Part shown: one piece after another, positions 1 through 64,000 of the stretch
Numbering within the stretch: position 1 is the stretch's first letter
Layout: every line of letters starts with the position of its first letter
Assembly: GCA_024704765.1 (NCBI GenBank)
Contig: JAKMXF010000299.1
Span: forward strand, 248,001 to 312,000
DNA length: 64,000 nucleotides
Source of the DNA: Oopsacas minuta
Lineage: Eukaryota; Animalia; Porifera
Reading direction: 5' to 3'
Translations under genes and position numbers: made by a program
The notes under the pieces: generated by a model
What the model saw: only the letters and a program-made list of their open reading frames with translations
The model's database searches: none
What the model was told of the DNA's origin: nothing

Positions 1-1748
1 TTAAGGTCCTGAGCGAAATATCTATCTCCTCCTTCTGGTATAGGATCTAGCCAGGACTTGTTGACGTCATGGACTACACTCTCTTGTTCGGATTCTCGTT
101 TAGCTTGACGAATTTCGCGACGTTCTTTCGCAAGAGCACTCTGAGTAACAGCAGCTCTTTGTAGAGATCCGTCTGGATTCTTAATAATCTTTACTGGCGA
201 ATGGATAGTCGTTAAGCGGGTTTGTCCTCTTAAAAATGGTGGTTCATCTTCTACAATTTCTATAAAGAAGAAATCTACAGTCAACTCCTGTTATATCAAA
301 CACGGATATATCGAATTCTGAATTTTACAAATATGGTCCCAAACAGTCAAGTAACATAAATTACGTTGGTTTTATCGAAGTAATTATCGTGGTCCCTTGA
401 GCTTCGATATAACGGGAGCAGGCTATATAATATTTTATATTAATGGTGTATTTACATATATTCCTATATCCTTACCAATATCAATATCCTCTTCAGAATC
501 ATCCTGATTATCAGCTCGTAGTATACCAGTCTCCTCGTTATACCAAGGCAGATCCTCTAACTCCATTACTCCAGCTGCTACAAGTTGTTTCAACTCCCAT
601 TTCTCAGGACTTGTACATCGTACTCTCTGTCTACCTCCTCCACCTGTCCAGGCTCGTTGTGCAGAATTTGGTACCTCATCATCTTCATTATACTCCGGAT
701 TCTGTGTAGCAACAGGTCGTCCTACTTCACCCCCTGACATCAGATATTTATTCTCTCCAATATCTTCCCCAGTCTTCTGACAAGCTTCTTTCATGGATAG
801 CCTTACTTTCTCTCCAATTAAACTCAAAACCTTTACATACACATGATCACCTCTACTCACCACATCATTAGGATCTGTTACTCTAACCGCTAGCATCTGA
901 CTAACGTGTACTAATCCCGTCCAACAGCCTTTCACACCTTTTAAACTGACAAAACAGCCGTATTTCATTACTCCCGTTACAGTACCTTTGTATATATACC
1001 CAGCTATTGGTTCGTTGTCAACTGGACTGGGACTACGTTTACGTCTACTGTGTCTTGTGTCTTTTGAATTATCGCGGTTGCTATCACCTCTATGATGACG
1101 TGTTTTAGGCGATCTACTACGTGATCTCCTGTGGTTTCGTTTTATAGGAGATCTACTACGTGATCTATCTCTATGTCTGTGACGTGATTCTCTCTCGCGC
1201 TTTTTCACACTTTTTTGCTCCTTCGTGTCTAAATCTATACCTTTCTTCCTCAAAGCTTCCAGCTCCATTATAGTTGACTGTACAACTTCGCGGTTATTAT
1301 CACCTTCTTTAGGTTGTAGCAGCTTTTTCGTAGGCACAACATCGTCCTTTATGCACAAAGCTGGAAACTTTAATTTCGTCTCGTTATCAACAATTTGGCG
1401 ATATATCAAATTCGGATCTACTTCTATTTCTTTACCATTTACATCTCTCAATTTGTGTTCAATTTTGGAACTTGTTTTTTCAACTTTTCGTTGTTCAGAT
1501 TTATGTAAGTGACTATGTATTATCCTGTAAATATTCGCGATAAATGGCTCAGTGAATTCTGCGCCATTTTCTGTCAAATCTTTAGTAAACGTATCAATAT
1601 TCGCGTTTTTCTTGGCTATATGTATGATAAACTCAGCTACATCTTTGTCAACAACAAACTCACTCTCATTCCCGAAATGATTTGATAACTCTGTACACAA
1701 TTTATTTACTAAAGATATTCGCTCAAGCTCGCGAAATAATTCTGCCAT
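1..1748 (-). CDS. DHX8: ATP-dependent RNA helicase DHX8/Prp22, 5' part (continues past base 1). Exon 1 1748-476, intron 475-260, exon 2 259-1.
   Basis: N-terminal PWI-like region, RS-rich tract and S1 domain (IYKGTVTGVMKYGCFV...GLVHVSQM). Splicing GTAAG at 475 to TTTATAG at 260 gives the in-frame DHX8 motif DIEIVEDEPPFLRGQT...SPVKIIKNPDGSLQRAA. The first ATG is at 1748; the ORF track start is a TTG. Confidence 0.95.
278..425. mobile_element. MITE family A (Tc1/mariner-like), copy in DHX8 intron
   Basis: TA|CAGTCAACTCCTGTTATATC ... GATATAACGGGAGCAGGCTA|TA imperfect TIRs; the interior resembles 9221-9374. Confidence 0.8.
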
Positions 1749-1790
1749 CAATCATTTATTTGCTAATTATCTAAAATAGATACTAATATA

Positions 1791-1881
1791 CATTCAATTT
1801 CCCGTTAGATGGAAATACCAGCTTATTTATAGAAGTCTGAAAATGTACAAACATGAGCTTCGATAAAACTGGAGTTGACTG
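1791..1881. mobile_element. MITE family A, internally deleted copy
   Basis: TA|CATTCAATTTCCCGTTA ... CTTCGATAAAACTGGAGTTGACTG|TA; shares GAAATACCAGCTTAT with 9241-9255. Confidence 0.7.
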
Positions 1882-2080
1882 TAAGTTGTCTGTAATAGAA
1901 AATTTTCAATTCTAAAATGGATTAATTATGAGATCGAAACGTGAATTTACCCCCATGGGGTTACCCCTAGTAAAATGTAGCATATCCTATTAATCAATTT
2001 AGATATCATTATACTCAATACTAACTATATAGCATCATCTACGACCTAAAATATTGCTACAATTCAAACTAGAATTATCT

Positions 2081-2863
2081 CTAAGGTACGGCAGCAGGCA
2101 TCACTAGCGAGGCAGATTGATGAGTAGGCAGGGAGGGAGGAATTTCCCTCACTCCTTTATTCTCAGAATAAATCTCAGTAATTAGTGCATCATCCTTCGG
2201 TTCTAAGACAGTAACCTGATCAGGTAATGCCTTCTTCTTCAAACCGTCCCGCATTCCTTCGAACTCTTGTGGTTGCATAATCTTAACCTTAATCCCTAAC
2301 ACACCCTGTCTTAACGGTACATGTATAGTAGCCTTATCGACATACTCTTTTACAGGGTTTCCAGCATGTATCATTAGTCCATCAGTAAATTTCATTGATT
2401 TAGCTCTCAGTCCTCTCAGCTTCCCGCTAACTACTACCTCACAACCTTTAGCTCCTGACTCCATTATAAACCTGAGGACTGAATAACATGCTCTTCTTAC
2501 TGCCAGACCACCAATTAGCTTATAACGGATTGATTCACATTGGGCAATAGCACACAGACCACGTGCATCAACTTTATCAGCAAACAGTTCAACTTTACCC
2601 TCACTGAACCCGAAGCGTTTCTGCACCAGTGACGTCAATTCGCGGATTCTCTTGCCTTTCTCACCAACTACAGTCTGTGTTTTTGTAGCTAAGATGATAA
2701 CCTCAGTCTTATTCGGTGTAACACGTACTTCAACGCCAGCATATCCCTCCTCAGCTAATTCTTGCATTAGAAATGAATCGAGCTCTGCCTTGAAAAGACC
2801 ATCTGCTACAAACTTACGTTTCTTACTGATTTGAGTCAGAGTTTCTTCTTCAGCTTCTGTCAT
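2081..2863 (-). CDS. RPS3: 40S ribosomal protein S3 (intronless CDS)
   Basis: [19 protein letters not shown] domain [33 protein letters not shown]. Confidence 0.99.
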
Positions 2864-2967
2864 AGCTAATTATTCTATAACAAACAATATGAAATTCTAA
2901 CGAAAGTATTTTAATGAAGTAATTAAATTATAGTAAGAATAATAATGCTCTAAAAATAGCATTTACA

Positions 2968-5900
2968 CTAAGGTTCTGGAATGGCAGAGATGGTTATTAT
3001 GCCTAATCCTGTACCGACTGCGAAAACATTTTGGTAAGGTGCGTTTGGGAACCATCGAACTTGTTTGATCTTTGACTGTGTACACTCAACGTAGCTGTTT
3101 CGCGGCTTTTCACATCTCATAGACTGTCCTCTTTGCTCACCACAATCATGGATAATTTTAGGGTTCCGAATCGATTTTTTGTTAGACTTTGGTTTAGATA
3201 TTTTTTCACTATTTTTCTCTGGGGTTTTCGGATCATTCATTTGGTCTTTCAAATCTTGTAACATTAACTTGTCAGCTTCAAGATTCAATGATTTTATTGT
3301 AGATTCTGTTTGTGGTGGTGGTGGTGGCCCCGTGGGTTTGAAAAAATTACCTCTGTTATCGTGTACTGTACCTCCTTTGCATACGTTATGTTCTATATGA
3401 TAATTTAAAGATTTTTGTATGGCGAATTTCTTGTGACAATTCTCACATTCAGCTTTAAAAATCTTCGGAGTAGTCTGTTGTGAAGCGGGTTTACTTTCTC
3501 CATCCTGCTTCAAAAGACGCTTTATCAATGATTCTTGCATAACATCTGAACTTTTGAACTCTGCATGAGTACAATTAGCGAAACAAGAATAATCAAAATC
3601 CAATACAACTGAAGTTAGTTTTTTGGGGTCAAAAGGATGAATAAGAAGTTCATTCAAATCCTGTTTTGTCTTAAAAGAAATATCAAGAATTTTTTGAGGC
3701 TGCATAATATCCGTGGATTTTCTAGCATGAAAGAAGGAATTCAGGAAAATTAGTTCCCCAGAAAATGAACCAAGTAGCAAAGCACAATCTAACATGCTCC
3801 ATGAAATACTGCATATAGTTGGACATTGTTGATAATTGAGAGCTAGATTAGTGCTATTTTTCGTAAGTACAGACCTATACGTGTGTGAGAATAGATTCCC
3901 ATACCACGAAGATTCAATTTGTTTAGGAAATACTTCCAATCCACAAATTGGCCTCAGATAAGATATTGGCCAGCACATCGCCCAGGTTATACAAACTTGA
4001 AAAGTATTCAAATCAGCTACATGTGTATTTGGTTGTCTTGTGTCCCATATAAGTGCTGAAGTGACGTCATGACTAGCTGTAGCGAATAGGAACACATCCT
4101 GTGGAGACCATGCAACAGAAATAACAGCTGTTTGATGAGCCATAATATGCATAATAGGTGAATAAATCGGTATAGGACCATGTTTATCGCAAAATATTCT
4201 TGCATTCAGATTCCATACACCCACGCACCCATTTTGGAAGCCAGCAACGATAAGGTTATGACCTGGATGTAGAGACCAATCACAGCATAAACATTTGTTT
4301 CGAGGTTTTGATACATCAGCAGCTAATTGTAATATTATATCAAAATGTTCTACTTCGTAAAACTGATTATCAAACCATGGATTATTATCAGTATCTTTCT
4401 TCTGTAAGCTATTAGGTTGTGGAATTGCTATTATTCCCAATTTCCCTGTGTTTAATGCAACAAGCAATAAACCCAGTCGTGGTAAGGAAGTTGGTTCTAT
4501 AGTTATTACGTCATCAAGACATCCTGAAGGGCACCATTGCATAGCCATAACTTTCCCTTGTTTGAGAATAATTCCAAGGTCTAGTGATGCGTTTGTCTCT
4601 AAATGTTTGCTAACACAGATGCCCCAGATTTGTACAACATCAATATCTTGTGATTCAGTCTCTATGACGTCATCTTTTGCTACAAATAGCTGGTCATTAG
4701 TATCAAAATTAGGTTGAGTGGTTATTGATAGATATATATTGTCTGTGAATTGTGATTTGTGTAAAACAGCTGGGACCCAGGCTAGAGAATTGACAGGGCC
4801 TCCTGTGTTTATCAAGAGTTGGTTGGCGTATGGGTAGAGGAGGGAAGATAGAAATTTCAAGGAGTTGGTGTACGTAGATTCGTTAAAATTGCTTGTTATT
4901 TCTAGCTTAGGGAAATTGAGTTGTGCTGGTAGGATTTTTAAAACTTGGCTATAAGGTGTCTGTTTAAAATTTTGGATATTCGGTTGTAAATGGGTGAATA
5001 ACTGCTCATCAGTTAGCAGGTTTGAGAAGTATTCTTGTATCGCATCGATTTCAGCACGAGAACAACGAACTAATGATTTTTTATTCTGCTTTGCCTTCCC
5101 TTTCTTTCTAACAGTTGCTTGAACTTGAATTTTTTTAGGTGTATTTTTCTTACTTGTGCGATCATCTTGAGAAGAACTAGCAGTTAGATATTCCTCATCA
5201 GATTCAATATTTACATATTCTGGCGAACTAATAATCTCATCTTCTATTCTCGTGTTACTCTCTTTCTGATGTTTTTTCGTTTCAGAAATTTCTACAGTCG
5301 GCGATTCACTAAGTTTCCTCTTTCGGCTCACATTCACGATTCCATCTTTTTTGAAATTTTCTGAGATATTTTCAATAGAAATATCATGCTTCTTACACAT
5401 ATCGAGTATAACTGAGAAGCACCCCTTGTTCACACAATCAAAACAACAGTAGTTGGTAGGTAAAGTTTGTTTCTTCTTGAGTCCAATACAAGCAGTATGT
5501 TGCCAAGTTTGACAGAGGTCACATTGTATCATAACACCCTTATCAATCTTTGAGTTACAAATACAGCGAATGGATTCGTCTATTTCCACATTCTGTGAAT
5601 TTGCTTCTTCTGGTGATAAGCGTGATACAGTAGCCTTGCGAATAATTTTAGAACTTTTTCCGCAATTAAGAGTATTTAAGTGATGAGTCTCTAGAGATAA
5701 CTTATCAGCAAAGGCAAGGGAACATCCCCCACACGCGAATGTTGTATCTTTAGTTGTATTTTGTGAGATATCTGTAGTGCTTTTGAGTTTTGTGACGTGT
5801 ACATCATGTATTGTGGATTGTGTGTCGTAAATATTCGATTGTGTTGTGGTATTATCTGTGGAAGATGTAGGACGTTGTATGGTGTCATTAGTTCTTGTGT

Positions 5901-6813
5901 TTGTTATACTGGTTGTTGAAGAATTGGTTTTTGGTGGTGAGCTTATTACTGCGGTTTTTGAAGCTTTTTCATTCCCTAATTTAGACTGAGTTTTACTATC
6001 CGTTGGGTGCTTCGATTTATTCTTTATAGTATCCGAGAAATCGGTGGAAGATTTTCCCTGAGCTTCTTGATGTGATTTTGATTTCCTTCTATGTGGTTTA
6101 TCCGCGGTTTTTGTTTGTTTATTTGAGTTGTCAATAATCTCACCTATATCGCGGTTATTAGAGCCGTTCAAATTGTTACTCACCTTGTCCATATCTTGTT
6201 GAGAATTCGTAATTTCCTCGCTCTCATTTTGAGAACATTTCTCGTATGTTTTGTGATATATAAGAGCTTGTCCATTATCGAACTCCTGACCACAAATCTT
6301 ACAAACATAGACATTCTCACAACTGATTTCAACAATTTTTATACTCTTTTCTTTTTTCGTTTCTTTCTTACCGTCTACTATATTTTGTTCGGGTTCTTGT
6401 GATTTTTCACTTTTCGCATACCTACAAATATGGCAGTGGTAATTATCAGGACTCTGACCATCCTCCAATTTCATACACCTCCCATGCTGCCAAGTACCAC
6501 ATCTCTCACACTGTAACATAAATCCGCTCTCATTTTGCTCGTCACAACAACATACTACATGATCATTATCAACATCAAGCAATGGAACATTTTGTATACA
6601 ACTATTCGTTTCACTATTCACTACTAAAATAGCTGTCCCACAAAAAACACAAACAAACGTGTTCAAATCAGGTAAATCATATTTGTCAAGGCCTAAACAT
6701 TCCGCGTGTAACCATCTCTTACAAACATTACATTCTAACACCAATTCATCTGCTCCATAAACAGCGTCTTTACACACACACTGTATTAATTTCTTCTCAG
6801 TTATCTTTGACAT
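2968..6813 (-). CDS. GTF3C2: TFIIIC subunit 2 (WD40) with three N-terminal PHD fingers and C2HC/C2H2-like zinc fingers; single exon, 1281 aa
   Basis: The C-terminal half follows GTF3C2 motifs in order: TGGPVNSLAWVP, VQIWG, MQWCPSG, LPRLGLL, IVAGFQNGCVGVWNL, AHQTAVISVAW, IWDTRQP. Three Cys4-His-Cys3 PHD patterns lie N-terminal. Confidence 0.85.
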   Translation of the reverse strand: MSKITEKKLIQCVCKDAVYGADELVLECNVCKRWLHAECLGLDKYDLPDLNTFVCVFCGTAILVVNSETNSCIQNVPLLDVDNDHVVCCCDEQNESGFMLQCERCGTWQHGRCMKLEDGQSPDNYHCHICRYAKSEKSQEPEQNIVDGKKETKKEKSIKIVEISCENVYVCKICGQEFDNGQALIYHKTYEKCSQNESEEITNSQQDMDKVSNNLNGSNNRDIGEIIDNSNKQTKTADKPHRRKSKSHQEAQGKSSTDFSDTIKNKSKHPTDSKTQSKLGNEKASKTAVISSPPKTNSSTTSITNTRTNDTIQRPTSSTDNTTTQSNIYDTQSTIHDVHVTKLKSTTDISQNTTKDTTFACGGCSLAFADKLSLETHHLNTLNCGKSSKIIRKATVSRLSPEEANSQNVEIDESIRCICNSKIDKGVMIQCDLCQTWQHTACIGLKKKQTLPTNYCCFDCVNKGCFSVILDMCKKHDISIENISENFKKDGIVNVSRKRKLSESPTVEISETKKHQKESNTRIEDEIISSPEYVNIESDEEYLTASSSQDDRTSKKNTPKKIQVQATVRKKGKAKQNKKSLVRCSRAEIDAIQEYFSNLLTDEQLFTHLQPNIQNFKQTPYSQVLKILPAQLNFPKLEITSNFNESTYTNSLKFLSSLLYPYANQLLINTGGPVNSLAWVPAVLHKSQFTDNIYLSITTQPNFDTNDQLFVAKDDVIETESQDIDVVQIWGICVSKHLETNASLDLGIILKQGKVMAMQWCPSGCLDDVITIEPTSLPRLGLLLVALNTGKLGIIAIPQPNSLQKKDTDNNPWFDNQFYEVEHFDIILQLAADVSKPRNKCLCCDWSLHPGHNLIVAGFQNGCVGVWNLNARIFCDKHGPIPIYSPIMHIMAHQTAVISVAWSPQDVFLFATASHDVTSALIWDTRQPNTHVADLNTFQVCITWAMCWPISYLRPICGLEVFPKQIESSWYGNLFSHTYRSVLTKNSTNLALNYQQCPTICSISWSMLDCALLLGSFSGELIFLNSFFHARKSTDIMQPQKILDISFKTKQDLNELLIHPFDPKKLTSVVLDFDYSCFANCTHAEFKSSDVMQESLIKRLLKQDGESKPASQQTTPKIFKAECENCHKKFAIQKSLNYHIEHNVCKGGTVHDNRGNFFKPTGPPPPPQTESTIKSLNLEADKLMLQDLKDQMNDPKTPEKNSEKISKPKSNKKSIRNPKIIHDCGEQRGQSMRCEKPRNSYVECTQSKIKQVRWFPNAPYQNVFAVGTGLGIITISAIPEP

Positions 6814-7253
6814 TGCTTGAAGTGAACTTGTTACCTGAAAATGTGTATATACAAGTGAATAGAGAATTCAATGAATATTTGTAATGTCTCAAGTTAGAAA
6901 TGATACCAAAAAAGACTATTAATTCGAATAAAAGAAGACTTATGTACTGATGAAGCTTAGGTTGTCTGAGTGTCGAGCAAACTCAACTAGGAATAAGTTG
7001 TAGCTCCAATAACCTTAAATATATTACATAAGACCATGTATAATTGATATGCAGTAAATATGCGTATTTGGTACAGTAGACTCCCGTTATGACCACTAAC
7101 ATATGTTAACCACAATTTATACTTATAAATTGTTATTGAGATACATATTAATTGTGGGAGAGGGAGTGCTAATTATTTAACAGAAAGGAAAAGGATTAAA
7201 TTGCTTTCTATAAATAAATAATCATAATTACCATATATGTAATAAATATACAA

Positions 7254-8342
7254 TTAACTATCTGCTCTATACTTACGGACAAACTCGTATAAGTTTGAAA
7301 ACATAGAATGGATAATGCCAGAGGTAGCGAATACGCCACCAACAATTCCACATAATTGTATTACAAAATGCCAAAACGATTTCTCCCGTTCTCTAATAGT
7401 AACAACAACTGGATCAAATTCATATTTGAATATGATACCAGAATGTGCTTGTCTCTTTCCTGGGGTTATAACTCGATGGAGTTGTGTAACAGAATACTGA
7501 TAAGCTCGAGTAGTAGTGTATCTACTTGTACGAAATATGGTTGGGACAACACGTAAGAAATATTGGAAAATCATTTCCTTCTCTTCTGCTATGACAATTT
7601 CAGTCTCAAGTGGATTAACAACGCTGGATTTATCGCCAAAAGCAAGGGAGTTAATCCGATGAGAAAAGTTATAAGCTTGTTTATCAATAAACGCATTGAG
7701 ATGGCTATGTCCCATTGGATGTGCTATTGCCTTACCAATGAATATGTGGAAATTTCCGCTAACTTTATTCACCGGTATAGAACCGAAAATCCTACAGGAA
7801 TCGAATCCAGTCTCTGGAATTTCGTCATCAGTCAATGGAGGTAAGGGTGATGATGATATTGCTTGGAGTCGAAAAATATCATTTAGTGATGAGTACAAAT
7901 CTTGTCCAGTGTGTCCACGTAATTTTTTTCGCTTTTCAAACCATTTTTCTTGTTTCTTCGACATTTGAAATGAAGCAGGTTGTTCACTTAACACGCTTGA
8001 AGATTTCATTTGTCCGCCGGCGACATCTAGTAGATCTGGGCCTAGAAAATTGCAAGACATAGGAATCACAATATCAACATTGAAAAATACTTTATTTTCA
8101 AAATCTCTATCAAGTGAATATTCGTATCGCAAATCAGAAGTTATGAAAGAAGAGATTTCGAAAAATGTGAGTAAAGAAAGTGTGAGAATAATCGCGATTG
8201 TGATACAACCGCCGCTGCTTGAGTGTTTTTGATAATCTTCTTCAACTTTAGGAAAAGCATCGAATCGTTTAATTATTTCTATAGTGTTCGTTTTTTGTAC
8301 CAAATTAGTACTGTCTGAACCTTTCCTACGTCGAATTTCCAT
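7254..8342 (-). CDS. ERGIC2: ER-Golgi intermediate compartment protein 2
   Basis: FDAFPKVEEDY...SSSGG plus TM; CRIFGSIPVNKVSGNFHI, HPMGHSHL, YNFSHRINSLAFG; second TM LCGIVGGVFAT. Likely start MEIRRR at 8342. Confidence 0.92.
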   Translation of the reverse strand: MEIRRRKGSDSTNLVQKTNTIEIIKRFDAFPKVEEDYQKHSSSGGCITIAIILTLSLLTFFEISSFITSDLRYEYSLDRDFENKVFFNVDIVIPMSCNFLGPDLLDVAGGQMKSSSVLSEQPASFQMSKKQEKWFEKRKKLRGHTGQDLYSSLNDIFRLQAISSSPLPPLTDDEIPETGFDSCRIFGSIPVNKVSGNFHIFIGKAIAHPMGHSHLNAFIDKQAYNFSHRINSLAFGDKSSVVNPLETEIVIAEEKEMIFQYFLRVVPTIFRTSRYTTTRAYQYSVTQLHRVITPGKRQAHSGIIFKYEFDPVVVTIREREKSFWHFVIQLCGIVGGVFATSGIIHSMFSNLYEFVRKYRADS

Positions 8343-8465
8343 TCGGCTAATTACAAAAGAAATATACAATATTTAACATAGCGCATGTATTTGAAATGGT
8401 ACAAGTATTCGTAATGTACTCCCCTACCCCTTTCGAGTTTGATACATACAGGTTTGATTATATAT

Positions 8466-9185
8466 TCATTTTTCGGAATCTAATACAGAGTTTTTTGCAG
8501 TACGCATATCGGATTTAACTTTGAGCTCAGCAAGATGTTCCGTATGAGATCTTGTACGAGCACGTTCTCGAACCTGTTCAAGATATGCTAAATTCTTTTC
8601 TGTTTCTCTTTTCAGAGAAGATGACATTCTATTTTCAAGAGATCTTATCTTCCACGTTTGTATAAAGTACCAGAGAAAAGCGAACCCAGTCATGAATAGT
8701 ATAACTTTGAAATGTTTCAAATTTGTATCACGAGTACTTTGCTTGTTAGTCACAGTTGGAAAATTATTATCTAACCATTTGATAAAGCTTGGGACATCAT
8801 CTGGATGAGGGTATTGAGGATCGGGTTTATGGATAAATGGATCTTTTTGGAAGTTTGGTGTAGAAAATATGTTATCTAATCTAGAATTGTATTCTAGTCG
8901 TGAAGTAGAATTTGAAAGGTGAGTATAAGCATCTTTTATTTCTAAAAATTTCACAGTTGCTTCTTTAGGATTTGTGATATTAAGATCTGGGTGATAGAGT
9001 TTGGATAATTCTAAGAAAGATTTCTTGATTTCTGCTAAAGTTGCGTTTCTTGGCACATTAAGAATTCCATAATAATCTGGTATATTCTTCTTGTCTGGCG
9101 TGGAGTGGAATTGGTATTTCAAAAAAGGTATCTTTTGCAATTTGAAACCAAGAAATATCCTAATTCCCTTCCTCAGAAACAACAT
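8466..9185 (-). CDS. DnaJ/Hsp40 type C protein (DNAJC4/DNAJC30-like), probably mitochondrial membrane
   Basis: Basic/hydrophobic presequence-like N-terminus, J domain DYYGILNV...LYHPDLN with intact HPD, and one TM helix (VILFMTGFAFLWYFI). Confidence 0.85.
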   Translation of the reverse strand: MLFLRKGIRIFLGFKLQKIPFLKYQFHSTPDKKNIPDYYGILNVPRNATLAEIKKSFLELSKLYHPDLNITNPKEATVKFLEIKDAYTHLSNSTSRLEYNSRLDNIFSTPNFQKDPFIHKPDPQYPHPDDVPSFIKWLDNNFPTVTNKQSTRDTNLKHFKVILFMTGFAFLWYFIQTWKIRSLENRMSSSLKRETEKNLAYLEQVRERARTRSHTEHLAELKVKSDMRTAKNSVLDSEK

Positions 9186-9220
9186 CACTTAAACAAATTT
9201 GAATAACTCAAGGTTTGTTA

Positions 9221-9374
9221 CAGTCAACTGCTGTTAACTCGAAATACCAGCTTATATTGAGGTCTGGAATTGTACAAATAAGGCCCCAAACCTTCAAAGT
9301 AACATAAAAATCATTGGTTTCATCAAAGTAATTATTGCGGTCCCTTCAGCTTCGATATAACGGGGAGTTGTCTG
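9221..9374. mobile_element. MITE family A
   Basis: TA|CAGTCAACTGCTGTTAACTCGAA ... TTCGATATAACGGGGAGTTGTCTG|TA. Confidence 0.85.
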
Positions 9375-9802
9375 TAGTTACAAATATCAAATTCATAAGA
9401 GATGTTTAATTAAGTGTTTATAAAACATGCAAAAAGTGTATGCAGAAATAATAAACATAAAATATCTCACAAAAGTGACTCAAGATACGTACATATACAA
9501 GATAAATGGATGAGAAATATGTTCTAAGGTGGGTAGTAGAAAAGTTAGAAAACAGAGTACGAAAAATACTAAAAAGTATAAAATATATACACAAATACCT
9601 TACTAGCTAACAATATAAACAGCATAGTTACACCCAATTCGGTAACTAGGGGAGAGCGGAAGATAAAAAGTACCAAACATTTGACATAAAATTGACGTTT
9701 CACCAGTTTTTGTAGTGTAAAAGGTAGCCAGATTATAAGTGACCACAGATAAGTAATAAGAGAAAGAGTTAATGAAAGGATACGAGTGTAGGAGAAATGT
9801 AT

Positions 9803-12800
9803 TCAGAGCAAGTCGTTAGGTAGTAGATGGTTAGACCAGATTTGTTCCTCGAATTGTGGAATGTCATCTTGAGGGAAATCAGAAGTATTTGGGAAAGAAA
9901 TAGACGAATCGGACGAAAAAGTAGATTCAATACTACCTGACAGTCCGCTATAAGCCCATGGAGTGGTCTCTCTGACAGGGGAACGAGGGGGCTCAGCGAA
10001 TTTACCGATAAAGTAGGATAACTCATTTGGATCAGTACAAATATCACAGGTATCATATGTATCAGGTCCAAGCATGCTCTTGAGAGCGTTCCTAGCTGTC
10101 TCAGCATCGTTTGCTTGTTTGAAAGTTAGGATAGCCGTTCGGTTTTTCACACTGTGAGCTACACTCGTACTCCCTAAGGGAGAGAAGTACCGTTCTAGCT
10201 GTGTCTTATCAATCTAAGAAGAGGGAGTAATATATAAATGAAAATATATGTAACAAATTGAATATTGAATTAAAAAAAATATAATTTACCCTTGTATTGA
10301 GCCCAGTGAGGAACAGCCAAGCTGCATCAGATCGTTCCAGTCCTATTTCAGCAGGTAACGAGTGTGTAAGTAAATCAGATTTAATTCCCATAGAATTATT
10401 GCTGTTGCCTTCCATCATGTAGTTAGGCATATACGAAGCAGACGGATAATTCTTGTTGCTAGGAACTAATAGAGGATTGTACTTGTCTGGAAATTGATTT
10501 GGAGACTTGTTATGCGAGCGAGTAGATAGAGAATCTACTACAAGACTTGAAGTTAGTTTAGATTGGTAGATATCTGTTGGAGTGAAAGGTTCATAGTCTA
10601 AAGTGTTTTCTAGTTTATTTGGGTAGAAGAGACGTGGTGAAGGAGGCGCAAAGCTAGGTGCGTGTAAATTAGCTGGAAGAGATGAAAATAGGTCGGAATC
10701 TTTCTCAGGTTCGTGCATATGTCCTGGGGGATAGAATGCCAACGCCCCAGGTGAAAAGGTATGTGCTTGTGTGCTGAAAGATGGAGAAGGAGGTACACGA
10801 TCATATGGCTCATGAAAAACTGATTCTTCAGGATCTATTAACTTATCTTCAAAAGCATCGTATAGTGAATTCAATTCTGAGAAATTAAATGACTCGTCTG
10901 TCTGTAGTGACGACATAGAACTGTTCATTTTCCTCTGTCTATTGTAATCTGAAACTTGTTGATCAATCAAGGAAGAACTACGGATGATATTATACTTCAT
11001 TGGTGAGTCGTGTCCATGGTACGAGGGGTCTAATGATTTAGTATAGTGCATTGGATCTTTTCCAATTGATTTCGATTCATTCTTATCATCATTATCATTA
11101 AACATATGGAACTTTACTAACTGCTGTACTATCCATTGTTGGTTTTTAGCTTGCCCCTGTCTTGGCGTTTGTGAGGGAGGATAGCCCATTGAGTATTCTT
11201 GTGGTGTAGAATAATGCTGTTCATAAGATGGAGTGTGTGATTCAGTGAGGGAAGGGATATACATTGATTTGTTGATGTATTGGTTACCCATGGGAAATCC
11301 ATTCAGGGGTTGAGCTATATAAATTATAAATTATTACATATATGGATCAAGATTTCAGTGGTTCCCAACTTGGGGGTCCATGGGTGAAAAGGTTAGGAAC
11401 CGCTGAGTTAAATTACGAATATTTGGCATACTTTAGGAACTTAAATACAGGTTCGAAAACATCTGTAGTCGGTAAAATTTGTTATATGTTAACAATTAAC
11501 GATAAACAAACAAATGTCAATTACCTGTAACATTACTCAATTGCTGTTGTAGCAGGTTGATAAACATGTTAGATATTTGTAAGTTAAGATTTATTTGTGG
11601 TGTGTATTGTTGTTTATTTCCTTGTTGATAAAGTGAAGACATTAGCTTCTGTTGTTGTGACTTCGTCTCTTGTAGCAAGTACTGAATAGCTTGTTCTAGA
11701 TTGAGTCCTTTTTGCATTTGTAGATACTACAATACAGAATAATAATTGGAAATTCTATACGCAAGTGTAATTAATACAAACCTGTTGCTTCATTAGCAAA
11801 TTAATTACGTTACGTTGCATTATGAATTGTTGCATGCTTGGGCCTTGAATATTAGATTCTGAGAAATGTCTCGAATACAAAGAATTCATGTTACCATGGT
11901 TGTATGTATGTGAGGTTGGCATTCCTCCCATCGTATCATCTATGATAATGTAGATAATTAAAGGGTATATCTCGTTACATATAGCTGATAGAAAATACCT
12001 GAAATAGCTGTTGGAAAGTCAAAATTGCTTTGCATAATTTCTTGTAAAATACGTTTCTATAAATGAAATAATGTAAAATAAACGTAATGTATAGTAGAAC
12101 CTCGTTCATACGAACACAGCGATTCAATTTGTATTACTCCAGATAAAGCCAATACATTTTGGCCCTCCGTTGGTGTTCGTATTAATGAGATTCCAATGTA
12201 TAAATATTGTAATAATCACGCATGCTTACCTGTTGATCTGTAAGAGAAGTATATTGCGAAGAATGTTTCGTATTATTATTCATTTCATAAGGTCCAAACG
12301 AGTTATAAGGCGATTTGAGATACATAAGCATGTCATTATCAGGTTTAAGAATCTAATAAAGTGATATTTGACATTAAATTGATATTGTATTAGAGAAAAG
12401 ATTCCATTAATACGAACCTAACGTTATGTCTATCAATAAGGTAATACTATTAACTCATAGATGAATGTTAATCTATTTAGTCTCAATGGAATGTTTAATT
12501 CAGATAAACTACTCAGAAGTAATTGGAGAAAAGATGGATAAATAAGTTATGAAAATATCGTGCTAGTCTATCAAAGAACTGGATGTAATAGATTAAGTTA
12601 CGGAACGATAACAAAGAATGAGAAAAATTTGATAATAGATCACTTATTGAATAGTTGGAATAATACCAGAATAGTGGATATCTATTCAAATGTAATATTC
12701 CAATATTAGAGGCGGAATAAATATTCGCCAGTTGCAATTAAATTATCATACTGTCCAATATAGCCGTGATAAGTGTTCAGTAAATTTTTATAGAAATTAT

Positions 12801-14193
12801 GTATGCATTTATGGTTAAATCATTATCTTACCGGCTTTTCTGGTTGACCCCAAAAGTCAGTTCCATCATCAAAGTTATCTTTAGGATTCATAGGTAATTC
12901 TCCCCATCCAATAGGAGCTGTTTCTAGTGTACCAACATTATGCTCTCCTAGAGAATTCAATCTTTTCTTACTTTTCACTCCTCTTCCAATCGCTCCACGA
13001 CCTACTCCATTTATAACAGGCTTAATTTTGTTTTGCAAACCTCCTACTATTCCTGGTTCTCCTTGAGTAAGTGTAGGAGGTAGACGGGAGGGACTAGAAC
13101 TGTTGCTATTAGATTCCTGGACAAAAGGAGGAGGGCTTGCACCAGAAATTGCAACTGACGGTGGCGTAGAATTACCTGAAAATCGTAATAATAAATCCTA
13201 TGGATGCTTCAATCATTAGCAAAATATGTTACGCCGTTTCCACAAAGTATTTCGCCCTGGTTAATCATTTAATCATGTATTTATCAAATAAAGTGACTGC
13301 AAGATAAGAACTTATACGTAACTAGATTGTATAGAAATAATACATAAGATTATGAAAGTAAAAAGTACGTATTCCACCACTCAATAGAACATCACTATGT
13401 TATCGTGTAGAAACCAGAAATTATCTTAGAATGTAGACGTGTAGGAAGAATTATGAAAAGCTCAACTAGCATTATACAAGTGTTTTATGCTAATTGGACA
13501 AAATTGTGAAATATTGACTTTGCAAAAATATATTTTCGGAAAGATACGAACTTACATGTTTGAGTATCCCAAACGCTAAATTCGCTTTCGCTCTTAACTT
13601 CATCGTCTCTGACAGCACCTGGTTCTTGTAGATATAGTGTACAGCCTAGAGCGTTGAATCCCGTGTCTACAGACCCCCCTTCACCAGAATTACTCTCGAT
13701 GACATTTGATTGACTTATGAGTGATATTTGACAGTTATCAGGAGATATTGGATTGGAAGGACCACTAGAATCAGATTTGCTATCAGAATTGGTGGGAGAA
13801 GTGCTTTTAACTCTTAGTGAATATATAGGATAATCTAATTCAGGTGAATTACGTCTGCAAATAATAAATGTATGTAAACTATGCTATCAGTATTTGTAAA
13901 ATTGCAACTTACCTTTCCATTTCAGGAGAATTTCTATCAGAAGAATGACCGTAATTATTGATAATATTTTCTGTAGCGATATCTTGTAGCTGAGCAGTAT
14001 TAAGTGTAGGCAGAGGTCTATATCTACCGTGAATAGTAGATTTACTAGGAGGACGTACTCTGAAGGGGTGCATCGAAGAGCCCAGGATATCCTGCTCTAG
14101 AGGAGGACAGAGTATCGAGTAAGGATCTGTCATAGATGGTATGTGTGAGGGCGTGAGTACTGTTGCATATTGGCCTGAGTCTGTTTTGTACAT
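9803..14193 (-). CDS. TNRC6: GW182/TNRC6-like miRNA effector, 9 exons: 14193-13913, 13854-13556, 13175-12832, 12352-12230, 12056-11999, 11939-11782, 11726-11525, 11314-10290, 10213-9803 (2901 nt, about 966 aa)
   Basis: All junctions are GT-AG with consistent phase. The product has an Ago-hook-like IGWGELP...FDDGTDFWGQP, a Q-rich middle, PAM2-like motifs, an RRM beginning WLFLTGLNTRIDKTQL (TNRC6 WLVLxNLTPQIDGSTL) and C-terminal LLPNDLL (TNRC6B/C LLPGDLL). The start codon is tentative. Confidence 0.8.
11356..11405. mobile_element. 50-bp hAT/Charlie-like miniature element in TNRC6 intron
   Basis: 14-bp TIR CAGTGGTTCCCAAC / GTTAGGAACCGCTG, resembling Charlie-type ends. No matching 8-bp TSD. Confidence 0.55.
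12092..12198. mobile_element. MITE family B (Tc1/mariner/pogo-like) in TNRC6 intron
   Basis: TA|TAGTAGAACCTCGTTCATACGAAC ... GTTCGTATTAATGAGATTCCAATG|TA. Confidence 0.8.
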
Positions 14194-15574
14194 TATTCGT
14201 ATGAGTGTTGTAAGGAATTTGATAAATACGCCAGTTATGCTATTAGTTGCATTTATTATACTTTCAATATGAAACAAGGCGCGCTAACAATAATAATAAA
14301 TCAGGTGTAACATTGTAGAATCAAAATATTTTGCAGTATTACAGTGTAAATTTGTGTATTGAATGGAAATTAAAGAGACTGGAATTCAGCAATGTTTATC
14401 ATCAAAAATACAAGAAATCAACGTGATAATGCATAAAATATAAAAATATAAATTGAGCATCATATGTCTAGGTTGAGTCCCAAACTATTTATTTTCTTTT
14501 ATAGCCTAGCTAGTATACATTATTGATCTCGTAGCAACAAGAAACTGCAATAGAAACTTGTAATTAGATATTTGGTAGATCACAGCATACAGTAGATGCT
14601 CAGATGTTATGCAATGGATGTCGTAATGAAAGTTCAAATAGTTTCAAATTACTATAGAATAGTGTGTGAGCTGCAGGTAATCAACAAATACAAATTCAAG
14701 AAGGAAAACAATTATTAAGATAGATAATTAATCCTGATTAAAGTGAAAACAGTAATCTACCTTCGTTAGCATTTAGAAAATGATTAATATTATCTCGTAA
14801 GTGTATGTGATATATGAGTTACAAATCCAGGAGAAAGTGAATTTCACATTAGAGATAAGCAAGCACAATACTTGACAACCAGAAATGACCTTTCACTGCA
14901 ATTCAACACTAAATCCATTGAAATTTATTATACTTTTCATCAATTAAGTGCTAATTACGTCACATGTATTGATTGTGATGAGAGAAAGTCACGACTACAC
15001 CTAACATGCATCATCGTCAAGTTTATGACCTAGATACAAGTAACCAGTTTATTTTCAATTTTGTTGTGCAAGTTATTACGTACCATATTCTAAATCTGAG
15101 ACACAGACGGACTGCATCTAGTTATACATTAAATAAATAAGCCATTAGTGTATTATGCCATTTCCAAATTAACAACACATTTGTAATCAAGCTTACGACA
15201 TCAAATTATCATCTCGCTAGCGCTAGCGAATATCAAATTTGTTTCGGTGAAATCGCATCGCATTCAAATTACATACAAATTTGATTAACAAATCTCCATG
15301 ATATAAGACACCATAATTTATCGTACGTCGAGTTTGTGTATTCTATTCCATTAGAGTAATCAATCCAAAATTATCTCCAAAATAAAAGTAATATAGTTTG
15401 AGGTATGATTTTAATCTACTTACAATGTACACAGAATAATAACTAAAAAATCGAGTATTAAGGTCGTTTACAGAACGTGATAGTGCTTAACTCTAATACA
15501 AGTGATTTGCAAGTGTAGCAGAACAAATGCCTTGAAGATGATATAATCAGTTTGCTTATGATTAGTTAGAGACT

Positions 15575-18500
15575 CTACTTGAACTCGTGTTTAGATTCAG
15601 AAACAGCAAGAGATGCATCAGGGATTTTCTTGTGGAATCCTTCTTTCCCTCTCAGCCAATAAGTTGTCATGCGTCCCTTCCCTTTCACGTCACGTGTTCC
15701 CCTACATTCCAACTGGTAACCACCTAGCTTGTTCAATATGTTAGCTGTATCTTCACTCACATGTACTCTTAGAGCTATTGTAAGTTTAGTAAATTAATAC
15801 GAGAAAAATGCACAATCAACTCCCGTAATATCGAAGCTCAAAGGACCGTGATAATTACTTCTATATGATCGATGAAATTTATGCTTCTCTGACAGTTTGG
15901 GGCTATATTTGTATAATTTCAGACTTCGATATCAGCAGGTGTTTCGACAAATCTGAGTTCAATGTAACGGATATTGACTGTATTTTATTTGATTTATACT
16001 TACCTAGTCCACTTGATTCCATACGAGATGATACATTGACTGTGTCTCCGAACAAACAATATCTAGGCATCTTAAGTCCAACAACCCCAGCAACAACAGG
16101 ACCTGAATGTACCCCTATTCTCAGCTGCAGAACAACATCCGGTTTGTGACGGATAGTGAAACGAGAAATATCACTCAACAGGTGAATAGCCATCTGACAG
16201 ATTTCCCCAGCGTGAAGGTCTCCATTACGAATGGGTAATCCTGACACAACCATGTCTAGTAGATACAAATAATAAATCAGTGAAATTTACACTCTGATAA
16301 TATACTTACAAGCATCCCCAATAGTTTCTACCTTGTACACATCATAGTTATATAATGCATGATCGAAAGCAGAATATAAATCATTCAAGAAGCTAACAAC
16401 TTGCATGGGAGTACTTCCACCAGCAATCGAAGTAAATCCAACAATATCACTGAAGTATATTGTAACACAATCAAACGTCTCAGCTTCTACAGTTCTTCCT
16501 TCTTTCAGTGCTTCGCTAACAGATCTAGGTAACATCCCTATGTAACAGAACAGAGGAATAAATTCATTAATATTCAAATGATATAATTATAGCATATTCC
16601 TTACTGGAGAGTAGATCTTCAGTTTTCTGTTTCTCTACAGCAAGCTGTCCTGTCCTAGCTGCTACTACTTTCTCCAAGTTTGTAGAGTATTTCTCAAGCT
16701 ACAAATACAATAGAAATACATAAACTATGGACTATCGTTATTACAAATTCGGAGTAGAATTTTCAACACTCCCTTTGGTATCATATTAACAGGAGTCTAT
16801 TGTATTACAATAAATTACAGTGAAACGCTTAATAATTTTGGTTCCATGAGAGAAATGCAATTGCAATTTGATAAAAGTTATAATTAAATTACAAATTAAT
16901 ACTTTGTTCCACCTCAAATACTATTAGAAATATTCAAATTTATGAAATATAATACTAACCATGTAGACGAGGTTATCGATTAGTTCTCCTTTCTGTGGGT
17001 TAATCTCTTCTAGAGAATTGAGTACTTCGGGTATGGTAGGGCGCTTACGAGAATCATCAGACCAACATCTGGACATTAACTAAAAGAGATAATTTTATGA
17101 ATGATAATTCTAGAAGGACAGTTTACCTGAACTCACAGATTTCAAATCGTATTCGCAATCTTCTTTCAAGTTAGGTCTGAAATGAGGGGGATTTCCTCCT
17201 TTGTATCTCTCAGCCAAATTCTACAAGAATCACATATAAAATACCGAAATAATTAGTATATAATAATAATTATAATAATACCGGTGGTAGAGCATGTATT
17301 GCATGATTCTTCGTTCCACAAATAGTGTCTAGAATCTCAGTAGGCAGCATGTAATCCAGGAAATCTGAAAACGGACCTTCATGATTCACCATTTCTGACA
17401 TAATTAGCCCGAGACTAGAAAGAAAATCGTGGATAAATAATATCAGCTAGAAAATACAATATTATATACTTACCAGTATACATCACCAGCTGGTGTACCA
17501 TTCTCCACATGATCTGGATGTATAACTCCACACTTCAAAAATTCTGGTGGTATCCATAACAGAGATCTAGAATTATGTGATAAACTTCTATAATCAAAAC
17601 TACAATTACTAACTGTGCAACGCTTCTATCTTCAAACTTAATAGTAGTGTATTGTACTTGGCTATTCTGAGGAATTCCAGAAATATCAGCTCTATCACCA
17701 AAGTCTTGTAGTCCTCTACTATGCATTGCTTCCTCATCGATCGCCTCTTTAATGGATTTGAATGGTTTCTTAGGCACAGTATGTTGTCCAGACTTAAACA
17801 TATGTAGCCCGAAATCTACAAATACAAATAATAAACAGTTTCAAATTAAATGCTGGATAACTTGTAGAATTTCTCACCAGTTATCTTTACACACCATCTG
17901 TTATCTACAACACAATTTGAAGATTTCAGTCGTCCGTGAGACTTGATAGGAGATTTGCTAAGATAGATCATTCCACGGCAAATATCCTAAACAATAATAT
18001 TATAAAGCAAATAGGAAATACATAGAAATTGGATGCAAACCTTCATCATTGAATATTTGAAATTCCAATCGATTTTAACTTCAGATGAAGAGAGAAGATC
18101 ATCAAGAGATCCCTAAATAAACACAAAATTAACAAGCAATGTATATAATAATTATTAAATCTACCTTTCCAGCTAATTCAATAAGAATAGCAACATTCGG
18201 TGCTTCCAAGCAAGCACCTATGAAATTCGTAACGTTAGGATGTTTGAGATCTCTCATTTCCTTTATTTCTTTTCTGAGAGTTAAAGTATCTATGACAGAG
18301 TCTTTTCTAAGTCGTTTTATGACAACAGCATTGTCTCTATACATTCCCTCATTCCGTATTACATGTCTACAAATATTATACAATACAATAAATACACCAA
18401 GGATATGTCATTTATATCGTGGTGGCAGTAATAGCAAGTTAATATAACTCTATATGGCAAATACAGTAGAACCTCGTTAATACGTACACCAAGGGACCGT

Positions 18501-21500
18501 CGAGATTTGTACTCCTTATCCGGAGTAAAAACAATTGAATATCTACTGTACGGACTAAAATTGTGTAAAATTCTGTTCGTCTCAACCGGAAATTCGTATT
18601 AAATGTGTTCGTATTAACGAGGTTTCATTGTATACAGTTTTGACGAAAATGGTCTCCCTATATCCTTATTAGATATTTAACCATGGAGGGGATTTCTATA
18701 TACGTAACTAAATCCACAATCCATGGTTAAATGTCTAATAAACATATATGAAGACCATTTATTGAAATGAACATACCTGTTCCGCTTAATCTGAGATTGC
18801 ATAGACATAAGGGATCTGAAAGACTTTCCATCATCTGCATCAGTAAATCTCACTTGTGCATAATCAATCTTCCAATCATTATTAGCCAGCGCAGCTTTAT
18901 ATCTCTCTCTTCTTATGATGAATATAAGTAATAGAGTAATTAGCGTGATTATACCACTGACTACGATTATAGCAACTATTAGGGTTGGTATTACAACGAG
19001 CACTACGTTCTGGTCACAGTTCTGTCCAATGTATAGTGAATCACAGGTACACAACCCATTGCCAGTAGATCCTATAGAATGCATTATAAATATAGTTTTA
19101 CGAGAACCCATCGTATATATGTATACAGCCAACTCCCTTTATATCGAAGCTCAAGAGATCACAGTAACTACTTCTATATAACCGATGTAATTCATGTTAC
19201 ATTGACCATATTAGTACAATTTCAGACTTCTATATAAGCGGGTATTACGATATATCCATGTTCGATATAATGGGAGTTGACCTGTATTATAAAATAGTGT
19301 ATTTACCGCTATTGCAAGTTCCGTGTTCTCCACAAGCACACAGGCCACTACAATCAGGCCCCCAGTAATCATCATCACACTGACACAATTCAGGAGCAGC
19401 ACAATAACCTTGTCCCACCACACAACTAGCAGAACATACAGGAGTACCACAGTCATTTCCTACATATGAAGCGTCACAAGAGCAATTATCTGGTGCTATA
19501 CACTCTCCATGTTTGCATTGGGGATTACAAAGAATTTGTTCACAGTTATTTCCAGCATATCCTATAATAAACCAATTTAAAATACAACTCGAAGTACTGC
19601 TAGATTTAACAAACTCACCAACTTCAGGTAATCCTTCTTTAAGTTTACATCTACAAGTTTCCATAGAAACACACTCTCCATGATTCCAGTACCAAATTAA
19701 GTCTGGGTCACTTTGGCCACCTCCACAGCCGCCGGTACAGTAGAAAGGAGCTGGTACCTCCATCACGTAATTTCGCGGTGCTTCACTCGCGAAAAATGGT
19801 TCAAACATTACCGTTCCATTCAACCTGAAAATATATAATCATGGAATTTATGCATAACTTGTATAAGTGATAAGTTACCTTATAACGTTATTAAATGTAG
19901 TATTAGCGTATCTTCTTATTCCCCACCAAATTCTATGATAAGTACCATTGTTGCGATCTACAGTATTACGATAATACTGTTGTCTGTCTATCAGATTATC
20001 ATCTTCATCGAACGAGAAGTATCCCACGCGTAATGACTAGAATAATCAAATCAAATGATTGGAACATAAACAAACAAACAAAAAAATATTACTTACATCC
20101 CATAAAGTTAGTATCAGTCCATCCGGTTGAGGATCGGCCATATAAATCAATCCTAAATATGAAAAATACTCGTGAATATAATCAAACAAAAATATTATTA
20201 CGTCACCCACCATCAAAACCAAGTCTGTCTCCATTCTCATCAAATTTAATATTTCCACTCAAACCATCAAAAGATATCTACAAACAAACAACACTCCAAA
20301 TTTGTACACAACAACAATACAACAAACTTACGTTTCGTACGATCGGTAAAAGCATATCAGGGTCAAATGTCATATTCCTTTCAAAGAACCAGCAAGACAC
20401 TTTCAATTGTGCAATAACCGCATCCATAAATAAACCATATCTCCCAGTAGTTGTCGGTGCGTAAGTAATGAAATATCCTCTTATCTTATAAGGATCAAAT
20501 TGTGTATACAAATCGTATAGACCGTCTCTGTATACAGGAGCATAATAGTCCCTCTCAAAGTGGTAAGATTCGTGCAGCAGAGCTTCTGATATAAAGAATA
20601 TACCCGCGTATGCGATTGTACACTTCAGATCCCCATCACATCCTGGGAGATGGTTCTTATAGCCGAAGTAATCAATAGTATCCCCAGCCCCTACCCATTG
20701 GTAACCATGGTAACAAGAGAATTCCTGATAAATACCTTCTAAGAACAGTCTATGAACGGTAGGTGTACTCATCAGAACGTATATAACCTTAATACCCAGT
20801 GATTTAATGCTGTCAACTGTTTCATTCATCTTATCATCAGGTAATTCAAGTGCCCCGGTTAAGGAAGAAGCTCCATCAATCTTGATCTCATAGAATTCAA
20901 TGCCTGCATCTAATAATGCTGTATAGAATCCACTCTCTAGTGGAGTTTGAGTATCAGTCACTACGATGATCTTGTTCCAATAATGAGCATTGAAAAACTT
21001 TAAAATTCCGTTAAATTGAACTTGATAAGATCTGTTAATTCGATAGAAATAAGGGTGAACATCTTTGTTACTAAAATCGTCTGAATCAGATAGGTACATA
21101 CCAACAACTGGTATCTTGTCTATGAAAGCGAAAGAGCTTAATGCCATTGTATCTTGATTGTATTGTCCACCGAGGATAGCGTGTATGTGATCACCAGCTG
21201 GGTCCTATAATGAATCAGTAAAGAAATAATATATGTATATAGAGTGAAACCTCCACAAAAGGGCCCTGTAGAAACAGGAACTCACCCTATTTACTGCATC
21301 AATAGTACGGTAGTATTGGTATGCCCAGCTAGAATTATCTGCTTCATATGATTGTCTAAGAAGAAGAGAATACTCCAGCTGTCTTCCTTGCGCTAAGAGG
21401 TAGAAATAGTATAAATAGCTGCCCATCATTTATGGTAAAGTTTTAGCTAGGAACTTACCAATAAATTCAGGATTCCAATAACCTTCATTAATCATTATTC

Positions 21501-23604
21501 GTACAGCTTCAGAGAAAGCCCATTGTAAACCGTTTCTTGACGCAGAGATAGTCAGTGAGAAGCGAAGTGTGCCAGATGAATTAAATAAAGGAGTCGAAGC
21601 AGTACTGAAAACAGTCCCATTAAAACTGACTGTTGAGAAAGTGAGTGATAAGTTCTCATCAGGTCGACATACAGATCCGTGAAATGTTCCCATTCCTTGA
21701 TCCATGGTAAATGTTGTGCTGTCTACTGATAAGCAAGCAGTAGGAGGATTCAATGTAACAGTTATTACCTATTTATTAATGCAAAACTTTAAGATACTAT
21801 TTTGTTTTACCCACTCGATGAATGCTAGTTATTAACCATGGATGGTGAATTTAGTGTATTCAACTCCGTTCAATCAAGCGAGGAGAACAACATCCAAGCA
21901 GATATAGTAAATCCACCATCCATGGTTTGATAACTAACAAGCATATAGGGGATTATTTTCGTCATAATAATTTTCAAAATAACGAAATCATTGTGTAGCG
22001 AATCGAATTAATACAAACTATTTATAAATTGAATTAAAACTCACCAAATTACTATCAGGTCCACTAGTAATGATATTACCATTGCTATCATGTACAGACA
22101 GTTTAGGAGGATTAACAAGCTTGAAATTAGCATTTACAGTCTCATCCATATCAGTAGTATCAATACGTAATTCATTCATCGTAGAAGCTTAAATTACAAC
22201 AAAATGAAACAAAATTTTAAACACGAAATAAATACAAATTACCTGTTACATTAAACATATGCGAAACAGCAACAGCAGGAGAATCCAAAGTAGCAGAGAC
22301 ATTCAGTAGTTTTGTTTCACCCACAGGGCCAGCATACCATTCCTCTGTATAACTAAAGGGTCTTCTTTCCCAAGGAAATACAGTCATTGTTTGAGTAAAG
22401 TTAAGCTGCACATCATCCATTACATCCAATATACGAATACCAGTGAATACAGCTTCACCCAGTACAGCACGTTTCCTGATCATTAAATCAAATTTCGCGT
22501 TCTCTATGACGTTAGTTCCTCCTAATGTTACATTAGTCTCTATAACCCTATGATAATTACCACCTACATCTCTTCCTTTCTGTAGAAGCTTGAATTTGTA
22601 ATGGACATAGCAGTCAATGTGTAATTGTGAGTGAGGACCTTCAGTCAGCTGTGAGTAGATACCAGAGCCCAGTGGGTATTCGTATACGGTACGAAGGATA
22701 AAGTCGAATGGTGTATTTACATCAATAGAGTTTCCAATTGTAGAACTGTGTATTACTACTTTTGCAGCCGGATCTGTGTGTAGATAACCAAGGAAATATA
22801 GGAAATTTTAGTAGTATCGTGAGGTGGAGTTCGCCTATTAGCTAGTCGTATCTTGATCAAATTTCCCTTGCAAATACGCGAATATGCTATTAGAAGAAAT
22901 ATTTCCAATACAAAATGGATTCTAAGTCCTGTAATTCTTGCAGTCGACGAAAATTTTTAATAGGCAAATTGCTAATAGGGGAACATCACTGTAAATGATA
23001 TTTTGTAATAATCAGATATACCCAAAAGTTGCAATGTAAAATAAATTACAATAGAGAACTGATTTAACTTACGAAAAACTCTATATTCATTGCTAAATAC
23101 GCTAAGACTGGTTCCATTGTAAGTTGCATTGATCATGTATTGTCTGTAAGCAGTGGTAGCCTCCGTATGTAGCATTCTAAAGAAATAGACCTCTCCGTTA
23201 CTAGAACTGTTTCGTCTATATCCCATAGGATAAGTACCACTGGTATCACAAGCCCATTGATCAGTAGAACTCCCATTCTAGAAAAAATATGAATTCTAAA
23301 TGCCATATAAGGAAGTGTGTAAATTGACATACCCAATATCTGAAGGTTGTTTCAGAGTATATTCTGGTTCCACCACATAACAAGCCGGTGTAGTTCTCAG
23401 CTCCAGAAGCAGGGATTGTAGTTACGGTAACTGTGATATCATCTTCTATAATATCACCACCTCCATCTACTAGTTGTATAACAATAGGTTGAGGTACTTG
23501 ATCCATAGCTGCGATATTATACAACTGTAAGTCTGGGTCTGTTGGTATTGAGGCAGGAGGTTGATAATCATCATGTAGTTTTAGAGAGAATTGAGCGTTG
23601 AGTG
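15575..23604 (-). CDS. Receptor-type guanylyl cyclase, more than 20 exons: Ig-like repeats + ANF-receptor ligand domain + EGF repeats + TM + kinase-homology + cyclase. 5' end not resolved.
   Basis: Cyclase motifs [72 protein letters not shown]. Kinase-homology [11 protein letters not shown] and [14 protein letters not shown] at about 18900-19000; EGF repeats 19020-19750; [18 protein letters not shown] ends the ANF domain. Confidence 0.9.
15813..15980. mobile_element. MITE family A in last guanylyl cyclase intron (orientation opposite to 278 and 9221 copies)
   Basis: CAATCAACTCCCGTAATATCGAAG ... GTAACGGATATTGACTG|TA. Confidence 0.8.
18464..18630. mobile_element. MITE family B in guanylyl cyclase intron
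   Basis: TA|CAGTAGAACCTCGTTAATACG ... CGTATTAACGAGGTTTCATTG|TA. Confidence 0.88.
19126..19284. mobile_element. MITE family A in guanylyl cyclase intron
   Basis: TA|CAGCCAACTCCCTTTATATCGAA ... TTCGATATAATGGGAGTTGACCTG|TA. Confidence 0.85.
21824..21938. repeat. Intronic inverted repeat with about 31-bp arms; probable MITE of a fourth family
   Basis: GCTAGTTATTAACCATGGATGGTGAATTTA versus TAAATCCACCATCCATGGTTTGATAACTAAC. Confidence 0.75.
22823..22991. mobile_element. MITE family C in guanylyl cyclase intron
   Basis: GGTGGAGTTCGCCTATTAGC ... GCTAATAGGGGAACATCACTG|TA. Confidence 0.8.
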
Positions 23605-24234
23605 CTATATTTCATACAATTAATATATTTATACAAAAAAACTATGAAATAGACATAAACTAGAGCAGTTTTAGTCGCAAAAGTTGCAAAAGTTCTCGGA
23701 GAAATGTACGAATTTTCAGTGAAGCACGGAATAAAGTAGAAATTCTTTGTTATTTGCAAACTTGTGTAAATTTAGAGAAAAAGGTGCGAAAATATTGAAA
23801 ATTCAATTAAATAATAAAGTATACAAAAGAATAATACCTGTGAAACAACATGCGAGAAGTAACAAAATTATTGCTACTGGTCTCATCGCGAAAAAGATCG
23901 TTTCGCAAAATTACACAGTAAAATAGGAAGCAATTAGATTTCGCAAAAAGATATCAAATTAGTACTGGCATGCATATTCCTCCGCGATTTATGCGAAAAT
24001 TGTAATGAATCACAAACTGCGAAATCTGATTGGTAGATGGAAGATTAAAATAGTCCCAATTATGAGAGAATTTCGCGGGGATATATTAGCTAATTAATTC
24101 CAAATCTCGCTTGAATCTAAAAGAGGAACTAGTCAACCAAACTCTTAACTAAATCAAACAATAATTTCAATAATAAAAGTTCTCAAAAATACAATTCAAC
24201 TCAAAAATGCAAAAATAAAACAACAAAATAATTC

Positions 24235-25668
24235 TCAATTGTTCATGGGATTCAAAAACTGCAACTGTTTTTGCACATTTTTCGCACAAATTGACACAAC
24301 CTTTTTACCATCAATAACCGCAATCCCTTTGGTGTGAGGAGCATCTTTAATATCCTCATTTCCTAAATGTGATCGATATCCCCCGTACACATCAAACTTG
24401 TGAATAGAAGGTGAATTAAAATTAGTGATATATGAATTTCCTTCCTCATCAATATCGAAAAACTGTACACGCGCTTTGTCTGAGAAGAAAATGCCTCCAA
24501 GAAATGGAGTGTAGCTTGAAAAGAAAGTAATGCTATGTCCTAGCAAGATACCAGTTTTTGAGAAATAAAATAGAGAATAGTCACCACTATCTAATACGAT
24601 AACTTTATCTCTGCGGATTTTTACATCCCTCGGGCCTGAGAGAAATCGTACGCCGAATTGATATTTAACATGCAAAAGCTCATCAAAAACTCGTATTTTC
24701 ATTGAGTTTTTATCACAAGCAAATACGTTTCCATCTTCTGGATCAACAGCTAAATTCTGTATGCTATTGAATGATTTACTTGGAGTTGAAGCAATGAATT
24801 CTCCAACTTTATCCTGAATCGCGATTATGGCATTATTCTGTATATCAGATACATATATTTTACCCTTTCTTACACAAATACCATATAAGGTAACATGTCC
24901 TCGAATCCTTTTCGGGAAATCAGGATTTATTATCTCTCTACCTTCACCGTCACTAGTAAATACAACTATCTTATTTGCTTTACCACCGTCTAGTGCATAC
25001 ACAAATTGGGTATCAGGATCAATGGACATAGCGGAAGGCGAAGTTAAAAGAAAATTAAGTTCTCGCCAAAGACAAGCTGGTAACGAATTAGATGGAGATG
25101 GGGGATCGATCTTTTCATATGACACTAGATAATTAGGTGAAGCCGGTGGAATCTGTGTACTCTGTGCTAATGAATACTCCGGAACCATGGATTCGTTGAT
25201 CACATTTGATTCCTCAATTTCCAAGCGATTATGGTTGACAAATATATCGCCGTCCAATTGCAAAGACACAATATTAAATGGTCCTTCAAACTCAAGATAA
25301 CCTGAAGTTCTAATACACTCATCAATACAAATTTTGTAGTCAAATTTCACCCATGCTTTTTCTATTTTCGACCATATCTTCTCCTTTTTGTCTGTGCACA
25401 TCTTGACTTGACTAGTGCGAACACTCATATCAAGTGAGTCATTATTTTTGAACATATCAACACATGTATCAACCATTATGTTTAGTTTTGCGATACTCTC
25501 CATATTTGCTTTATTTTTTTTGATATACTGCTCGTTCAAAACTCTCAAAACATGCAAAATATCATCTTTACGGGACGAAAGTTTGGAAATAAGCTCGTTG
25601 TAGTGTGTTTCTACCTGAGAGATTGCCTCCTTTACAAGGAGAGTAAAATTCAGATCTGCCTCAGCCAT
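24235..25668 (-). CDS. Coiled-coil + NHL-repeat beta-propeller protein (TRIM/NHL-like, no RING or B-box); intronless
   Basis: Heptad-rich N-terminus, then NHL-type blades (PSAMSIDPDTQFVYALD, LAVDPEDGNVFACD, GPRDVKIR, FDIDEEGNSYIT). Confidence 0.8.
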   Translation of the reverse strand: MAEADLNFTLLVKEAISQVETHYNELISKLSSRKDDILHVLRVLNEQYIKKNKANMESIAKLNIMVDTCVDMFKNNDSLDMSVRTSQVKMCTDKKEKIWSKIEKAWVKFDYKICIDECIRTSGYLEFEGPFNIVSLQLDGDIFVNHNRLEIEESNVINESMVPEYSLAQSTQIPPASPNYLVSYEKIDPPSPSNSLPACLWRELNFLLTSPSAMSIDPDTQFVYALDGGKANKIVVFTSDGEGREIINPDFPKRIRGHVTLYGICVRKGKIYVSDIQNNAIIAIQDKVGEFIASTPSKSFNSIQNLAVDPEDGNVFACDKNSMKIRVFDELLHVKYQFGVRFLSGPRDVKIRRDKVIVLDSGDYSLFYFSKTGILLGHSITFFSSYTPFLGGIFFSDKARVQFFDIDEEGNSYITNFNSPSIHKFDVYGGYRSHLGNEDIKDAPHTKGIAVIDGKKVVSICAKNVQKQLQFLNPMNN

Positions 25669-26462
25669 ACTAACACCAAATAGAATGTTTTCTCTAATAA
25701 ATTGTACGTTGCTTTATATATGATTGTCGCACTAGGCAATTGTCTATGATACTACTTTTAGTATCAAGGATATAAATGAGGTAATACAGAATGGATAATT
25801 AGCCATATATTAGTATGGGAGAGATTGGTGCTTTTGTTATACAATAGACTGAATGAAGTTAAAATAATCATTAGGGGACGAATAGATCATAACAATCATA
25901 TTATGTTATGTCGAATTGAAGAAATTATATATACGAAATACAGTGTAACCTCGTTGAGACTATATCTTTAAAGTGGGGAAATATTTGGGGTTATGAGCAG
26001 ATTAATTAGATATTGAAAAGAAAATATGAATTGCTCCAGAGGATATAAGAACACTAATTACAATACGAAAACTGCTAAGTTCTTTTATCAAAATGTAAGG
26101 CCAAGACGAATAAACGAAGCACCAAAACATTAATTACAGTAACACTAAAACATAAAGTTATGCTATATGGATAAGACAAACAAATAAAGTGTTCTACTAT
26201 ATAATTTGTACGATTAACGAGGAGTTTGCAAACATTAATCACCTCCATACCACAGGATAACCTCTCCACAACGGACAACAGCTTGTTATAGAAAATTAAC
26301 CAAATATCTAAAGTATAGAATGCTCATTGAAATACGGAGAAATCAATAGCATCAATGGACACAAAACATATAATAAAGTAAGTGTATAAGTGTTTATTTA
26401 ACAGGAAACAATAGAATAATCTCGCTCCAATGCAAAATCATAGCAAACTGAAGAATAGTCTA

Positions 26463-29400
26463 TTAATTATGAATTTTAATTGCCTTTTCTGTATAGTAAG
26501 ATTTGTTTTTTGGTTTATCCACATGATCTAAACCGAAGAAAACAGAGTTCCATTTTCGTGAGAAACAATTTGTAAGTAAATGCACAGGTACTTGTGTTTT
26601 CTTAAAATCATCAACTTCAAAAACAATAGATTCATCTTCCTGATGAGTTATAGCTAAATCTCGTATGATAGCGAGTTTATAGCGTTTAAACACTGATTCT
26701 GTTAAATTCAATCTGAGTTGAATTTTCTTACGAATTAGCTGCACTGTATCGCCATCATTCAACAGAATTAGGAAAGGAATGCCGAAACAATTTGCAATAG
26801 TTTTGTTAAAGTGTACTACTTGTACTAATACCTGAAACCCATTGATATTTACTTGGTCAGGGGGTACCATGTCAATATTGAGTGCTGGTGGCCTCAGGTT
26901 TGAAACGAGGCTATCTTTCTCTGTGAAAACCTGCGAAATTCGAGCAGACGAAACATGATAAGCGCGAATCGGTTCGGGATCAAGGTTAAACTGAATTCGA
27001 CATCGATCAAATATGTTTGCACAAAATTCAGTTTTATCAACATACAGCTGACAGGTATTCTCTACTGTCGCATTAGGAGACAGCAAATTACACTTAATCG
27101 GCATTTTATTAGCCAACTCTGCTAAACGAATATCAAGAAATCTGTATAGAAGGGTGTAATCTTCATTCTTATGATATCTCGGTGAAACAAGTTGAGCTAA
27201 ATAGCTTGTACAATCATGCTTAATATCATCAGATATAACGTCCATATAATAAGCAGATCTGAAAAATTGTATTTTCTGATAGTCCATGTTAAGGATCTTA
27301 CCCATCATTACTGCCATCTCTGGGTAACACATATCTCTACGTAAATGCATTGCAAACCCGTAATCGTCTACTCCTACTTGTTTGAATGCGATACATATTC
27401 GTAGACTAATGTCATCTAGATAATCTTTGGCATTCAACATTGGGTTTCTGAATGGTAGAGTTGTTATACGAGTTGCATCATAGTGTGCGAGTTGATACAA
27501 CAGTACGTCACCATCTGCAAGTTCATTTATTGAACTTACGGACCCATCTCGATCCAGGGGGACAATTTGACCATACGCAACCTCTTCGAAAAAGTCCAAC
27601 TCACAGTCTTCAGGAAGTCCAGCTAGTTTACAGAGGAGAGGCGAGAATTCTGTAAAAGATGCGTTTATCGAGAATATCTGAGAACCTATGTAAGAGATAG
27701 TTTGATCGTAAACATCGAAAAACTTTAAAAAGAATATTACATCAGATTTCACATCAAACTGGGGTAAAGTTCCATTTTCCTTATCTTCCACAATTTCAAG
27801 GAATATTCTCCAATTATTGGTCTGTTCAGAATGGGCCCAAATTGTTGCCTCTCCTGATAACGCAGAATGTTGAGAAGTAGGACGATAAGATTCATTGATT
27901 CTACTCTTAATCGGCCAAATTCGACATCGATCTGGAGCACAGCCGAAATGTGAAGCAATATCATTATGGAATGAAGTAAATACAGTATCTTTCTTCACGT
28001 TAAGCGTTAATTGTTGTTCAACATAATCTGTAACCAGATCGAATCCATGGTTCTGTTCAAATTGTTTATCAGTGTATACATCAACTCGCATATACAAATG
28101 AGCTTCCTGTCTTTCCTTTCGCTTTAGCGCTTCACTTTGTCTCTCATCCTCAATTCTTTGATGCAAATACTGTGGTATATCTTCCTCAGTAACAGTTCTT
28201 ATAATATCTTCCATGTCATCTTCACATATATAAACCAGCATATACGCATTTGTACAAAACCTATTATTATGATGCTCACTTTGGCCGCCGAAGTTATTCT
28301 CAATAGCTTCCTCTTTCGAACAACGGAAAACAATTTCGTCATCAAATTTGAACCAATTCTCGTCACAATTAGGGTTCAGATAAGTGACGTAATGACCTCC
28401 ATTATTATCTCCCGTGTGTACGAATATTGTATGGAGAAGGTATATGACAGGTTTGGTTGGTGGATCCTTCAGGAATTCAGTCAGGTCCAAGCGGTCTGGG
28501 AATTCGCAACGATCGTTTATTTTGTCATTCAAATTGGTCTGTGGATCGAATTGGAAACGCATCAAATGGAGATGCAATACAGGAGGGAATCTCAAGAAGA
28601 ATACGCCTTTTTCAGCTTTCTGCAATCCATGGTCCCCCGCGTCATATTTATTGTCTCCGTCTAATATTTCCGGTGCGATATAATCCCGAAATGAATCGCT
28701 TATATGAGAAAGTCCTTTCACATTCAATTGTATATCAAAGAAAGTTTCCTCTCTTGAAGACATATAGTCCACACCAGTGCATTTTATATATGACTCCATT
28801 TTGCCTTCTAAATAACCAGGAATTGTTCCATCAACACAAGTGTTCTTCATAGCAGCATCAAGATTATCAAGCAATACACGACACATTTCTTGCACGTCAT
28901 GTTGCATTAAAATATCGAGGGTCTTCCAGCCGAATGCACGTGTCAATTTTTTAGTGCTAACAGCCTTATCTGAATGTTGTAGCTCGTAGAATAAACGCTG
29001 TAATGCTAGAGCTACGCTGAGGTTCGTATCATGACCTTGTGTAGGCATTTGGTAGACAGCTCTACGTAGTACATTTGTGAAGAACAAAGACTGTAGCATT
29101 GAGTTCATATAGCAGGTAGCACCCTGATTACGGAGGCCTACAAAGCCACTATGAGTCTTACTGTCCCAACCCATAGAGTGAGGTGCGTCAGCAACTATTA
29201 TAGTTTCCAGGAGAATTCGTCCATCTGTTACCCAACCAACTTTCTCATCCAAAAACGTAGAATTTATTTCAATCATGGAAGCGTAGCCCCAATCATTTGT
29301 ACGTGTTGTGAATTCATAGTATAAGTCACGTATTACACTGGTACTCCTATCAACTGTATTGACAAGTGACAGGTTAGCATGTGCTTGACAGCTCCACTGT

Positions 29401-29993
29401 GGATATTCGTTCTTGCACGCGGGGTCACACTGTACAAATACGCCCAAATTCCGATCCATACATTTTTTCACGACTAGAATTCGCCATGGTAACTCACGTA
29501 GAGTCAGAACTTCACTTGTAATACGTATATCACGAGAAACAATCCTGCTTATTGGTTGATGTGTAAGCAATTCAATTGGTAGGTAAAACTCAATCTTTCC
29601 ACTTCCAGCAAAATCATCATGCAAAGTTGTCAATGTTTCTTGAGGTAGTATTACAGGACTGGTTAGTCCACTGTCTAGTGTGGCACATGCAGGTTTTGAA
29701 TCAGGAGAGGGAGATGATGACTGTGAGTCTATCTTCAAACGTTTAGAATGATTCACAGGCTCTACCATTTCCATATCATCAGATGATCGTCTCTTATATA
29801 ACTCATAATCATTACAATTGTCTATAATTATATCTTCAAGAATACCAGGACTTGCATCAACTAAATCGTTGTCAATAATTTTCGAGTCTGTTATTTCATT
29901 ATCAATAACAGAATCAGGAATAAGATTCTCATCTTTATTTGGATTTGAATTTTCTTCGTTGTTAGAGATGTGTTCACTTGTAGAATCTGCCAT
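26463..29993 (-). CDS. USP7: Ubiquitin carboxyl-terminal hydrolase 7; single exon, 1176 aa
   Basis: MATH domain (LRELPWRILV, DWGYASM), Cys box GLRNQGATCYMNSMLQ, QHDVQEMCRVLLD, His box HTGDNNGGHY, C-terminal UBL repeats. Confidence 0.97.
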   Translation of the reverse strand: MADSTSEHISNNEENSNPNKDENLIPDSVIDNEITDSKIIDNDLVDASPGILEDIIIDNCNDYELYKRRSSDDMEMVEPVNHSKRLKIDSQSSSPSPDSKPACATLDSGLTSPVILPQETLTTLHDDFAGSGKIEFYLPIELLTHQPISRIVSRDIRITSEVLTLRELPWRILVVKKCMDRNLGVFVQCDPACKNEYPQWSCQAHANLSLVNTVDRSTSVIRDLYYEFTTRTNDWGYASMIEINSTFLDEKVGWVTDGRILLETIIVADAPHSMGWDSKTHSGFVGLRNQGATCYMNSMLQSLFFTNVLRRAVYQMPTQGHDTNLSVALALQRLFYELQHSDKAVSTKKLTRAFGWKTLDILMQHDVQEMCRVLLDNLDAAMKNTCVDGTIPGYLEGKMESYIKCTGVDYMSSREETFFDIQLNVKGLSHISDSFRDYIAPEILDGDNKYDAGDHGLQKAEKGVFFLRFPPVLHLHLMRFQFDPQTNLNDKINDRCEFPDRLDLTEFLKDPPTKPVIYLLHTIFVHTGDNNGGHYVTYLNPNCDENWFKFDDEIVFRCSKEEAIENNFGGQSEHHNNRFCTNAYMLVYICEDDMEDIIRTVTEEDIPQYLHQRIEDERQSEALKRKERQEAHLYMRVDVYTDKQFEQNHGFDLVTDYVEQQLTLNVKKDTVFTSFHNDIASHFGCAPDRCRIWPIKSRINESYRPTSQHSALSGEATIWAHSEQTNNWRIFLEIVEDKENGTLPQFDVKSDVIFFLKFFDVYDQTISYIGSQIFSINASFTEFSPLLCKLAGLPEDCELDFFEEVAYGQIVPLDRDGSVSSINELADGDVLLYQLAHYDATRITTLPFRNPMLNAKDYLDDISLRICIAFKQVGVDDYGFAMHLRRDMCYPEMAVMMGKILNMDYQKIQFFRSAYYMDVISDDIKHDCTSYLAQLVSPRYHKNEDYTLLYRFLDIRLAELANKMPIKCNLLSPNATVENTCQLYVDKTEFCANIFDRCRIQFNLDPEPIRAYHVSSARISQVFTEKDSLVSNLRPPALNIDMVPPDQVNINGFQVLVQVVHFNKTIANCFGIPFLILLNDGDTVQLIRKKIQLRLNLTESVFKRYKLAIIRDLAITHQEDESIVFEVDDFKKTQVPVHLLTNCFSRKWNSVFFGLDHVDKPKNKSYYTEKAIKIHN

Positions 29994-31373
29994 GGTGTGA
30001 TTGCGGGTGTAAAAGCAGTGGATTATAATGGATACAGCCTAACCGAGCAGAACGATAAATACAACTGGAGTAATCTACTGCTGTTTTGATAGGAAGAAAA
30101 TCTACTAATTGCACAAGTACGCTACCACAAATTGAAATAGTGGTATCTATGTATTATTCGAAAAGAGATAAATTGAAAACATATCATATATGGTTTAGAG
30201 ATAGTCTATTGCATTGCGTATTTGAATTATTATAAAGTTCGCTATAGTTTGCAATTAATGTTGCAAACTTTAGTGATTGCAAAAACAAGAATATTCAGGG
30301 TCAATATCATTTACAAAAATTCGAAATGTACAATTATAATCATACAGTTTTGAAGATTGGCTCGATATGGTTCTTATTCATCTCTCAAATATTCAATTTC
30401 TTTTTTGGATTCTCGGATAATCTGATCCTCAAGCAGCCTCATTGCAACTTCCAAAGCAATATGCAAACAAACATGTTACTGATTCAGCAATGCTTTAGCC
30501 CTAAACGAATAAATATTTATATTATTTCAGCTGTTAGATATTCATGCCCCAACATTCCTCAGAAAAATTCCTCAAATCCAAAATGCAAGAAATTCCTAAA
30601 TTTACAAACAGTCGAATCTTTCCATAGGAATGTTGGGAGAATGTTTAGATAGAAGATTTATCACATGTGTGAGATGAGAACGGATCCAAAAGTTCATAAC
30701 ACAATGCATGAGTTGCGTCTCGTTTAATACTGCTCAGTAATCTCTCAACGATACTATTAGTAAAGGAAGTATTAATATTTGGCATTTGCTTATAATTTAC
30801 TATCAAACTAAGAACTAAGTGCATGTTTTTAAACTATTAATTTGCTCGCCTGCAGAATAAAGAATTCTCAGATAAATAATTATACAAACATGCTTTTTCG
30901 AGTATCATCTTCGCTAAATCAGGAAATTCAGGATAGATAGATATTATTTACTCTATGTCAAATGGAGCATCGAAACTATGAGGAAAGGTAAGAGTAGAAG
31001 AAAACATGTAGATAACAATGCTGGACATCTAGCAAGATGATTACATGAAAGATAGCCGAAGTGAATATCCATTTAGCATCTACAAGTAACTACAGAAATA
31101 TAGGATTCATCAACAGCAAAACTCAAGAAGGAAAAGTCTCAAATAAACCTCTGGATCCGTTCTCTCTTAATTAACATATTATTGTATTACTCTATTACTT
31201 ATTAATAGTTATGCTAATATTTTGAAATTTGTATCTTTTCTCATTAACTTTCAAATAAAGGCTTTACAATGTGATTTCAACATCTGGCAGAAATAGCAAT
31301 TATGTAAGCGTTCACTTTTATAAAACAGAATTAATGAATGTGACACAATTTATTAAAGGAGAAGTTAGCTAAT

Positions 31374-31409
31374 GCTTGTTTTGAAGCTTGTTTTGAAGCC
31401 TGTTTTGTA
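31374..31409. repeat. 12-bp tandem repeat x3 (GCTTGTTTTGAA)
   Basis: Directly visible; the third copy is degenerate. Confidence 0.8.
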
Positions 31410-31679
31410 ACAGTTTTATGTGTACTTGTTGTCATAATTAAAAGTATTATTATTACATATATCCATCTTTGTAGTTAGCCAACCTATATAGAAGCAATAG
31501 CAAAGATTTTTCATTTACTAGAAAGAATAGCATAAGAATAGTAGACATAATATTGAAAACATAGCCAACTAACATTGGAACATTTAACTTTAAGAACCGC
31601 ATCTATAGATGCTCTCTACATACAGCATTGCTAATAATCTGACAAGTGAAGCTTGCCAATCGAGTGTAAGCAACTGACA

Positions 31680-34600
31680 CTAATGATTAGGTTTGTGGAA
31701 GTCATGTTGTTGGAAGTTGTGTGGTGGTCGTAGAAAGGGGGGTGGAGGTGGCCGAGAGAATCTATGATGAGGTTCATTTGGTGGGGGCATTCTAAAATTG
31801 AACGGCGGCGGCCCGGATGGGTGCCTGGTTCCTGGGGGCATTATGTTGGGAGGGGGTCGAAAGAAAGGAGGCTGGGGTGGGGGTGTTTGGAAGTGTGGAT
31901 TTTGTTGATGAAAACGTTTTCTATCTTCGATTATCTGTTCTTTAGAGGGAGAAGTAGCAGTGTTGTTTATATTGAGATCATGTCTAGTTAGATCAGGCAT
32001 TCCATAAGGGGGGATTTTGTTGTTAGGGGGCAAATGGAGAGATGGCGGCGGTCCAGGTGGTGGGGGCTGATTTAGGAGATGTGGGGGCAAGGGTATATTA
32101 TGTTGTTGGTTCATGATGGGTCTATAAGAAGGGTTTGGATGCTGTCGCATTGGAGAGATTGAATGAGGTGGAGCAATGGTCTGTGGTGGTTCTATAGAAA
32201 CTGGTTGAGGCATACGAGACATAGGGGTGTCACTAAAGGAGGGAGGGGGCATTGGAGGGGGTGCTGGGGTAGGTTGTCTAACTGAAGTACCATGTTTGTA
32301 ATCGAATACTTTCAAATTGAGACCTATAGGTGATTCCATTCGCTGTTTCTTAGTTTCATTAGGAATGTAAAAGTCTCTGTTAAACTGCATTTCCTTACTC
32401 ATATCCGGACTAGGTTCGATAGGCTTATACAGCCCCTGGGTATAGCTAGCGAATTGGTTGTACTGGTTTGGAGTTTTATGTTCCTCTGTATCAGGGGCCT
32501 CATCCAGTAGAGGGGTGGATTGTCCTGACGGAGGTATTTGTTCAGAACTCTGTTCTTGAGGCAAGTATGCACTGGGTGGTGATATCAATGTGTTGGCATA
32601 AGGATTAGTAAATTGGCGCATTTGATTCGGAGTTTGCGACTCAGTAATAGATTGTAGATTCGTAATAGCTACGTTCTTATGAGCAATCAATTTGTTAAGT
32701 CTATCTTCCACAGAAGGTTTAGGCTGGTCTAGTTCACTACTAACATGTTGTAACATATTAGACGGAGCTAAAGTCTGTTGTGATTGTAGTAGCCCTGTGT
32801 TCTTGCCCTGTTGTATAAATTCTAGCTGTGTCTGCAGAGCTGGTGAGATTAATGCACCAGTATCTGCTATTGCCTTGAGAAGTGATAATGTATCCATTTG
32901 CGGTACAGTAGCTGCTGCAGCCTTCAATAAGGAATCACTAGATGATATTCTGTAATCATTATCTCCTCCTGCACTTCTCGCTTGTTTCTGACTGTTTTCA
33001 TAAGCTCTGTCAAGTTTCTCATCAATCTCTTCATCATCTGAATCCAATTCCATGTCTACTTCTTCTGTGATGACGTCACGTCTTGCATCTCCCGTACCAT
33101 CACAGCTTTGTAGCCGCATTTCAAACATTACATTCAATTGCCCGATTTTACTATCAGCATCTTTATACTCCTACGAGTTAGTGTGTATCAAGCTAGTAGC
33201 TGGCAATTCTATATTAGATCCCATGGCATGCCTAGCTACCAGCACTTACCATTGGAATTCTGTAGTTAATAGTTTGCATGTAATACGTGTGCATACACAC
33301 ATGATAACAAATATTAATCGTTTTGCTTTATAATGAATTCTTATAATTAGAATTTAATAGACATAATTAATTCTCCCATAATTAGCATATATTACTGCTA
33401 TATATGTATGGCGTAGATGATGGCATTGCTGTGGATAAATTTGTTGTATGAAATCAGTGCAGTGGCGATTATCCGATATTGAATTTTACAATATATTTCT
33501 GAGTCGACTCGGTAGTTACCTTGATTGTTTGCACGAGCTGGGAAATACTAGCAGTGCAACTAGTGTATGCGTCAGTTAGCAAATGGATAATGTCTTTTCG
33601 TGCATCAACTTCTGCAGCTAAACTATCACAATAATCTTGTAATTTAGCACAGTTTTCATTAAATTCATTCAAAAACTTTCCACCATCAGATTTATCTATA
33701 GAGAATACATTGAGTAGTAAAATTACGTCGATTGTATATTGCCAAAGATTTGTACTAACAGTTCAAAGATTGTCATTTTAAATATAATGATAATGATAAT
33801 CTATTTAATGGATTGATCGGTACAATGAAGCCTTTATGAGTCTTAAGTGTTTAGGATAATTGTACGGTTTTGTGTGTGTAAGTTGATGTAAAATATTCAA
33901 ATGAGATAATTGTACGAAAGTAAATGACAGGTGGACAAAAGTAGAATTAATGTTGGTCAATCAAGCTGTGGTTTGTATGGCTATGTGGGAAAGATGGATG
34001 AGGTAATTTCTCAAAGCGAAGGGAGAAATTTATGTTTAATAATTGTAGTCTGTGTCCATGCGAACTCGTAGACAAAATCCTATTTAGGCTTTGGTAAACT
34101 TCGAAAGGGAAAAATAGTTAGTCTAATTTCTTCAAAATACAATATGATAAATTGCAATAATTATTATTGCACGATTCCAAACACATTAATTATGATAAGT
34201 TTGCTAATTATATATTTTCGAGTTGGGATTTTTACATAAACATACAAGAAACAAAACATTGAGCATCAATAAATACAAACAAACATCTGGACGGATGTCA
34301 ACAAACACGAATAATATCTACAATTACATATTTTACTAATAAACAAGAAAACACGACTATATAGACAAGAACAAATACAAGGTCAATAAATCCTTACACA
34401 CATCAATTAGACGGTTTTAAGCTAATTATGACCAAATATACAAATGGTTGATAACAAACAACATTAACCATTACGTAATAATAATGCCAATACTTCATGT
34501 TGCAGCCACAAACTTTGGCTATCTGTCATAATCTTCTGCGGAATACGTTGAGATATTTCGTGCTTTTGTAATGTTTAAATAACCACTATGCCTTCAATCC

Positions 34601-37578
34601 GGGATATATACGGTCAAAAGTAATCGCGAATATGTGCTAGGAGATGGCTGACATGATTCGTTCGTTTATTAGCAATCGTTGTTTAACATAAGTGCTAAAT
34701 ACAGCGACAATGAGAAGAGAATGTTCAATAGAATATAAGCCAGTTCCTGATGTATGTTGTTGTGTGGCACAAATACTGGAATTAGCGAACTGCTATGAAA
34801 TGAAATGATGACATAATAAAATGACCTTTTACAAATTGCAGAAGTAGGTTTGCTGACAATTACAATTAGTTATTACAATCTCCATTAAGCTATATATAAA
34901 TATTGAGTTTCAATTTGAACTTACAATTAAGTAAGGTCAAATTAAAACTTGAATCACACTGAAAGCCCGTGGGATATAAGACACACCCTGAAAAAATCTA
35001 GACGTGTAAAAGATCCATATTACCGCATTCTAATTCTTCTAACTACTCAATATAAATAGGATTCAAGTGAAAATTGTTCATTATTGCAGTTCATGAAAAT
35101 GTTTGATGATTTTCCTTACACCGATTGTACATCAACAAACCATTATAATAAATTAGAAAGGTTGAAAAATGAGATTTTGAGCACAAAGGTCGAAGTTCAC
35201 AACAAAATTATACAGTACAGAATTTGGCTAGACGAAAAGGAGAGTGATATTCTCCGCGAATTTGACCAGATTTATCACGAGTTAGATTCAATGTTAACAC
35301 TGCACTATGGAGAAATCGCAGATTTGGAAAGAAAGTTGAGGTTAATTAACGAATCTTTTGAAATAGATTTCGTGGGTTTCGCAAAAGGAAAGGATTATAT
35401 TGCAATACAAGATAAATTACAAGAACTGTCAAATAAAACTTTTCAAATACCATCTCTACAAGTAAAATGGGATGATGAAGAATTTCACGCGAAAATTCAC
35501 ACCTTGTGTAGGTTAACAACACGTCTCCCGCCTTACCAAGAGAGGAACATTCCGATTTGGGGAGGGGTCTCGAAAGAGAACGATTACAGTCCTGTTTGGG
35601 GTCCCGTGTCAATTGCAACACATCCAATCTCCGAAGATATATTTGTAACAGAAGCAAAACAAAACAGAATTCAAATCTACTCAAAAAACGGGAAATTGCA
35701 GAGCAGTTTAAAAGACAAACACTTAAAACATCCATGGTACATTTGTCTCTCTAACACACATTTATACGTTTCCTGCTTCCATAGTAATACAATACATAAA
35801 TTCAATCTTGCCAGTAGAAAGAAACAAGCTATAGTACAATCACCTAATTTACTATCTGGCTTAACAATTGGGAGAAATAGCGTGTATGCTTGTGTTTGTG
35901 AGGACAGTGAGATTATCGAGTACGATATGAATCTGAAAAAACTTCAAACAATAAAGCTTAACATCCAGAAAGGTGTCAAAATCTATGACATAAAGTTTGT
36001 TGATGATAAGTTCTATATCGTAACAGACGGCTCTTATACAATTCAGGTGTTCTCAAAAACTGGTGAAGCGATAGATAGATTAATCCCAAACTATTCAGTA
36101 GGAAGAATATGTCATTTTGACATAGACAGACAAATGAGTTTTATACTTACAGACACGAATGACCATCAAATAAAGATCTTCTCACAGAAAGGAAAACTCA
36201 TACACACTCTAGGAAAGAAGGGAAATAGAGCTGGTGAGTTAATGTATCCAGAAGGTGTAGTCTTAGATAAAAATGAGAGAATACTCGTTTGGGATTTTAA
36301 AGAATCAAATAGACTACAAATGTTCTAACTTAAATTAGTAAAATAAGTAATCTCCCATTTTGTATATGATTTGTATATCAATCTTTTTAGAAGAATATTA
36401 ATATTGTTTGCGATTTTTAGTAAAATTTCGTTCCGTAAGGTGTGATGAGAAATTTGCAGAAAATTTGTGAACTTAAAAAAACATATACTCCACAATCCAC
36501 ATGATGTTATCATAAGTAGCCAATTCATGGAAAATTATATCAAAAATTTCCAACTAACAGTGGTTTGACAAGTTAATGTAATTGTTTAAATATTTCCAGA
36601 ATCTACCTTTGAGTAGAGACAGAGATCTTGTATCAGCCACATCTAATCTCAGTTTAGACATAACGGAAGCTTTAACATGCAAATCTGACTCAAATTTCTG
36701 CATATCATCCAGTGCATCACACAGAGTACTAGCCTAAAACACACAAGTATAATAACACAGCTGGGCCAGGGATAAAGTGTTACTTATACCTTAAAATCAG
36801 GGACATCTCTTATAGGTAGATTCTCAGCAGAAGGGAGTTTAATAATAACAGTGTGAGGCCCCACTATAATACAATATATATATATATCAATAGAGAAGGA
36901 TTAATAGCTATTGTATGAGATAGCTAACTTGTTATACGTTTCTTTAGCTCTTCAATAAATCGTTTATCATAGACTTTACGTTCCTTCCATATTTTGAATA
37001 TTCGCTCGATTGATGTTTGAATTTTTTGACCACTAAATTTGAATAAATAAGTTAAGAACAGTAAACTCGCGTTATAATGAAATGATTCTTTACACTCTAA
37101 GTTGATCCTTCTCAAATCACACAGTTTTATGTAAAGCTTGATATCTATAACTTACCTAGCAAATAGTGAAGCGTCTAACAAATGTGGTTTCAGGGCTGAA
37201 TGGAAAATAGGCACTCCTTTCCGTCTGCTATTCTGTAGGACATCATTAGCCAGATAGAACAATAAGAGGCGTTTCTCTGGGTCACCTATAAATACAGGAT
37301 TAAGTCTCGGATCTCATCCATGGTATAGTAATACAAATCAAACAAAATAGAGTCTGCATGTTTCAACTGTGAATACCAATTGTACATATAGGTAACCAAG
37401 AGGACATACTAAACCTCCACAACTTACTCTCTTTGAAACTTTCCTTCCATATTCTAACAGAATCCTCTGCATATTGTTTATGATGAATTATCCAATGTGA
37501 GAGAGTTTCTATGCTTTCTTGAGATGAGTTAAGTCGGTGGAGTTTGTCTTGTAATGATTTCTTATTAAAACTCGACAT
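31680..37578 (-). CDS. RPRD2: RNA Pol II CTD-interacting protein RPRD2-like. Exons 37578-37428, 37285-37156, 37032-36929, 36863-~36790, ~36735-36607, 33695-33520, 33170-31680.
   Basis: CID domain SQESIETLSHWIIHH, RLLLFYLANDVLQNSRRK, SIERIFKIWKERKVY; KDKSDGGKFLNEF spans the 2.9-kb intron; long Pro-rich tail as in RPRD2. Confidence 0.88.
35051..35058 (+). promoter_or_regulatory. Candidate TATA box of nested NHL gene
   Basis: TATAAATA starting 42 nt upstream of the ATG at 35093; such motifs are frequent by chance in AT-rich DNA. Confidence 0.35.
35093..36328 (+). CDS. Coiled-coil + NHL-repeat protein nested antisense in RPRD2 intron; intronless
   Basis: Coiled coil, then NHL blades (GPVSIATHPISEDIFVTE, HPWYICLS, FILTDTNDHQIKIFS, GELMYPEGVVLD). 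It lies wholly within intron 33696-36606. Confidence 0.85.
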   Translation: MKMFDDFPYTDCTSTNHYNKLERLKNEILSTKVEVHNKIIQYRIWLDEKESDILREFDQIYHELDSMLTLHYGEIADLERKLRLINESFEIDFVGFAKGKDYIAIQDKLQELSNKTFQIPSLQVKWDDEEFHAKIHTLCRLTTRLPPYQERNIPIWGGVSKENDYSPVWGPVSIATHPISEDIFVTEAKQNRIQIYSKNGKLQSSLKDKHLKHPWYICLSNTHLYVSCFHSNTIHKFNLASRKKQAIVQSPNLLSGLTIGRNSVYACVCEDSEIIEYDMNLKKLQTIKLNIQKGVKIYDIKFVDDKFYIVTDGSYTIQVFSKTGEAIDRLIPNYSVGRICHFDIDRQMSFILTDTNDHQIKIFSQKGKLIHTLGKKGNRAGELMYPEGVVLDKNERILVWDFKESNRLQMF

Positions 37579-37811
37579 AAGTATGCTTGAAATATAAATA
37601 AAGAGTTACGAGTGGTAGTAAATGTTGAATTAATATTGAATTAATAATGTATATGACAACAGACGGACTCCGCAATGCTAACTAGTGTAAATTCGTTGAA
37701 AAGTATATGATATGTCCATATGCTATAAGAGAGGGTTTTTGAGAATCAATTATGAGTGAAATTAATGATAGCTGATTTAGTTATTTATTTCTAAGGTAAG
37801 TTAAATCGGAT

Positions 37812-39089
37812 TTATATCTTTTGGATATTTTTTCTCTTGAAAAGTGCTACAAAAAATCCTATAGTTCTATCATTTTCGGGACTAGCTCGTAAGCAGTAGT
37901 GTCCATATTCAAATGATTCATTCTTCCCTCTACTCTCCCATTCAGGGAGTATAAATTCCAAATTGAAGGATTCTGCATAACTCTCCAATGCCTCCTTCAC
38001 TACCATTTCATTTTCTTCTTGGTAGATAGAGCAGGTAGAATAAACGACCTTCTGTACAGAGGGGAAGGATAGTGCATGTTTCAATGCCATCACTTGAAAA
38101 TTCTGGAGTTTTCCTAACCTCATACTGAGTTCATTCGATTTATCTTGAATAGGTTGGTCAACTCGATTTGCCATCCCTGACCCACTGCATGAAGGATCAA
38201 CTAAAATGTATTCTACATCCGTATAATCACTTGGTTTCACTTTTAAGAAATCATGACGTATCGCTTCGACATATGTAGCTTCCCATCTTTTTAGATTCTT
38301 TTTCATTTCATTCAACCGATGTTTGTCTATATCAAATGCATAAATCTTACCAGTCTTATTGAGTAGTGAGGCGAGGAACGATGTTTTGTTGCCAGGGGCA
38401 GCACAAGCATCGATAATAACAGAGTTCTTGGCAGGTGCCAGTATATGAGCTGGTATACAACTAGCTTTATCTTGGAAAATGAGGTAACCCTTCTCAACTA
38501 TTGGCTGGAGATATTTCGTAGCGTTTCGGGAGAATACTAGTAAATTAGGGATGGTGTGGTCGTTAAAATATGTAAAATCTTTGTTGAATTGAGTTGTAGC
38601 CTTCAATTCACCAAGAAAAATAAAATTTTCTCTCTTCAAAACATTTTGACATTCTTCTAGAGTTGTCATCAGTGTATTTACACGTACATATCGCGGTAAT
38701 ATTACAATCTCAGTTGCTTCCGTTACTGAAGTACGAATAGCTTCAAATTGTGTGCGTAGCTCATTTTTGTATTTGAGAACTTCTCTTTTCCATTGTCCAC
38801 CTCCACTTATAGCTTTCCTGAATAATAAATCATACGTCATCAACACCAATGAGTAGTGTGGTATAGGGATAGACAATATTTCATCCATTTTTGCATATTT
38901 TATTAGTTTCTCGATAAGTTCATAATTCTTCAATGTATTTATTACCAAGGCGAAAATGCGTTTTTTCAGTGATAAAGGTTTTTCTTTCAAATTCCTAAAC
39001 TTCGATTTGAAAATAAGAGATTCCAGTGAGCCTTCCTTTTCTATGAATTTTCGTAATATTTCTCCTCCAATTTTATATTCAAATGCCAT
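37812..39089 (-). CDS. NSUN5: 28S rRNA (cytosine-C5) methyltransferase NSUN5
   Basis: PRYVRVNTL, IFQDKASC, IIDACAAPGNKT, ILVDPSCSGSG, VVYSTCSIYQEENE. Likely start MAFEYK at 39089. Confidence 0.95.
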   Translation of the reverse strand: MAFEYKIGGEILRKFIEKEGSLESLIFKSKFRNLKEKPLSLKKRIFALVINTLKNYELIEKLIKYAKMDEILSIPIPHYSLVLMTYDLLFRKAISGGGQWKREVLKYKNELRTQFEAIRTSVTEATEIVILPRYVRVNTLMTTLEECQNVLKRENFIFLGELKATTQFNKDFTYFNDHTIPNLLVFSRNATKYLQPIVEKGYLIFQDKASCIPAHILAPAKNSVIIDACAAPGNKTSFLASLLNKTGKIYAFDIDKHRLNEMKKNLKRWEATYVEAIRHDFLKVKPSDYTDVEYILVDPSCSGSGMANRVDQPIQDKSNELSMRLGKLQNFQVMALKHALSFPSVQKVVYSTCSIYQEENEMVVKEALESYAESFNLEFILPEWESRGKNESFEYGHYCLRASPENDRTIGFFVALFKRKNIQKI

Positions 39090-39267
39090 TACAAAGTTCA
39101 AATGATTATTGAAACATATTGAATTGCCTATCTCTGAATACTGGCTATACAATTCTCTATCCACAGTCCAAGAATGTTGTTGATATACTGCCATGATATG
39201 GTGTGAAATGATGTGAATATGCAATAAATATGTATTTTGAGCCTATTCAAAATTTTCGTCTCCTATC
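39090..39267. promoter_or_regulatory. Candidate bidirectional promoter / strand-switch region
   Basis: 178 bp between divergent start codons; the only divergence point between long same-strand gene runs. Confidence 0.5.
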
Positions 39268-40509
39268 ATGACAAATATCCACATTTCTATTTCTTTTCTC
39301 CTTTTCGTCCTGCTTCCACTCTTCCACTCAGAAAACACTACTGACACTGACCATTATTTCATATACTATGGTAACCATCAGATACCTTGTGAGAATGGTA
39401 ACGCAGATATGAATGTAAATTGGTACAAAGATTCTGAGGAAATTTCTATACTTGCCCTAACCGATGTCACAGTTGATAACGATGGTTCATTACACTTTTC
39501 TAACTTTATATTTGCTCATGCTGGCCACTATATCTGTGAAAATGCCTCGTCTGGGTTCAATCTCTTCATAGATTGTGGACCGTTTGCATTAGAAAGTACT
39601 GTGAGCCTTGTTAGTATATGTGAGTGTAATTCTGGTTACTACAGGAATATCTCTGCATCCTATTATACATGTACCCTATGTCCTCTTTCAACATATAAGC
39701 CACATCCTGGTAACCATGATTGTTTTTCATGCCCTATGTCAAGAGTAACATTATCAACAGGGTCAACAGATGACGCTGATTGCATTTGTATATCTGGTTA
39801 CGGAACAATAGACTTAATGGATTTATGTGTACCATGTCCTGCGGATTATTACCAACCTAATTCAGCGTATACTGCCTGTGTGTCATGTCCACTATACTCT
39901 GCTACACCCCAAGCAATGGGTGAAGTTGATGCTGAAGGTTTTACTATGCAATCAGACTGTATTTGTCAGTATACTCAAGGAAATGCGGACAACTCAACCT
40001 GTTATGCATACGCTACGAGTCCAGTTGTTTCTATTATTGATATCACACAAACTTCGTTTGTAGTATCTTTCGAAAGGCAAGAGTTTGCTCGAGCTGAAGA
40101 TGGTTCTCTACGAGGGAATATAGACCGTTATTTGGTTGAAGTTTCCATATCTACAACTTCATCTCTTTTCCAATTTGAACGAATAGATAATCTAACCGGA
40201 TTAACCACCATAAATGTAGAAATAAATGGATTGGAAAGTGGAAATGTTTACAAAATTGTAGTTACGTCATTTGTACTTGATATGAAAGGTGAACCATCAG
40301 TAGTTGAAATAACATCAGCTTTACCTACAACGACTACCCCAATCACTACAAAAACACCCACTACTATAACTAAACCCATTACCACATCAACTGACATCAC
40401 TATTACTAAAATTATCGTCTTTTCGACTGCAATAAGCAATTTACCATCTAATGGAATGTTATTGTTATTGAATCTAATCTCCCTAATGACAATCTGTTTC
40501 TACTTCTAA
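39268..40509 (+). CDS. Cell-surface protein: signal peptide, Ig domain, two Eph-like Cys-rich (GCC2_GCC3) repeats, FN3, Thr-rich stalk, GPI-type hydrophobic tail
   Basis: C...VNWYKD...GSLHF...YIC Ig pattern; CPLSTYKPHPGNHDCFSCP and CPADYYQPNSAYTACVSCP; GLESGNVYKIVV FN3; TTTPITTKTPTT; C-terminal MLLLLNLISLMTICFYF. Confidence 0.75.
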   Translation: MTNIHISISFLLFVLLPLFHSENTTDTDHYFIYYGNHQIPCENGNADMNVNWYKDSEEISILALTDVTVDNDGSLHFSNFIFAHAGHYICENASSGFNLFIDCGPFALESTVSLVSICECNSGYYRNISASYYTCTLCPLSTYKPHPGNHDCFSCPMSRVTLSTGSTDDADCICISGYGTIDLMDLCVPCPADYYQPNSAYTACVSCPLYSATPQAMGEVDAEGFTMQSDCICQYTQGNADNSTCYAYATSPVVSIIDITQTSFVVSFERQEFARAEDGSLRGNIDRYLVEVSISTTSSLFQFERIDNLTGLTTINVEINGLESGNVYKIVVTSFVLDMKGEPSVVEITSALPTTTTPITTKTPTTITKPITTSTDITITKIIVFSTAISNLPSNGMLLLLNLISLMTICFYF

Positions 40510-41306
40510 CCTCAACTAATATCCCATATTTCCTATTTAAAAGAATTTTTATCATTTATTCTCAATTTTATTACATTGGAATAATTGCATTGATATTAGT
40601 TCTTTTCCCTTTTTAAATACAATATTTTGTTTGGAAACCGGTCGCTACAATAATTGTAAGATATCCCTTTTGTGTGAATCCGGCCACGGCCACGGGTAAT
40701 GAAAGTTACGAAACGCACTTCTTGTCAATAATATAATTCTAGAGACTTTTATTGACTTATTACAATTCTTCCAGTATTAATTGCAAGTCCATATATGGTG
40801 TTGTTATCTATTTAAGAACGATATTTCCAGAATTTATTCAAATGTTGTACAGTCTGTTTCTTGCAAGACATTAACCAGGTTGTTTGATAGCATTTCATTT
40901 ATCTGAATCATTCGTACAGGTTCAGTTTTCGTTATCGATATGTTATCATTTCTCCTTTGTAATTATTAATTAATTTGCATACATCTCTTTTCCTAGGCTT
41001 TCTACCATTTGTTCAATCTTACCAATAAATGTTGTATGTCTTTAGTTTATCTAGGTTTTGGCACCTAGAAATAAGAGAACATTATTAGATTTCAGTTAGA
41101 ACGTTTAATTCTTAACTGGATATCTGAAATTTGGTTTATTTATTGAATTTCTAAGTTGTACATGTCCAGATAATTAGATAGATCTCATTTTAATTAATAT
41201 TTCTTACAATAATTTTGCTTGTTTATAGTGTAAATTGGTTAGACATAGAAATTATAATTTCCCTTCAAGTTATTTTTGCCTTTAAAATTGGTATACACTA
41301 CTACTG

Positions 41307-41462
41307 CAGTGGTGTTTGCCTATTAGCAATTCGCCTGATGGTAAGTTTTTCAGGGACTCATTGTCCATTTGTATTGGAAATAATTCTAATTAAGGAAGTT
41401 CGTGAACTATTAGTAACTAAAATTCAAGCAAAATACGGCTTGCTAATAGGCGAACTCCACTT
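41307..41462. mobile_element. MITE family C
   Basis: CAGTGGTGTTTGCCTATTAGCAA ... TTGCTAATAGGCGAACTCCACTT. Confidence 0.8.
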
Positions 41463-41553
41463 TATTGCCTAGAATATTCACTTGATAATTTATTGTTTCC
41501 TTTATTTATTCTGTAGAAAAGGCATACACATATACACATATACATATGTACAT

Positions 41554-44500
41554 ATGTCATCTTGTTGTTCTGAATCTAAAAACTTCGACGATCTAACTCC
41601 AGAGCAAATATTCATAGCATTTTCAAATCTAACATCACAAAATGTTGAACCATGTTGTGAACACATCCTCGACCATTATAACGCCATCAACAAGAAGCTA
41701 GGAATGACAGGTCTCTCCGGTCTCAATTACTATCGTAAACTAAAGTCACACATTGTTAACAACCTACGTGCTAAGGCCATATGGGAGATTCTAGACAAGA
41801 GATCTGCAAATAGTAGTTACAATAAACAGAAAACTTGTAAGAATTATAGGATTGCGATAATTGGTGCTGGTCCAGTCGGCTTGAGAATGGCAATTGAAGG
41901 TCTCCTGTTAGGCGCTGAGGTACACGTTATCGAAAAGCGAACATCTTTCACACGAAATAACGTAGCACATCTCTGGCATTTCACGATTGAAGATTTCAAA
42001 ATGTTAGGTGTGAAAAAGTTGTATGGTGGGTTTTGTGCGGGGAATATTAATCACATTTCAATTCGTCGTATACAGTGTATTTTTCTACAAATCAGTCTTA
42101 TGTTGGGGGTTCAATTTCACGCACCGTTAGAATATGTTGACATAACCGAGCCTGATGAAGAAGGGAAACACAAATGGCGATTAAAACTAGATCAACCTGA
42201 TCACCCTGTTGCCAATGTTGATTTTGACTTTATAGTCGCTGCAGATGGAGCTCGCACTAGTTTCCGCAGTCTTATTTCACACAACATAAAGCCTGGGAAA
42301 TTGTGTTTAGGAATAACTGCTAATTTTGTGAACACACGGTCACAGAAAGAAATGGAAGTACAAAGTATTGCTGGAGTAGCTGCTATCTATGATCAACAAT
42401 TTTTCCGATCTTTGAAATCTGAGAAAGATATCGAACTTGAGAATATTGTCTACTACAAGGATGATACACATTATTTCGTAATGACAGCGCGAAAGAAGAA
42501 TTTACTCGCGAAAAAAGTGTTGAATAGCGATGGTAAAGAATTAGGCGATTTATGCCGCAGAGAGAATATTAATTATGAAATGTTAATCAAATACGTCAGA
42601 GATGTCAATGATTTCGCGACAGGATTAGAACTTGATTTCTACATTAAAAAAGACAAACGTCCTGACGTATCTCTATTCGATTTCAGTCGCCGAGCTGTAT
42701 CAACAAATGCCTGTAAAATGTATCAAAGACACGGTGCTACAATGACAGTGTTATTAATCGGTGATAGCTTAATCGAGCCATTCTGGCCCTTAGGCACTGG
42801 GCTTGCTTTGGGAGTTCTCACGGTTCTAGACACAGCTTGGTTTATTAAAGGTTTCGCGGAAGGTGTAATGACTCCGTTAGAGCTAATCTCTTATAGAGAG
42901 TGTCTTTTTAAACTTCTCAATTCTGAGTTCAACTCAAATAATCTACTAAAGCCTTTTTCTAACTATACGATAGATCCAACAACTCGCTACCCTAATTTCC
43001 AACTACCTACCAAGATCTCACAGGAAATACAGCAAAAATACAAATTTCTGTATGTCAAAGATATTGGCAGTAAATGGCAAGGCATACACACTGCTAGTAC
43101 TACTGCTCTTAACTTAGATCCCAATAACGTTGTTAACACTCAAGCATTTAACAAGGAGAAGCCTAGAAATATTCAGGATGAGTTACAATCCAGATTCAAA
43201 GATAAACCTGCTCAGAAGAAGAATATTAATGTCGGAAATGATCAAATAGCTCAGATGCAGCACTGGTTTAAAGAAGTTCTTTCTCAGAGCCAAATTCTGG
43301 TCGATAAAACTAACTTTTGGGCTACTTTCAAAGACGGAAATGCATTCGCGTTTATAATTTCGAAATATAGACCTGAACTATTGGATATGAAAGAAGTGAG
43401 TGGTTTAAACACACTCGAGAGATTGGAAAGAGTGTTTAAAATCGCAGATGAGGATTTTGGGATCTCTCCAATGTTTAAACCTTCAAAATTTCTATTCCAC
43501 CCTGACCAACTTGAAGTAATATACTATCTATTGCAATGGTACAATTTCTTCAAACACGAATCAATGAACTCAAAGAGCACTCTCCGTTTCAGTCGTATTT
43601 ATAGTAAATTGACATTTAAGAGAAAACACGGAGGAACTAAAAGGGATAGTAAAGCGAGAGGCGATGCATCTAAACTGTTCCAAAAAGCGCAAGATAATAC
43701 GGACTCTATCTGCCGCAAATGTGATACATTTATATACACAACTGAGAAAGTTTCCGCAGAAGGTACGTTCTTCCATAGAAGATGTTTTACCTGTGAATTC
43801 TCGAATTGTAATACACAACTGACAAGTAACAATTGCTCTGTATATCATAATGAAGATCATACGATCACGTTTCTATGTCCCTACCATTTCAATTCAATTC
43901 AATCAGCTGATTTCGCTACAGGCTGCAACACACTGAAACACGTTAAGGATATGGCACATCTTACTACAGAGCAGATAGCATCTAAAGCAAGTGAAGTAAG
44001 AGATCGAGCTATAACTGTTGATGATGCTGCGCCGGCTATTCCTATTAAACAGGTTCAACCTATTCTATCTAATATGCCATCGAAGAAAGAGAGATCTACT
44101 ACTCAACCATTGCTTGATAGTCCTGTTTCACACTCGAAATCTGTTTCTCAGGAGTTTAATGGAGAATCAAGATTACCTACAGTCAATTCGTCAATACCTA
44201 AATCTGAATCACAAAAACATATTACAGAAACACCAAAATCTCCTGTCTTTTCACCATCACCTACAAATGGTCTACAACAACCTACAGTAAATTCACAGAA
44301 ACCTATAAATAGCCCAGATACTACTGTGCCATATCTTCCTGCTAAACCATCAAAATATGACATCAAGGTTACAGATCCTCAAGCTGCGCTCCGCTCTCCC
44401 GCCAAGAAGTTATTAGCTAATCTCTCCCCCACACATCCTTATAATCAGGCCAGAAAGCTCTCAGAAGTTGCCTCAAGTGACAGTCCCCCTGTTCTACCTA

Positions 44501-46050
44501 AATTTGTCTCTAACGATATTCTCTCTTCCCCTGGAGAAGATACAACAGTAACTACTCCTATATCTCCACCTGAACTGTTACAACACGAATTACAGGATGC
44601 TGTAAGACTTCGTACACACACTCAACCTAATACAAATCCTCACAAAAAATCATCATATTGCCCCAATCCAAATCGCCAACATAGATATGTTACAAATAAT
44701 CTATCAGAACAATTTCCAATGGACGAGGATACAGCATTTATTTCTAATACTACGCCAAGAAATAGACTATCAAATTATCCATCAAACTCACACAAAACGT
44801 CAATGGTTGATCTTCTAAGCAGTAGAGAAGAAAATGATGACGTAGGTCCCAATGTTCAAGTATTTCATCGTTATAATATTTTCAAAGCTCAGAGCAGTGA
44901 ATCATTACTTCGTGGTTCATTTAACTTAACCAATGAACATTTTAATCCGCGGGCAGCTACCAAACACAAACGTCGTTACACAGAGGACCAAATGGTTCTA
45001 AGAGACAATGTTAAACGTCTATCCCAGGTTAAAGAATCAATTGAGAACCATCCTCTGAGTTCGAGGAATAGCATTGAAGTGCAGGCTCTTAAAGCAGAGC
45101 AAATTTTTCTTGAAAAAACGATTGCTAAAGAGAGACACTTGAGTTTACAATCACAAACAAACAATAAAGAAATCCCACAAAAACAACAACAGAACACTGC
45201 AATACTCAAACATGGATCTGTACTTGAAGTCAAAATAGAACCCGAGACATGTGAATATGAATCAGTTGACTGTGAAACACCTAGGACCGAGCATACACGT
45301 AGTCTATGTACTCCACCTAAGGAGCATTATAGAATCCGTCTCAGCGCGCATTCAGGTCAAAACTCTCTATACAGATCCAAGCGGTATCGATCCACTAGGG
45401 TAACTAACATACAAACTCCTCAAAAACCTGTTGTTCATACTGACTCATTCGGACCTGGACAAAGCAGTGATGATGAAAATGATTTCGATGCTGTCCAGGC
45501 TCAAAACCAAAAGGAACAAGACGCATTCCGCAGAGCTATTGAGTTGGATGAAGAGATGGATTTAGTTCAACAGAAAATATTAGTTTTGGAAGAAAGAGGG
45601 AAATATTATGAAAGTAAGATTCGTAATATTGATGATGCAAATGATGAGAATATGGTGCGTTATCTGAAGGACTGGTCGGATATAATTGAGAGTAAAAACG
45701 AGCTGGTTAGGGTAGACAGAGATCTGAGTTTAGAGTTCAAAGAGTTACAGCTAAAAGATGAATTATTCCGTGTAGAGAATGAGCTGAGGAAAAAAGAGAT
45801 AACAGATACTAAATTCAAAGGCGTTGAAAGTAAAGCTCTTATTAACGAGAAAATGACAATCGTTGAAGAAATGGACGAATTAGTCGCTCAAATTGACAGA
45901 GAACGAATTAATGAACTAGAGGAAGACGAGTACAGGAATTCTAAGCTTCCACATGCTATTCAAACTTTCACTGGAATAATGTCCGATGCTATTTTTGTGG
46001 AAAACCCAAAAGGTAATCGAAGCAGATTAAGTAAATACAAAGATTATTGA
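41554..46050 (+). CDS. MICAL: MICAL-family F-actin monooxygenase (MO + CH + LIM + C-terminal bMERB coiled coil); single exon
   Basis: GAGPVGLR FAD motif, TRNNVAHLW, ENIVYYKDDTHYFVMTA, LIGDSLIEPFWPLGTG, CH (FKDGNAFAFII..YRPEL), LIM (CRKC...FHRRCFTC...CPYH). Likely start MSSCC at 41554. Confidence 0.95.
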   Translation: MSSCCSESKNFDDLTPEQIFIAFSNLTSQNVEPCCEHILDHYNAINKKLGMTGLSGLNYYRKLKSHIVNNLRAKAIWEILDKRSANSSYNKQKTCKNYRIAIIGAGPVGLRMAIEGLLLGAEVHVIEKRTSFTRNNVAHLWHFTIEDFKMLGVKKLYGGFCAGNINHISIRRIQCIFLQISLMLGVQFHAPLEYVDITEPDEEGKHKWRLKLDQPDHPVANVDFDFIVAADGARTSFRSLISHNIKPGKLCLGITANFVNTRSQKEMEVQSIAGVAAIYDQQFFRSLKSEKDIELENIVYYKDDTHYFVMTARKKNLLAKKVLNSDGKELGDLCRRENINYEMLIKYVRDVNDFATGLELDFYIKKDKRPDVSLFDFSRRAVSTNACKMYQRHGATMTVLLIGDSLIEPFWPLGTGLALGVLTVLDTAWFIKGFAEGVMTPLELISYRECLFKLLNSEFNSNNLLKPFSNYTIDPTTRYPNFQLPTKISQEIQQKYKFLYVKDIGSKWQGIHTASTTALNLDPNNVVNTQAFNKEKPRNIQDELQSRFKDKPAQKKNINVGNDQIAQMQHWFKEVLSQSQILVDKTNFWATFKDGNAFAFIISKYRPELLDMKEVSGLNTLERLERVFKIADEDFGISPMFKPSKFLFHPDQLEVIYYLLQWYNFFKHESMNSKSTLRFSRIYSKLTFKRKHGGTKRDSKARGDASKLFQKAQDNTDSICRKCDTFIYTTEKVSAEGTFFHRRCFTCEFSNCNTQLTSNNCSVYHNEDHTITFLCPYHFNSIQSADFATGCNTLKHVKDMAHLTTEQIASKASEVRDRAITVDDAAPAIPIKQVQPILSNMPSKKERSTTQPLLDSPVSHSKSVSQEFNGESRLPTVNSSIPKSESQKHITETPKSPVFSPSPTNGLQQPTVNSQKPINSPDTTVPYLPAKPSKYDIKVTDPQAALRSPAKKLLANLSPTHPYNQARKLSEVASSDSPPVLPKFVSNDILSSPGEDTTVTTPISPPELLQHELQDAVRLRTHTQPNTNPHKKSSYCPNPNRQHRYVTNNLSEQFPMDEDTAFISNTTPRNRLSNYPSNSHKTSMVDLLSSREENDDVGPNVQVFHRYNIFKAQSSESLLRGSFNLTNEHFNPRAATKHKRRYTEDQMVLRDNVKRLSQVKESIENHPLSSRNSIEVQALKAEQIFLEKTIAKERHLSLQSQTNNKEIPQKQQQNTAILKHGSVLEVKIEPETCEYESVDCETPRTEHTRSLCTPPKEHYRIRLSAHSGQNSLYRSKRYRSTRVTNIQTPQKPVVHTDSFGPGQSSDDENDFDAVQAQNQKEQDAFRRAIELDEEMDLVQQKILVLEERGKYYESKIRNIDDANDENMVRYLKDWSDIIESKNELVRVDRDLSLEFKELQLKDELFRVENELRKKEITDTKFKGVESKALINEKMTIVEEMDELVAQIDRERINELEEDEYRNSKLPHAIQTFTGIMSDAIFVENPKGNRSRLSKYKDY

Positions 46051-46610
46051 AATTTATTTTATCATCTTCTCATTAATTCTAATATTCTCTAATTTTAATT
46101 CACCCAACAATTCTTGTGTGTATATTTTGTATGCATGGACTAGTGACCATTATTTCTAATATTTCCTAAAGTTTATTTGTAATGTTAGCAATCTATTTTG
46201 ATGTTAAAGTATGTGTTGTTAATTTGCAATTTCTTTTGAATTATTAATGCACCCCGTACATGAGAAATTGTAATCTTTCGGTTTATAGGCTACTAAGATA
46301 TTCACGTTTTCTATTCACCTTGCGTATGCTAGTCGTATAAATTACACAAATTTTTTCAAATTCGTACATATTCGCTTGATTGAGGATAAAATCGTTCTGT
46401 CAGGATTATTCTGCGTTCGTAATCATCAACTAATAGAATACTATAATGCGTTTTAAGCCACGTCTTTACTGTCTAACCAAGCATTTAAGTTGAGCCTTCA
46501 CTTGAATACGCTACACCAATTATAAAGTCAACCAAATTTTATCTTTGGTCAAAATTCCATATTTATTTAAGTTATTTCTCTAATCCTCACAGCTTTATAC
46601 ACTTCACTCA

Positions 46611-49554
46611 ATGTGGTTCAAACTTATAATATCAGTTGTACTATCTTATATTTTGTACAAATTATTTTTCGCAAAACGGAAAATTCTCTACTCTTTCAAC
46701 TCAGCTCGCTTCAAAAAGCAATCTCGACAAATCAAAGAGGATATATTCGTACATTCAGGTTTCGGAGAAGATACTGAATACGATAAGTTTACTAGTGATT
46801 GTGGTACCCTGTATGAAGCATTTCAGAGGGGATTAAAGAGGTCTGCTACTGCACCGTGTATGGGATACAAAGGTCCTTTCACACCTTATAAGGTATATTA
46901 ATATTATAATAAAATGTATATATATTTTATTGCTTTATTCTATAGTGGCTGAGCTATCAAAGTGTCAATACAATGTTTTCCAATCTCGGATCTGGACTAG
47001 CTAATCGTGGTTTCGCTCCAGGCCAAGGCTTACACATGACGATAATAGCTGGCAATATTGTGGAATGGGCATTTATAGCTGAAATGTGTTACGCATACAA
47101 TCACATACTCGTTGGTATACATGATACATTTTCAATCGCTGCGAAAACTGCAATACTTACTATAGATCCAGCTCCTAAAATTGATGTAGGCAATTATACG
47201 TGTGTTTCTGGCTCTGGTGTCATAACAATTATCTGTTTGTTAGGTACTCTTCGTAGACGATAATCAATGTCTTTCAATGATTAATATAATAAAAACAGAC
47301 GTATCAGTTGGATTGGTAGTTAAGATTGGTGTGCTAACGGAAGAAGAAAGTACCAAAGCTGCAGAATACAATATTCCTGTAAGATTATTTCTAATTGTTA
47401 AATTTCTTTAGTTTCTTTTGATGATATTTTTAGATTGTTTCAGTGCAAGCTCTCGCAAAAGAAGGTAGCTACATTAAATATTTTGAAAATATAATAGTAT
47501 AGTTTTTCCTCTATTTATAGGTGCTGATAAACCTGTAGAACACTTGCCACCATCTCCACACGACATTGCTAGCATAATATTCACTCCAGGAGTGAGTGGT
47601 GATACAAAAGCAGTCAAACTAACTCATGCCAATGTTGTGTCTAATATGGCTAGTATGATAATGACTATAGGTCCCCAAGCTGCTATTACTCCAGATGATT
47701 CGTATCTATCTGTTATACCTCTGTGTCATATATACGGACAGCTTGTTATGGTGAATAGCCCCCTATACGAAAATGTCATATTATTATTTTGAAAACGTTA
47801 TTTTGCAGGCAATAATGTTCTACCATGGAGCTAAATTCAGTTTCGTACAGATGCCATACAATTTGGGATCAGAAACTCAGGTAGTAACAGAACTCGAGTA
47901 TTTCCGTCCTACAATATTCATTTGCCCACCTCGATTGCAAAAATCTATGTTCAATGAGTTTTCAGATATAATGCAGAATTCCTTCTTGTGGGGAAATTTG
48001 TACAGATATGCTAAGAAGACCAGAAACAAGGCATTAAATGCTGGACAGATATTTGAGTACTCTACTATTGAGAGTACAGTTTTTTCAGGAGCTTATGATT
48101 CTATTGGTGGTAGAGTTAGATTGCTATTTACTGGATACGAATCTGCGACTGCTCCTGAGATCAACGAATTCTTTACATTCGCTTTTCGTAAGTGTTTATT
48201 AGATTAACAAATTTTTATTACAGTTAAACCTATTCACTCATATTAACATATGGATTGAGGCCAAGAAGATCACAAGTATATAAGAAAATTTCCCCAAATC
48301 CGATTATAACATATTTACTCCTATAGCTTGTGTCGTGCTTGAAGTATACGGTATGTCTGAATACGGTGTAATTTCATGTTCCCTACCCGGATCGAGTTAC
48401 AGCGCTGGGGTAGGACCTCCTGTCCCATTCTCCCAAGTAAAACTTATGGACTCTCAATACGGGTATAAGGAGATTTGTGTAAAAGGGCCTTCCCAATTTT
48501 TTGGGTATCTTGGTGAACCTGCCAATAACGCAACACGTATTGATGATGATGGATGGTTATTGACAGGTAACGTTACCATATCAACAGAATAACAACTTGT
48601 TATGTATGCTATTATAGGAGATCTCGGTGAATGGCTACCAAATGGAACATTAAAAATAATCGATAAAGCTATGTTCCTTGGTTCACTTAAAAATGGTAGT
48701 GTGGTATCTCCACGTCAGATAGAACTACACTACATTAGAGCACCTGAGATAGAGAATATAGCCGTAACTATTCCTAGAATTATTAAACGTCCTGTTGGAG
48801 TTATTTGTCCATCACAAGTATACATGGAACTTTGGGCACAAAAGAATAAGTAAGTTATATAGTGGTGTTCGCTATTAGAAATTCACATATTAGTAATATA
48901 CATACTTGTATATTCGGCTAATAGCTAGTTTTTTCAGTGAATTAGAGTCCATTGAATATTGGGAAAATCGTGCAAATACATTGCTAATAGGCGAATTCCA
49001 CTGTAATTTGCTACATACAGTAGAACACACGGTTAATACGTACTCCGGATGAGTACGAATTTCATTCATGCCTTGTATTAACGAGGTTCTATTGTGATAG
49101 TTATAACTTCAGGCCCAGGCCATTTTGACCTGATTAACCGGAGTCTAAGGGATGTATAACATTCATTATTCATAGGAGATTGTATTTGTATGCATTTATT
49201 GTAGTTTCAATTGATCTATAATTTGCTAGAGTTGAAGCAAAGACCATGAATGAAATACTCTGTAACGAATCAGTTCTAATGCAATTTGAAGAACACATAC
49301 ACAAATACGGTAGTGCTCTACCGGAAGAACAACGTATTGGAATGTTCCTGATAATCCATCCAGAGAAATTTCGTCGTACCGCGATGTCACCTCTCTACAC
49401 AAGTAGAAAGCATCTTCTAATCTCTAGCTATGGGAAGGAGTTTAGACAAATGAGTTTACAACGAATGGCTGGTCGTTCTATGAGTGTTGATATGGATATG
49501 GGATCTAATTTGGGAGAAAATCTCCGTATCGCTAGCTTATCTGGATTTACATGA
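46611..49554 (+). CDS. Long-chain acyl-CoA synthetase (ACSL)-like protein with degenerate adenylation motifs; multi-exon
   Basis: N-terminal TM anchor, TLYEAFQRG...PCMGY..., WLSY, YLSVIPLCHIYGQ, GGRVRLLFTG, EVYGMSE, EICVKGP, DDDGWLLTGDLGEWLPNGTLKIID; open phase-consistent exons. Confidence 0.85.
48860..49003. mobile_element. MITE family C in last ACSL-like intron
   Basis: TA|TAGTGGTGTTCGCTATTAG ... CTAATAGGCGAATTCCACTG|TA. Confidence 0.82.
49018..49094. mobile_element. MITE family B, short copy 14 bp from the family C copy
   Basis: TA|CAGTAGAACACACGGTTAATAC ... GTATTAACGAGGTTCTATTG. Confidence 0.75.
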
Positions 49555-49756
49555 TTCATTATGTATTATTATATGGGTTCATGTGTGTGTGTGTGTAGAC
49601 TTTATATCAACTCTCTAATTTGTTTAACTGGATGCATACTATACATATATTTACTGGTTAGATCTGTACAGTTGTTGCATTCTTGGATTACTTTTGAGTA
49701 GTAAATACTGCTAAATTACTCATAATAAATTGTTTGCATAAAATATAGTTCTCTGA

Positions 49757-50458
49757 ATGGCTTCTGCTTACGATGATGAAGAAATTTTAGATTCAGCTAC
49801 CATGTTAAAAATCCCTCCAAATATATACCATTTCATGAAGTATTGGTCTGTTGCACCTTACTTAGAAATGAAAACATCCTGGCCAAAGGAAGGGAAGCAT
49901 ATCTTAGCCCAATTTGACGATGAGAATATATTCGTATACCAAGCTTTTAATCCGCAAATTGCAGAATTTGCTGTTAAAAATCAAAAATTCGGAGGCCCTG
50001 ATTATCTCTTTTCGCGAATGTCATGGATAAAAACCAACTTTTTATGGATGATGTATCGATCAAATTGGGCTTCTAAGAAAAATCAAGAGAGAATATTAGC
50101 AATACAAATAACAAGAGCATCATTTGAGACTATTCTCTCCAATGCTTTGATCCCGAGAAAGCAAAAAGAACAAGGTTTATCAAAGGAAGATTTGAAGGTA
50201 CGATTACAGTGGGATCCAGATCATGCGCCAAGTGGAGGGGGAGTTCCCCGTAGGGCTATACAGTTAGGTCTTAAAGGTAAGATTCTAGAACAATTCGGTA
50301 CAGAATGGGTTACCCGTATTATTGATATCACACCTTTTGTTACAGAAATGCACGCTTACACCAAATGCCATCAACAATTATTCGTTGCTAGGGAGGAAGT
50401 ATATCCTCTTACAGATCCGGTTATAACAGAGTTGATTTGCCTCGAATCAGACGACTAA
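49757..50458 (+). CDS. DUF4291 family protein; intronless
   Basis: Family motifs VYQAF (VYQAY) and RMSWIKTNFLWMMYRSNW (RMTW), plus VRLQWDPDH and RRAIQLGL. Confidence 0.85.
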   Translation: MASAYDDEEILDSATMLKIPPNIYHFMKYWSVAPYLEMKTSWPKEGKHILAQFDDENIFVYQAFNPQIAEFAVKNQKFGGPDYLFSRMSWIKTNFLWMMYRSNWASKKNQERILAIQITRASFETILSNALIPRKQKEQGLSKEDLKVRLQWDPDHAPSGGGVPRRAIQLGLKGKILEQFGTEWVTRIIDITPFVTEMHAYTKCHQQLFVAREEVYPLTDPVITELICLESDD

Positions 50459-50780
50459 AATTTGTACACCTAGTTTAGATAATTTTGTATATATGAACTT
50501 TGTTACAAAAGTTATTCTATTATGATGACTGAATTATTTTGCAATTCAATTACGTATATTTATAAGCCGATTCTTAAACCAATTTTCCAAATTTCCCGAG
50601 ATTTCACGTTTTCCCCCTATTCTACCCGAAAATATCAAAGCTATAGCAAAAATGGAAATCTTTCCCTGAATAAGACTTGAAATCCTGAAGATCCAGTTTT
50701 CCAGGGAGGGTTAGAAAGTATGCAAGTCCTCAAAATATTTTCATTTTTTTACACTTCTTTACTCCGTTACTAGCTGAATA

Positions 50781-50993
50781 ATGGATCCATCTCATCCTCT
50801 TGCTATCCAATCCAAATTTCGTCCTATTTACAAAGCTCCTCCCTTACCGACAGCACCTCGTGCTAATTATATAATAGCTAAGTGTCTGGGGGCTTATCTT
50901 GTAACCTGGTTGTTATGGAGATTCAAGCATGACTGGAGGGACTTAAAAGGACATCCATACCTACCTCCTGACTTAGATGATGACGATGATTAG
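50781..50993 (+). CDS. NDUFB2: NADH dehydrogenase 1 beta subcomplex subunit 2-like
   Basis: PIYKAPP...TM...WLLWRFKHDWRDLKGH and acidic C-terminus match the NDUFB2 pattern WILWRFWHD..EVLGH. Confidence 0.75.
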   Translation: MDPSHPLAIQSKFRPIYKAPPLPTAPRANYIIAKCLGAYLVTWLLWRFKHDWRDLKGHPYLPPDLDDDDD

Positions 50994-51575
50994 ATATATT
51001 CGCCGAATATAATAATGTCAATATATTACGTCATAATAATAAGGATCTTATCTATATCTAGTTATTAGTTAACACAATCTAATATCGGAAGTATAGAATG
51101 CAGGTTAAATATGAATATTTGGGGAAAATCGAGCTTTTAGGCACTATAATCACCCTTGATTCACTTCTATTTGGTTACCTCTGGTTGTTACTCAAACACT
51201 GATTATGTATCTGAGTTACATCTTAATACCGACATAATCTATGCAATTAAGTGCCCTACATGCTCACATATGTTCGTAACCTCATTTACTTATATGACAT
51301 GCAAGCAGCTGCTGGTAATTGTTTATGATACATATAAATAGCTCTTGAGAAACAGTATCTGTTTAGAAAATAAATTCCTTCGATATTATTCAAGTGACGT
51401 TAAATATTCGATTTTGGAATAAGAAATATTAGCGAAGCATTTTCTTGACAGAAATTCGATATTTTAACTGACGTATTATTGAATTAAATAAATATATTTT
51501 TAGCTTTCTAAACCACACGACATAGGCGTATTTAAATAACAAATATATCAAACTTTCATATAACAATTCTGACAA

Positions 51576-54016
51576 ATGCCACGAACAAGAGCAGCTAGGG
51601 GAGCAGTACGAGGGCGTGGTAGAGGAAGGGGTGCAAATAGAGGAGGCACAGGGGGAGCACGTGGCGGGCGAGGGGGCAGAGGAGGACGTGGAAGAGGTAG
51701 AGGAGCATCTAGAGGTCCTAGAACCACCGGAGCTCCTAAACCTATGGAAATAGATCAAGAGCAATCTATCATAGCTAATGTGGGAGTTCTCGATACACCA
51801 GTAGGTAAACTGAGAGGTATTTTCACGGGAAAATGTAAATTCGATGATCACTATGATGCACAGTTACAAGATCTTGAGCAGTATCTGAGTGTTATGGCTG
51901 TATTGGAGAAAAGTGGTGTGGAAGTGAGTAACTTAATATTTACAAAAAATTAACATAATCCATGGTTAATAAATTATCTATTCCTTTAGGTTACACAAGG
52001 AGCGAAAGTACGCTGTTTAGCGGCAAGCTGGGCACGACATGACTATAAATTAGCTGAAATATTGCTCACTTGTAAAGACAAATTCAGTCTGAGAGAAGTT
52101 TTGAAAGCTCTAACTCTGCTGGATTCTGCGAGAGAAGAGAGAGCTTTAGAAAAAAGATTGAAACGTTTAGACTTACAGAAAGCAAGACCCAGTAAAAAGG
52201 GGAAAGTTAAGAATGATTTGGATAACATTAGGAAGGAAATTCCGAAGGTATATTTTTGTAACCAAGTAACTTAAAATATTTATCTTAATATTTCCTCTAG
52301 GTTGGATCAGTTAGTGGTGCGCTAGTTCGTCATGTTGCCACATGGGTAAGCACGATACCCGAGCAAGATATAGAATTTTTCGCAGTATTCTTGCCTAAAG
52401 AACCATGGAGGAAACTGGCTGATATCTTACACTTACATCCACAAAAGCATCAACCTCAATGTCCATGGTTCCTGCCTCACTGCTACGGGAAGGATGCACC
52501 GCCTAACACACTAGTAGCACAATGCTCTAACATGACAGCAGAGAACGTATCTGAATTGGTAAGTATGGTTAAGTTATACGGGATAGTAAATACAGTGTAA
52601 CCTCCACTAACGGGGTCCCTCAGATGCCGATATCATTTGTAGGAATTAGCTCTATTTATTTTCACTCCATTTCCAGAAGTTCCCCGTTTTTTTGAGGTAC
52701 TTATCGTCCTTTTCGCTATTTTATGAAAGTGTTCCCATACAGGTAATGGGATGTGACGTACCTTACTCTCATGTACGTAAACATGCTTCTGCATTGACAG
52801 TACCTGCTAAAGCACGTATCGCTAGCTACACGAAAGAATTAGATACAATACTTTGGTATTTCGAGGAATTAGACTGTAAAGAGGTTCATGATATCATAAA
52901 TGATAGATTAGGACGTGGAGATGAGGTCAAGTTACCTTATGGAAAACTAATGGAGAGAATGCTGTACTTTCATATGCTGAAAGAAGGAATAAGCGCTGAG
53001 AAGAAAGGAGGGTAGGTTTACGAATTATACTGGGAAATGGAAACTATTTAAGCAAATTTCCCACAGTACTTATTATTACGTCATAAGTACAGTGGATGCC
53101 GGTTATAAGGACGCCATTGGGAGTAGCATCATTTTCTAGAGGAATCTACTTAAATCTGTCATGTTTTTATAGCCAGTGTTCATTATATCACCGATATAAT
53201 GCATCTATTATAAATTAGATACTTCTCTAGTCGTGGTAGTGGTGGAGCATCAGCCCCAGCTAAAATAGAAGTCCCCTTCTTTCATAAATTAATCCCGATA
53301 GCGGATTGTAGACTGAGAGAATCAGGTCTGCCGTTAGAACAGCCAGTAGCTGTATTCGGAGATGCTAGCTCATCAATGCAAGTAGCTATACGCACTAGTA
53401 CTATAGTAGCAAGCTTATTCTGTGCTATGTGTGGATCTAGCAATCTGACATTCTTTGAAGCCAAATTGAAAGAATCACCTCTTCAACCTGAAACCATTGA
53501 AGGAGTAAGTTATCCATGGTTTCATGTCTCTTTTCTCATTCATACAATTGAGTTGACTTTATTAATTTGTAATTTTAGGTTTTAGAAGTATCTGTTAAAG
53601 TAACTGCGTCAGGCTCAACAGCTCCTGCAGCATGTCTCTACCCTTATTTCGAGAAAAAACAAATCATAAAAACATTTGTGATAGTTACTGACGAGGAGGA
53701 AAACACATCTTCCAATGGCTACAAATTCGGTCCACTTTTCAAGAAATATTACGAAACAGTGTACCCTGCGAAATTAGTATTTGTATCATTTTTGAGATCT
53801 CAACATCAAGTTGGACAGATGGTGAAAGAGCTAAAAAATCTCGGTATGAACCCGATGCAGTTTGTTTTTAACCAAGCACGTCCAGATCTTACGAAATTGG
53901 ATCATTTACTGGGACTTTTATCTTCCTCATCTACTTCATTCAATGAAGAAGTTATGGGCACTGTTAAAGAGCTGAAAAATAAAGGATTAGAGCATTTGCA
54001 AAAATATCTCCAGTAG
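51576..54016 (+). CDS. RGG-box + helical (TROVE-like) + vWA domain protein. Exons 51576-51923, 51990-52247, 52301-52558, 52743-53011, 53231-53504, 53579-54016.
   Basis: RGRGRGRG/RGGRGG tract; phase-consistent GT-AG junctions; vWA MIDAS DASSS, GST and TDEEEN. Confidence 0.75.
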
Positions 54017-54448
54017 ACAAGTTTAGGGTAAGAATTGTAAGCTATTTGTAGATTGTATATATTTATTATTATTTACTTAGAGTGGATTTCCTTAATCTTC
54101 GTATTGGAGCAATCCATATAACGCGTTTTGTTAGTGGTAATTTATTTATCTTTTAATTATCTTATCAATATTTATCTATCTTAAATGTATCATTGTGATT
54201 CTAATTAATTCAGTTTACAGCAATAGGAAAATACTAGTTTTACACGGTTTATGATATACCTCACCTTCCGAATACCTTTCAACATACATTGAACTTCCTT
54301 TTAAATATATACAATAGCAATTATCATTGATATATATGGTATCATATATACATATACGATTCCCAGTAGTCCATAAATGCTGGACAACAGTATATTTAAC
54401 ATCGATATTTACTGTTCAATAACTTATACTATATATTTGTATTGTAGC

Positions 54449-55867
54449 ATGTTTTTTAGGTACACATATATATTTACACTCTTTTTAACAACACTACTAC
54501 ACGTAACAACAGCTAGCACGACTACTGACAACATACGTATAGAACCATCAACTAGCCGATTCATTGATCAATACGGTAGAGAACGTATATTCCATGGAAT
54601 TAACGCTGTATATAAAAGAGCGCCTTATCTGCCAGTAGCCCCAGCTGATTGGGTTATAAATCAGAAAGTATTGACTAAATTCAAATCTCTCGGGATTAAC
54701 GTATTACGTTTAGGGTTAATGTATGTTGGAGCTATGCCTAGGAAGGGCTGGTTAAATTCTACATATTTTGATTCAGTAGAAACTTTAGTAAAACTATGTC
54801 AAGATAACGGTATATACACACTGTTAGATGCTCATCAGGATTTATTTTCTGAGCGATTTGGTGGTGATGGTTTCCCTTCTTGGTCTCTGATACAGGGAAA
54901 TGCAAAGTCATTTCCTTACCCATACAATGAGACTAACTTAAGCTGGGAACTATACTATATGACTGAAATAGTTAACTCTGGTTTTGGATATTTTTATAAC
55001 AATACTGATAACCTACAATATTATTACACACAATTCTGGAGTGAATCAGCTAAACGCTTTGCAAAATACTCACATATGCTTGGCTATGAACTAATGAATG
55101 AACCGTGGCCTGGAGATGTTTTTCAAGATATATTAATTGCTCTTCCATACAAAGCTTATAAGCAAAATCTACAGCCTTTATATGATACACTTTCAAAGGA
55201 AATTTGGATTCAGGATCCAGATCATTTGGTGTTTTTTGAGACTATAACATGGGATTTGGAATGTTCTGGAATAGAACATGTGCCTGGATATGCAGTTAAT
55301 GCGAATAAAACTGTTCTATCGTATCATTATTATGTACCTCCACAATTTTTTTTGAACGATACTATCTTTCATAAGTTTCGTGTTCGTGATAAGTTCAGTT
55401 GCGGAAGTATGTTAACAGAATTCGAAGCTTGGAACGGAGAGACTGATGATTTTAAGGAAGTGTTAAAAACCGCAGATGAGTGGAAAGAATCTTGGATTGG
55501 ATGGTTGAGTAACCCTTTGGCCTTATTCTCAAATTCTGCCTCGTTTTTGTCAACTTTCGCTCATCCCTACCCGCAAATTGTCGCAGGTCGAATCTCAGTA
55601 ATGAACTTTGAACCTGAGTCCAACATTTTCACACTATCATACATTACTAATACGAAAATAACCTCGAATGAAACTGTTATATTCGTGAATAAGGAAATGC
55701 ATTACCCAAATGACTTCAGCATAAACTCCACACCAACTGTGGGCATTACCATTAAACGGAATGATGATAATTACCATATTATTGTCTATCATAACAACAA
55801 CATAAGTAATAATGGTATAACCGTGAAAATAACAATTTCACCCAAGACCGAATTGAACAATTTATAA
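54449..55867 (+). CDS. Endoglycoceramidase-like glycoside hydrolase family 5, secreted; intronless
   Basis: Signal peptide, GRERIFHGINAVYK, NVLRLG, LLDAHQDL, acid/base YELMNEP, LSYHYY, nucleophile LTEF, C-terminal beta-sandwich (HPYPQIVAG). Confidence 0.9.
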   Translation: MFFRYTYIFTLFLTTLLHVTTASTTTDNIRIEPSTSRFIDQYGRERIFHGINAVYKRAPYLPVAPADWVINQKVLTKFKSLGINVLRLGLMYVGAMPRKGWLNSTYFDSVETLVKLCQDNGIYTLLDAHQDLFSERFGGDGFPSWSLIQGNAKSFPYPYNETNLSWELYYMTEIVNSGFGYFYNNTDNLQYYYTQFWSESAKRFAKYSHMLGYELMNEPWPGDVFQDILIALPYKAYKQNLQPLYDTLSKEIWIQDPDHLVFFETITWDLECSGIEHVPGYAVNANKTVLSYHYYVPPQFFLNDTIFHKFRVRDKFSCGSMLTEFEAWNGETDDFKEVLKTADEWKESWIGWLSNPLALFSNSASFLSTFAHPYPQIVAGRISVMNFEPESNIFTLSYITNTKITSNETVIFVNKEMHYPNDFSINSTPTVGITIKRNDDNYHIIVYHNNNISNNGITVKITISPKTELNNL

Positions 55868-55894
55868 ACTCACTCACACAACTATACTATACGC

Positions 55895-56000
55895 ATATTG
55901 ATTTGTAATATTGATTTGTAATATTGATTTCGTATTTATTTTGTATCTAATGTATATTTATTTGATTTTGTATCTAATGTATATTTATTTGATTTTGTAT
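55895..56000. repeat. Tandem duplications downstream of the GH5 gene: 13-bp unit x3, then 27-bp unit x2.3, followed by (TA)n
   Basis: ATATTGATTTGTA x3 (55895-55934); TTTTGTATCTAATGTATATTTATTTGA (55939-56000). Confidence 0.85.
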
Positions 56001-56125
56001 TCAGTTATTTATGTATATATATATATATATATAACTTTGCATGAATATTTTGTTCGATTTTCATAGAACACAATTTTTCCAATATTCTCCTCACGAATCT
56101 TTCAGTAAACTCGATTTATTCTAGC

Positions 56126-57352
56126 ATGGCACGACCAGCTCACAATCCGTACAAATGCATAGAATGCTTTCAACCGTTTCACCCTCACATGCGAAATACC
56201 TACCCTCGTATCCTAGAGTGTGGTCACAATATGTGTACAGGTTGTCTCATACCAATACTCAGTGATCTGACCAGATTAAATTCCACAGCCATCGGTCGCC
56301 CTCCCTCAGCCTCCAACAGTTCGAACCTAACCTGCAAACTTTGTAGTGGAAAATCTCGAATTGATAACAACAGTATAGACAGATTTCTAATCAATGATAA
56401 ACTACTCAGATATCTGGAAAAATACCATGTACAGCTAGGTTGTCAACACACTGATCTTCCTCCTGAAAAATACTGCAATGTATGTAATCTCGGATTTTGC
56501 AGTCCATGCATGACAACTCATAACCAAATGCATCAAGCTACATCAATTGAAACCAAACTCGAGGGATTATACAGGAAACTTAATCACGATTTAAAAGACT
56601 TAAAATTATTGACCTACACTGGTAGCAAGGAGATAGATAACCATTATCAACTTCTTTCACAAAGTTTGGAAAATGAATATAATTCAGCTGTAGAGAGGTT
56701 TAATAAGAAATCTGTAAGAGTTAAGAATAGATTTGATTGTCAAATAAACACGATTCTAACACAAAAAGACAGACTTAATCAACAGAGAAGAACAACTGAA
56801 GGAAGGAATTCAAGTTCACTGACTAAATCAATAATGGATTCAGACTCTTTAATTTATAGATTACAACAACAAAGTAATAGAACTGACATTGAAAGTTTGA
56901 AGGCAATTGTTAAATCTTTTGAAGATTTAAGAGTACGTAAGGTATCTATACATCCACTTCGTTCTATATACAGTGCTAACGCTAGGATCGATGAGTTAAG
57001 TATACAAACACATGACCCAATTGACGATGATAGGCCTTCTACTGCCGACTATGGGACTCATAGAATTCCAAATTCCCCGGATGTATCTAGGCAATACCCA
57101 GTTTACAACATAGATGATATATTCTCCAGCAGACAACCGCTATTATCCCCAAACAATCATCCTCTATTACCACCAATTAGTAGTTCTCAGCAACCCACTC
57201 GCTCTTCTCACAATTCTATTCCCCCTTTTCTCCCACCGTCATTTAACCCTTCAGTAAAACCTCCTATGTCTCCGAGGGGATCACCACTACACAGAGGCAG
57301 CCAACCTAATTCTCCCTTACGCACAGTAACCCATTACAATAGGAATTCATGA
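56126..57352 (+). CDS. RING-HC + B-box + coiled-coil (TRIM-like) E3 ligase with Pro/Ser-rich tail
   Basis: CIEC...CGHNMCTGC...CKLC (C3HC4); CQHTD...YCNVCNLGFCSPCMTTHNQMH B-box; heptad region. Confidence 0.85.
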   Translation: MARPAHNPYKCIECFQPFHPHMRNTYPRILECGHNMCTGCLIPILSDLTRLNSTAIGRPPSASNSSNLTCKLCSGKSRIDNNSIDRFLINDKLLRYLEKYHVQLGCQHTDLPPEKYCNVCNLGFCSPCMTTHNQMHQATSIETKLEGLYRKLNHDLKDLKLLTYTGSKEIDNHYQLLSQSLENEYNSAVERFNKKSVRVKNRFDCQINTILTQKDRLNQQRRTTEGRNSSSLTKSIMDSDSLIYRLQQQSNRTDIESLKAIVKSFEDLRVRKVSIHPLRSIYSANARIDELSIQTHDPIDDDRPSTADYGTHRIPNSPDVSRQYPVYNIDDIFSSRQPLLSPNNHPLLPPISSSQQPTRSSHNSIPPFLPPSFNPSVKPPMSPRGSPLHRGSQPNSPLRTVTHYNRNS

Positions 57353-57479
57353 ATTTTCTTACTTTTTTATGAAATTTATTTTTTCACATTTCTTACTAAT
57401 AATTATTGCAAACATCATACAAATTTCATATATACTCTTTCATATTAATAGCTGGAACTCCAATTTGGATATCACTACT

Positions 57480-59756
57480 ATGACATCATCACAAATCATC
57501 CCAGATTATTTTTCTCGTCAGATAGCAATTCCAGACCTTAACAACAACCTTCTACAACAATCGAATGCATTAGTTCTAGGTATAGGAGGACTTGGTTCTA
57601 CAGTATCTATGGATTTATGTAGACTAGGAGTGAATCGTGTTTATCTCTTAGATGTTGATTTTGTTGATCCTACTAATTTGAATCGTCAGATTTTATACTC
57701 AAAACTGGACATAGCTAAACCGAAAGCAATTTCTGCTCTCCGAGGGTTAGAACAACATAATTTACAAACTGAAATTCTAGCGTTTAACTGTGATGCATTA
57801 CTAAACTGGAGTACTGTAGTTCGATTAGCCAGGCAATGCAATGTAGTCTTTAATTGTATAGATTTTGGTGAATACTTTGATTTCGCTGTATCTTCGCTCT
57901 GTAAAAGTTTAAGAATACACTATTTAACAGGTAGTTCATATGGACATACAGCTATATCAGAATCATTCCCATATTCACCAATTCTACCAAATGGAGGTGT
58001 ATGTTGGGGCTGTAATAATTCCCCACAGAATCTTGGCGTATTATTACAATTAGCACCAAGTTCTATACAATCTCTATCTTCAATAGCCTTTATTCCAAAG
58101 GAAGATGTTATATACGGTGCACAAAATACAGGATCTTCTGTCTTACCATGTTCTATAGCTTCTCATTTAATCGTAACCAGCTGGGCTAATTCATTCTGTA
58201 ATTACACATTACCAAACTGGGCTAATTTTAATCTCAGTACTTTTGAATCTTTTTCATTTCCTGTTGAGCAGAATCTTGAATGCATCATATGTACATCTTC
58301 ACTAGAATCTCAATGCAGTGCATATTATAATACAAATAATTCTATACCTCTATCACATATTAATGGTATTACTTTCCCATTCATTCTTGGTGCAATTCAA
58401 AACCCATTAGAACCTCTTTTCTATCAAAATGCATTCGCTCGGCTAACTCCACATAAACTGGCTGATTCTAAGCCAATTTCCTTACCTGCACCACCAAGCT
58501 GTGATTTTGTATACAATCATATTGAGGGTATACAGCCTTTACCTTCTTTCCTGTCTAAGCCCCTGATAAAATCACAATGTGGTGAGTATGTAGCTTATTT
58601 TAGTGGTAGAAGATCTGTTGTTTTGTTATACGGTGATAAACTGTATAGACTAAAGGGATGTGGAAATATCTTACAATTTTCTAAAGAAATTCATAATTTT
58701 CCGATTGAAGAAACTTGTCCTGAACAATTTGAAATCAGAGGCTCAATGTTCCAGCATACGGCTATGCGAGAATTGTATATGACACAGTTGGTTAGCGACT
58801 GCTTAAAACCGCAGGGATTTATTACCGGTAATATTCCGTTGGGCATGTGGGAGTATGATTTAGAGAATGATAAAAATGCGGAAATTAAGAAATATTGCGC
58901 TTTTTATGAAACTATTGGTGATAAACGTCTTTCAACACATCTCCTAACAGGAATAACTCTATTATTACCAAATTTAGTGAAAGATTTCTCGAATGAAGAT
59001 TTATTAAAATGTATACCAGAAGAACGAAATAAGATGATAGATGGTAAGATGGGTATTCAGCCTACTTGGTCAGCTTATTCAGAGAGTCAAGGTTTCGTAT
59101 CAATTGATATATTCGCGTTTAATTACACTTTACAACCTCCAACTATACCCACAATATGTAGAGATAAATGGGAAAGTAAATGGCAAGATTTGTGTATCAA
59201 ACTCAACCAATTCATAACTACAGATTCGAATGGTAACTTGTTGAGTTTACTGTATTGGAATTTAGGCTTTGAAGTTGGCATTATACTAACTTCTATTCAT
59301 GCTAAACAGATTAACTGGGGTACATTCTTCGATCATAATCCATGCGAACCTCATTGTAACAGTCATCCTAACAACCTCATTATTCTTCCTCCTGGTTATT
59401 CGCGGTTTCTAGCACCTGTTGATTTCGATCTTAGTTTCACAAGAGAAGGATTTTTCTCTCCTTACACAAAAGAGTTGGACGATGATCTATTTGATTCTTG
59501 GATTGACATGGAAACTTCAGAAATGGCTCGTGCATTAGGAGGTGAAACTGTAAACACAGGGGTTAGCACTAGCGAGCATTTACTGCAGAAAGATTATTCT
59601 ATATTAGAAATAGCATTACGTGATACAATCGTACTTGGTTATTTAGCTGGGATTAACTGCAAGGAAAACATACGCCCTATACCTCCTTACATTAAAGATG
59701 TTCTACATATTATTATTGAGTTAGCCTTAATAGCCAGTGATAGACTAAATACTTGA
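57480..59756 (+). CDS. ThiF/MoeB/E1-like adenylation domain fused to a SelO-like atypical kinase-fold domain; intronless
   Basis: N-terminal: GIGGLGS, LLDVDFVDPTNLNRQIL, K at KPKA, zinc pairs CWGC and CIIC. C-terminal: RLKGCG, TAMREL, HCNSHPNN, PVDFD. Likely start MTSSQ at 57480. Confidence 0.75.
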   Translation: MTSSQIIPDYFSRQIAIPDLNNNLLQQSNALVLGIGGLGSTVSMDLCRLGVNRVYLLDVDFVDPTNLNRQILYSKLDIAKPKAISALRGLEQHNLQTEILAFNCDALLNWSTVVRLARQCNVVFNCIDFGEYFDFAVSSLCKSLRIHYLTGSSYGHTAISESFPYSPILPNGGVCWGCNNSPQNLGVLLQLAPSSIQSLSSIAFIPKEDVIYGAQNTGSSVLPCSIASHLIVTSWANSFCNYTLPNWANFNLSTFESFSFPVEQNLECIICTSSLESQCSAYYNTNNSIPLSHINGITFPFILGAIQNPLEPLFYQNAFARLTPHKLADSKPISLPAPPSCDFVYNHIEGIQPLPSFLSKPLIKSQCGEYVAYFSGRRSVVLLYGDKLYRLKGCGNILQFSKEIHNFPIEETCPEQFEIRGSMFQHTAMRELYMTQLVSDCLKPQGFITGNIPLGMWEYDLENDKNAEIKKYCAFYETIGDKRLSTHLLTGITLLLPNLVKDFSNEDLLKCIPEERNKMIDGKMGIQPTWSAYSESQGFVSIDIFAFNYTLQPPTIPTICRDKWESKWQDLCIKLNQFITTDSNGNLLSLLYWNLGFEVGIILTSIHAKQINWGTFFDHNPCEPHCNSHPNNLIILPPGYSRFLAPVDFDLSFTREGFFSPYTKELDDDLFDSWIDMETSEMARALGGETVNTGVSTSEHLLQKDYSILEIALRDTIVLGYLAGINCKENIRPIPPYIKDVLHIIIELALIASDRLNT

Positions 59757-60276
59757 TATTATCAGCTGGAAATATGCTTCTCTAACTCACACATTTTCCA
59801 TATTTCTACTCACGAAATTCCAAATAATCTATAACAATTGTTTAATTATACAAACCAAGTGGATGTTTTGGCTATATCTATGAAATTCTCCACAGGTTTG
59901 TAATACCTATTATCTTTATCATTAATATAATAATAATATTGTTTTTCAGTGGAGTTTGTTATTTCCAAATTGGATTTTGATTCTCAAACAGTTGCTAATA
60001 TAAGGGAACATAATTACCGCGATATCCACAGTAAGGACCTGAAGGTATTAATAAACGAATATTACTATTAAGCAATTTGCTAATACGTTAACTATACTGT
60101 ATTACAATTTATACTGGTTGATATAGGAAATTTGTTAAAGACGAATGACTTAAGTTTCTTTGACGATTATATAACTTATTAGTATGTATGTATTAAATAA
60201 AATACAAAATACAAAATACACATATTAAATACATGTGTATGTGAGTTATCATGTAATATAATTGTAAGCAGATTAT

Positions 60277-61956
60277 CTAGGTAGGAAATCTTCCTTTACA
60301 ACCTTCCACTACATGAGGTAGTGCTTGTGCATGAGCTGCTGTATCAACAACTTCCATGAATACTTTCATTCTCTTACAGCATTTATCTTGACGACTAGTA
60401 TACTCAAATAGCGGTTTAGGGTAGTCTACACCGATTATGCAATTCGCGGCTTGTTGCACTTCAATTGGAGCTAAATCTGGTTTATGTATGTATTCAAGTG
60501 GGAAATCTCTCAATTTTGGGATGTATTTTTTGATGTAATCACCGTTGGGATCGATTTGTCGTGACACATATAGCATAGGATCTTTATATTGTTTCTGTAA
60601 ACCACTTATCATTGTAGATGAACTAGCTTCCAACCATGAATATGTAGATATAGGCAAATCAAAATTAACACTGTTCAGGTAGAATAGCTCCAATCCTTCT
60701 TCCCAGCTAATCCACAAGAGACCGTTTGTTACGAAGGTTGCTAGTGATTCAGTAACTTCGTTTACGGCATAGCCCTCAGTTTTTATTTGTATAATTGCTG
60801 CGTCGAAGAAAGGGAAACCTGTTTGCGCTGCATTGAATGATTGAATTAGATTGGAGTTTCTATCCCAAGGAATGGGTAGGCAAAGGTTGTTATACGATAT
60901 TATTCGTTCAGGGATTGGTTGCTTTTGTGAGGCTTGTAGCGCAAAATCTCTTGCTATTATTCCCGCTAATGCTTGGTCAATATTTATTCTTGAATAATTA
61001 GAGTTATTAATTAAATCCACTAAAAATTGGAAGAACTTTCTTGGAGTTATACAGCCGAAACGTAGGTAGGGACTTATAGGTTTCGCCTTAGCTTTGATTG
61101 GTGAAATTTCTTCTACTGGAGTATGACGTAATCGAGCTTCTCTGTATTCATTCAAGAAAATATTGTTTATGTATCTTTCACCTCCTTGGAAAAGGAAAGT
61201 TAATTGGCTAAATGCAGTGTTAGGGAATAGGTTTCTGAGTTGAGGGATTTCTGAGATGAAAGGACATGGAATTCTTTCCTTCTTTCCCAATTCGATCAGC
61301 TGGTCTTCATTCAAATCAGGAATTACGGTTTGTATATAAGCTTCACTACAAGTGTTGTTCTGTTTGGCAGTAATTGCTTCAGCAAGAAGTGCTCTGAATT
61401 TAGTCATAGAAATAGGATCTTTATAAGTATTTGGTAACCAGAGGAGCCGATGACTTTCCAAATCTGTGAACATTTGGATGTTATTTTCTTGGCAGATTTT
61501 ATTGATTTTCTCGTTGTAGCTTATGAAATTAACATCTGGATCCATATTGATTGAGAGATGAGTTATTTTCCACTGATTTATAAGAGTACTAAGAATGCTG
61601 GAAGATTCACCGCTCAGGAAATAAACTTCTAATCCATACTCTAACAGCTGATACTTCAAATCTTCCATGCAATCAATCATGAATTTCCATCTTATAGGCG
61701 CTACAGCTATAGAATCCAGACCTTCCATGATATACACTGCGTAGAATTTATCTGGATTATGTGCAAGAGCTTGGTAGAGTGCAGTGTTGTCCCTGAGACG
61801 TAAATGACGATTAGTAAACATGTGTAATAACACTTTACCTTGAGGAACTTCTATATCTACTTTACTCTGTGTATCATCTCCAGAATATTCAGATTCTGAT
61901 GAAAATGATAAGTATTGTTCGATTGTTAGTTGTTCCAATTCTTCTAGTCCTTCCAT
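60277..61956 (-). CDS. CRY: Cryptochrome/photolyase family protein (divergent, sponge-CRY-like); intronless
   Basis: HMFTNRHLRLRDNTAL, ISPYLRFGCITPR, PIPWDRN, TGFPFFDAAIIQI, LWISWEEG, DPNGDYIKKYIPKL, IIGVDYPKP. Confidence 0.92.
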   Translation of the reverse strand: MEGLEELEQLTIEQYLSFSSESEYSGDDTQSKVDIEVPQGKVLLHMFTNRHLRLRDNTALYQALAHNPDKFYAVYIMEGLDSIAVAPIRWKFMIDCMEDLKYQLLEYGLEVYFLSGESSSILSTLINQWKITHLSINMDPDVNFISYNEKINKICQENNIQMFTDLESHRLLWLPNTYKDPISMTKFRALLAEAITAKQNNTCSEAYIQTVIPDLNEDQLIELGKKERIPCPFISEIPQLRNLFPNTAFSQLTFLFQGGERYINNIFLNEYREARLRHTPVEEISPIKAKAKPISPYLRFGCITPRKFFQFLVDLINNSNYSRINIDQALAGIIARDFALQASQKQPIPERIISYNNLCLPIPWDRNSNLIQSFNAAQTGFPFFDAAIIQIKTEGYAVNEVTESLATFVTNGLLWISWEEGLELFYLNSVNFDLPISTYSWLEASSSTMISGLQKQYKDPMLYVSRQIDPNGDYIKKYIPKLRDFPLEYIHKPDLAPIEVQQAANCIIGVDYPKPLFEYTSRQDKCCKRMKVFMEVVDTAAHAQALPHVVEGCKGRFPT

Positions 61957-63004
61957 TTACCTATCTAATAAATGTAATTACTGAAAGTTATGCATTTATA
62001 TACACGTAGGGTTACAAGCAAACTTTTTCCTACACACAAACTATGAATTAATTCAGTTTGTAACAATTGATCTATAAACTACTCATAATTTTCCAAATTT
62101 AATCCTATTAATACTAAATGTTACTCGTGTCCACATCATATTGGTGTAACTTCCCTATGCACATATCAAGTGTCTATATAGTTTTACTTTACAGGAAATT
62201 AGCATGAACCTATCTATTACAATCACTATGGAATTAGTTGAAGGAGCCTATGTATATTATTTAGCATTCGGATGCTAAGATATTCAAATTGGGATAGAAC
62301 CACAGCTGGTATACCTTCAAGCCATTGTCATTCTGGTTTACAATTGTACATTAATTTGCAGGAGTTAGTTATTTCTCCAAATTTGTAATCAATTAATTGA
62401 CACTATTTTTAGTCGATTTGTCTGTATCATATTCCTTGTTAGTTTATCAACAAATATGTCAGTACTTGCTATTTCCCTAAATATCATATTCATCTATAAA
62501 TAGTTCCAACACAGCATGAAAGGAACAAAGCAAATAAATTAGCAAATATGCCATTAAGATATTAATTATAGCTCCCTCTCCTGACTGTTATAGGTTATAT
62601 CTTGATGGTAGTCCCTCAGAGCTGCAGCCTAGTGTATTGGCTGTGAGTGCATTAGTGCTACACTCAGTACCTTTCCCCACCATCACCCGAAGTTTGAAGT
62701 TGAAATAGATACTATACTATAAAACCTGCACTAATATGCAGAGCATATCGTGTGCGTGATATCCCCAATGAAATTTGCATATTTTAACTTTGTCTATTAA
62801 TCAAATAATTATCAGTTTTAGATGTTCTACATTGATAGCATAATCTTCTTTTGTATTCGCATATGGATATATTTCTTCATTCTCCCGACCGTGAAAATAC
62901 TATTCTATATATTAGAATGTATTATCAATATTTCTAAGAGAATAACATTCTATTTACTTCCACAGCAAACTTTTCCATGTCGTATTTTTGAACGTGTTGA
63001 ATCT

Positions 63005-64000
63005 ATGTATAACTACCTAGTAGGGGGTTATCGTAGGATTGTGGGAGCTATCTCTAACTGGATTCTCTCTGACAGTCCTAAATACATCGTTGCAAGGATA
63101 AAGGAACTAAAAACTCTATTATTTCTAATCGTATTAATGATCTGGTTTTCTAGCTCACTAACTACTGTCCTATTTGGTAATACTTATTTCTATTCTCCCA
63201 ACAAAAAGTTCGATTTTCCATTCTATTTTGACTACACATACCATGGATTACCTCTCACACAAATTGTCCCTTATGCATCTTCTAAAGAGATTATTCAATT
63301 TGAAGGCATCGAGCCTGCTACCATAATCCCACATGCTTTCATTGATCTGCAGGAATTGGACATCAAATTGAGTATCGGAGAATATTATGATGTTTCTATC
63401 AAGTTAGAATTACCGGAGAGTTATGCGAATCGTGATGCTGGTGTGTTTATGTTAAATCTCACTATGTACGCTGAAAACGCTACTCTAATTGCTACAGTTG
63501 GGCGTCCATTGCTTCTGAAATTTAAATCAAACTTTTTTACTTATATTCAAACCTTTGTTTTCTTTCCATTTTACTTTTTGGGTGTCATACAAGAAAAGCA
63601 ACAAATGCATAGCTTAATGTTTGAAAATTTCCAGGAAAATTTCAAACTACAGACTGAATCCATCTATGTATCCGTTTCAAATCCCAAAATCGAAATATAC
63701 GAATCTTCAATGCACTTTTCATTAAAACCACAGGGTCTTAATATGTTAGTACTGAACTGGCCATGGACAGCATGGCTTGTAATGATAACGTTAGTAGTCG
63801 TATCATCAATATTCCTATGTATTCTAATCTCACAAGCTATATTATTCATCTTAATAGATATAGTACATACTCGTTTACCTGAAGTAGCTGATATGCTACC
63901 GAGTAATGACGCCTTAATGCGCTCATTCCCTCCCTTACCTAGATACAGTAATGTTCCCCGTGTGCAAGAGGAATATCATACTATTGACGATGAAGATGCG
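63005..64000 (+). CDS. BSCL2: Seipin (runs off the window end; absent from the ORF track because no stop is reached)
   Basis: Open frame from ATG 63005 to 64000: TM1, YDVSIKLELPESYANRDAGVFML, GRPLLLKFKS, GVIQEKQ, KIEIYES, GLNMLVLNWP, TM2. Confidence 0.9.
   Translation, partial: MYNYLVGGYRRIVGAISNWILSDSPKYIVARIKELKTLLFLIVLMIWFSSSLTTVLFGNTYFYSPNKKFDFPFYFDYTYHGLPLTQIVPYASSKEIIQFEGIEPATIIPHAFIDLQELDIKLSIGEYYDVSIKLELPESYANRDAGVFMLNLTMYAENATLIATVGRPLLLKFKSNFFTYIQTFVFFPFYFLGVIQEKQQMHSLMFENFQENFKLQTESIYVSVSNPKIEIYESSMHFSLKPQGLNMLVLNWPWTAWLVMITLVVVSSIFLCILISQAILFILIDIVHTRLPEVADMLPSNDALMRSFPPLPRYSNVPRVQEEYHTIDDEDA

Follow-up and report, generated by a model that had tools for sequence, protein, structure and literature searches.

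GW182 is thought to act through many redundant tryptophan motifs, and because of this redundancy its minimal requirements are hard to define in model animals. A gene on the minus strand of the 64,000-nucleotide stretch of Oopsacas minuta DNA which was analyzed here (the window; contig JAKMXF010000299.1, positions 248,001 to 312,000) raises the question whether a member of this family can work with very few such motifs, or whether the gene is incomplete, decaying, or not a GW182 gene at all. A first-pass annotation made from the letters of the window had described it as a hidden, tryptophan-poor GW182/TNRC6, either ancestral-minimal or degenerating.

Gene model and annotation

The exon reconstruction yielded nine exons (Table 1) with GT-AG at every border and compatible phases, which encode a GW182-like product of 966 amino acids (962 whole and four split codons). 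This product is identical, residue for residue, to the NCBI protein LOD99_7275 (Oopsacas minuta, 966 aa, "hypothetical protein"), in which all exon translations follow one another in order, joined by the four residues of the split codons. The nine-exon model of about 966 amino acids was thus borne out by its borders, its phases and this identity. The view that the gene is hidden and easily missed did not hold, since LOD99_7275 is the identical protein and the gene is therefore already annotated, though unnamed. For the whole-protein analyses, the public protein records of Oopsacas (LOD99_7275) and of the glass sponge Vazella were used and not self-joined exons.

RNA support for the junctions and the 5′ end, which had been recommended as a check, comes from a full-length Vazella transcript (955 aa) that agrees with every junction and with the start position. 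All nine exons are present in order in three syntenic relative genomes and likewise in this transcript. No second copy was found in the genome search, making this a single-copy gene. The protein is mostly disordered, and its conservation extends to at least five species of glass sponges.

Table 1. Coordinates of the gene and its features within the window, with the sequence context of the seven tryptophans.
Feature	Position	Strand	Description
Whole coding region	9803-14193	-	stop codon at 9805-9803; equals NCBI LOD99_7275; exons in order in three related genomes
Exon A	14193-13913	-	start Met and N-terminus without Trp
Exon B	13854-13556	-	Ser-rich; invariant W189 (codon at 13571) inside EVKSExELSxWE
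Exon C	13175-12832	-	RGG/basic stretch NGVGRGAIGRGVKSKKRL, then candidate AGO-binding site
Candidate single AGO-binding site	12838-12924	-	LETAPIGWGELPMNPKDNFDDGTDFWGQP; invariant W284 and W302; hook core DDGTDFWGQP at 12842-12870
Exons D-G	11525-12352	-	conserved helical/Q-rich middle
Exon D	12352-12230	-	
Exon E	12056-11999	-	
Exon F	11939-11782	-	
Exon G	11726-11525	-	25% Gln
Exon H	11314-10290	-	PAM2 motifs; beta1 of RRM
Invariant segment with W549	11100-11153	-	QAKNQQWIVQQLVKFHMF; five species; sits where CIM-1 lies in the M1 region
Overlapping PAM2 motifs	10728-10778	-	FSTQAHTFSP and FSPGALAFYP, the latter at 10728-10757
Third PAM2-like string	10644-10670	-	NLHAPSFAP; NLHPSSYEP in relatives
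RRM and extra C-terminal helix	9992-10322	-	PNELSYFIGKFA; beta1 in exon H, rest in exon I; internal 76-nt intron 10214-10289
Exon I	10213-9803	-	remainder of RRM and C-terminal tail
C-terminal tail	9806-9991	-	disordered; TTPW(G/A/S)Y invariant, W916 at 9958; W956 at 9838; end LPN(D/G)L(L/I) conserved
W189			FSVWD
W284			IGWGE
W302			DFWGQ
W549			QQWIV
W821			AAWLF; RRM core
W916			TPWAY; C-terminal tail
W956			QIWSN; C-terminal tail, lineage-specific

The candidate Argonaute hook and the accompanying modules

As had been noted, the protein is poor in tryptophan: there are exactly seven (0.7%, less than in an ordinary protein), and the only GW/WG sites are GWG and FWG, both within the first 490 amino acids and both also found in LOD99_7275. 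The N-terminal half holds three tryptophans in all of the five species, and the GW/WG-repeat-rich N-terminal region with several AGO-binding sites that is a trait of GW182/TNRC6 is absent from it. W284 and W302 are separated by 17 residues and are invariant in all species compared. An AGO-binding site of TNRC6 comprises at least two tryptophans at least ten residues apart in a disordered stretch (PMC9262622), and judged by its spacing this pair conforms to the rule for a candidate AGO-binding site.

The hook DDGTDFWGQP is present as described; the segment GWG...DDGTxxWGQP is invariant in every species, and no other disordered region of the protein is as conserved. The core equals the human hook DNGTSAWGEP at 7 of 10 positions. 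The pattern D[DN]GTxxWGxP was modelled on human PDNGTSAWGEP and loosened once the sponge sequence was known; in the 61.46-Mb genome it has a single match, which lies in this gene, and the reversed control has none. A rough search of the genome for clusters of TGGGG (WG) gave 244 matches, mostly repeats, while the control gave 331; it is uninformative on other GW-rich genes.

Downstream of the hook, the proposed Gln-rich region was confirmed in exon G, in which 17 of 67 residues are glutamines (25% compared to 6.5% protein-wide), as is typical of GW182. A UBA domain was matched in the protein neither by Pfam nor by PDB searches; the string NLEQAIQYLL in exons D-G might be what remains of a UBA-like third helix. 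For the segment around W549, AF2 predicts a helix with low pLDDT (residues 66-88 of the model sequence P0003). The human CIM1 sequence is QSRLPQWTHP, and the W549 helix might be the CIM-1 counterpart.

FSPGALAFYP agrees with the general PAM2 consensus LNxxAxEFxP at the key positions and is unchanged in four of five species, the fifth, the relative L024, having FSPKAPAFYP (two substitutions, key A, F and P retained). Among 20,000 shuffles of exon H, one PAM2 core match appeared in 1.2% and two or more in none (P<5e-5), and apart from the two overlapping motifs no core matches were found among the 16,335 open-frame residues of the window. Two strings, FSPGALAFYP and NLHAPSFAP, had been put forward as generic PAM2-like motifs in place of the usual EFxPGVPW. 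Both are present, but only the former is retained, as NLHAPSFAP is not kept as a PAM2 motif in the relatives and was rejected.

The protein's C-terminal portion contains an RRM according to Pfam (RRM_1, 20.8 bits with a cut-off of 20.7, residues 822-876 of LOD99_7275) and to an AF2 model with the order b1-a1-b2-b3-a2-b4-a3 and a pLDDT of 73-88, which corresponds to an RRM with an additional C-terminal helix; AF2 on exon I alone was uninformative (pLDDT 58). In fold searches (Foldseek, VIA) every top PDB match was an RRM, and the Drosophila GW182 RRM (2wbr; Z 8.2, 87 of 89 residues aligned, 17% identity) was tied with about 50 RRMs at Z 8.1-9.3. The PDB profile search with the RRM returned the weak generic RRMs RBM3 (E 0.056), cwf5 and CIRBP and no GW182, and the ESM Atlas gave generic RRM matches for exon I and no match for exon H. 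The first-pass assignment of a TNRC6-type RRM can therefore be kept for the RRM itself but not for its type, as profile and fold searches place the GW182 RRM no nearer than others. In the tail, the terminal LLPNDLL is present as described, and W956 (IWS) is confined to Oopsacas and Vazella. The several W-motifs of the M1, M2 and C-terminal regions by which GW182/TNRC6 recruits CCR4-NOT and PAN3 were not found; W916 is the one invariant disordered tryptophan, to which W549 in the predicted helix can be added.

The family models Ago_hook (PF10427), M_domain (PF12938), TNRC6-PABC_bdg (PF16608) and UBA gave no match at E<=10 in the exons or in the Oopsacas and Vazella proteins, and PF10427, PF12938 and PF16608 matched no genome locus either. 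The same profile search did detect Piwi, RNase III, MLLE and Rcd1 in the Oopsacas genome. Pfam on single exons yielded nothing but a sub-threshold RRM_1 in exon I, phmmer of exons C, H and I against the PDB yielded nothing, and no TNRC6 or GW182 chain was returned by the PDB sequence and profile searches. With exon I, phmmer against 1.84e9 representatives found two spurious repeat proteins only, a blank that is false, since exon-I ORFs of the relatives do exist, in the cluster that P0003 represents. Metagenome scans gave no match, and the relatives recovered by word-based searches with the full-length protein were all from glass sponges.

The partners of the pathway, for which a genome check had been suggested, are encoded in Oopsacas: at least three AGO-clade Argonautes and a Drosha orthologue (E 2.6e-72) were found, as well as a PABP MLLE domain and CNOT9. 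Since no other PF10427, PF12938 or PF16608 locus exists and the gene is single-copy, it is the sole GW182 candidate in this genome. Pocket 1 of two sponge AGOs differs from that of human Ago2 at K660 (R/L), L694 (F) and E695 (S/H); in human Ago2 the K660A/L694Y double mutant loses TNRC6 binding. A neighboring DnaJ gene was considered as one half of a split cnidarian DnaJ-GW182 fusion and discarded, as it lies 3′ of the gene and three relatives have no such gene within 10 kb.

The gene probably encodes a divergent GW182 orthologue which binds one AGO. Membership in the GW182/TNRC6 family is suggested by the predicted architecture, i.e., a once-only hook, a Q-rich stretch, a PAM2 cluster, an RRM with helix and a Trp tail, and the canonical order of these modules supports the layout recognized in the first-pass annotation. 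The main alternative is a glass-sponge-specific, PABP-interacting RRM protein of no GW182 descent, in which the hook arose by convergence or chance and which regulates mRNA via PABP without Argonaute. The silence of all GW182-specific HMMs, the generic PAM2, the RRM that is no closer to that of GW182 than to others and the confinement of all relatives found to glass sponges would suit such a protein. We nevertheless regard it as unlikely, because a 7-position hook that occurs once per genome falls into the one gene whose Q-rich region, PAM2 and C-terminal RRM follow the GW182 order, because its conservation exceeds that of every other disordered part, and because AGO, Drosha and CNOT9 exist in a genome with no alternative GW182 candidate.

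The 5′ end and selective constraint

A divergent orthologue has to be distinguished from a canonical GW182 with GW-rich N-terminal exons that the model failed to include. The latter is very improbable: the start Met is common to the Oopsacas model (and thus to NCBI), the Vazella transcript and three further syntenic genomes, in-frame stops are located 19-31 codons 5′ of it in four of four genomes, and the sequence 5′ of it shows no protein-level conservation in these four genomes. Furthermore, the upstream neighbor on this strand, a guanylate cyclase gene, has its end at 15575, and there is no open GW/WG stretch in the 1.3 kb between the two genes. The GW-rich upstream exons that could have restored a canonical N-terminus are thus absent.

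The description as a degenerating scaffold is contradicted by the substitution rates. Between species dN is 0.16-0.26, whereas synonymous sites are saturated except in the closest pair, for which omega is 0.10 in the whole gene and 0.08 in the hook exon (exon C). The exon C alignment has 50 invariant columns, and the hook itself is invariant. The GW182-like gene is under strong purifying selection; it is not degenerating, because dN/dS is about 0.1, nor is it lacking a GW-rich N-terminus. A decaying gene or pseudogene stripped of its Trp motifs, for which the tryptophan content below the level of ordinary proteins might speak, is hardly conceivable given an intact frame in five glass-sponge species, transcription in Vazella, and six tryptophans and several long segments that are invariant despite synonymous saturation.

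Proposed mechanism and comparison with known systems

As the glass-sponge counterpart of GW182/TNRC6, the protein would be a low-valency adaptor that links miRNA-loaded Argonaute to the mRNA decay/repression machinery. W284 and W302, possibly with W189, would enter the PIWI-domain Trp pockets of a single AGO-clade Argonaute, and one AGO would be bound per protein rather than up to three. PAM2 would dock onto the MLLE domain of PABP. CCR4-NOT may be recruited weakly via W916 entering the CNOT9 pockets, and perhaps also via the invariant QQW-helix, which occupies the CIM-1 position, and/or via conserved Trp-less motifs. It is possible, if rather doubtful, that glass sponges carry out miRNA/AGO-guided repression by such a single-AGO GW182 and recruit decay mainly by PAM2-PABP and non-Trp motifs (e.g., the QQWIVQQLVKFHMF helix) and not by multivalent W-motifs. 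In this case it would be a working minimal effector, and multivalent Trp binding and condensate formation would be later additions.

Across a whole sponge class, a protein with a single hook, PAM2, RRM and tail tryptophan has been kept under strong constraint. Should it be a true GW182, it could be taken as it stands as a minimal scaffold in binding and tethering tests, it would inform on the origin of animal miRNA repression, and it would caution that domain-model searches overlook glass-sponge members of the family, the gene being labelled "hypothetical" there. Otherwise, glass sponges have no recognizable GW182 although the other pathway components are present, and this would be informative too.

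Human TNRC6A/B/C and Drosophila GW182 (Gawky) share the module order of the sponge protein, with an N-terminal AGO-binding DxGTxxWGxP hook, a Q-rich region, PAM2, RRM with helix and a Trp tail, and are likewise mostly disordered. Where the sponge protein has one two-Trp site, they have three sites for AGO binding, and their GW repeats number in the dozens. In the silencing half, one invariant disordered tryptophan faces six in Drosophila M2 alone (PMC3553986). Moreover, the sponge PAM2 is of the general LNxxAxEFxP type and that of TNRC6/GW182 is EFxPGxPW, and unlike TNRC6/GW182 the sponge protein has no Pfam matches to Ago_hook, M_domain, TNRC6-PABC_bdg and UBA.

AIN-1 and AIN-2 of C. elegans are not known to have an RRM or a canonical PAM2, whereas both are retained in the sponge protein. 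They are divergent, GW-poor members as well, with a non-canonical domain architecture, which act through the Trp pockets of AGO (PMC5147811).

The presence of GW182 in sponges and the weakness of W-motifs in basal metazoans have already been published: the family extends to Amphimedon queenslandica and Trichoplax, and basal animals have the lowest predicted scores for AGO and CCR4-NOT binding (PMC4615383). These members, compared here by their published description, were found via sequence and domain searches, models which the glass-sponge protein evades. Finally, although GW182 of Nematostella has 11 W-motifs in its CED, a GW182-type PAM2 and an N-terminal DnaJ, all of which are absent from the sponge protein, this non-bilaterian protein, which binds its own AGOs and represses via its C-terminal domain, has the same overall layout (PMC5314787, PMC3840309).

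Gene model and N-terminus

The window (G000:C299:248001-312000 of an assembly of 61.46 Mb in 365 contigs) is gene-dense, AT-rich (~35% GC) eukaryotic DNA of non-human origin. The GW182-like gene, which is single-copy in the Oopsacas genome, is located on the minus strand (14193-9803) and consists of nine exons whose GT-AG borders and phases agree throughout. Its coding region comprises 962 whole and four split codons, giving 966 aa. The exons were traced singly, and the identity of the whole protein was established via the public record P0024 (966 aa), which a word search returned as 'hypothetical protein LOD99_7275 [Oopsacas minuta]' with the UniRef label 'RRM domain-containing protein'. Since P0024 contains all nine exon translations in sequence, joined by the four residues expected from the split codons (R, C, D, and A), the protein reconstructed in the first-pass annotation is exact. 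The gene had been called hidden there, whereas its model is already publicly annotated as LOD99_7275 and only lacks a name.

The protein contains seven tryptophans (0.7%; W189, W284, W302, W549, W821, W916, and W956) and two GW/WG sites, GWG and FWG, in agreement with the tryptophan poverty first counted. GW-rich exons were looked for at 14.3-15.5 kb, and no open GW- or WG-containing stretch was found in the 1.3-kb gap separating the start Met from the upstream neighbor, a guanylate cyclase on the same strand whose stop lies at 15575. A missed GW-rich N-terminus is ruled out, as in-frame stops lie 19-31 codons 5′ of the start Met in four of four genomes, the sequence upstream of it shows no protein-level conservation in these genomes, and the Vazella transcript ORF P0008 begins at the same Met as P0024.

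Conservation in glass sponges

Early exon-based searches (PDB phmmer with exons C, H, and I, representative proteins with exon I, and two metagenome scans) yielded no relatives; a word search with exon H was the first to recover them, and full-length word searches gave matches from glass sponges only. The exhaustive search of representatives with exon I recovered no relative, although 136-aa exon-I ORFs of relatives exist (P0011, P0014, and P0015); these cluster under the Vazella isoform P0003 or belong to a cluster whose representative covers exon H only. With exon-sized queries, an empty result from this search can thus be a false negative.

P0008, a full-length Vazella pourtalesii ORF of 955 aa from EukProt (cluster listing), is accompanied by shorter isoforms. 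Its alignment with P0024 spans both proteins from end to end (76% identity) and confirms every junction and the start Met, for which a transcript check had been proposed. In three ENA genome assemblies (L022-L024) the nine exons were recovered in order with 31-86% identity, and synteny is kept, the same-strand guanylate cyclase again lying upstream. The last exon of this receptor-type cyclase (15575-16577 and beyond, minus strand) is 93-95% identical in three other glass-sponge assemblies. The Vazella isoform i2 (P0010, 824 aa) continues into the intron that follows exon H (…LNVRVSLLM∗), which could reflect intron retention or an unspliced precursor; its product would be without most of the RRM and the entire C-terminal tail. 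An 11.9-kb contig (L025, ENA ERZ26869290) consists of exons G-H-I of a Vazella-like gene, repeated several times in direct and inverted orientation, and looks more like an assembly or amplification artefact than a real duplication.

The dN values are 0.16-0.26, with synonymous sites saturated for most pairs; the closest pair has an omega of 0.10 overall, with 0.08 in the hook exon. Six tryptophans are invariant across all genomes, whereas W956 is restricted to Oopsacas and Vazella. The gene is not decaying, and its Trp-poor state is a conserved trait of the group; these values contradict the "degenerating" scaffold suggested in the first-pass annotation.

Motifs, domains and family membership

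In the literature, the GW182 family is defined by a layout that combines a GW-rich N-terminal region for AGO binding with a UBA-like domain, a Gln-rich region, PAM2, an RRM, and flanks that contain Trp (PMC4615383, PMC5314787). TNRC6 and Amphimedon GW182 were compared via published descriptions and peptides. Speaking for membership, the motif DDGTDFWGQP in exon C matches the human hook peptide PDNGTSAWGEP (PMC3925969) at 7 of 10 positions. As DNA, the pattern D[DN]GTxxWGxP occurs a single time in the whole genome, both strands counted together, namely at this locus (reversed control 0). The surrounding LETAPxGWGxLPxxPKxNFDDGTxxWGQPEKP is nearly invariant in four aligned genomes, with Oopsacas and Vazella matching exactly. 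One AGO-binding site requires at least two tryptophans at least 10 residues apart (PMC9262622); W284 and W302, with 17 residues between them, fit this spacing for one predicted site. The basic stretch of exon C (see table) may serve as an RGG box for RNA binding or as a nuclear localisation signal.

The Q-rich region, PAM2, and RRM likewise speak for membership. Exon G, which provides the Q-rich region, contains 25% Gln. Exon H carries the overlapping PAM2 matches FSTQAHTFSP and FSPGALAFYP, the sole ones among the 16,335 open-frame residues of the window; two or more core matches occurred in 0 of 20,000 composition-preserving shuffles. FSPGALAFYP is kept in all species, being identical in four of five and FSPKAPAFYP in L024. 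Pfam RRM_1 matches the whole protein at 20.8 bits (threshold 20.7), and the AF2 model, based on an alignment with Vazella P0003, shows a beta1-alpha1-beta2-beta3-alpha2-beta4 fold with an extra C-terminal helix (pLDDT 73-88). The top PDB structure matches of the modelled domain are all RRMs; that of Drosophila GW182 (2wbr) aligns over 87 of 89 residues with Z 8.2, tied with about fifty other RRMs. The terminal LLPxDLL, a putative family hallmark in the first-pass annotation, is kept among glass sponges as LPN(D/G)L(L/I).

Against membership, none of the GW182-specific Pfam models, nor UBA, matched even with a cut-off of E ≤ 10, whether run on the exons, P0024 or P0008, and PDB sequence and profile searches returned weak generic RRMs only (RBM3, E 0.056). 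The tie of 2wbr with other RRMs and the restriction of full-length word-search matches to glass sponges point in the same direction. In its favor, the gene is single-copy, and no other locus of the 61.46-Mb assembly matches PF10427, PF12938 or PF16608 in a Pfam search that readily recovers Piwi, RNase III, MLLE, and Rcd1.

Pathway partners and comparison with known GW182 proteins

Both AGO and Drosha, which the first-pass annotation had named for a genome check, are present. At least three AGO-clade and two PIWI-clade Argonautes were found, as well as a clear Drosha orthologue (best PDB matches human DROSHA, E 2.6e-72, vs. 4e-19 for Dicer), further Dicer-like loci, a PABP-type MLLE, and CNOT9.

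Coordinates of the GW182-like gene's basic stretch, its DnaJ neighbor and pathway partners
Feature	Position	Strand	Description
RGG/basic stretch	12955-13008	-	NG(V/I)GRGAIGRG(V/L)K(S/C)KKRL; exon C, invariant, just upstream of hook
J-domain protein	8466-9188	-	DnaJ, E 6e-19; 615 bp downstream of GW182-like gene, same strand
Drosha orthologue	G000:C352:46522-48921 (L012:202-2601)		single exon, 800 aa, two RNase III + dsRBD
AGO-clade Argonautes with apparently altered pocket 1	L003:1390-2151 (G000:C221), L004:1381-2142 (G000:C88)		F for L694; F659-K660 pair absent (CKGRLP / CKGHLP)

Two sponge AGOs were aligned to human Ago2, with key Trp-pocket residues taken from 10.1101/2025.10.18.683247 and PMC9262622. 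F653, R688, C691, Y698, and P700 are retained, whereas K660 is replaced by R or L, L694 by F, and E695 by S or H. Judging from these residues, pocket 1 appears altered and may be filled or reshaped in glass sponges; pocket 3 seems intact, as does part of pocket 2. Such a pattern is compatible with a partner offering only two or three tryptophans.

We infer that the glass-sponge protein would act as a GW182 binding one AGO, in which the two-Trp hook, perhaps together with W189, would contact AGO, the canonical PAM2 would bind PABP, and CCR4-NOT might be reached via W916 and perhaps also the invariant QAKNQQWIVQQLVKFHMF segment. This segment occupies the same place as CIM-1 in human TNRC6C (QSRLPQWTHP), and its role as a CIM-1 counterpart is a lead only.

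The DnaJ neighbor has a presequence-like N-terminal start and a hydrophobic C-terminal segment. In cnidarian GW182, a DnaJ domain is present at the N-terminus (PMC3840309); the adjacency in Oopsacas is probably coincidence, because no such neighbor lies within 10 kb of the gene in three related genomes.

The literature search found no publication linking Oopsacas or Vazella with GW182/TNRC6. GW182 has been reported in a demosponge and a placozoan, and W-motif scores trend weak in basal animals (PMC4615383). Three points are new in comparison: across the whole class and under strong constraint, the protein has a single hook and almost no Trp in its silencing half; its PAM2 is of the general type; and its sequence escapes all GW182 family models.

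Follow-up and report, generated by a model that had tools for sequence, protein, structure and literature searches.

A sponge gene encoding an E1-like adenylation domain fused to an atypical kinase-fold domain

The window analyzed here is a stretch of 64,000 nucleotides of Oopsacas minuta DNA (contig JAKMXF010000299.1, positions 248,001 to 312,000), and it contains a real and selectively constrained sponge (hexactinellid-type) gene that encodes a predicted bifunctional enzyme in a single exon. The gene (57480..59756 of the window, + strand, stop codon included) codes for a 758 aa protein (P0001), in which an E1 adenylation domain of the MoeB/ThiF type is followed by an atypical protein-kinase-like (PKL) domain. 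Distantly related protists and ubiquitin-like operons of bacteria show the same E1-PKL pairing, which points to an unstudied protein-tagging pathway. E1 and kinase-fold enzymes represent two of the most studied protein-modification machineries, and their conserved coupling is seemingly undescribed in the searchable literature. The fusion was noted earlier as not recognized among characterized animal proteins, and we likewise regard it as an uncharacterized family: the PKL domain has no model in either Pfam or NCBIfam, and no paper describing E1-PKL coupling was found in the literature searched.

The fusion gene and its integrity

The gene lies within an uninterrupted open reading frame of 795 codons (57369..59756, +). 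The Met codon at 57480 is the start site in the public protein collection, which includes an identical 758 aa protein and six orthologues with 69–77% amino acid identity, and in all of the orthologues. A longer gene starting at 57369, with an added hydrophobic N-terminus, was considered and rejected, as the upstream extension is not conserved and is broken by stop codons in the orthologous locus (L001). Because the extension is unconserved and the orthologues share the start at 57480, the coordinates of the earlier note (57480–59756) are exact, and every motif quoted in it, from GIGGLG through DFD, is found at the protein level. The Ephydatia orthologue spans 9.6 kb, and therefore contains introns. 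A Vazella transcript fragment belongs to the cluster with 77% identity. None of the four adjacent genes examined encodes a Ubl, an E2 or a JAB protein.

The single-gene fusion of E1/ThiF and kinase-fold domains proposed in the earlier note is genuine. An artefact, with adjacent genes merged through an assembly or reading error, or with the contig being a contaminant, is scarcely credible. In its favour, no RNA run was found for the species, and none of the runs on record as RNA contains the sponge locus. However, at least six related assemblies contain the same open reading frame of 758–764 aa between conserved animal genes (in one orthologue locus the order is GH5-RING-fusion-photolyase), and independent run contigs are continuous over the E1/PKL junction without joints or indels; these are assembled contigs, continuous across genes, and speak to integrity at the DNA level only. 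Both domains are also present together on ORFs in protist transcriptomes. Lastly, comparison with the L001 orthologue gives a dN/dS of 0.108 overall (E1 half, 0.10; PKL half, 0.11), and both halves are under purifying selection.

The E1 and PKL domains

The E1 adenylation domain corresponds to residues 1–285 (57480..58334, +), and both the family model (PF00899, E1/ThiF/MoeB superfamily) and the fold match significantly. The adenylation site is intact, with residues G34–G39, D58/D60, N66–Q70, K82 and D128 all aligning with E. coli ThiF and retained in 16 subfamily sequences. Stand-alone E1s of this subfamily occur in Protocruzia and Balamuthia. The nucleotide-binding loop GIGGLG (residues 34–39; 57579..57596, +), read from the sequence, has the form GxGGxG throughout the subfamily, whether the E1 is fused or stands alone. 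It is followed by the ATP/ribose/phosphate-binding motif DVDFVDPTNLNRQ (residues 58–70; 57651..57689, +), which is conserved in the subfamily and aligns with DDDDVHLSNLQRQ of E. coli ThiF, and then by K82 at the end of KPK (residues 80–82). The Mg-binding/catalytic Asp is D128 in NCIDFGE (57861..57863, +), which aligns with the Asp of 'DCTD' in ThiF and is part of an 'FN.iD.G' motif in 16/16 subfamily sequences. A candidate E1 thioester cysteine is C224 in 'GSSVLPCS' (58149..58151, +), whose putative catalytic role is suggested by a 'GSxVxPC' column in at least 14 of the 16 aligned subfamily sequences. Two CxxC pairs are evident by inspection of the protein. The first (CWGC, residues 175–178; 58002..58013, +) belongs to a putative zinc site and is kept by the sponges but lost in most protist fusions, and the second (CIIC, residues 268–271; 58281..58292, +) is partially conserved across the fusions.

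The PKL domain (residues 290–758; 58347..59753, +) belongs to a large, unnamed family with 1060 clusters (50% identity) at E≤0.001, most of which are eukaryotic; among eukaryotes the family is widespread. None of the Pkinase-clan Pfam models matches any of 97 family members, but the kinase-like character of the C-terminal domain suspected in the earlier note is borne out by structure prediction, with AF2 models of the PKL domain matching kinase-like folds only (the full-length model has a pTM of 0.73, and a pLDDT of 82 in the tail). A viral origin was considered and discarded, as IMG/VR yielded no relative.

Four motifs carry the putative active site, and we note that their kinase equivalences are drawn from motif order and the model, not from residue-level superposition. 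LKGCG (residues 391–395; 58650..58664, +) contains K392, the predicted equivalent of the β3 Lys, on a predicted strand (E387-392); K392 and G393 are present in 97/97 sequences and C394 in 92/97. The αC Glu equivalent is E431 of AMRE (RE being residues 430–431; E431 at 58770..58772, +), which is Glu in 92/97 and falls in a predicted helix (residues 425–445). HCNSHPNN (residues 625–632; 59352..59375, +) corresponds to the catalytic loop (H625 95/97, C626 91/97, N627 96/97, H629 96/97, N632 97/97), and DFD (residues 648–650; 59421..59429, +) provides the DFG-Asp equivalent and a second conserved Asp (D648 and D650, each 96/97). In the model, the β3 Lys, αC Glu, metal Asn and DFG Asp equivalents all sit on the expected secondary-structure elements. 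By sequence position, N627 would stand in for the HRD Asp, N631 would occupy the position of the SelO catalytic Asp, and N632 would be the metal-binding Asn; at position 631, 86 of the 97 aligned sequences have N and 10 have D.

Two departures from classical kinases raise the prospect that the domain is a catalytically dead pseudokinase, whose sole part would be to support the E1 domain structurally or to recognize its substrate. The HRD Asp is absent (H625-C-N627, with Asn in 96/97), and there is no GxGxxG glycine-rich loop, the corresponding region reading S375-G-x-R-S379. We consider this very unlikely, however, because the β3 Lys, αC Glu, metal Asn and DFG-type Asp show little or no variation, and some 25 other cleft positions are also nearly invariant, over very distant eukaryotes and bacteria, a pattern typical of an active site. 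Moreover, active PKL enzymes lacking the HRD Asp are known, SelO and SidJ being examples. An active site conserved across the family without the usual catalytic base suggests non-standard chemistry, and the PKL domain may transfer either a phosphoryl or a nucleotidyl group.

The specific kinship with SelO that the earlier note advanced was not sustained. In that proposal the C-terminal domain would be a pseudokinase of the SelO type, holding ATP in a flipped orientation and AMPylating hydroxyls. The fusion would then carry out two AMP transfers in succession on one substrate, the E1 modifying a carboxylate and the SelO-like domain a side chain. Several features are consistent with this, including five short colinear SelO-like motifs in the alignments (LKGxG, [DR]G..[ST]xxRE, R-φ-G after β5, HxxxxxxN and D[FY][GD]), and the nearest named ESM-feature clusters, which are MchC/SelO-like (0.92–0.94, with 173–182 shared features; Kdo/AceK score 0.80). 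There are also several invariant Arg residues around the PKL nucleotide site, comparable to those reportedly surrounding the nucleotide in the 2018 SelO structure.

Against this, the Pfam SelO model (PF02696) matches 0/97 family members at E≤1, and comparison of the family profile with two SelO profiles by hhalign gives probabilities of only 0.1–0.6%, with the motifs never aligned. These comparisons used the whole domain, the N-lobe and the C-lobe, in local and global modes, against an enterobacterial alignment and a diverse 79-sequence metagenomic profile; some of the SelO-profile contigs (e.g. L005 and L008) derive from human-gut metagenomes, and these are bacterial and 98–99% identical to E. 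coli selO. Searches of the PDB with phmmer and the family profile did not find SelO chains, and in fold comparisons Bub1, Bud32, BubR1 and WaaP equal SelO in Z score; SelO is absent from the matches of an Atlas shape search, which are Bud32/RIO/Kdo. The local sequences also differ, in that the catalytic Asp of SelO (YdiU) directly precedes the metal-binding Asn (..TDN..), a position taken by N631 in the sponge protein and by Asn in 86/97 members. The spacing from the catalytic loop to DFD is 8 residues in SelO and 15 in the PKL family, and SelO lacks the cysteines C394, C473 and C626 that are conserved in the family. A SelO-type activity is thus unlikely. MchC-like sequences were also considered as bridging the two groups and were dropped; a tblastn search of plasmids with E. 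coli SelO turned up orthodox SelO only.

Partners, the C-terminal tail and a possible role

Protist and bacterial relatives, anticipated in the earlier note as a possible source of the gene, were indeed found. The E1-PKL architecture is present in 11 of the best 150 cluster representatives (the sponge cluster included), and fusions were found in sponges, diplonemids and a centrohelid; the carriers include Pterocystis, three diplonemid transcripts or genes, and one MMETSP transcript. These fusions occupy two separate clades of the PKL tree. In four prokaryote-like contigs (L004, L085, L086 and L087) the PKL domain is instead fused to a JAB peptidase with an invariant JAMM motif, whose profile matches an Rpn11-like protein at 5.5e-12. 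Three of these (L004, L085 and L086) have the gene order small Ubl-like ORF (73–76 aa), ThiF (~600 aa), E2-like (~142 aa) and JAB-PKL, and in the short contig L087 there is only an E2-like fragment upstream, at the contig edge. Among the four, a ThiF E1 is thus upstream in three, an E2-like gene in four (one a fragment), and a Ubl-like ORF in three.

The E2-like and Ubl-like labels are based on size, position, motifs and one language-model search, and the small operon proteins have no Pfam, NCBIfam or PDB-sequence match. In the 142 aa proteins, H83, C92 and C103 are invariant, and their ESM features are nearest to clusters of bacterial E2 and E2-CBASS proteins (0.90–0.91). The PADLOC E1-E2 and JAB models give weak matches, and none of the NCBIfam models or full PADLOC system models matches the JAB-PKL operon. 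Taxonomic assignment of the four metagenomic contigs is tentative, L004 alone carrying a MAG label. Co-inheritance of the sponge E1 with the bacterial operon E1s was considered and is unsupported: the sponge E1 scores 34 bits to the operon E1s and 47 bits to E. coli ThiF/MoeB, and because it is no nearer to the former, common descent of the E1-PKL pair is not demonstrated.

The PKL domain has a strictly C-terminal position and ends in a conserved tail. The domain end is no more than 3 residues from the protein end in 121/121 members with a matched domain end, and the family tail is of fixed length with [IV]A as the usual ending; the last residue is Ala in 83 of the 121, with G (9), S (9), T (7) and C (4) also represented. 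In the sponge protein the tail is SDRLNT (residues 753–758; 59736..59753, +), immediately after the last helix, with a predicted pLDDT of 72–82 as compared to ~95 in the helix. In place of the usual [IV]A, the C-termini of the sponge proteins read T, TT, AA or S, the present protein ending in Thr. The tails of the prokaryote-like JAB-PKL proteins are not conserved.

These partners bear on the suggestion that the fusion is a small-molecule or peptide biosynthetic enzyme, with the ThiF-like domain acting as in MccB, PaaA, TcdA or the sulfur-carrier pathways, and the kinase fold serving as a substrate kinase of the lanthipeptide or Kdo/aminoglycoside type. For the E1 domain, ThiF/MoeB are the nearest matches, with MccB, PaaA and TcdA matching as well, the fold matches of the PKL domain include WaaP, maltokinase, aminoglycoside and choline kinases, and the lanthipeptide kinase domains LxmK and CurKC, and further N-terminal partners of the family (acylphosphatase and ADH_zinc_N) look metabolic. 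However, the sole other recurrent partner is the Rpn11/AMSH-type JAB, in operons with E1, E2-like and Ubl-like ORFs, no biosynthetic neighbors were seen, and neither the strict C-terminal position nor the conserved terminal Ala is explained; we regard a biosynthetic role as quite unlikely. The fold matches of the E1 domain also include BubCD and bacterial E1-E2-Ubl structures. The JAB, E2-like and Ubl-like partners, taken with the conserved tail, point to ubiquitin-like conjugation and not to a generic double AMP transfer of the SelO kind.

On balance, it is somewhat more likely than not that the E1-PKL protein functions as one component of a ubiquitin-like conjugation pathway. In this reading, the E1 domain would adenylate the C-terminal carboxylate of a protein, the activated carboxylate would probably be passed to the subfamily-conserved Cys224, and the PKL domain would be an ATP-using partner enzyme of the pathway. 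The version that we tentatively favour has the E1 acting on the PKL domain's own conserved C-terminal tail, which would be handled in trans within an E1 dimer, much as the E1 of Cap2 acts on the C-terminus of cGAS-like enzymes in type II CBASS; the enzyme would then be primed or tethered through its own conjugation. Since the sponge termini depart from the family's [IV]A, the self-tail version is least secure for the very gene described here. In an alternative version, about equally likely and likewise far from assured, the E1 would activate a separate small Ubl, and the PKL domain would modify either this Ubl or the Ubl's target; for the JAB-PKL operons, the unconserved tails and the separate Ubl-like ORF favour a separate Ubl as the E1 substrate.

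More speculatively, eukaryotes including sponges and rotifers may have kept an unrecognized conjugation pathway from bacterial ubiquitin-like conflict systems, in which the modifier would be a kinase-fold enzyme rather than a β-grasp protein. A dedicated E1, which in sponges, diplonemids and centrohelids is part of the same polypeptide, would activate this modifier at its own conserved C-terminus. The enzyme would then either become covalently linked to targets or be turned on, in a eukaryotic equivalent of bacterial 'cGASylation'. If the fused E1 does activate the enzyme's own tail, the Cap2-cGAS principle would extend from bacterial immunity to animals and protists; otherwise, the PKL domain would nonetheless be a new accessory enzyme for ubiquitin-like pathways. 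The linkage to E1 by fusion in at least two clades, together with the bacterial operon linkage to E1, JAB, E2-like and Ubl-like genes, offers a testable way into PKL function.

Comparison with known systems

The E. coli MoeB and ThiF proteins are minimal E1-like adenylyltransferases, and the sponge gene differs from them in having neither an evident MoaD/ThiS partner nor a rhodanese domain, and in that its E1 subfamily has its own 'GSxVxPC' cysteine and a fused or partnered kinase-fold domain. The kinases with similar folds, Bud32/RIO/WaaP (Kdo-type) and Bub1/BubR1, keep the catalytic Asp (HGD/HRD) and have no detectable sequence similarity to the PKL domain, which is ~200 residues larger because of inserts. 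A parallel in chemistry may be Legionella SidJ, where a kinase fold without classical phosphotransfer is reported to activate a protein carboxylate with ATP, by adenylation. Such chemistry would not need a general base and is compatible with Asn at both of the candidate base positions in the PKL domain, the likeness being an analogy of chemistry only.

Among conjugation systems, the Bil/Bub operons encode a Ubl, E1, E2 and peptidase, and the order Ubl-like, E1, E2-like and JAB in L004, L085 and L086 is similar. However, the JAB peptidase in these contigs bears a 430 aa kinase-fold domain, and the word 'kinase' has 0 occurrences in the Bub preprint. The type II CBASS systems (Cap2 E2-E1, Cap3 JAB and a CD-NTase) likewise couple an E1 and a JAB to a nucleotide-using enzyme without a β-grasp fold, a likeness that holds for the PKL family and not for the sponge gene alone, with JAB fusions lying beside ThiF in three contigs. 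They differ in that the coupled enzyme is a Pol-β-type cyclase and not a kinase-fold protein, no cyclic-nucleotide effector was seen with the PKL family, the JAB-PKL operons have a separate small Ubl-like ORF, and in eukaryotes the E1 and the enzyme form one fused protein. In CBASS, the C-terminus of CdnD, which ends '...GRFA', is adenylated in the E1 site of Cap2 (bioRxiv 10.1101/2022.03.31.486616). The eukaryotic PKL family offers a possible parallel in its tail of fixed length, which mostly ends in Ala and sometimes in Gly, but the Thr of the sponge protein and the unconserved tails of the JAB-PKL proteins depart from it.

The fusion gene, its neighborhood and the E1 domain

An ORF at 57369–59756 is open on the plus strand of the window, and the public protein collection holds an identical 758-residue product starting with the Met at 57480. 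The 37 in-frame codons 5′ of this Met are unconserved, with stops at that place in the orthologous locus of a related assembly (L001), which rules out a longer gene from 57369; the fusion gene therefore occupies 57480–59756, exactly as the earlier note had placed it. Five orthologues (758–764 aa, 69–77% identity) are present in the public collection, and Ephydatia muelleri has a full-length orthologue (39% identity) with a gene extent of 9.6 kb, and thus with introns. The 77%-identity cluster includes part of a transcript from Vazella pourtalesii, a glass sponge, that spans residues 423–758, outside the domain junction. The fusion locus is absent from the RNA runs on record; assembled contigs of four runs span it unbroken, with no joints or frameshifts. 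Relative to the L001 orthologue, dN/dS is 0.10 in the E1 half and 0.11 in the kinase-fold half (Nei-Gojobori).

The flanking genes are ordinary animal genes, each single-exon here, and the order GH5 glycosidase, RING/B-box protein, fusion, photolyase/cryptochrome is repeated on the 789-kb L001 contig. All four are uninterrupted ORFs, consecutive within 54377–61956 with the photolyase/cryptochrome on the minus strand, and this is an intron-poor, compact part of the genome; the GH5 glycosidase carries a GH5 C-terminal domain. The RING gene (56126–57352, plus strand) lies 128 bp upstream of the fusion on the same strand and codes for a 408-aa TRIM-like protein with RING, B-box-like and coiled-coil parts, for which all Pfam RING matches are sub-threshold (7.8e-4); in L001 its position is taken by a similar-sized gene (400 aa) with no Pfam match on record. 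The adjoining of E3-type and E1-type genes may be coincidence. At the E. muelleri locus (L002) an opposite-strand zf-UBP/UCH gene of the USP deubiquitinase type (18177–25658) flanks the fusion orthologue, a second ubiquitin-related neighbor in a second sponge that is possibly also coincidental. Near the photolyase 5′ end, at 61750–61949, run contigs stack to 4–10 times the local depth over ~160 bp with many mismatches, probably reflecting a short dispersed repeat.

Residues 1–285 match the Pfam ThiF model (1.3e-27) and, under their equivalog cut-offs, the NCBIfam ThiF/MoeB models; among solved structures the best sequence matches are E. coli ThiF and MoeB (1.9e-11), and in the alignment the nucleotide loop, the DxD...NLNRQ motif, the Lys and D128, the Asp that binds Mg, all find their counterparts. 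The E1/MoeB ATP-binding set reported in the earlier note is confirmed, and this half of the protein is a typical ThiF/MoeB superfamily member. All of the motifs quoted previously are present, with GIGGLG (residues 34–39), DVDFVDPTNLNRQ (58–70), KPK (80–82), and the first and second CxxC pairs CWGC (175–178) and CIIC (268–271) in the E1 domain, and LKGCG (391–395), RE (430–431), HCNSHPNN (625–632) and DFD (648–650) in the kinase-fold domain. The first CxxC is retained in sponges and missing from most protist fusions. When the E1 domains of 14 fusion proteins are aligned with two relatives that stand alone (Protocruzia, Balamuthia), a subfamily signature emerges that includes a conserved Cys in 'GSxVxPC' (C224 in the sponge protein), a candidate thioester cysteine. 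The stand-alone Balamuthia E1 is publicly named 'NEDD8-activating protein uba3'.

Fold and active site of the C-terminal domain

Residues 290–758 have no match in Pfam, NCBIfam or PDB sequences. A domain-only model (pLDDT 79.6, pTM 0.87) matches exclusively kinase-like folds, with Bud32/PRPK, maltokinase and others at E ~2e-3 in Foldseek, and with the domain's own family followed by Bud32/RIO/Kdo kinases in an Atlas shape search; a kinase-like fold is accordingly established. The more specific proposal, that this fold is SelO-like, fares less well. As judged from the model, structure comparison does not single out SelO among kinase-like folds. The Pfam SelO model matches none of 97 family members at E≤1, family profiles searched against PDB do not recover SelO chains, and hhalign comparison with an enterobacterial SelO alignment and a 79-sequence SelO profile assembled from metagenomic loci gives a probability of only 0.1–0.6%; sequence methods thus lend SelO kinship no support. 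In its favor, short SelO-like motifs are colinear in the family, and the nearest language-model neighbors are MchC/SelO-like clusters (0.92–0.94, with 173–182 shared features), the next named families being at 0.80. Whether the domain is closer kin to SelO than to other kinase-like families is evenly balanced, and SelO-type chemistry in it is rather unlikely. The tested defining features of SelO are not found in the sponge domain, nor are those of canonical kinases, and it is a member of the protein-kinase-like (PKL) superfamily outside every described family.

In an alignment of 97 family sequences the invariant or near-invariant positions are S375-G376-x-R378-S379, R390-L-K392-G393-C394-G395, R420-G421, E431, N451, Y459, C473, R483, W613-G614, D618, H625-C626-N627-x-H629-x-N631-N632, D648-x-D650, E678 and D715, and the sponge protein retains the entire set. 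From their order and place on the model's secondary structure, K392 and E431 are the predicted β3 Lys and αC Glu, and N632 and D648 the predicted metal-binding Asn and DFG Asp. Asn (N627) stands in place of the canonical catalytic Asp in 96 of the 97, and the position of the SelO catalytic Asp is Asn in 86 and Asp in ten. Together these residues suggest an ATP/Mg site that is active but catalyzes in a non-standard way, and one possibility is transfer to an acceptor such as a carboxylate or phosphate, for which no general base would be needed.

Relatives in eukaryotes and bacterial operons

Among 1.84 billion cluster representatives, a profile search identified 1060 proteins at E≤0.001, of which 302 reach E≤1e-30, and the majority stand alone and are 450–600 aa long. 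Atlas-named members are from Rotifera and ciliates, and others are from Paramoeba, Pterocystis, Diplonema, Lacrimia, Lapot, Prorocentrum, Platysulcus, Paratrimastix, Vazella and Ephydatia. E1-PKL fusions account for 11 of the 150 top-ranked representatives if the sponge cluster is included, among them complete transcriptome ORFs from Pterocystis, Lacrimia and Diplonema ambulator and a gene of Diplonema papillatum. In a FastTree phylogeny of the kinase-fold domain the sponge and protist fusions fall in two different well-supported clades, each with stand-alone members, which implies either that fusion happened twice or that fission recurred; in both clades the E1 of the fusions is of one subfamily. 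Occasional N-terminal partners are acylphosphatase, zinc-type alcohol dehydrogenase (ADH_zinc_N), rhomboid protease and, as a weak match, DDHD (P0057, P0092, P0146, P0071), and the kinase-fold domain is always C-terminal in fusions. Two family members, P0053 (Paratrimastix) and P0170 (Diplonema), are publicly named 'Adenylyltransferase and sulfurtransferase MOCS3-1'; of the two profiles P0053 matches only that of the kinase-fold domain, so its name was apparently carried over from a fused relative.

Besides the protist relatives there are prokaryotic ones. Scanning 185,579 genomes of prokaryotic species for one peptide pattern (HCN[AS]Hx[ND]N...) identified one locus, which lies in an Aminicenantes MAG on a 7.5-kb contig (L004); divergent bacterial members may have escaped a scan limited to this pattern. 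A scan of IMG/VR found no family members. The L004 protein has 669 aa, with a JAB metallopeptidase at its N-terminus (PADLOC JAB 7.9e-5) and the kinase-fold domain at its C-terminus; the metagenomic contigs are of uncertain taxonomy. Five further JAB-PKL proteins are among the family matches, and their aligned N-terminal parts retain all of the JAMM motif (E...HxH...S..D); this alignment matches an Rpn11-like protein (5.5e-12), as well as Rpn11, AMSH, BRCC36 and CSN5. In the kinase-fold tree the members fused to JAB group separately from the eukaryotic ones, in a clade of their own.

Upstream of JAB-PKL on the same strand, contigs L004, L085 and L086 encode a 73–76-aa ORF, a 596–612-aa ThiF protein and one or two conserved ~142-aa proteins; the short contig L087 has part of the 142-aa gene upstream of JAB-PKL. 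Some His and Cys residues are invariant in the 142-aa proteins, whose closest language-model neighbors are bacterial E2 and E2-CBASS clusters (0.90–0.91); the C-termini of the small ORFs read RVAK, QAVK and EGGR. We infer that these are E2-like and Ubl-like proteins, respectively; neither has a match in Pfam, NCBIfam or PDB. L085 has two tandem paralogues of the E2-like gene (2814–3239 and 3327–3758), which is single-copy on the other contigs. The N-terminal half of the operon ThiF proteins (in L004 the first 320 aa of ORF1, 736–1700) resembles a second, degenerate Rossmann/E1 repeat ('RQYG...ILIIGDNE'), for which phmmer finds a faint second domain in L086 only; such a repeat would give these proteins a pseudo-dimeric arrangement similar to that of eukaryotic E1s. 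Downstream of JAB-PKL, L085 (5959–8288) encodes an FtsK/SpoIIIE ATPase and a nuclease-like protein of the PLD family, and L004 (5598–7439) a 613-aa VWA-domain protein and a small membrane protein, differing contexts that resemble defense islands.

Proposed function and comparison with known systems

It is well supported that the fusion protein joins an E1 to an active-looking atypical kinase-fold enzyme, that the two are functionally coupled, since they are fused in two clades and share an operon in bacteria, and that this coupling is part of ubiquitin-like conjugation, as its JAB, E2-like and Ubl-like partners indicate. The E1 would adenylate a C-terminal carboxylate prior to transfer to C224. 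This carboxylate could be the enzyme's own tail, a tentative reading, and the C-terminus of a separate Ubl is an equally tentative one. All 121 members with a matched domain end terminate within three residues of it, the last residue being Ala in 83, Gly in nine, Ser in nine, Thr in seven and Cys in four, and the last two [IV]A in 63. The tail extends ~6 residues past the last helix and is modelled less confidently than the helix. Bacterial JAB-PKL tails are unconserved, and those of the sponge proteins finish with T, TT, AA or S. The cGAS-like enzyme of type II CBASS carries a conserved C-terminal end (e.g. E. cloacae CdnD '...GRFA') that enters the Cap2 E1 site and is adenylated and conjugated, which the JAB protein Cap3 reverses (bioRxiv 10.1101/2022.03.31.486616). 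The kinase-fold domain would move a phosphate or nucleotide onto the Ubl, the target or itself; the two successive AMP transfers originally envisaged are one sub-case, and an improbable one.

The earlier note did not recognize this fusion among characterized animal proteins, and the full-text literature searched, which does not extend to many subscription papers, has no description of ThiF/E1 coupling with SelO, a pseudokinase, a kinase-like protein or JAB; a 2006 survey of prokaryotic E1/JAB neighborhoods mentions no such kinase. The closest resemblances in coupling are to Cap2/Cap3-CD-NTase and to the Bil/Bub operons, the central place being taken by a different enzyme here.
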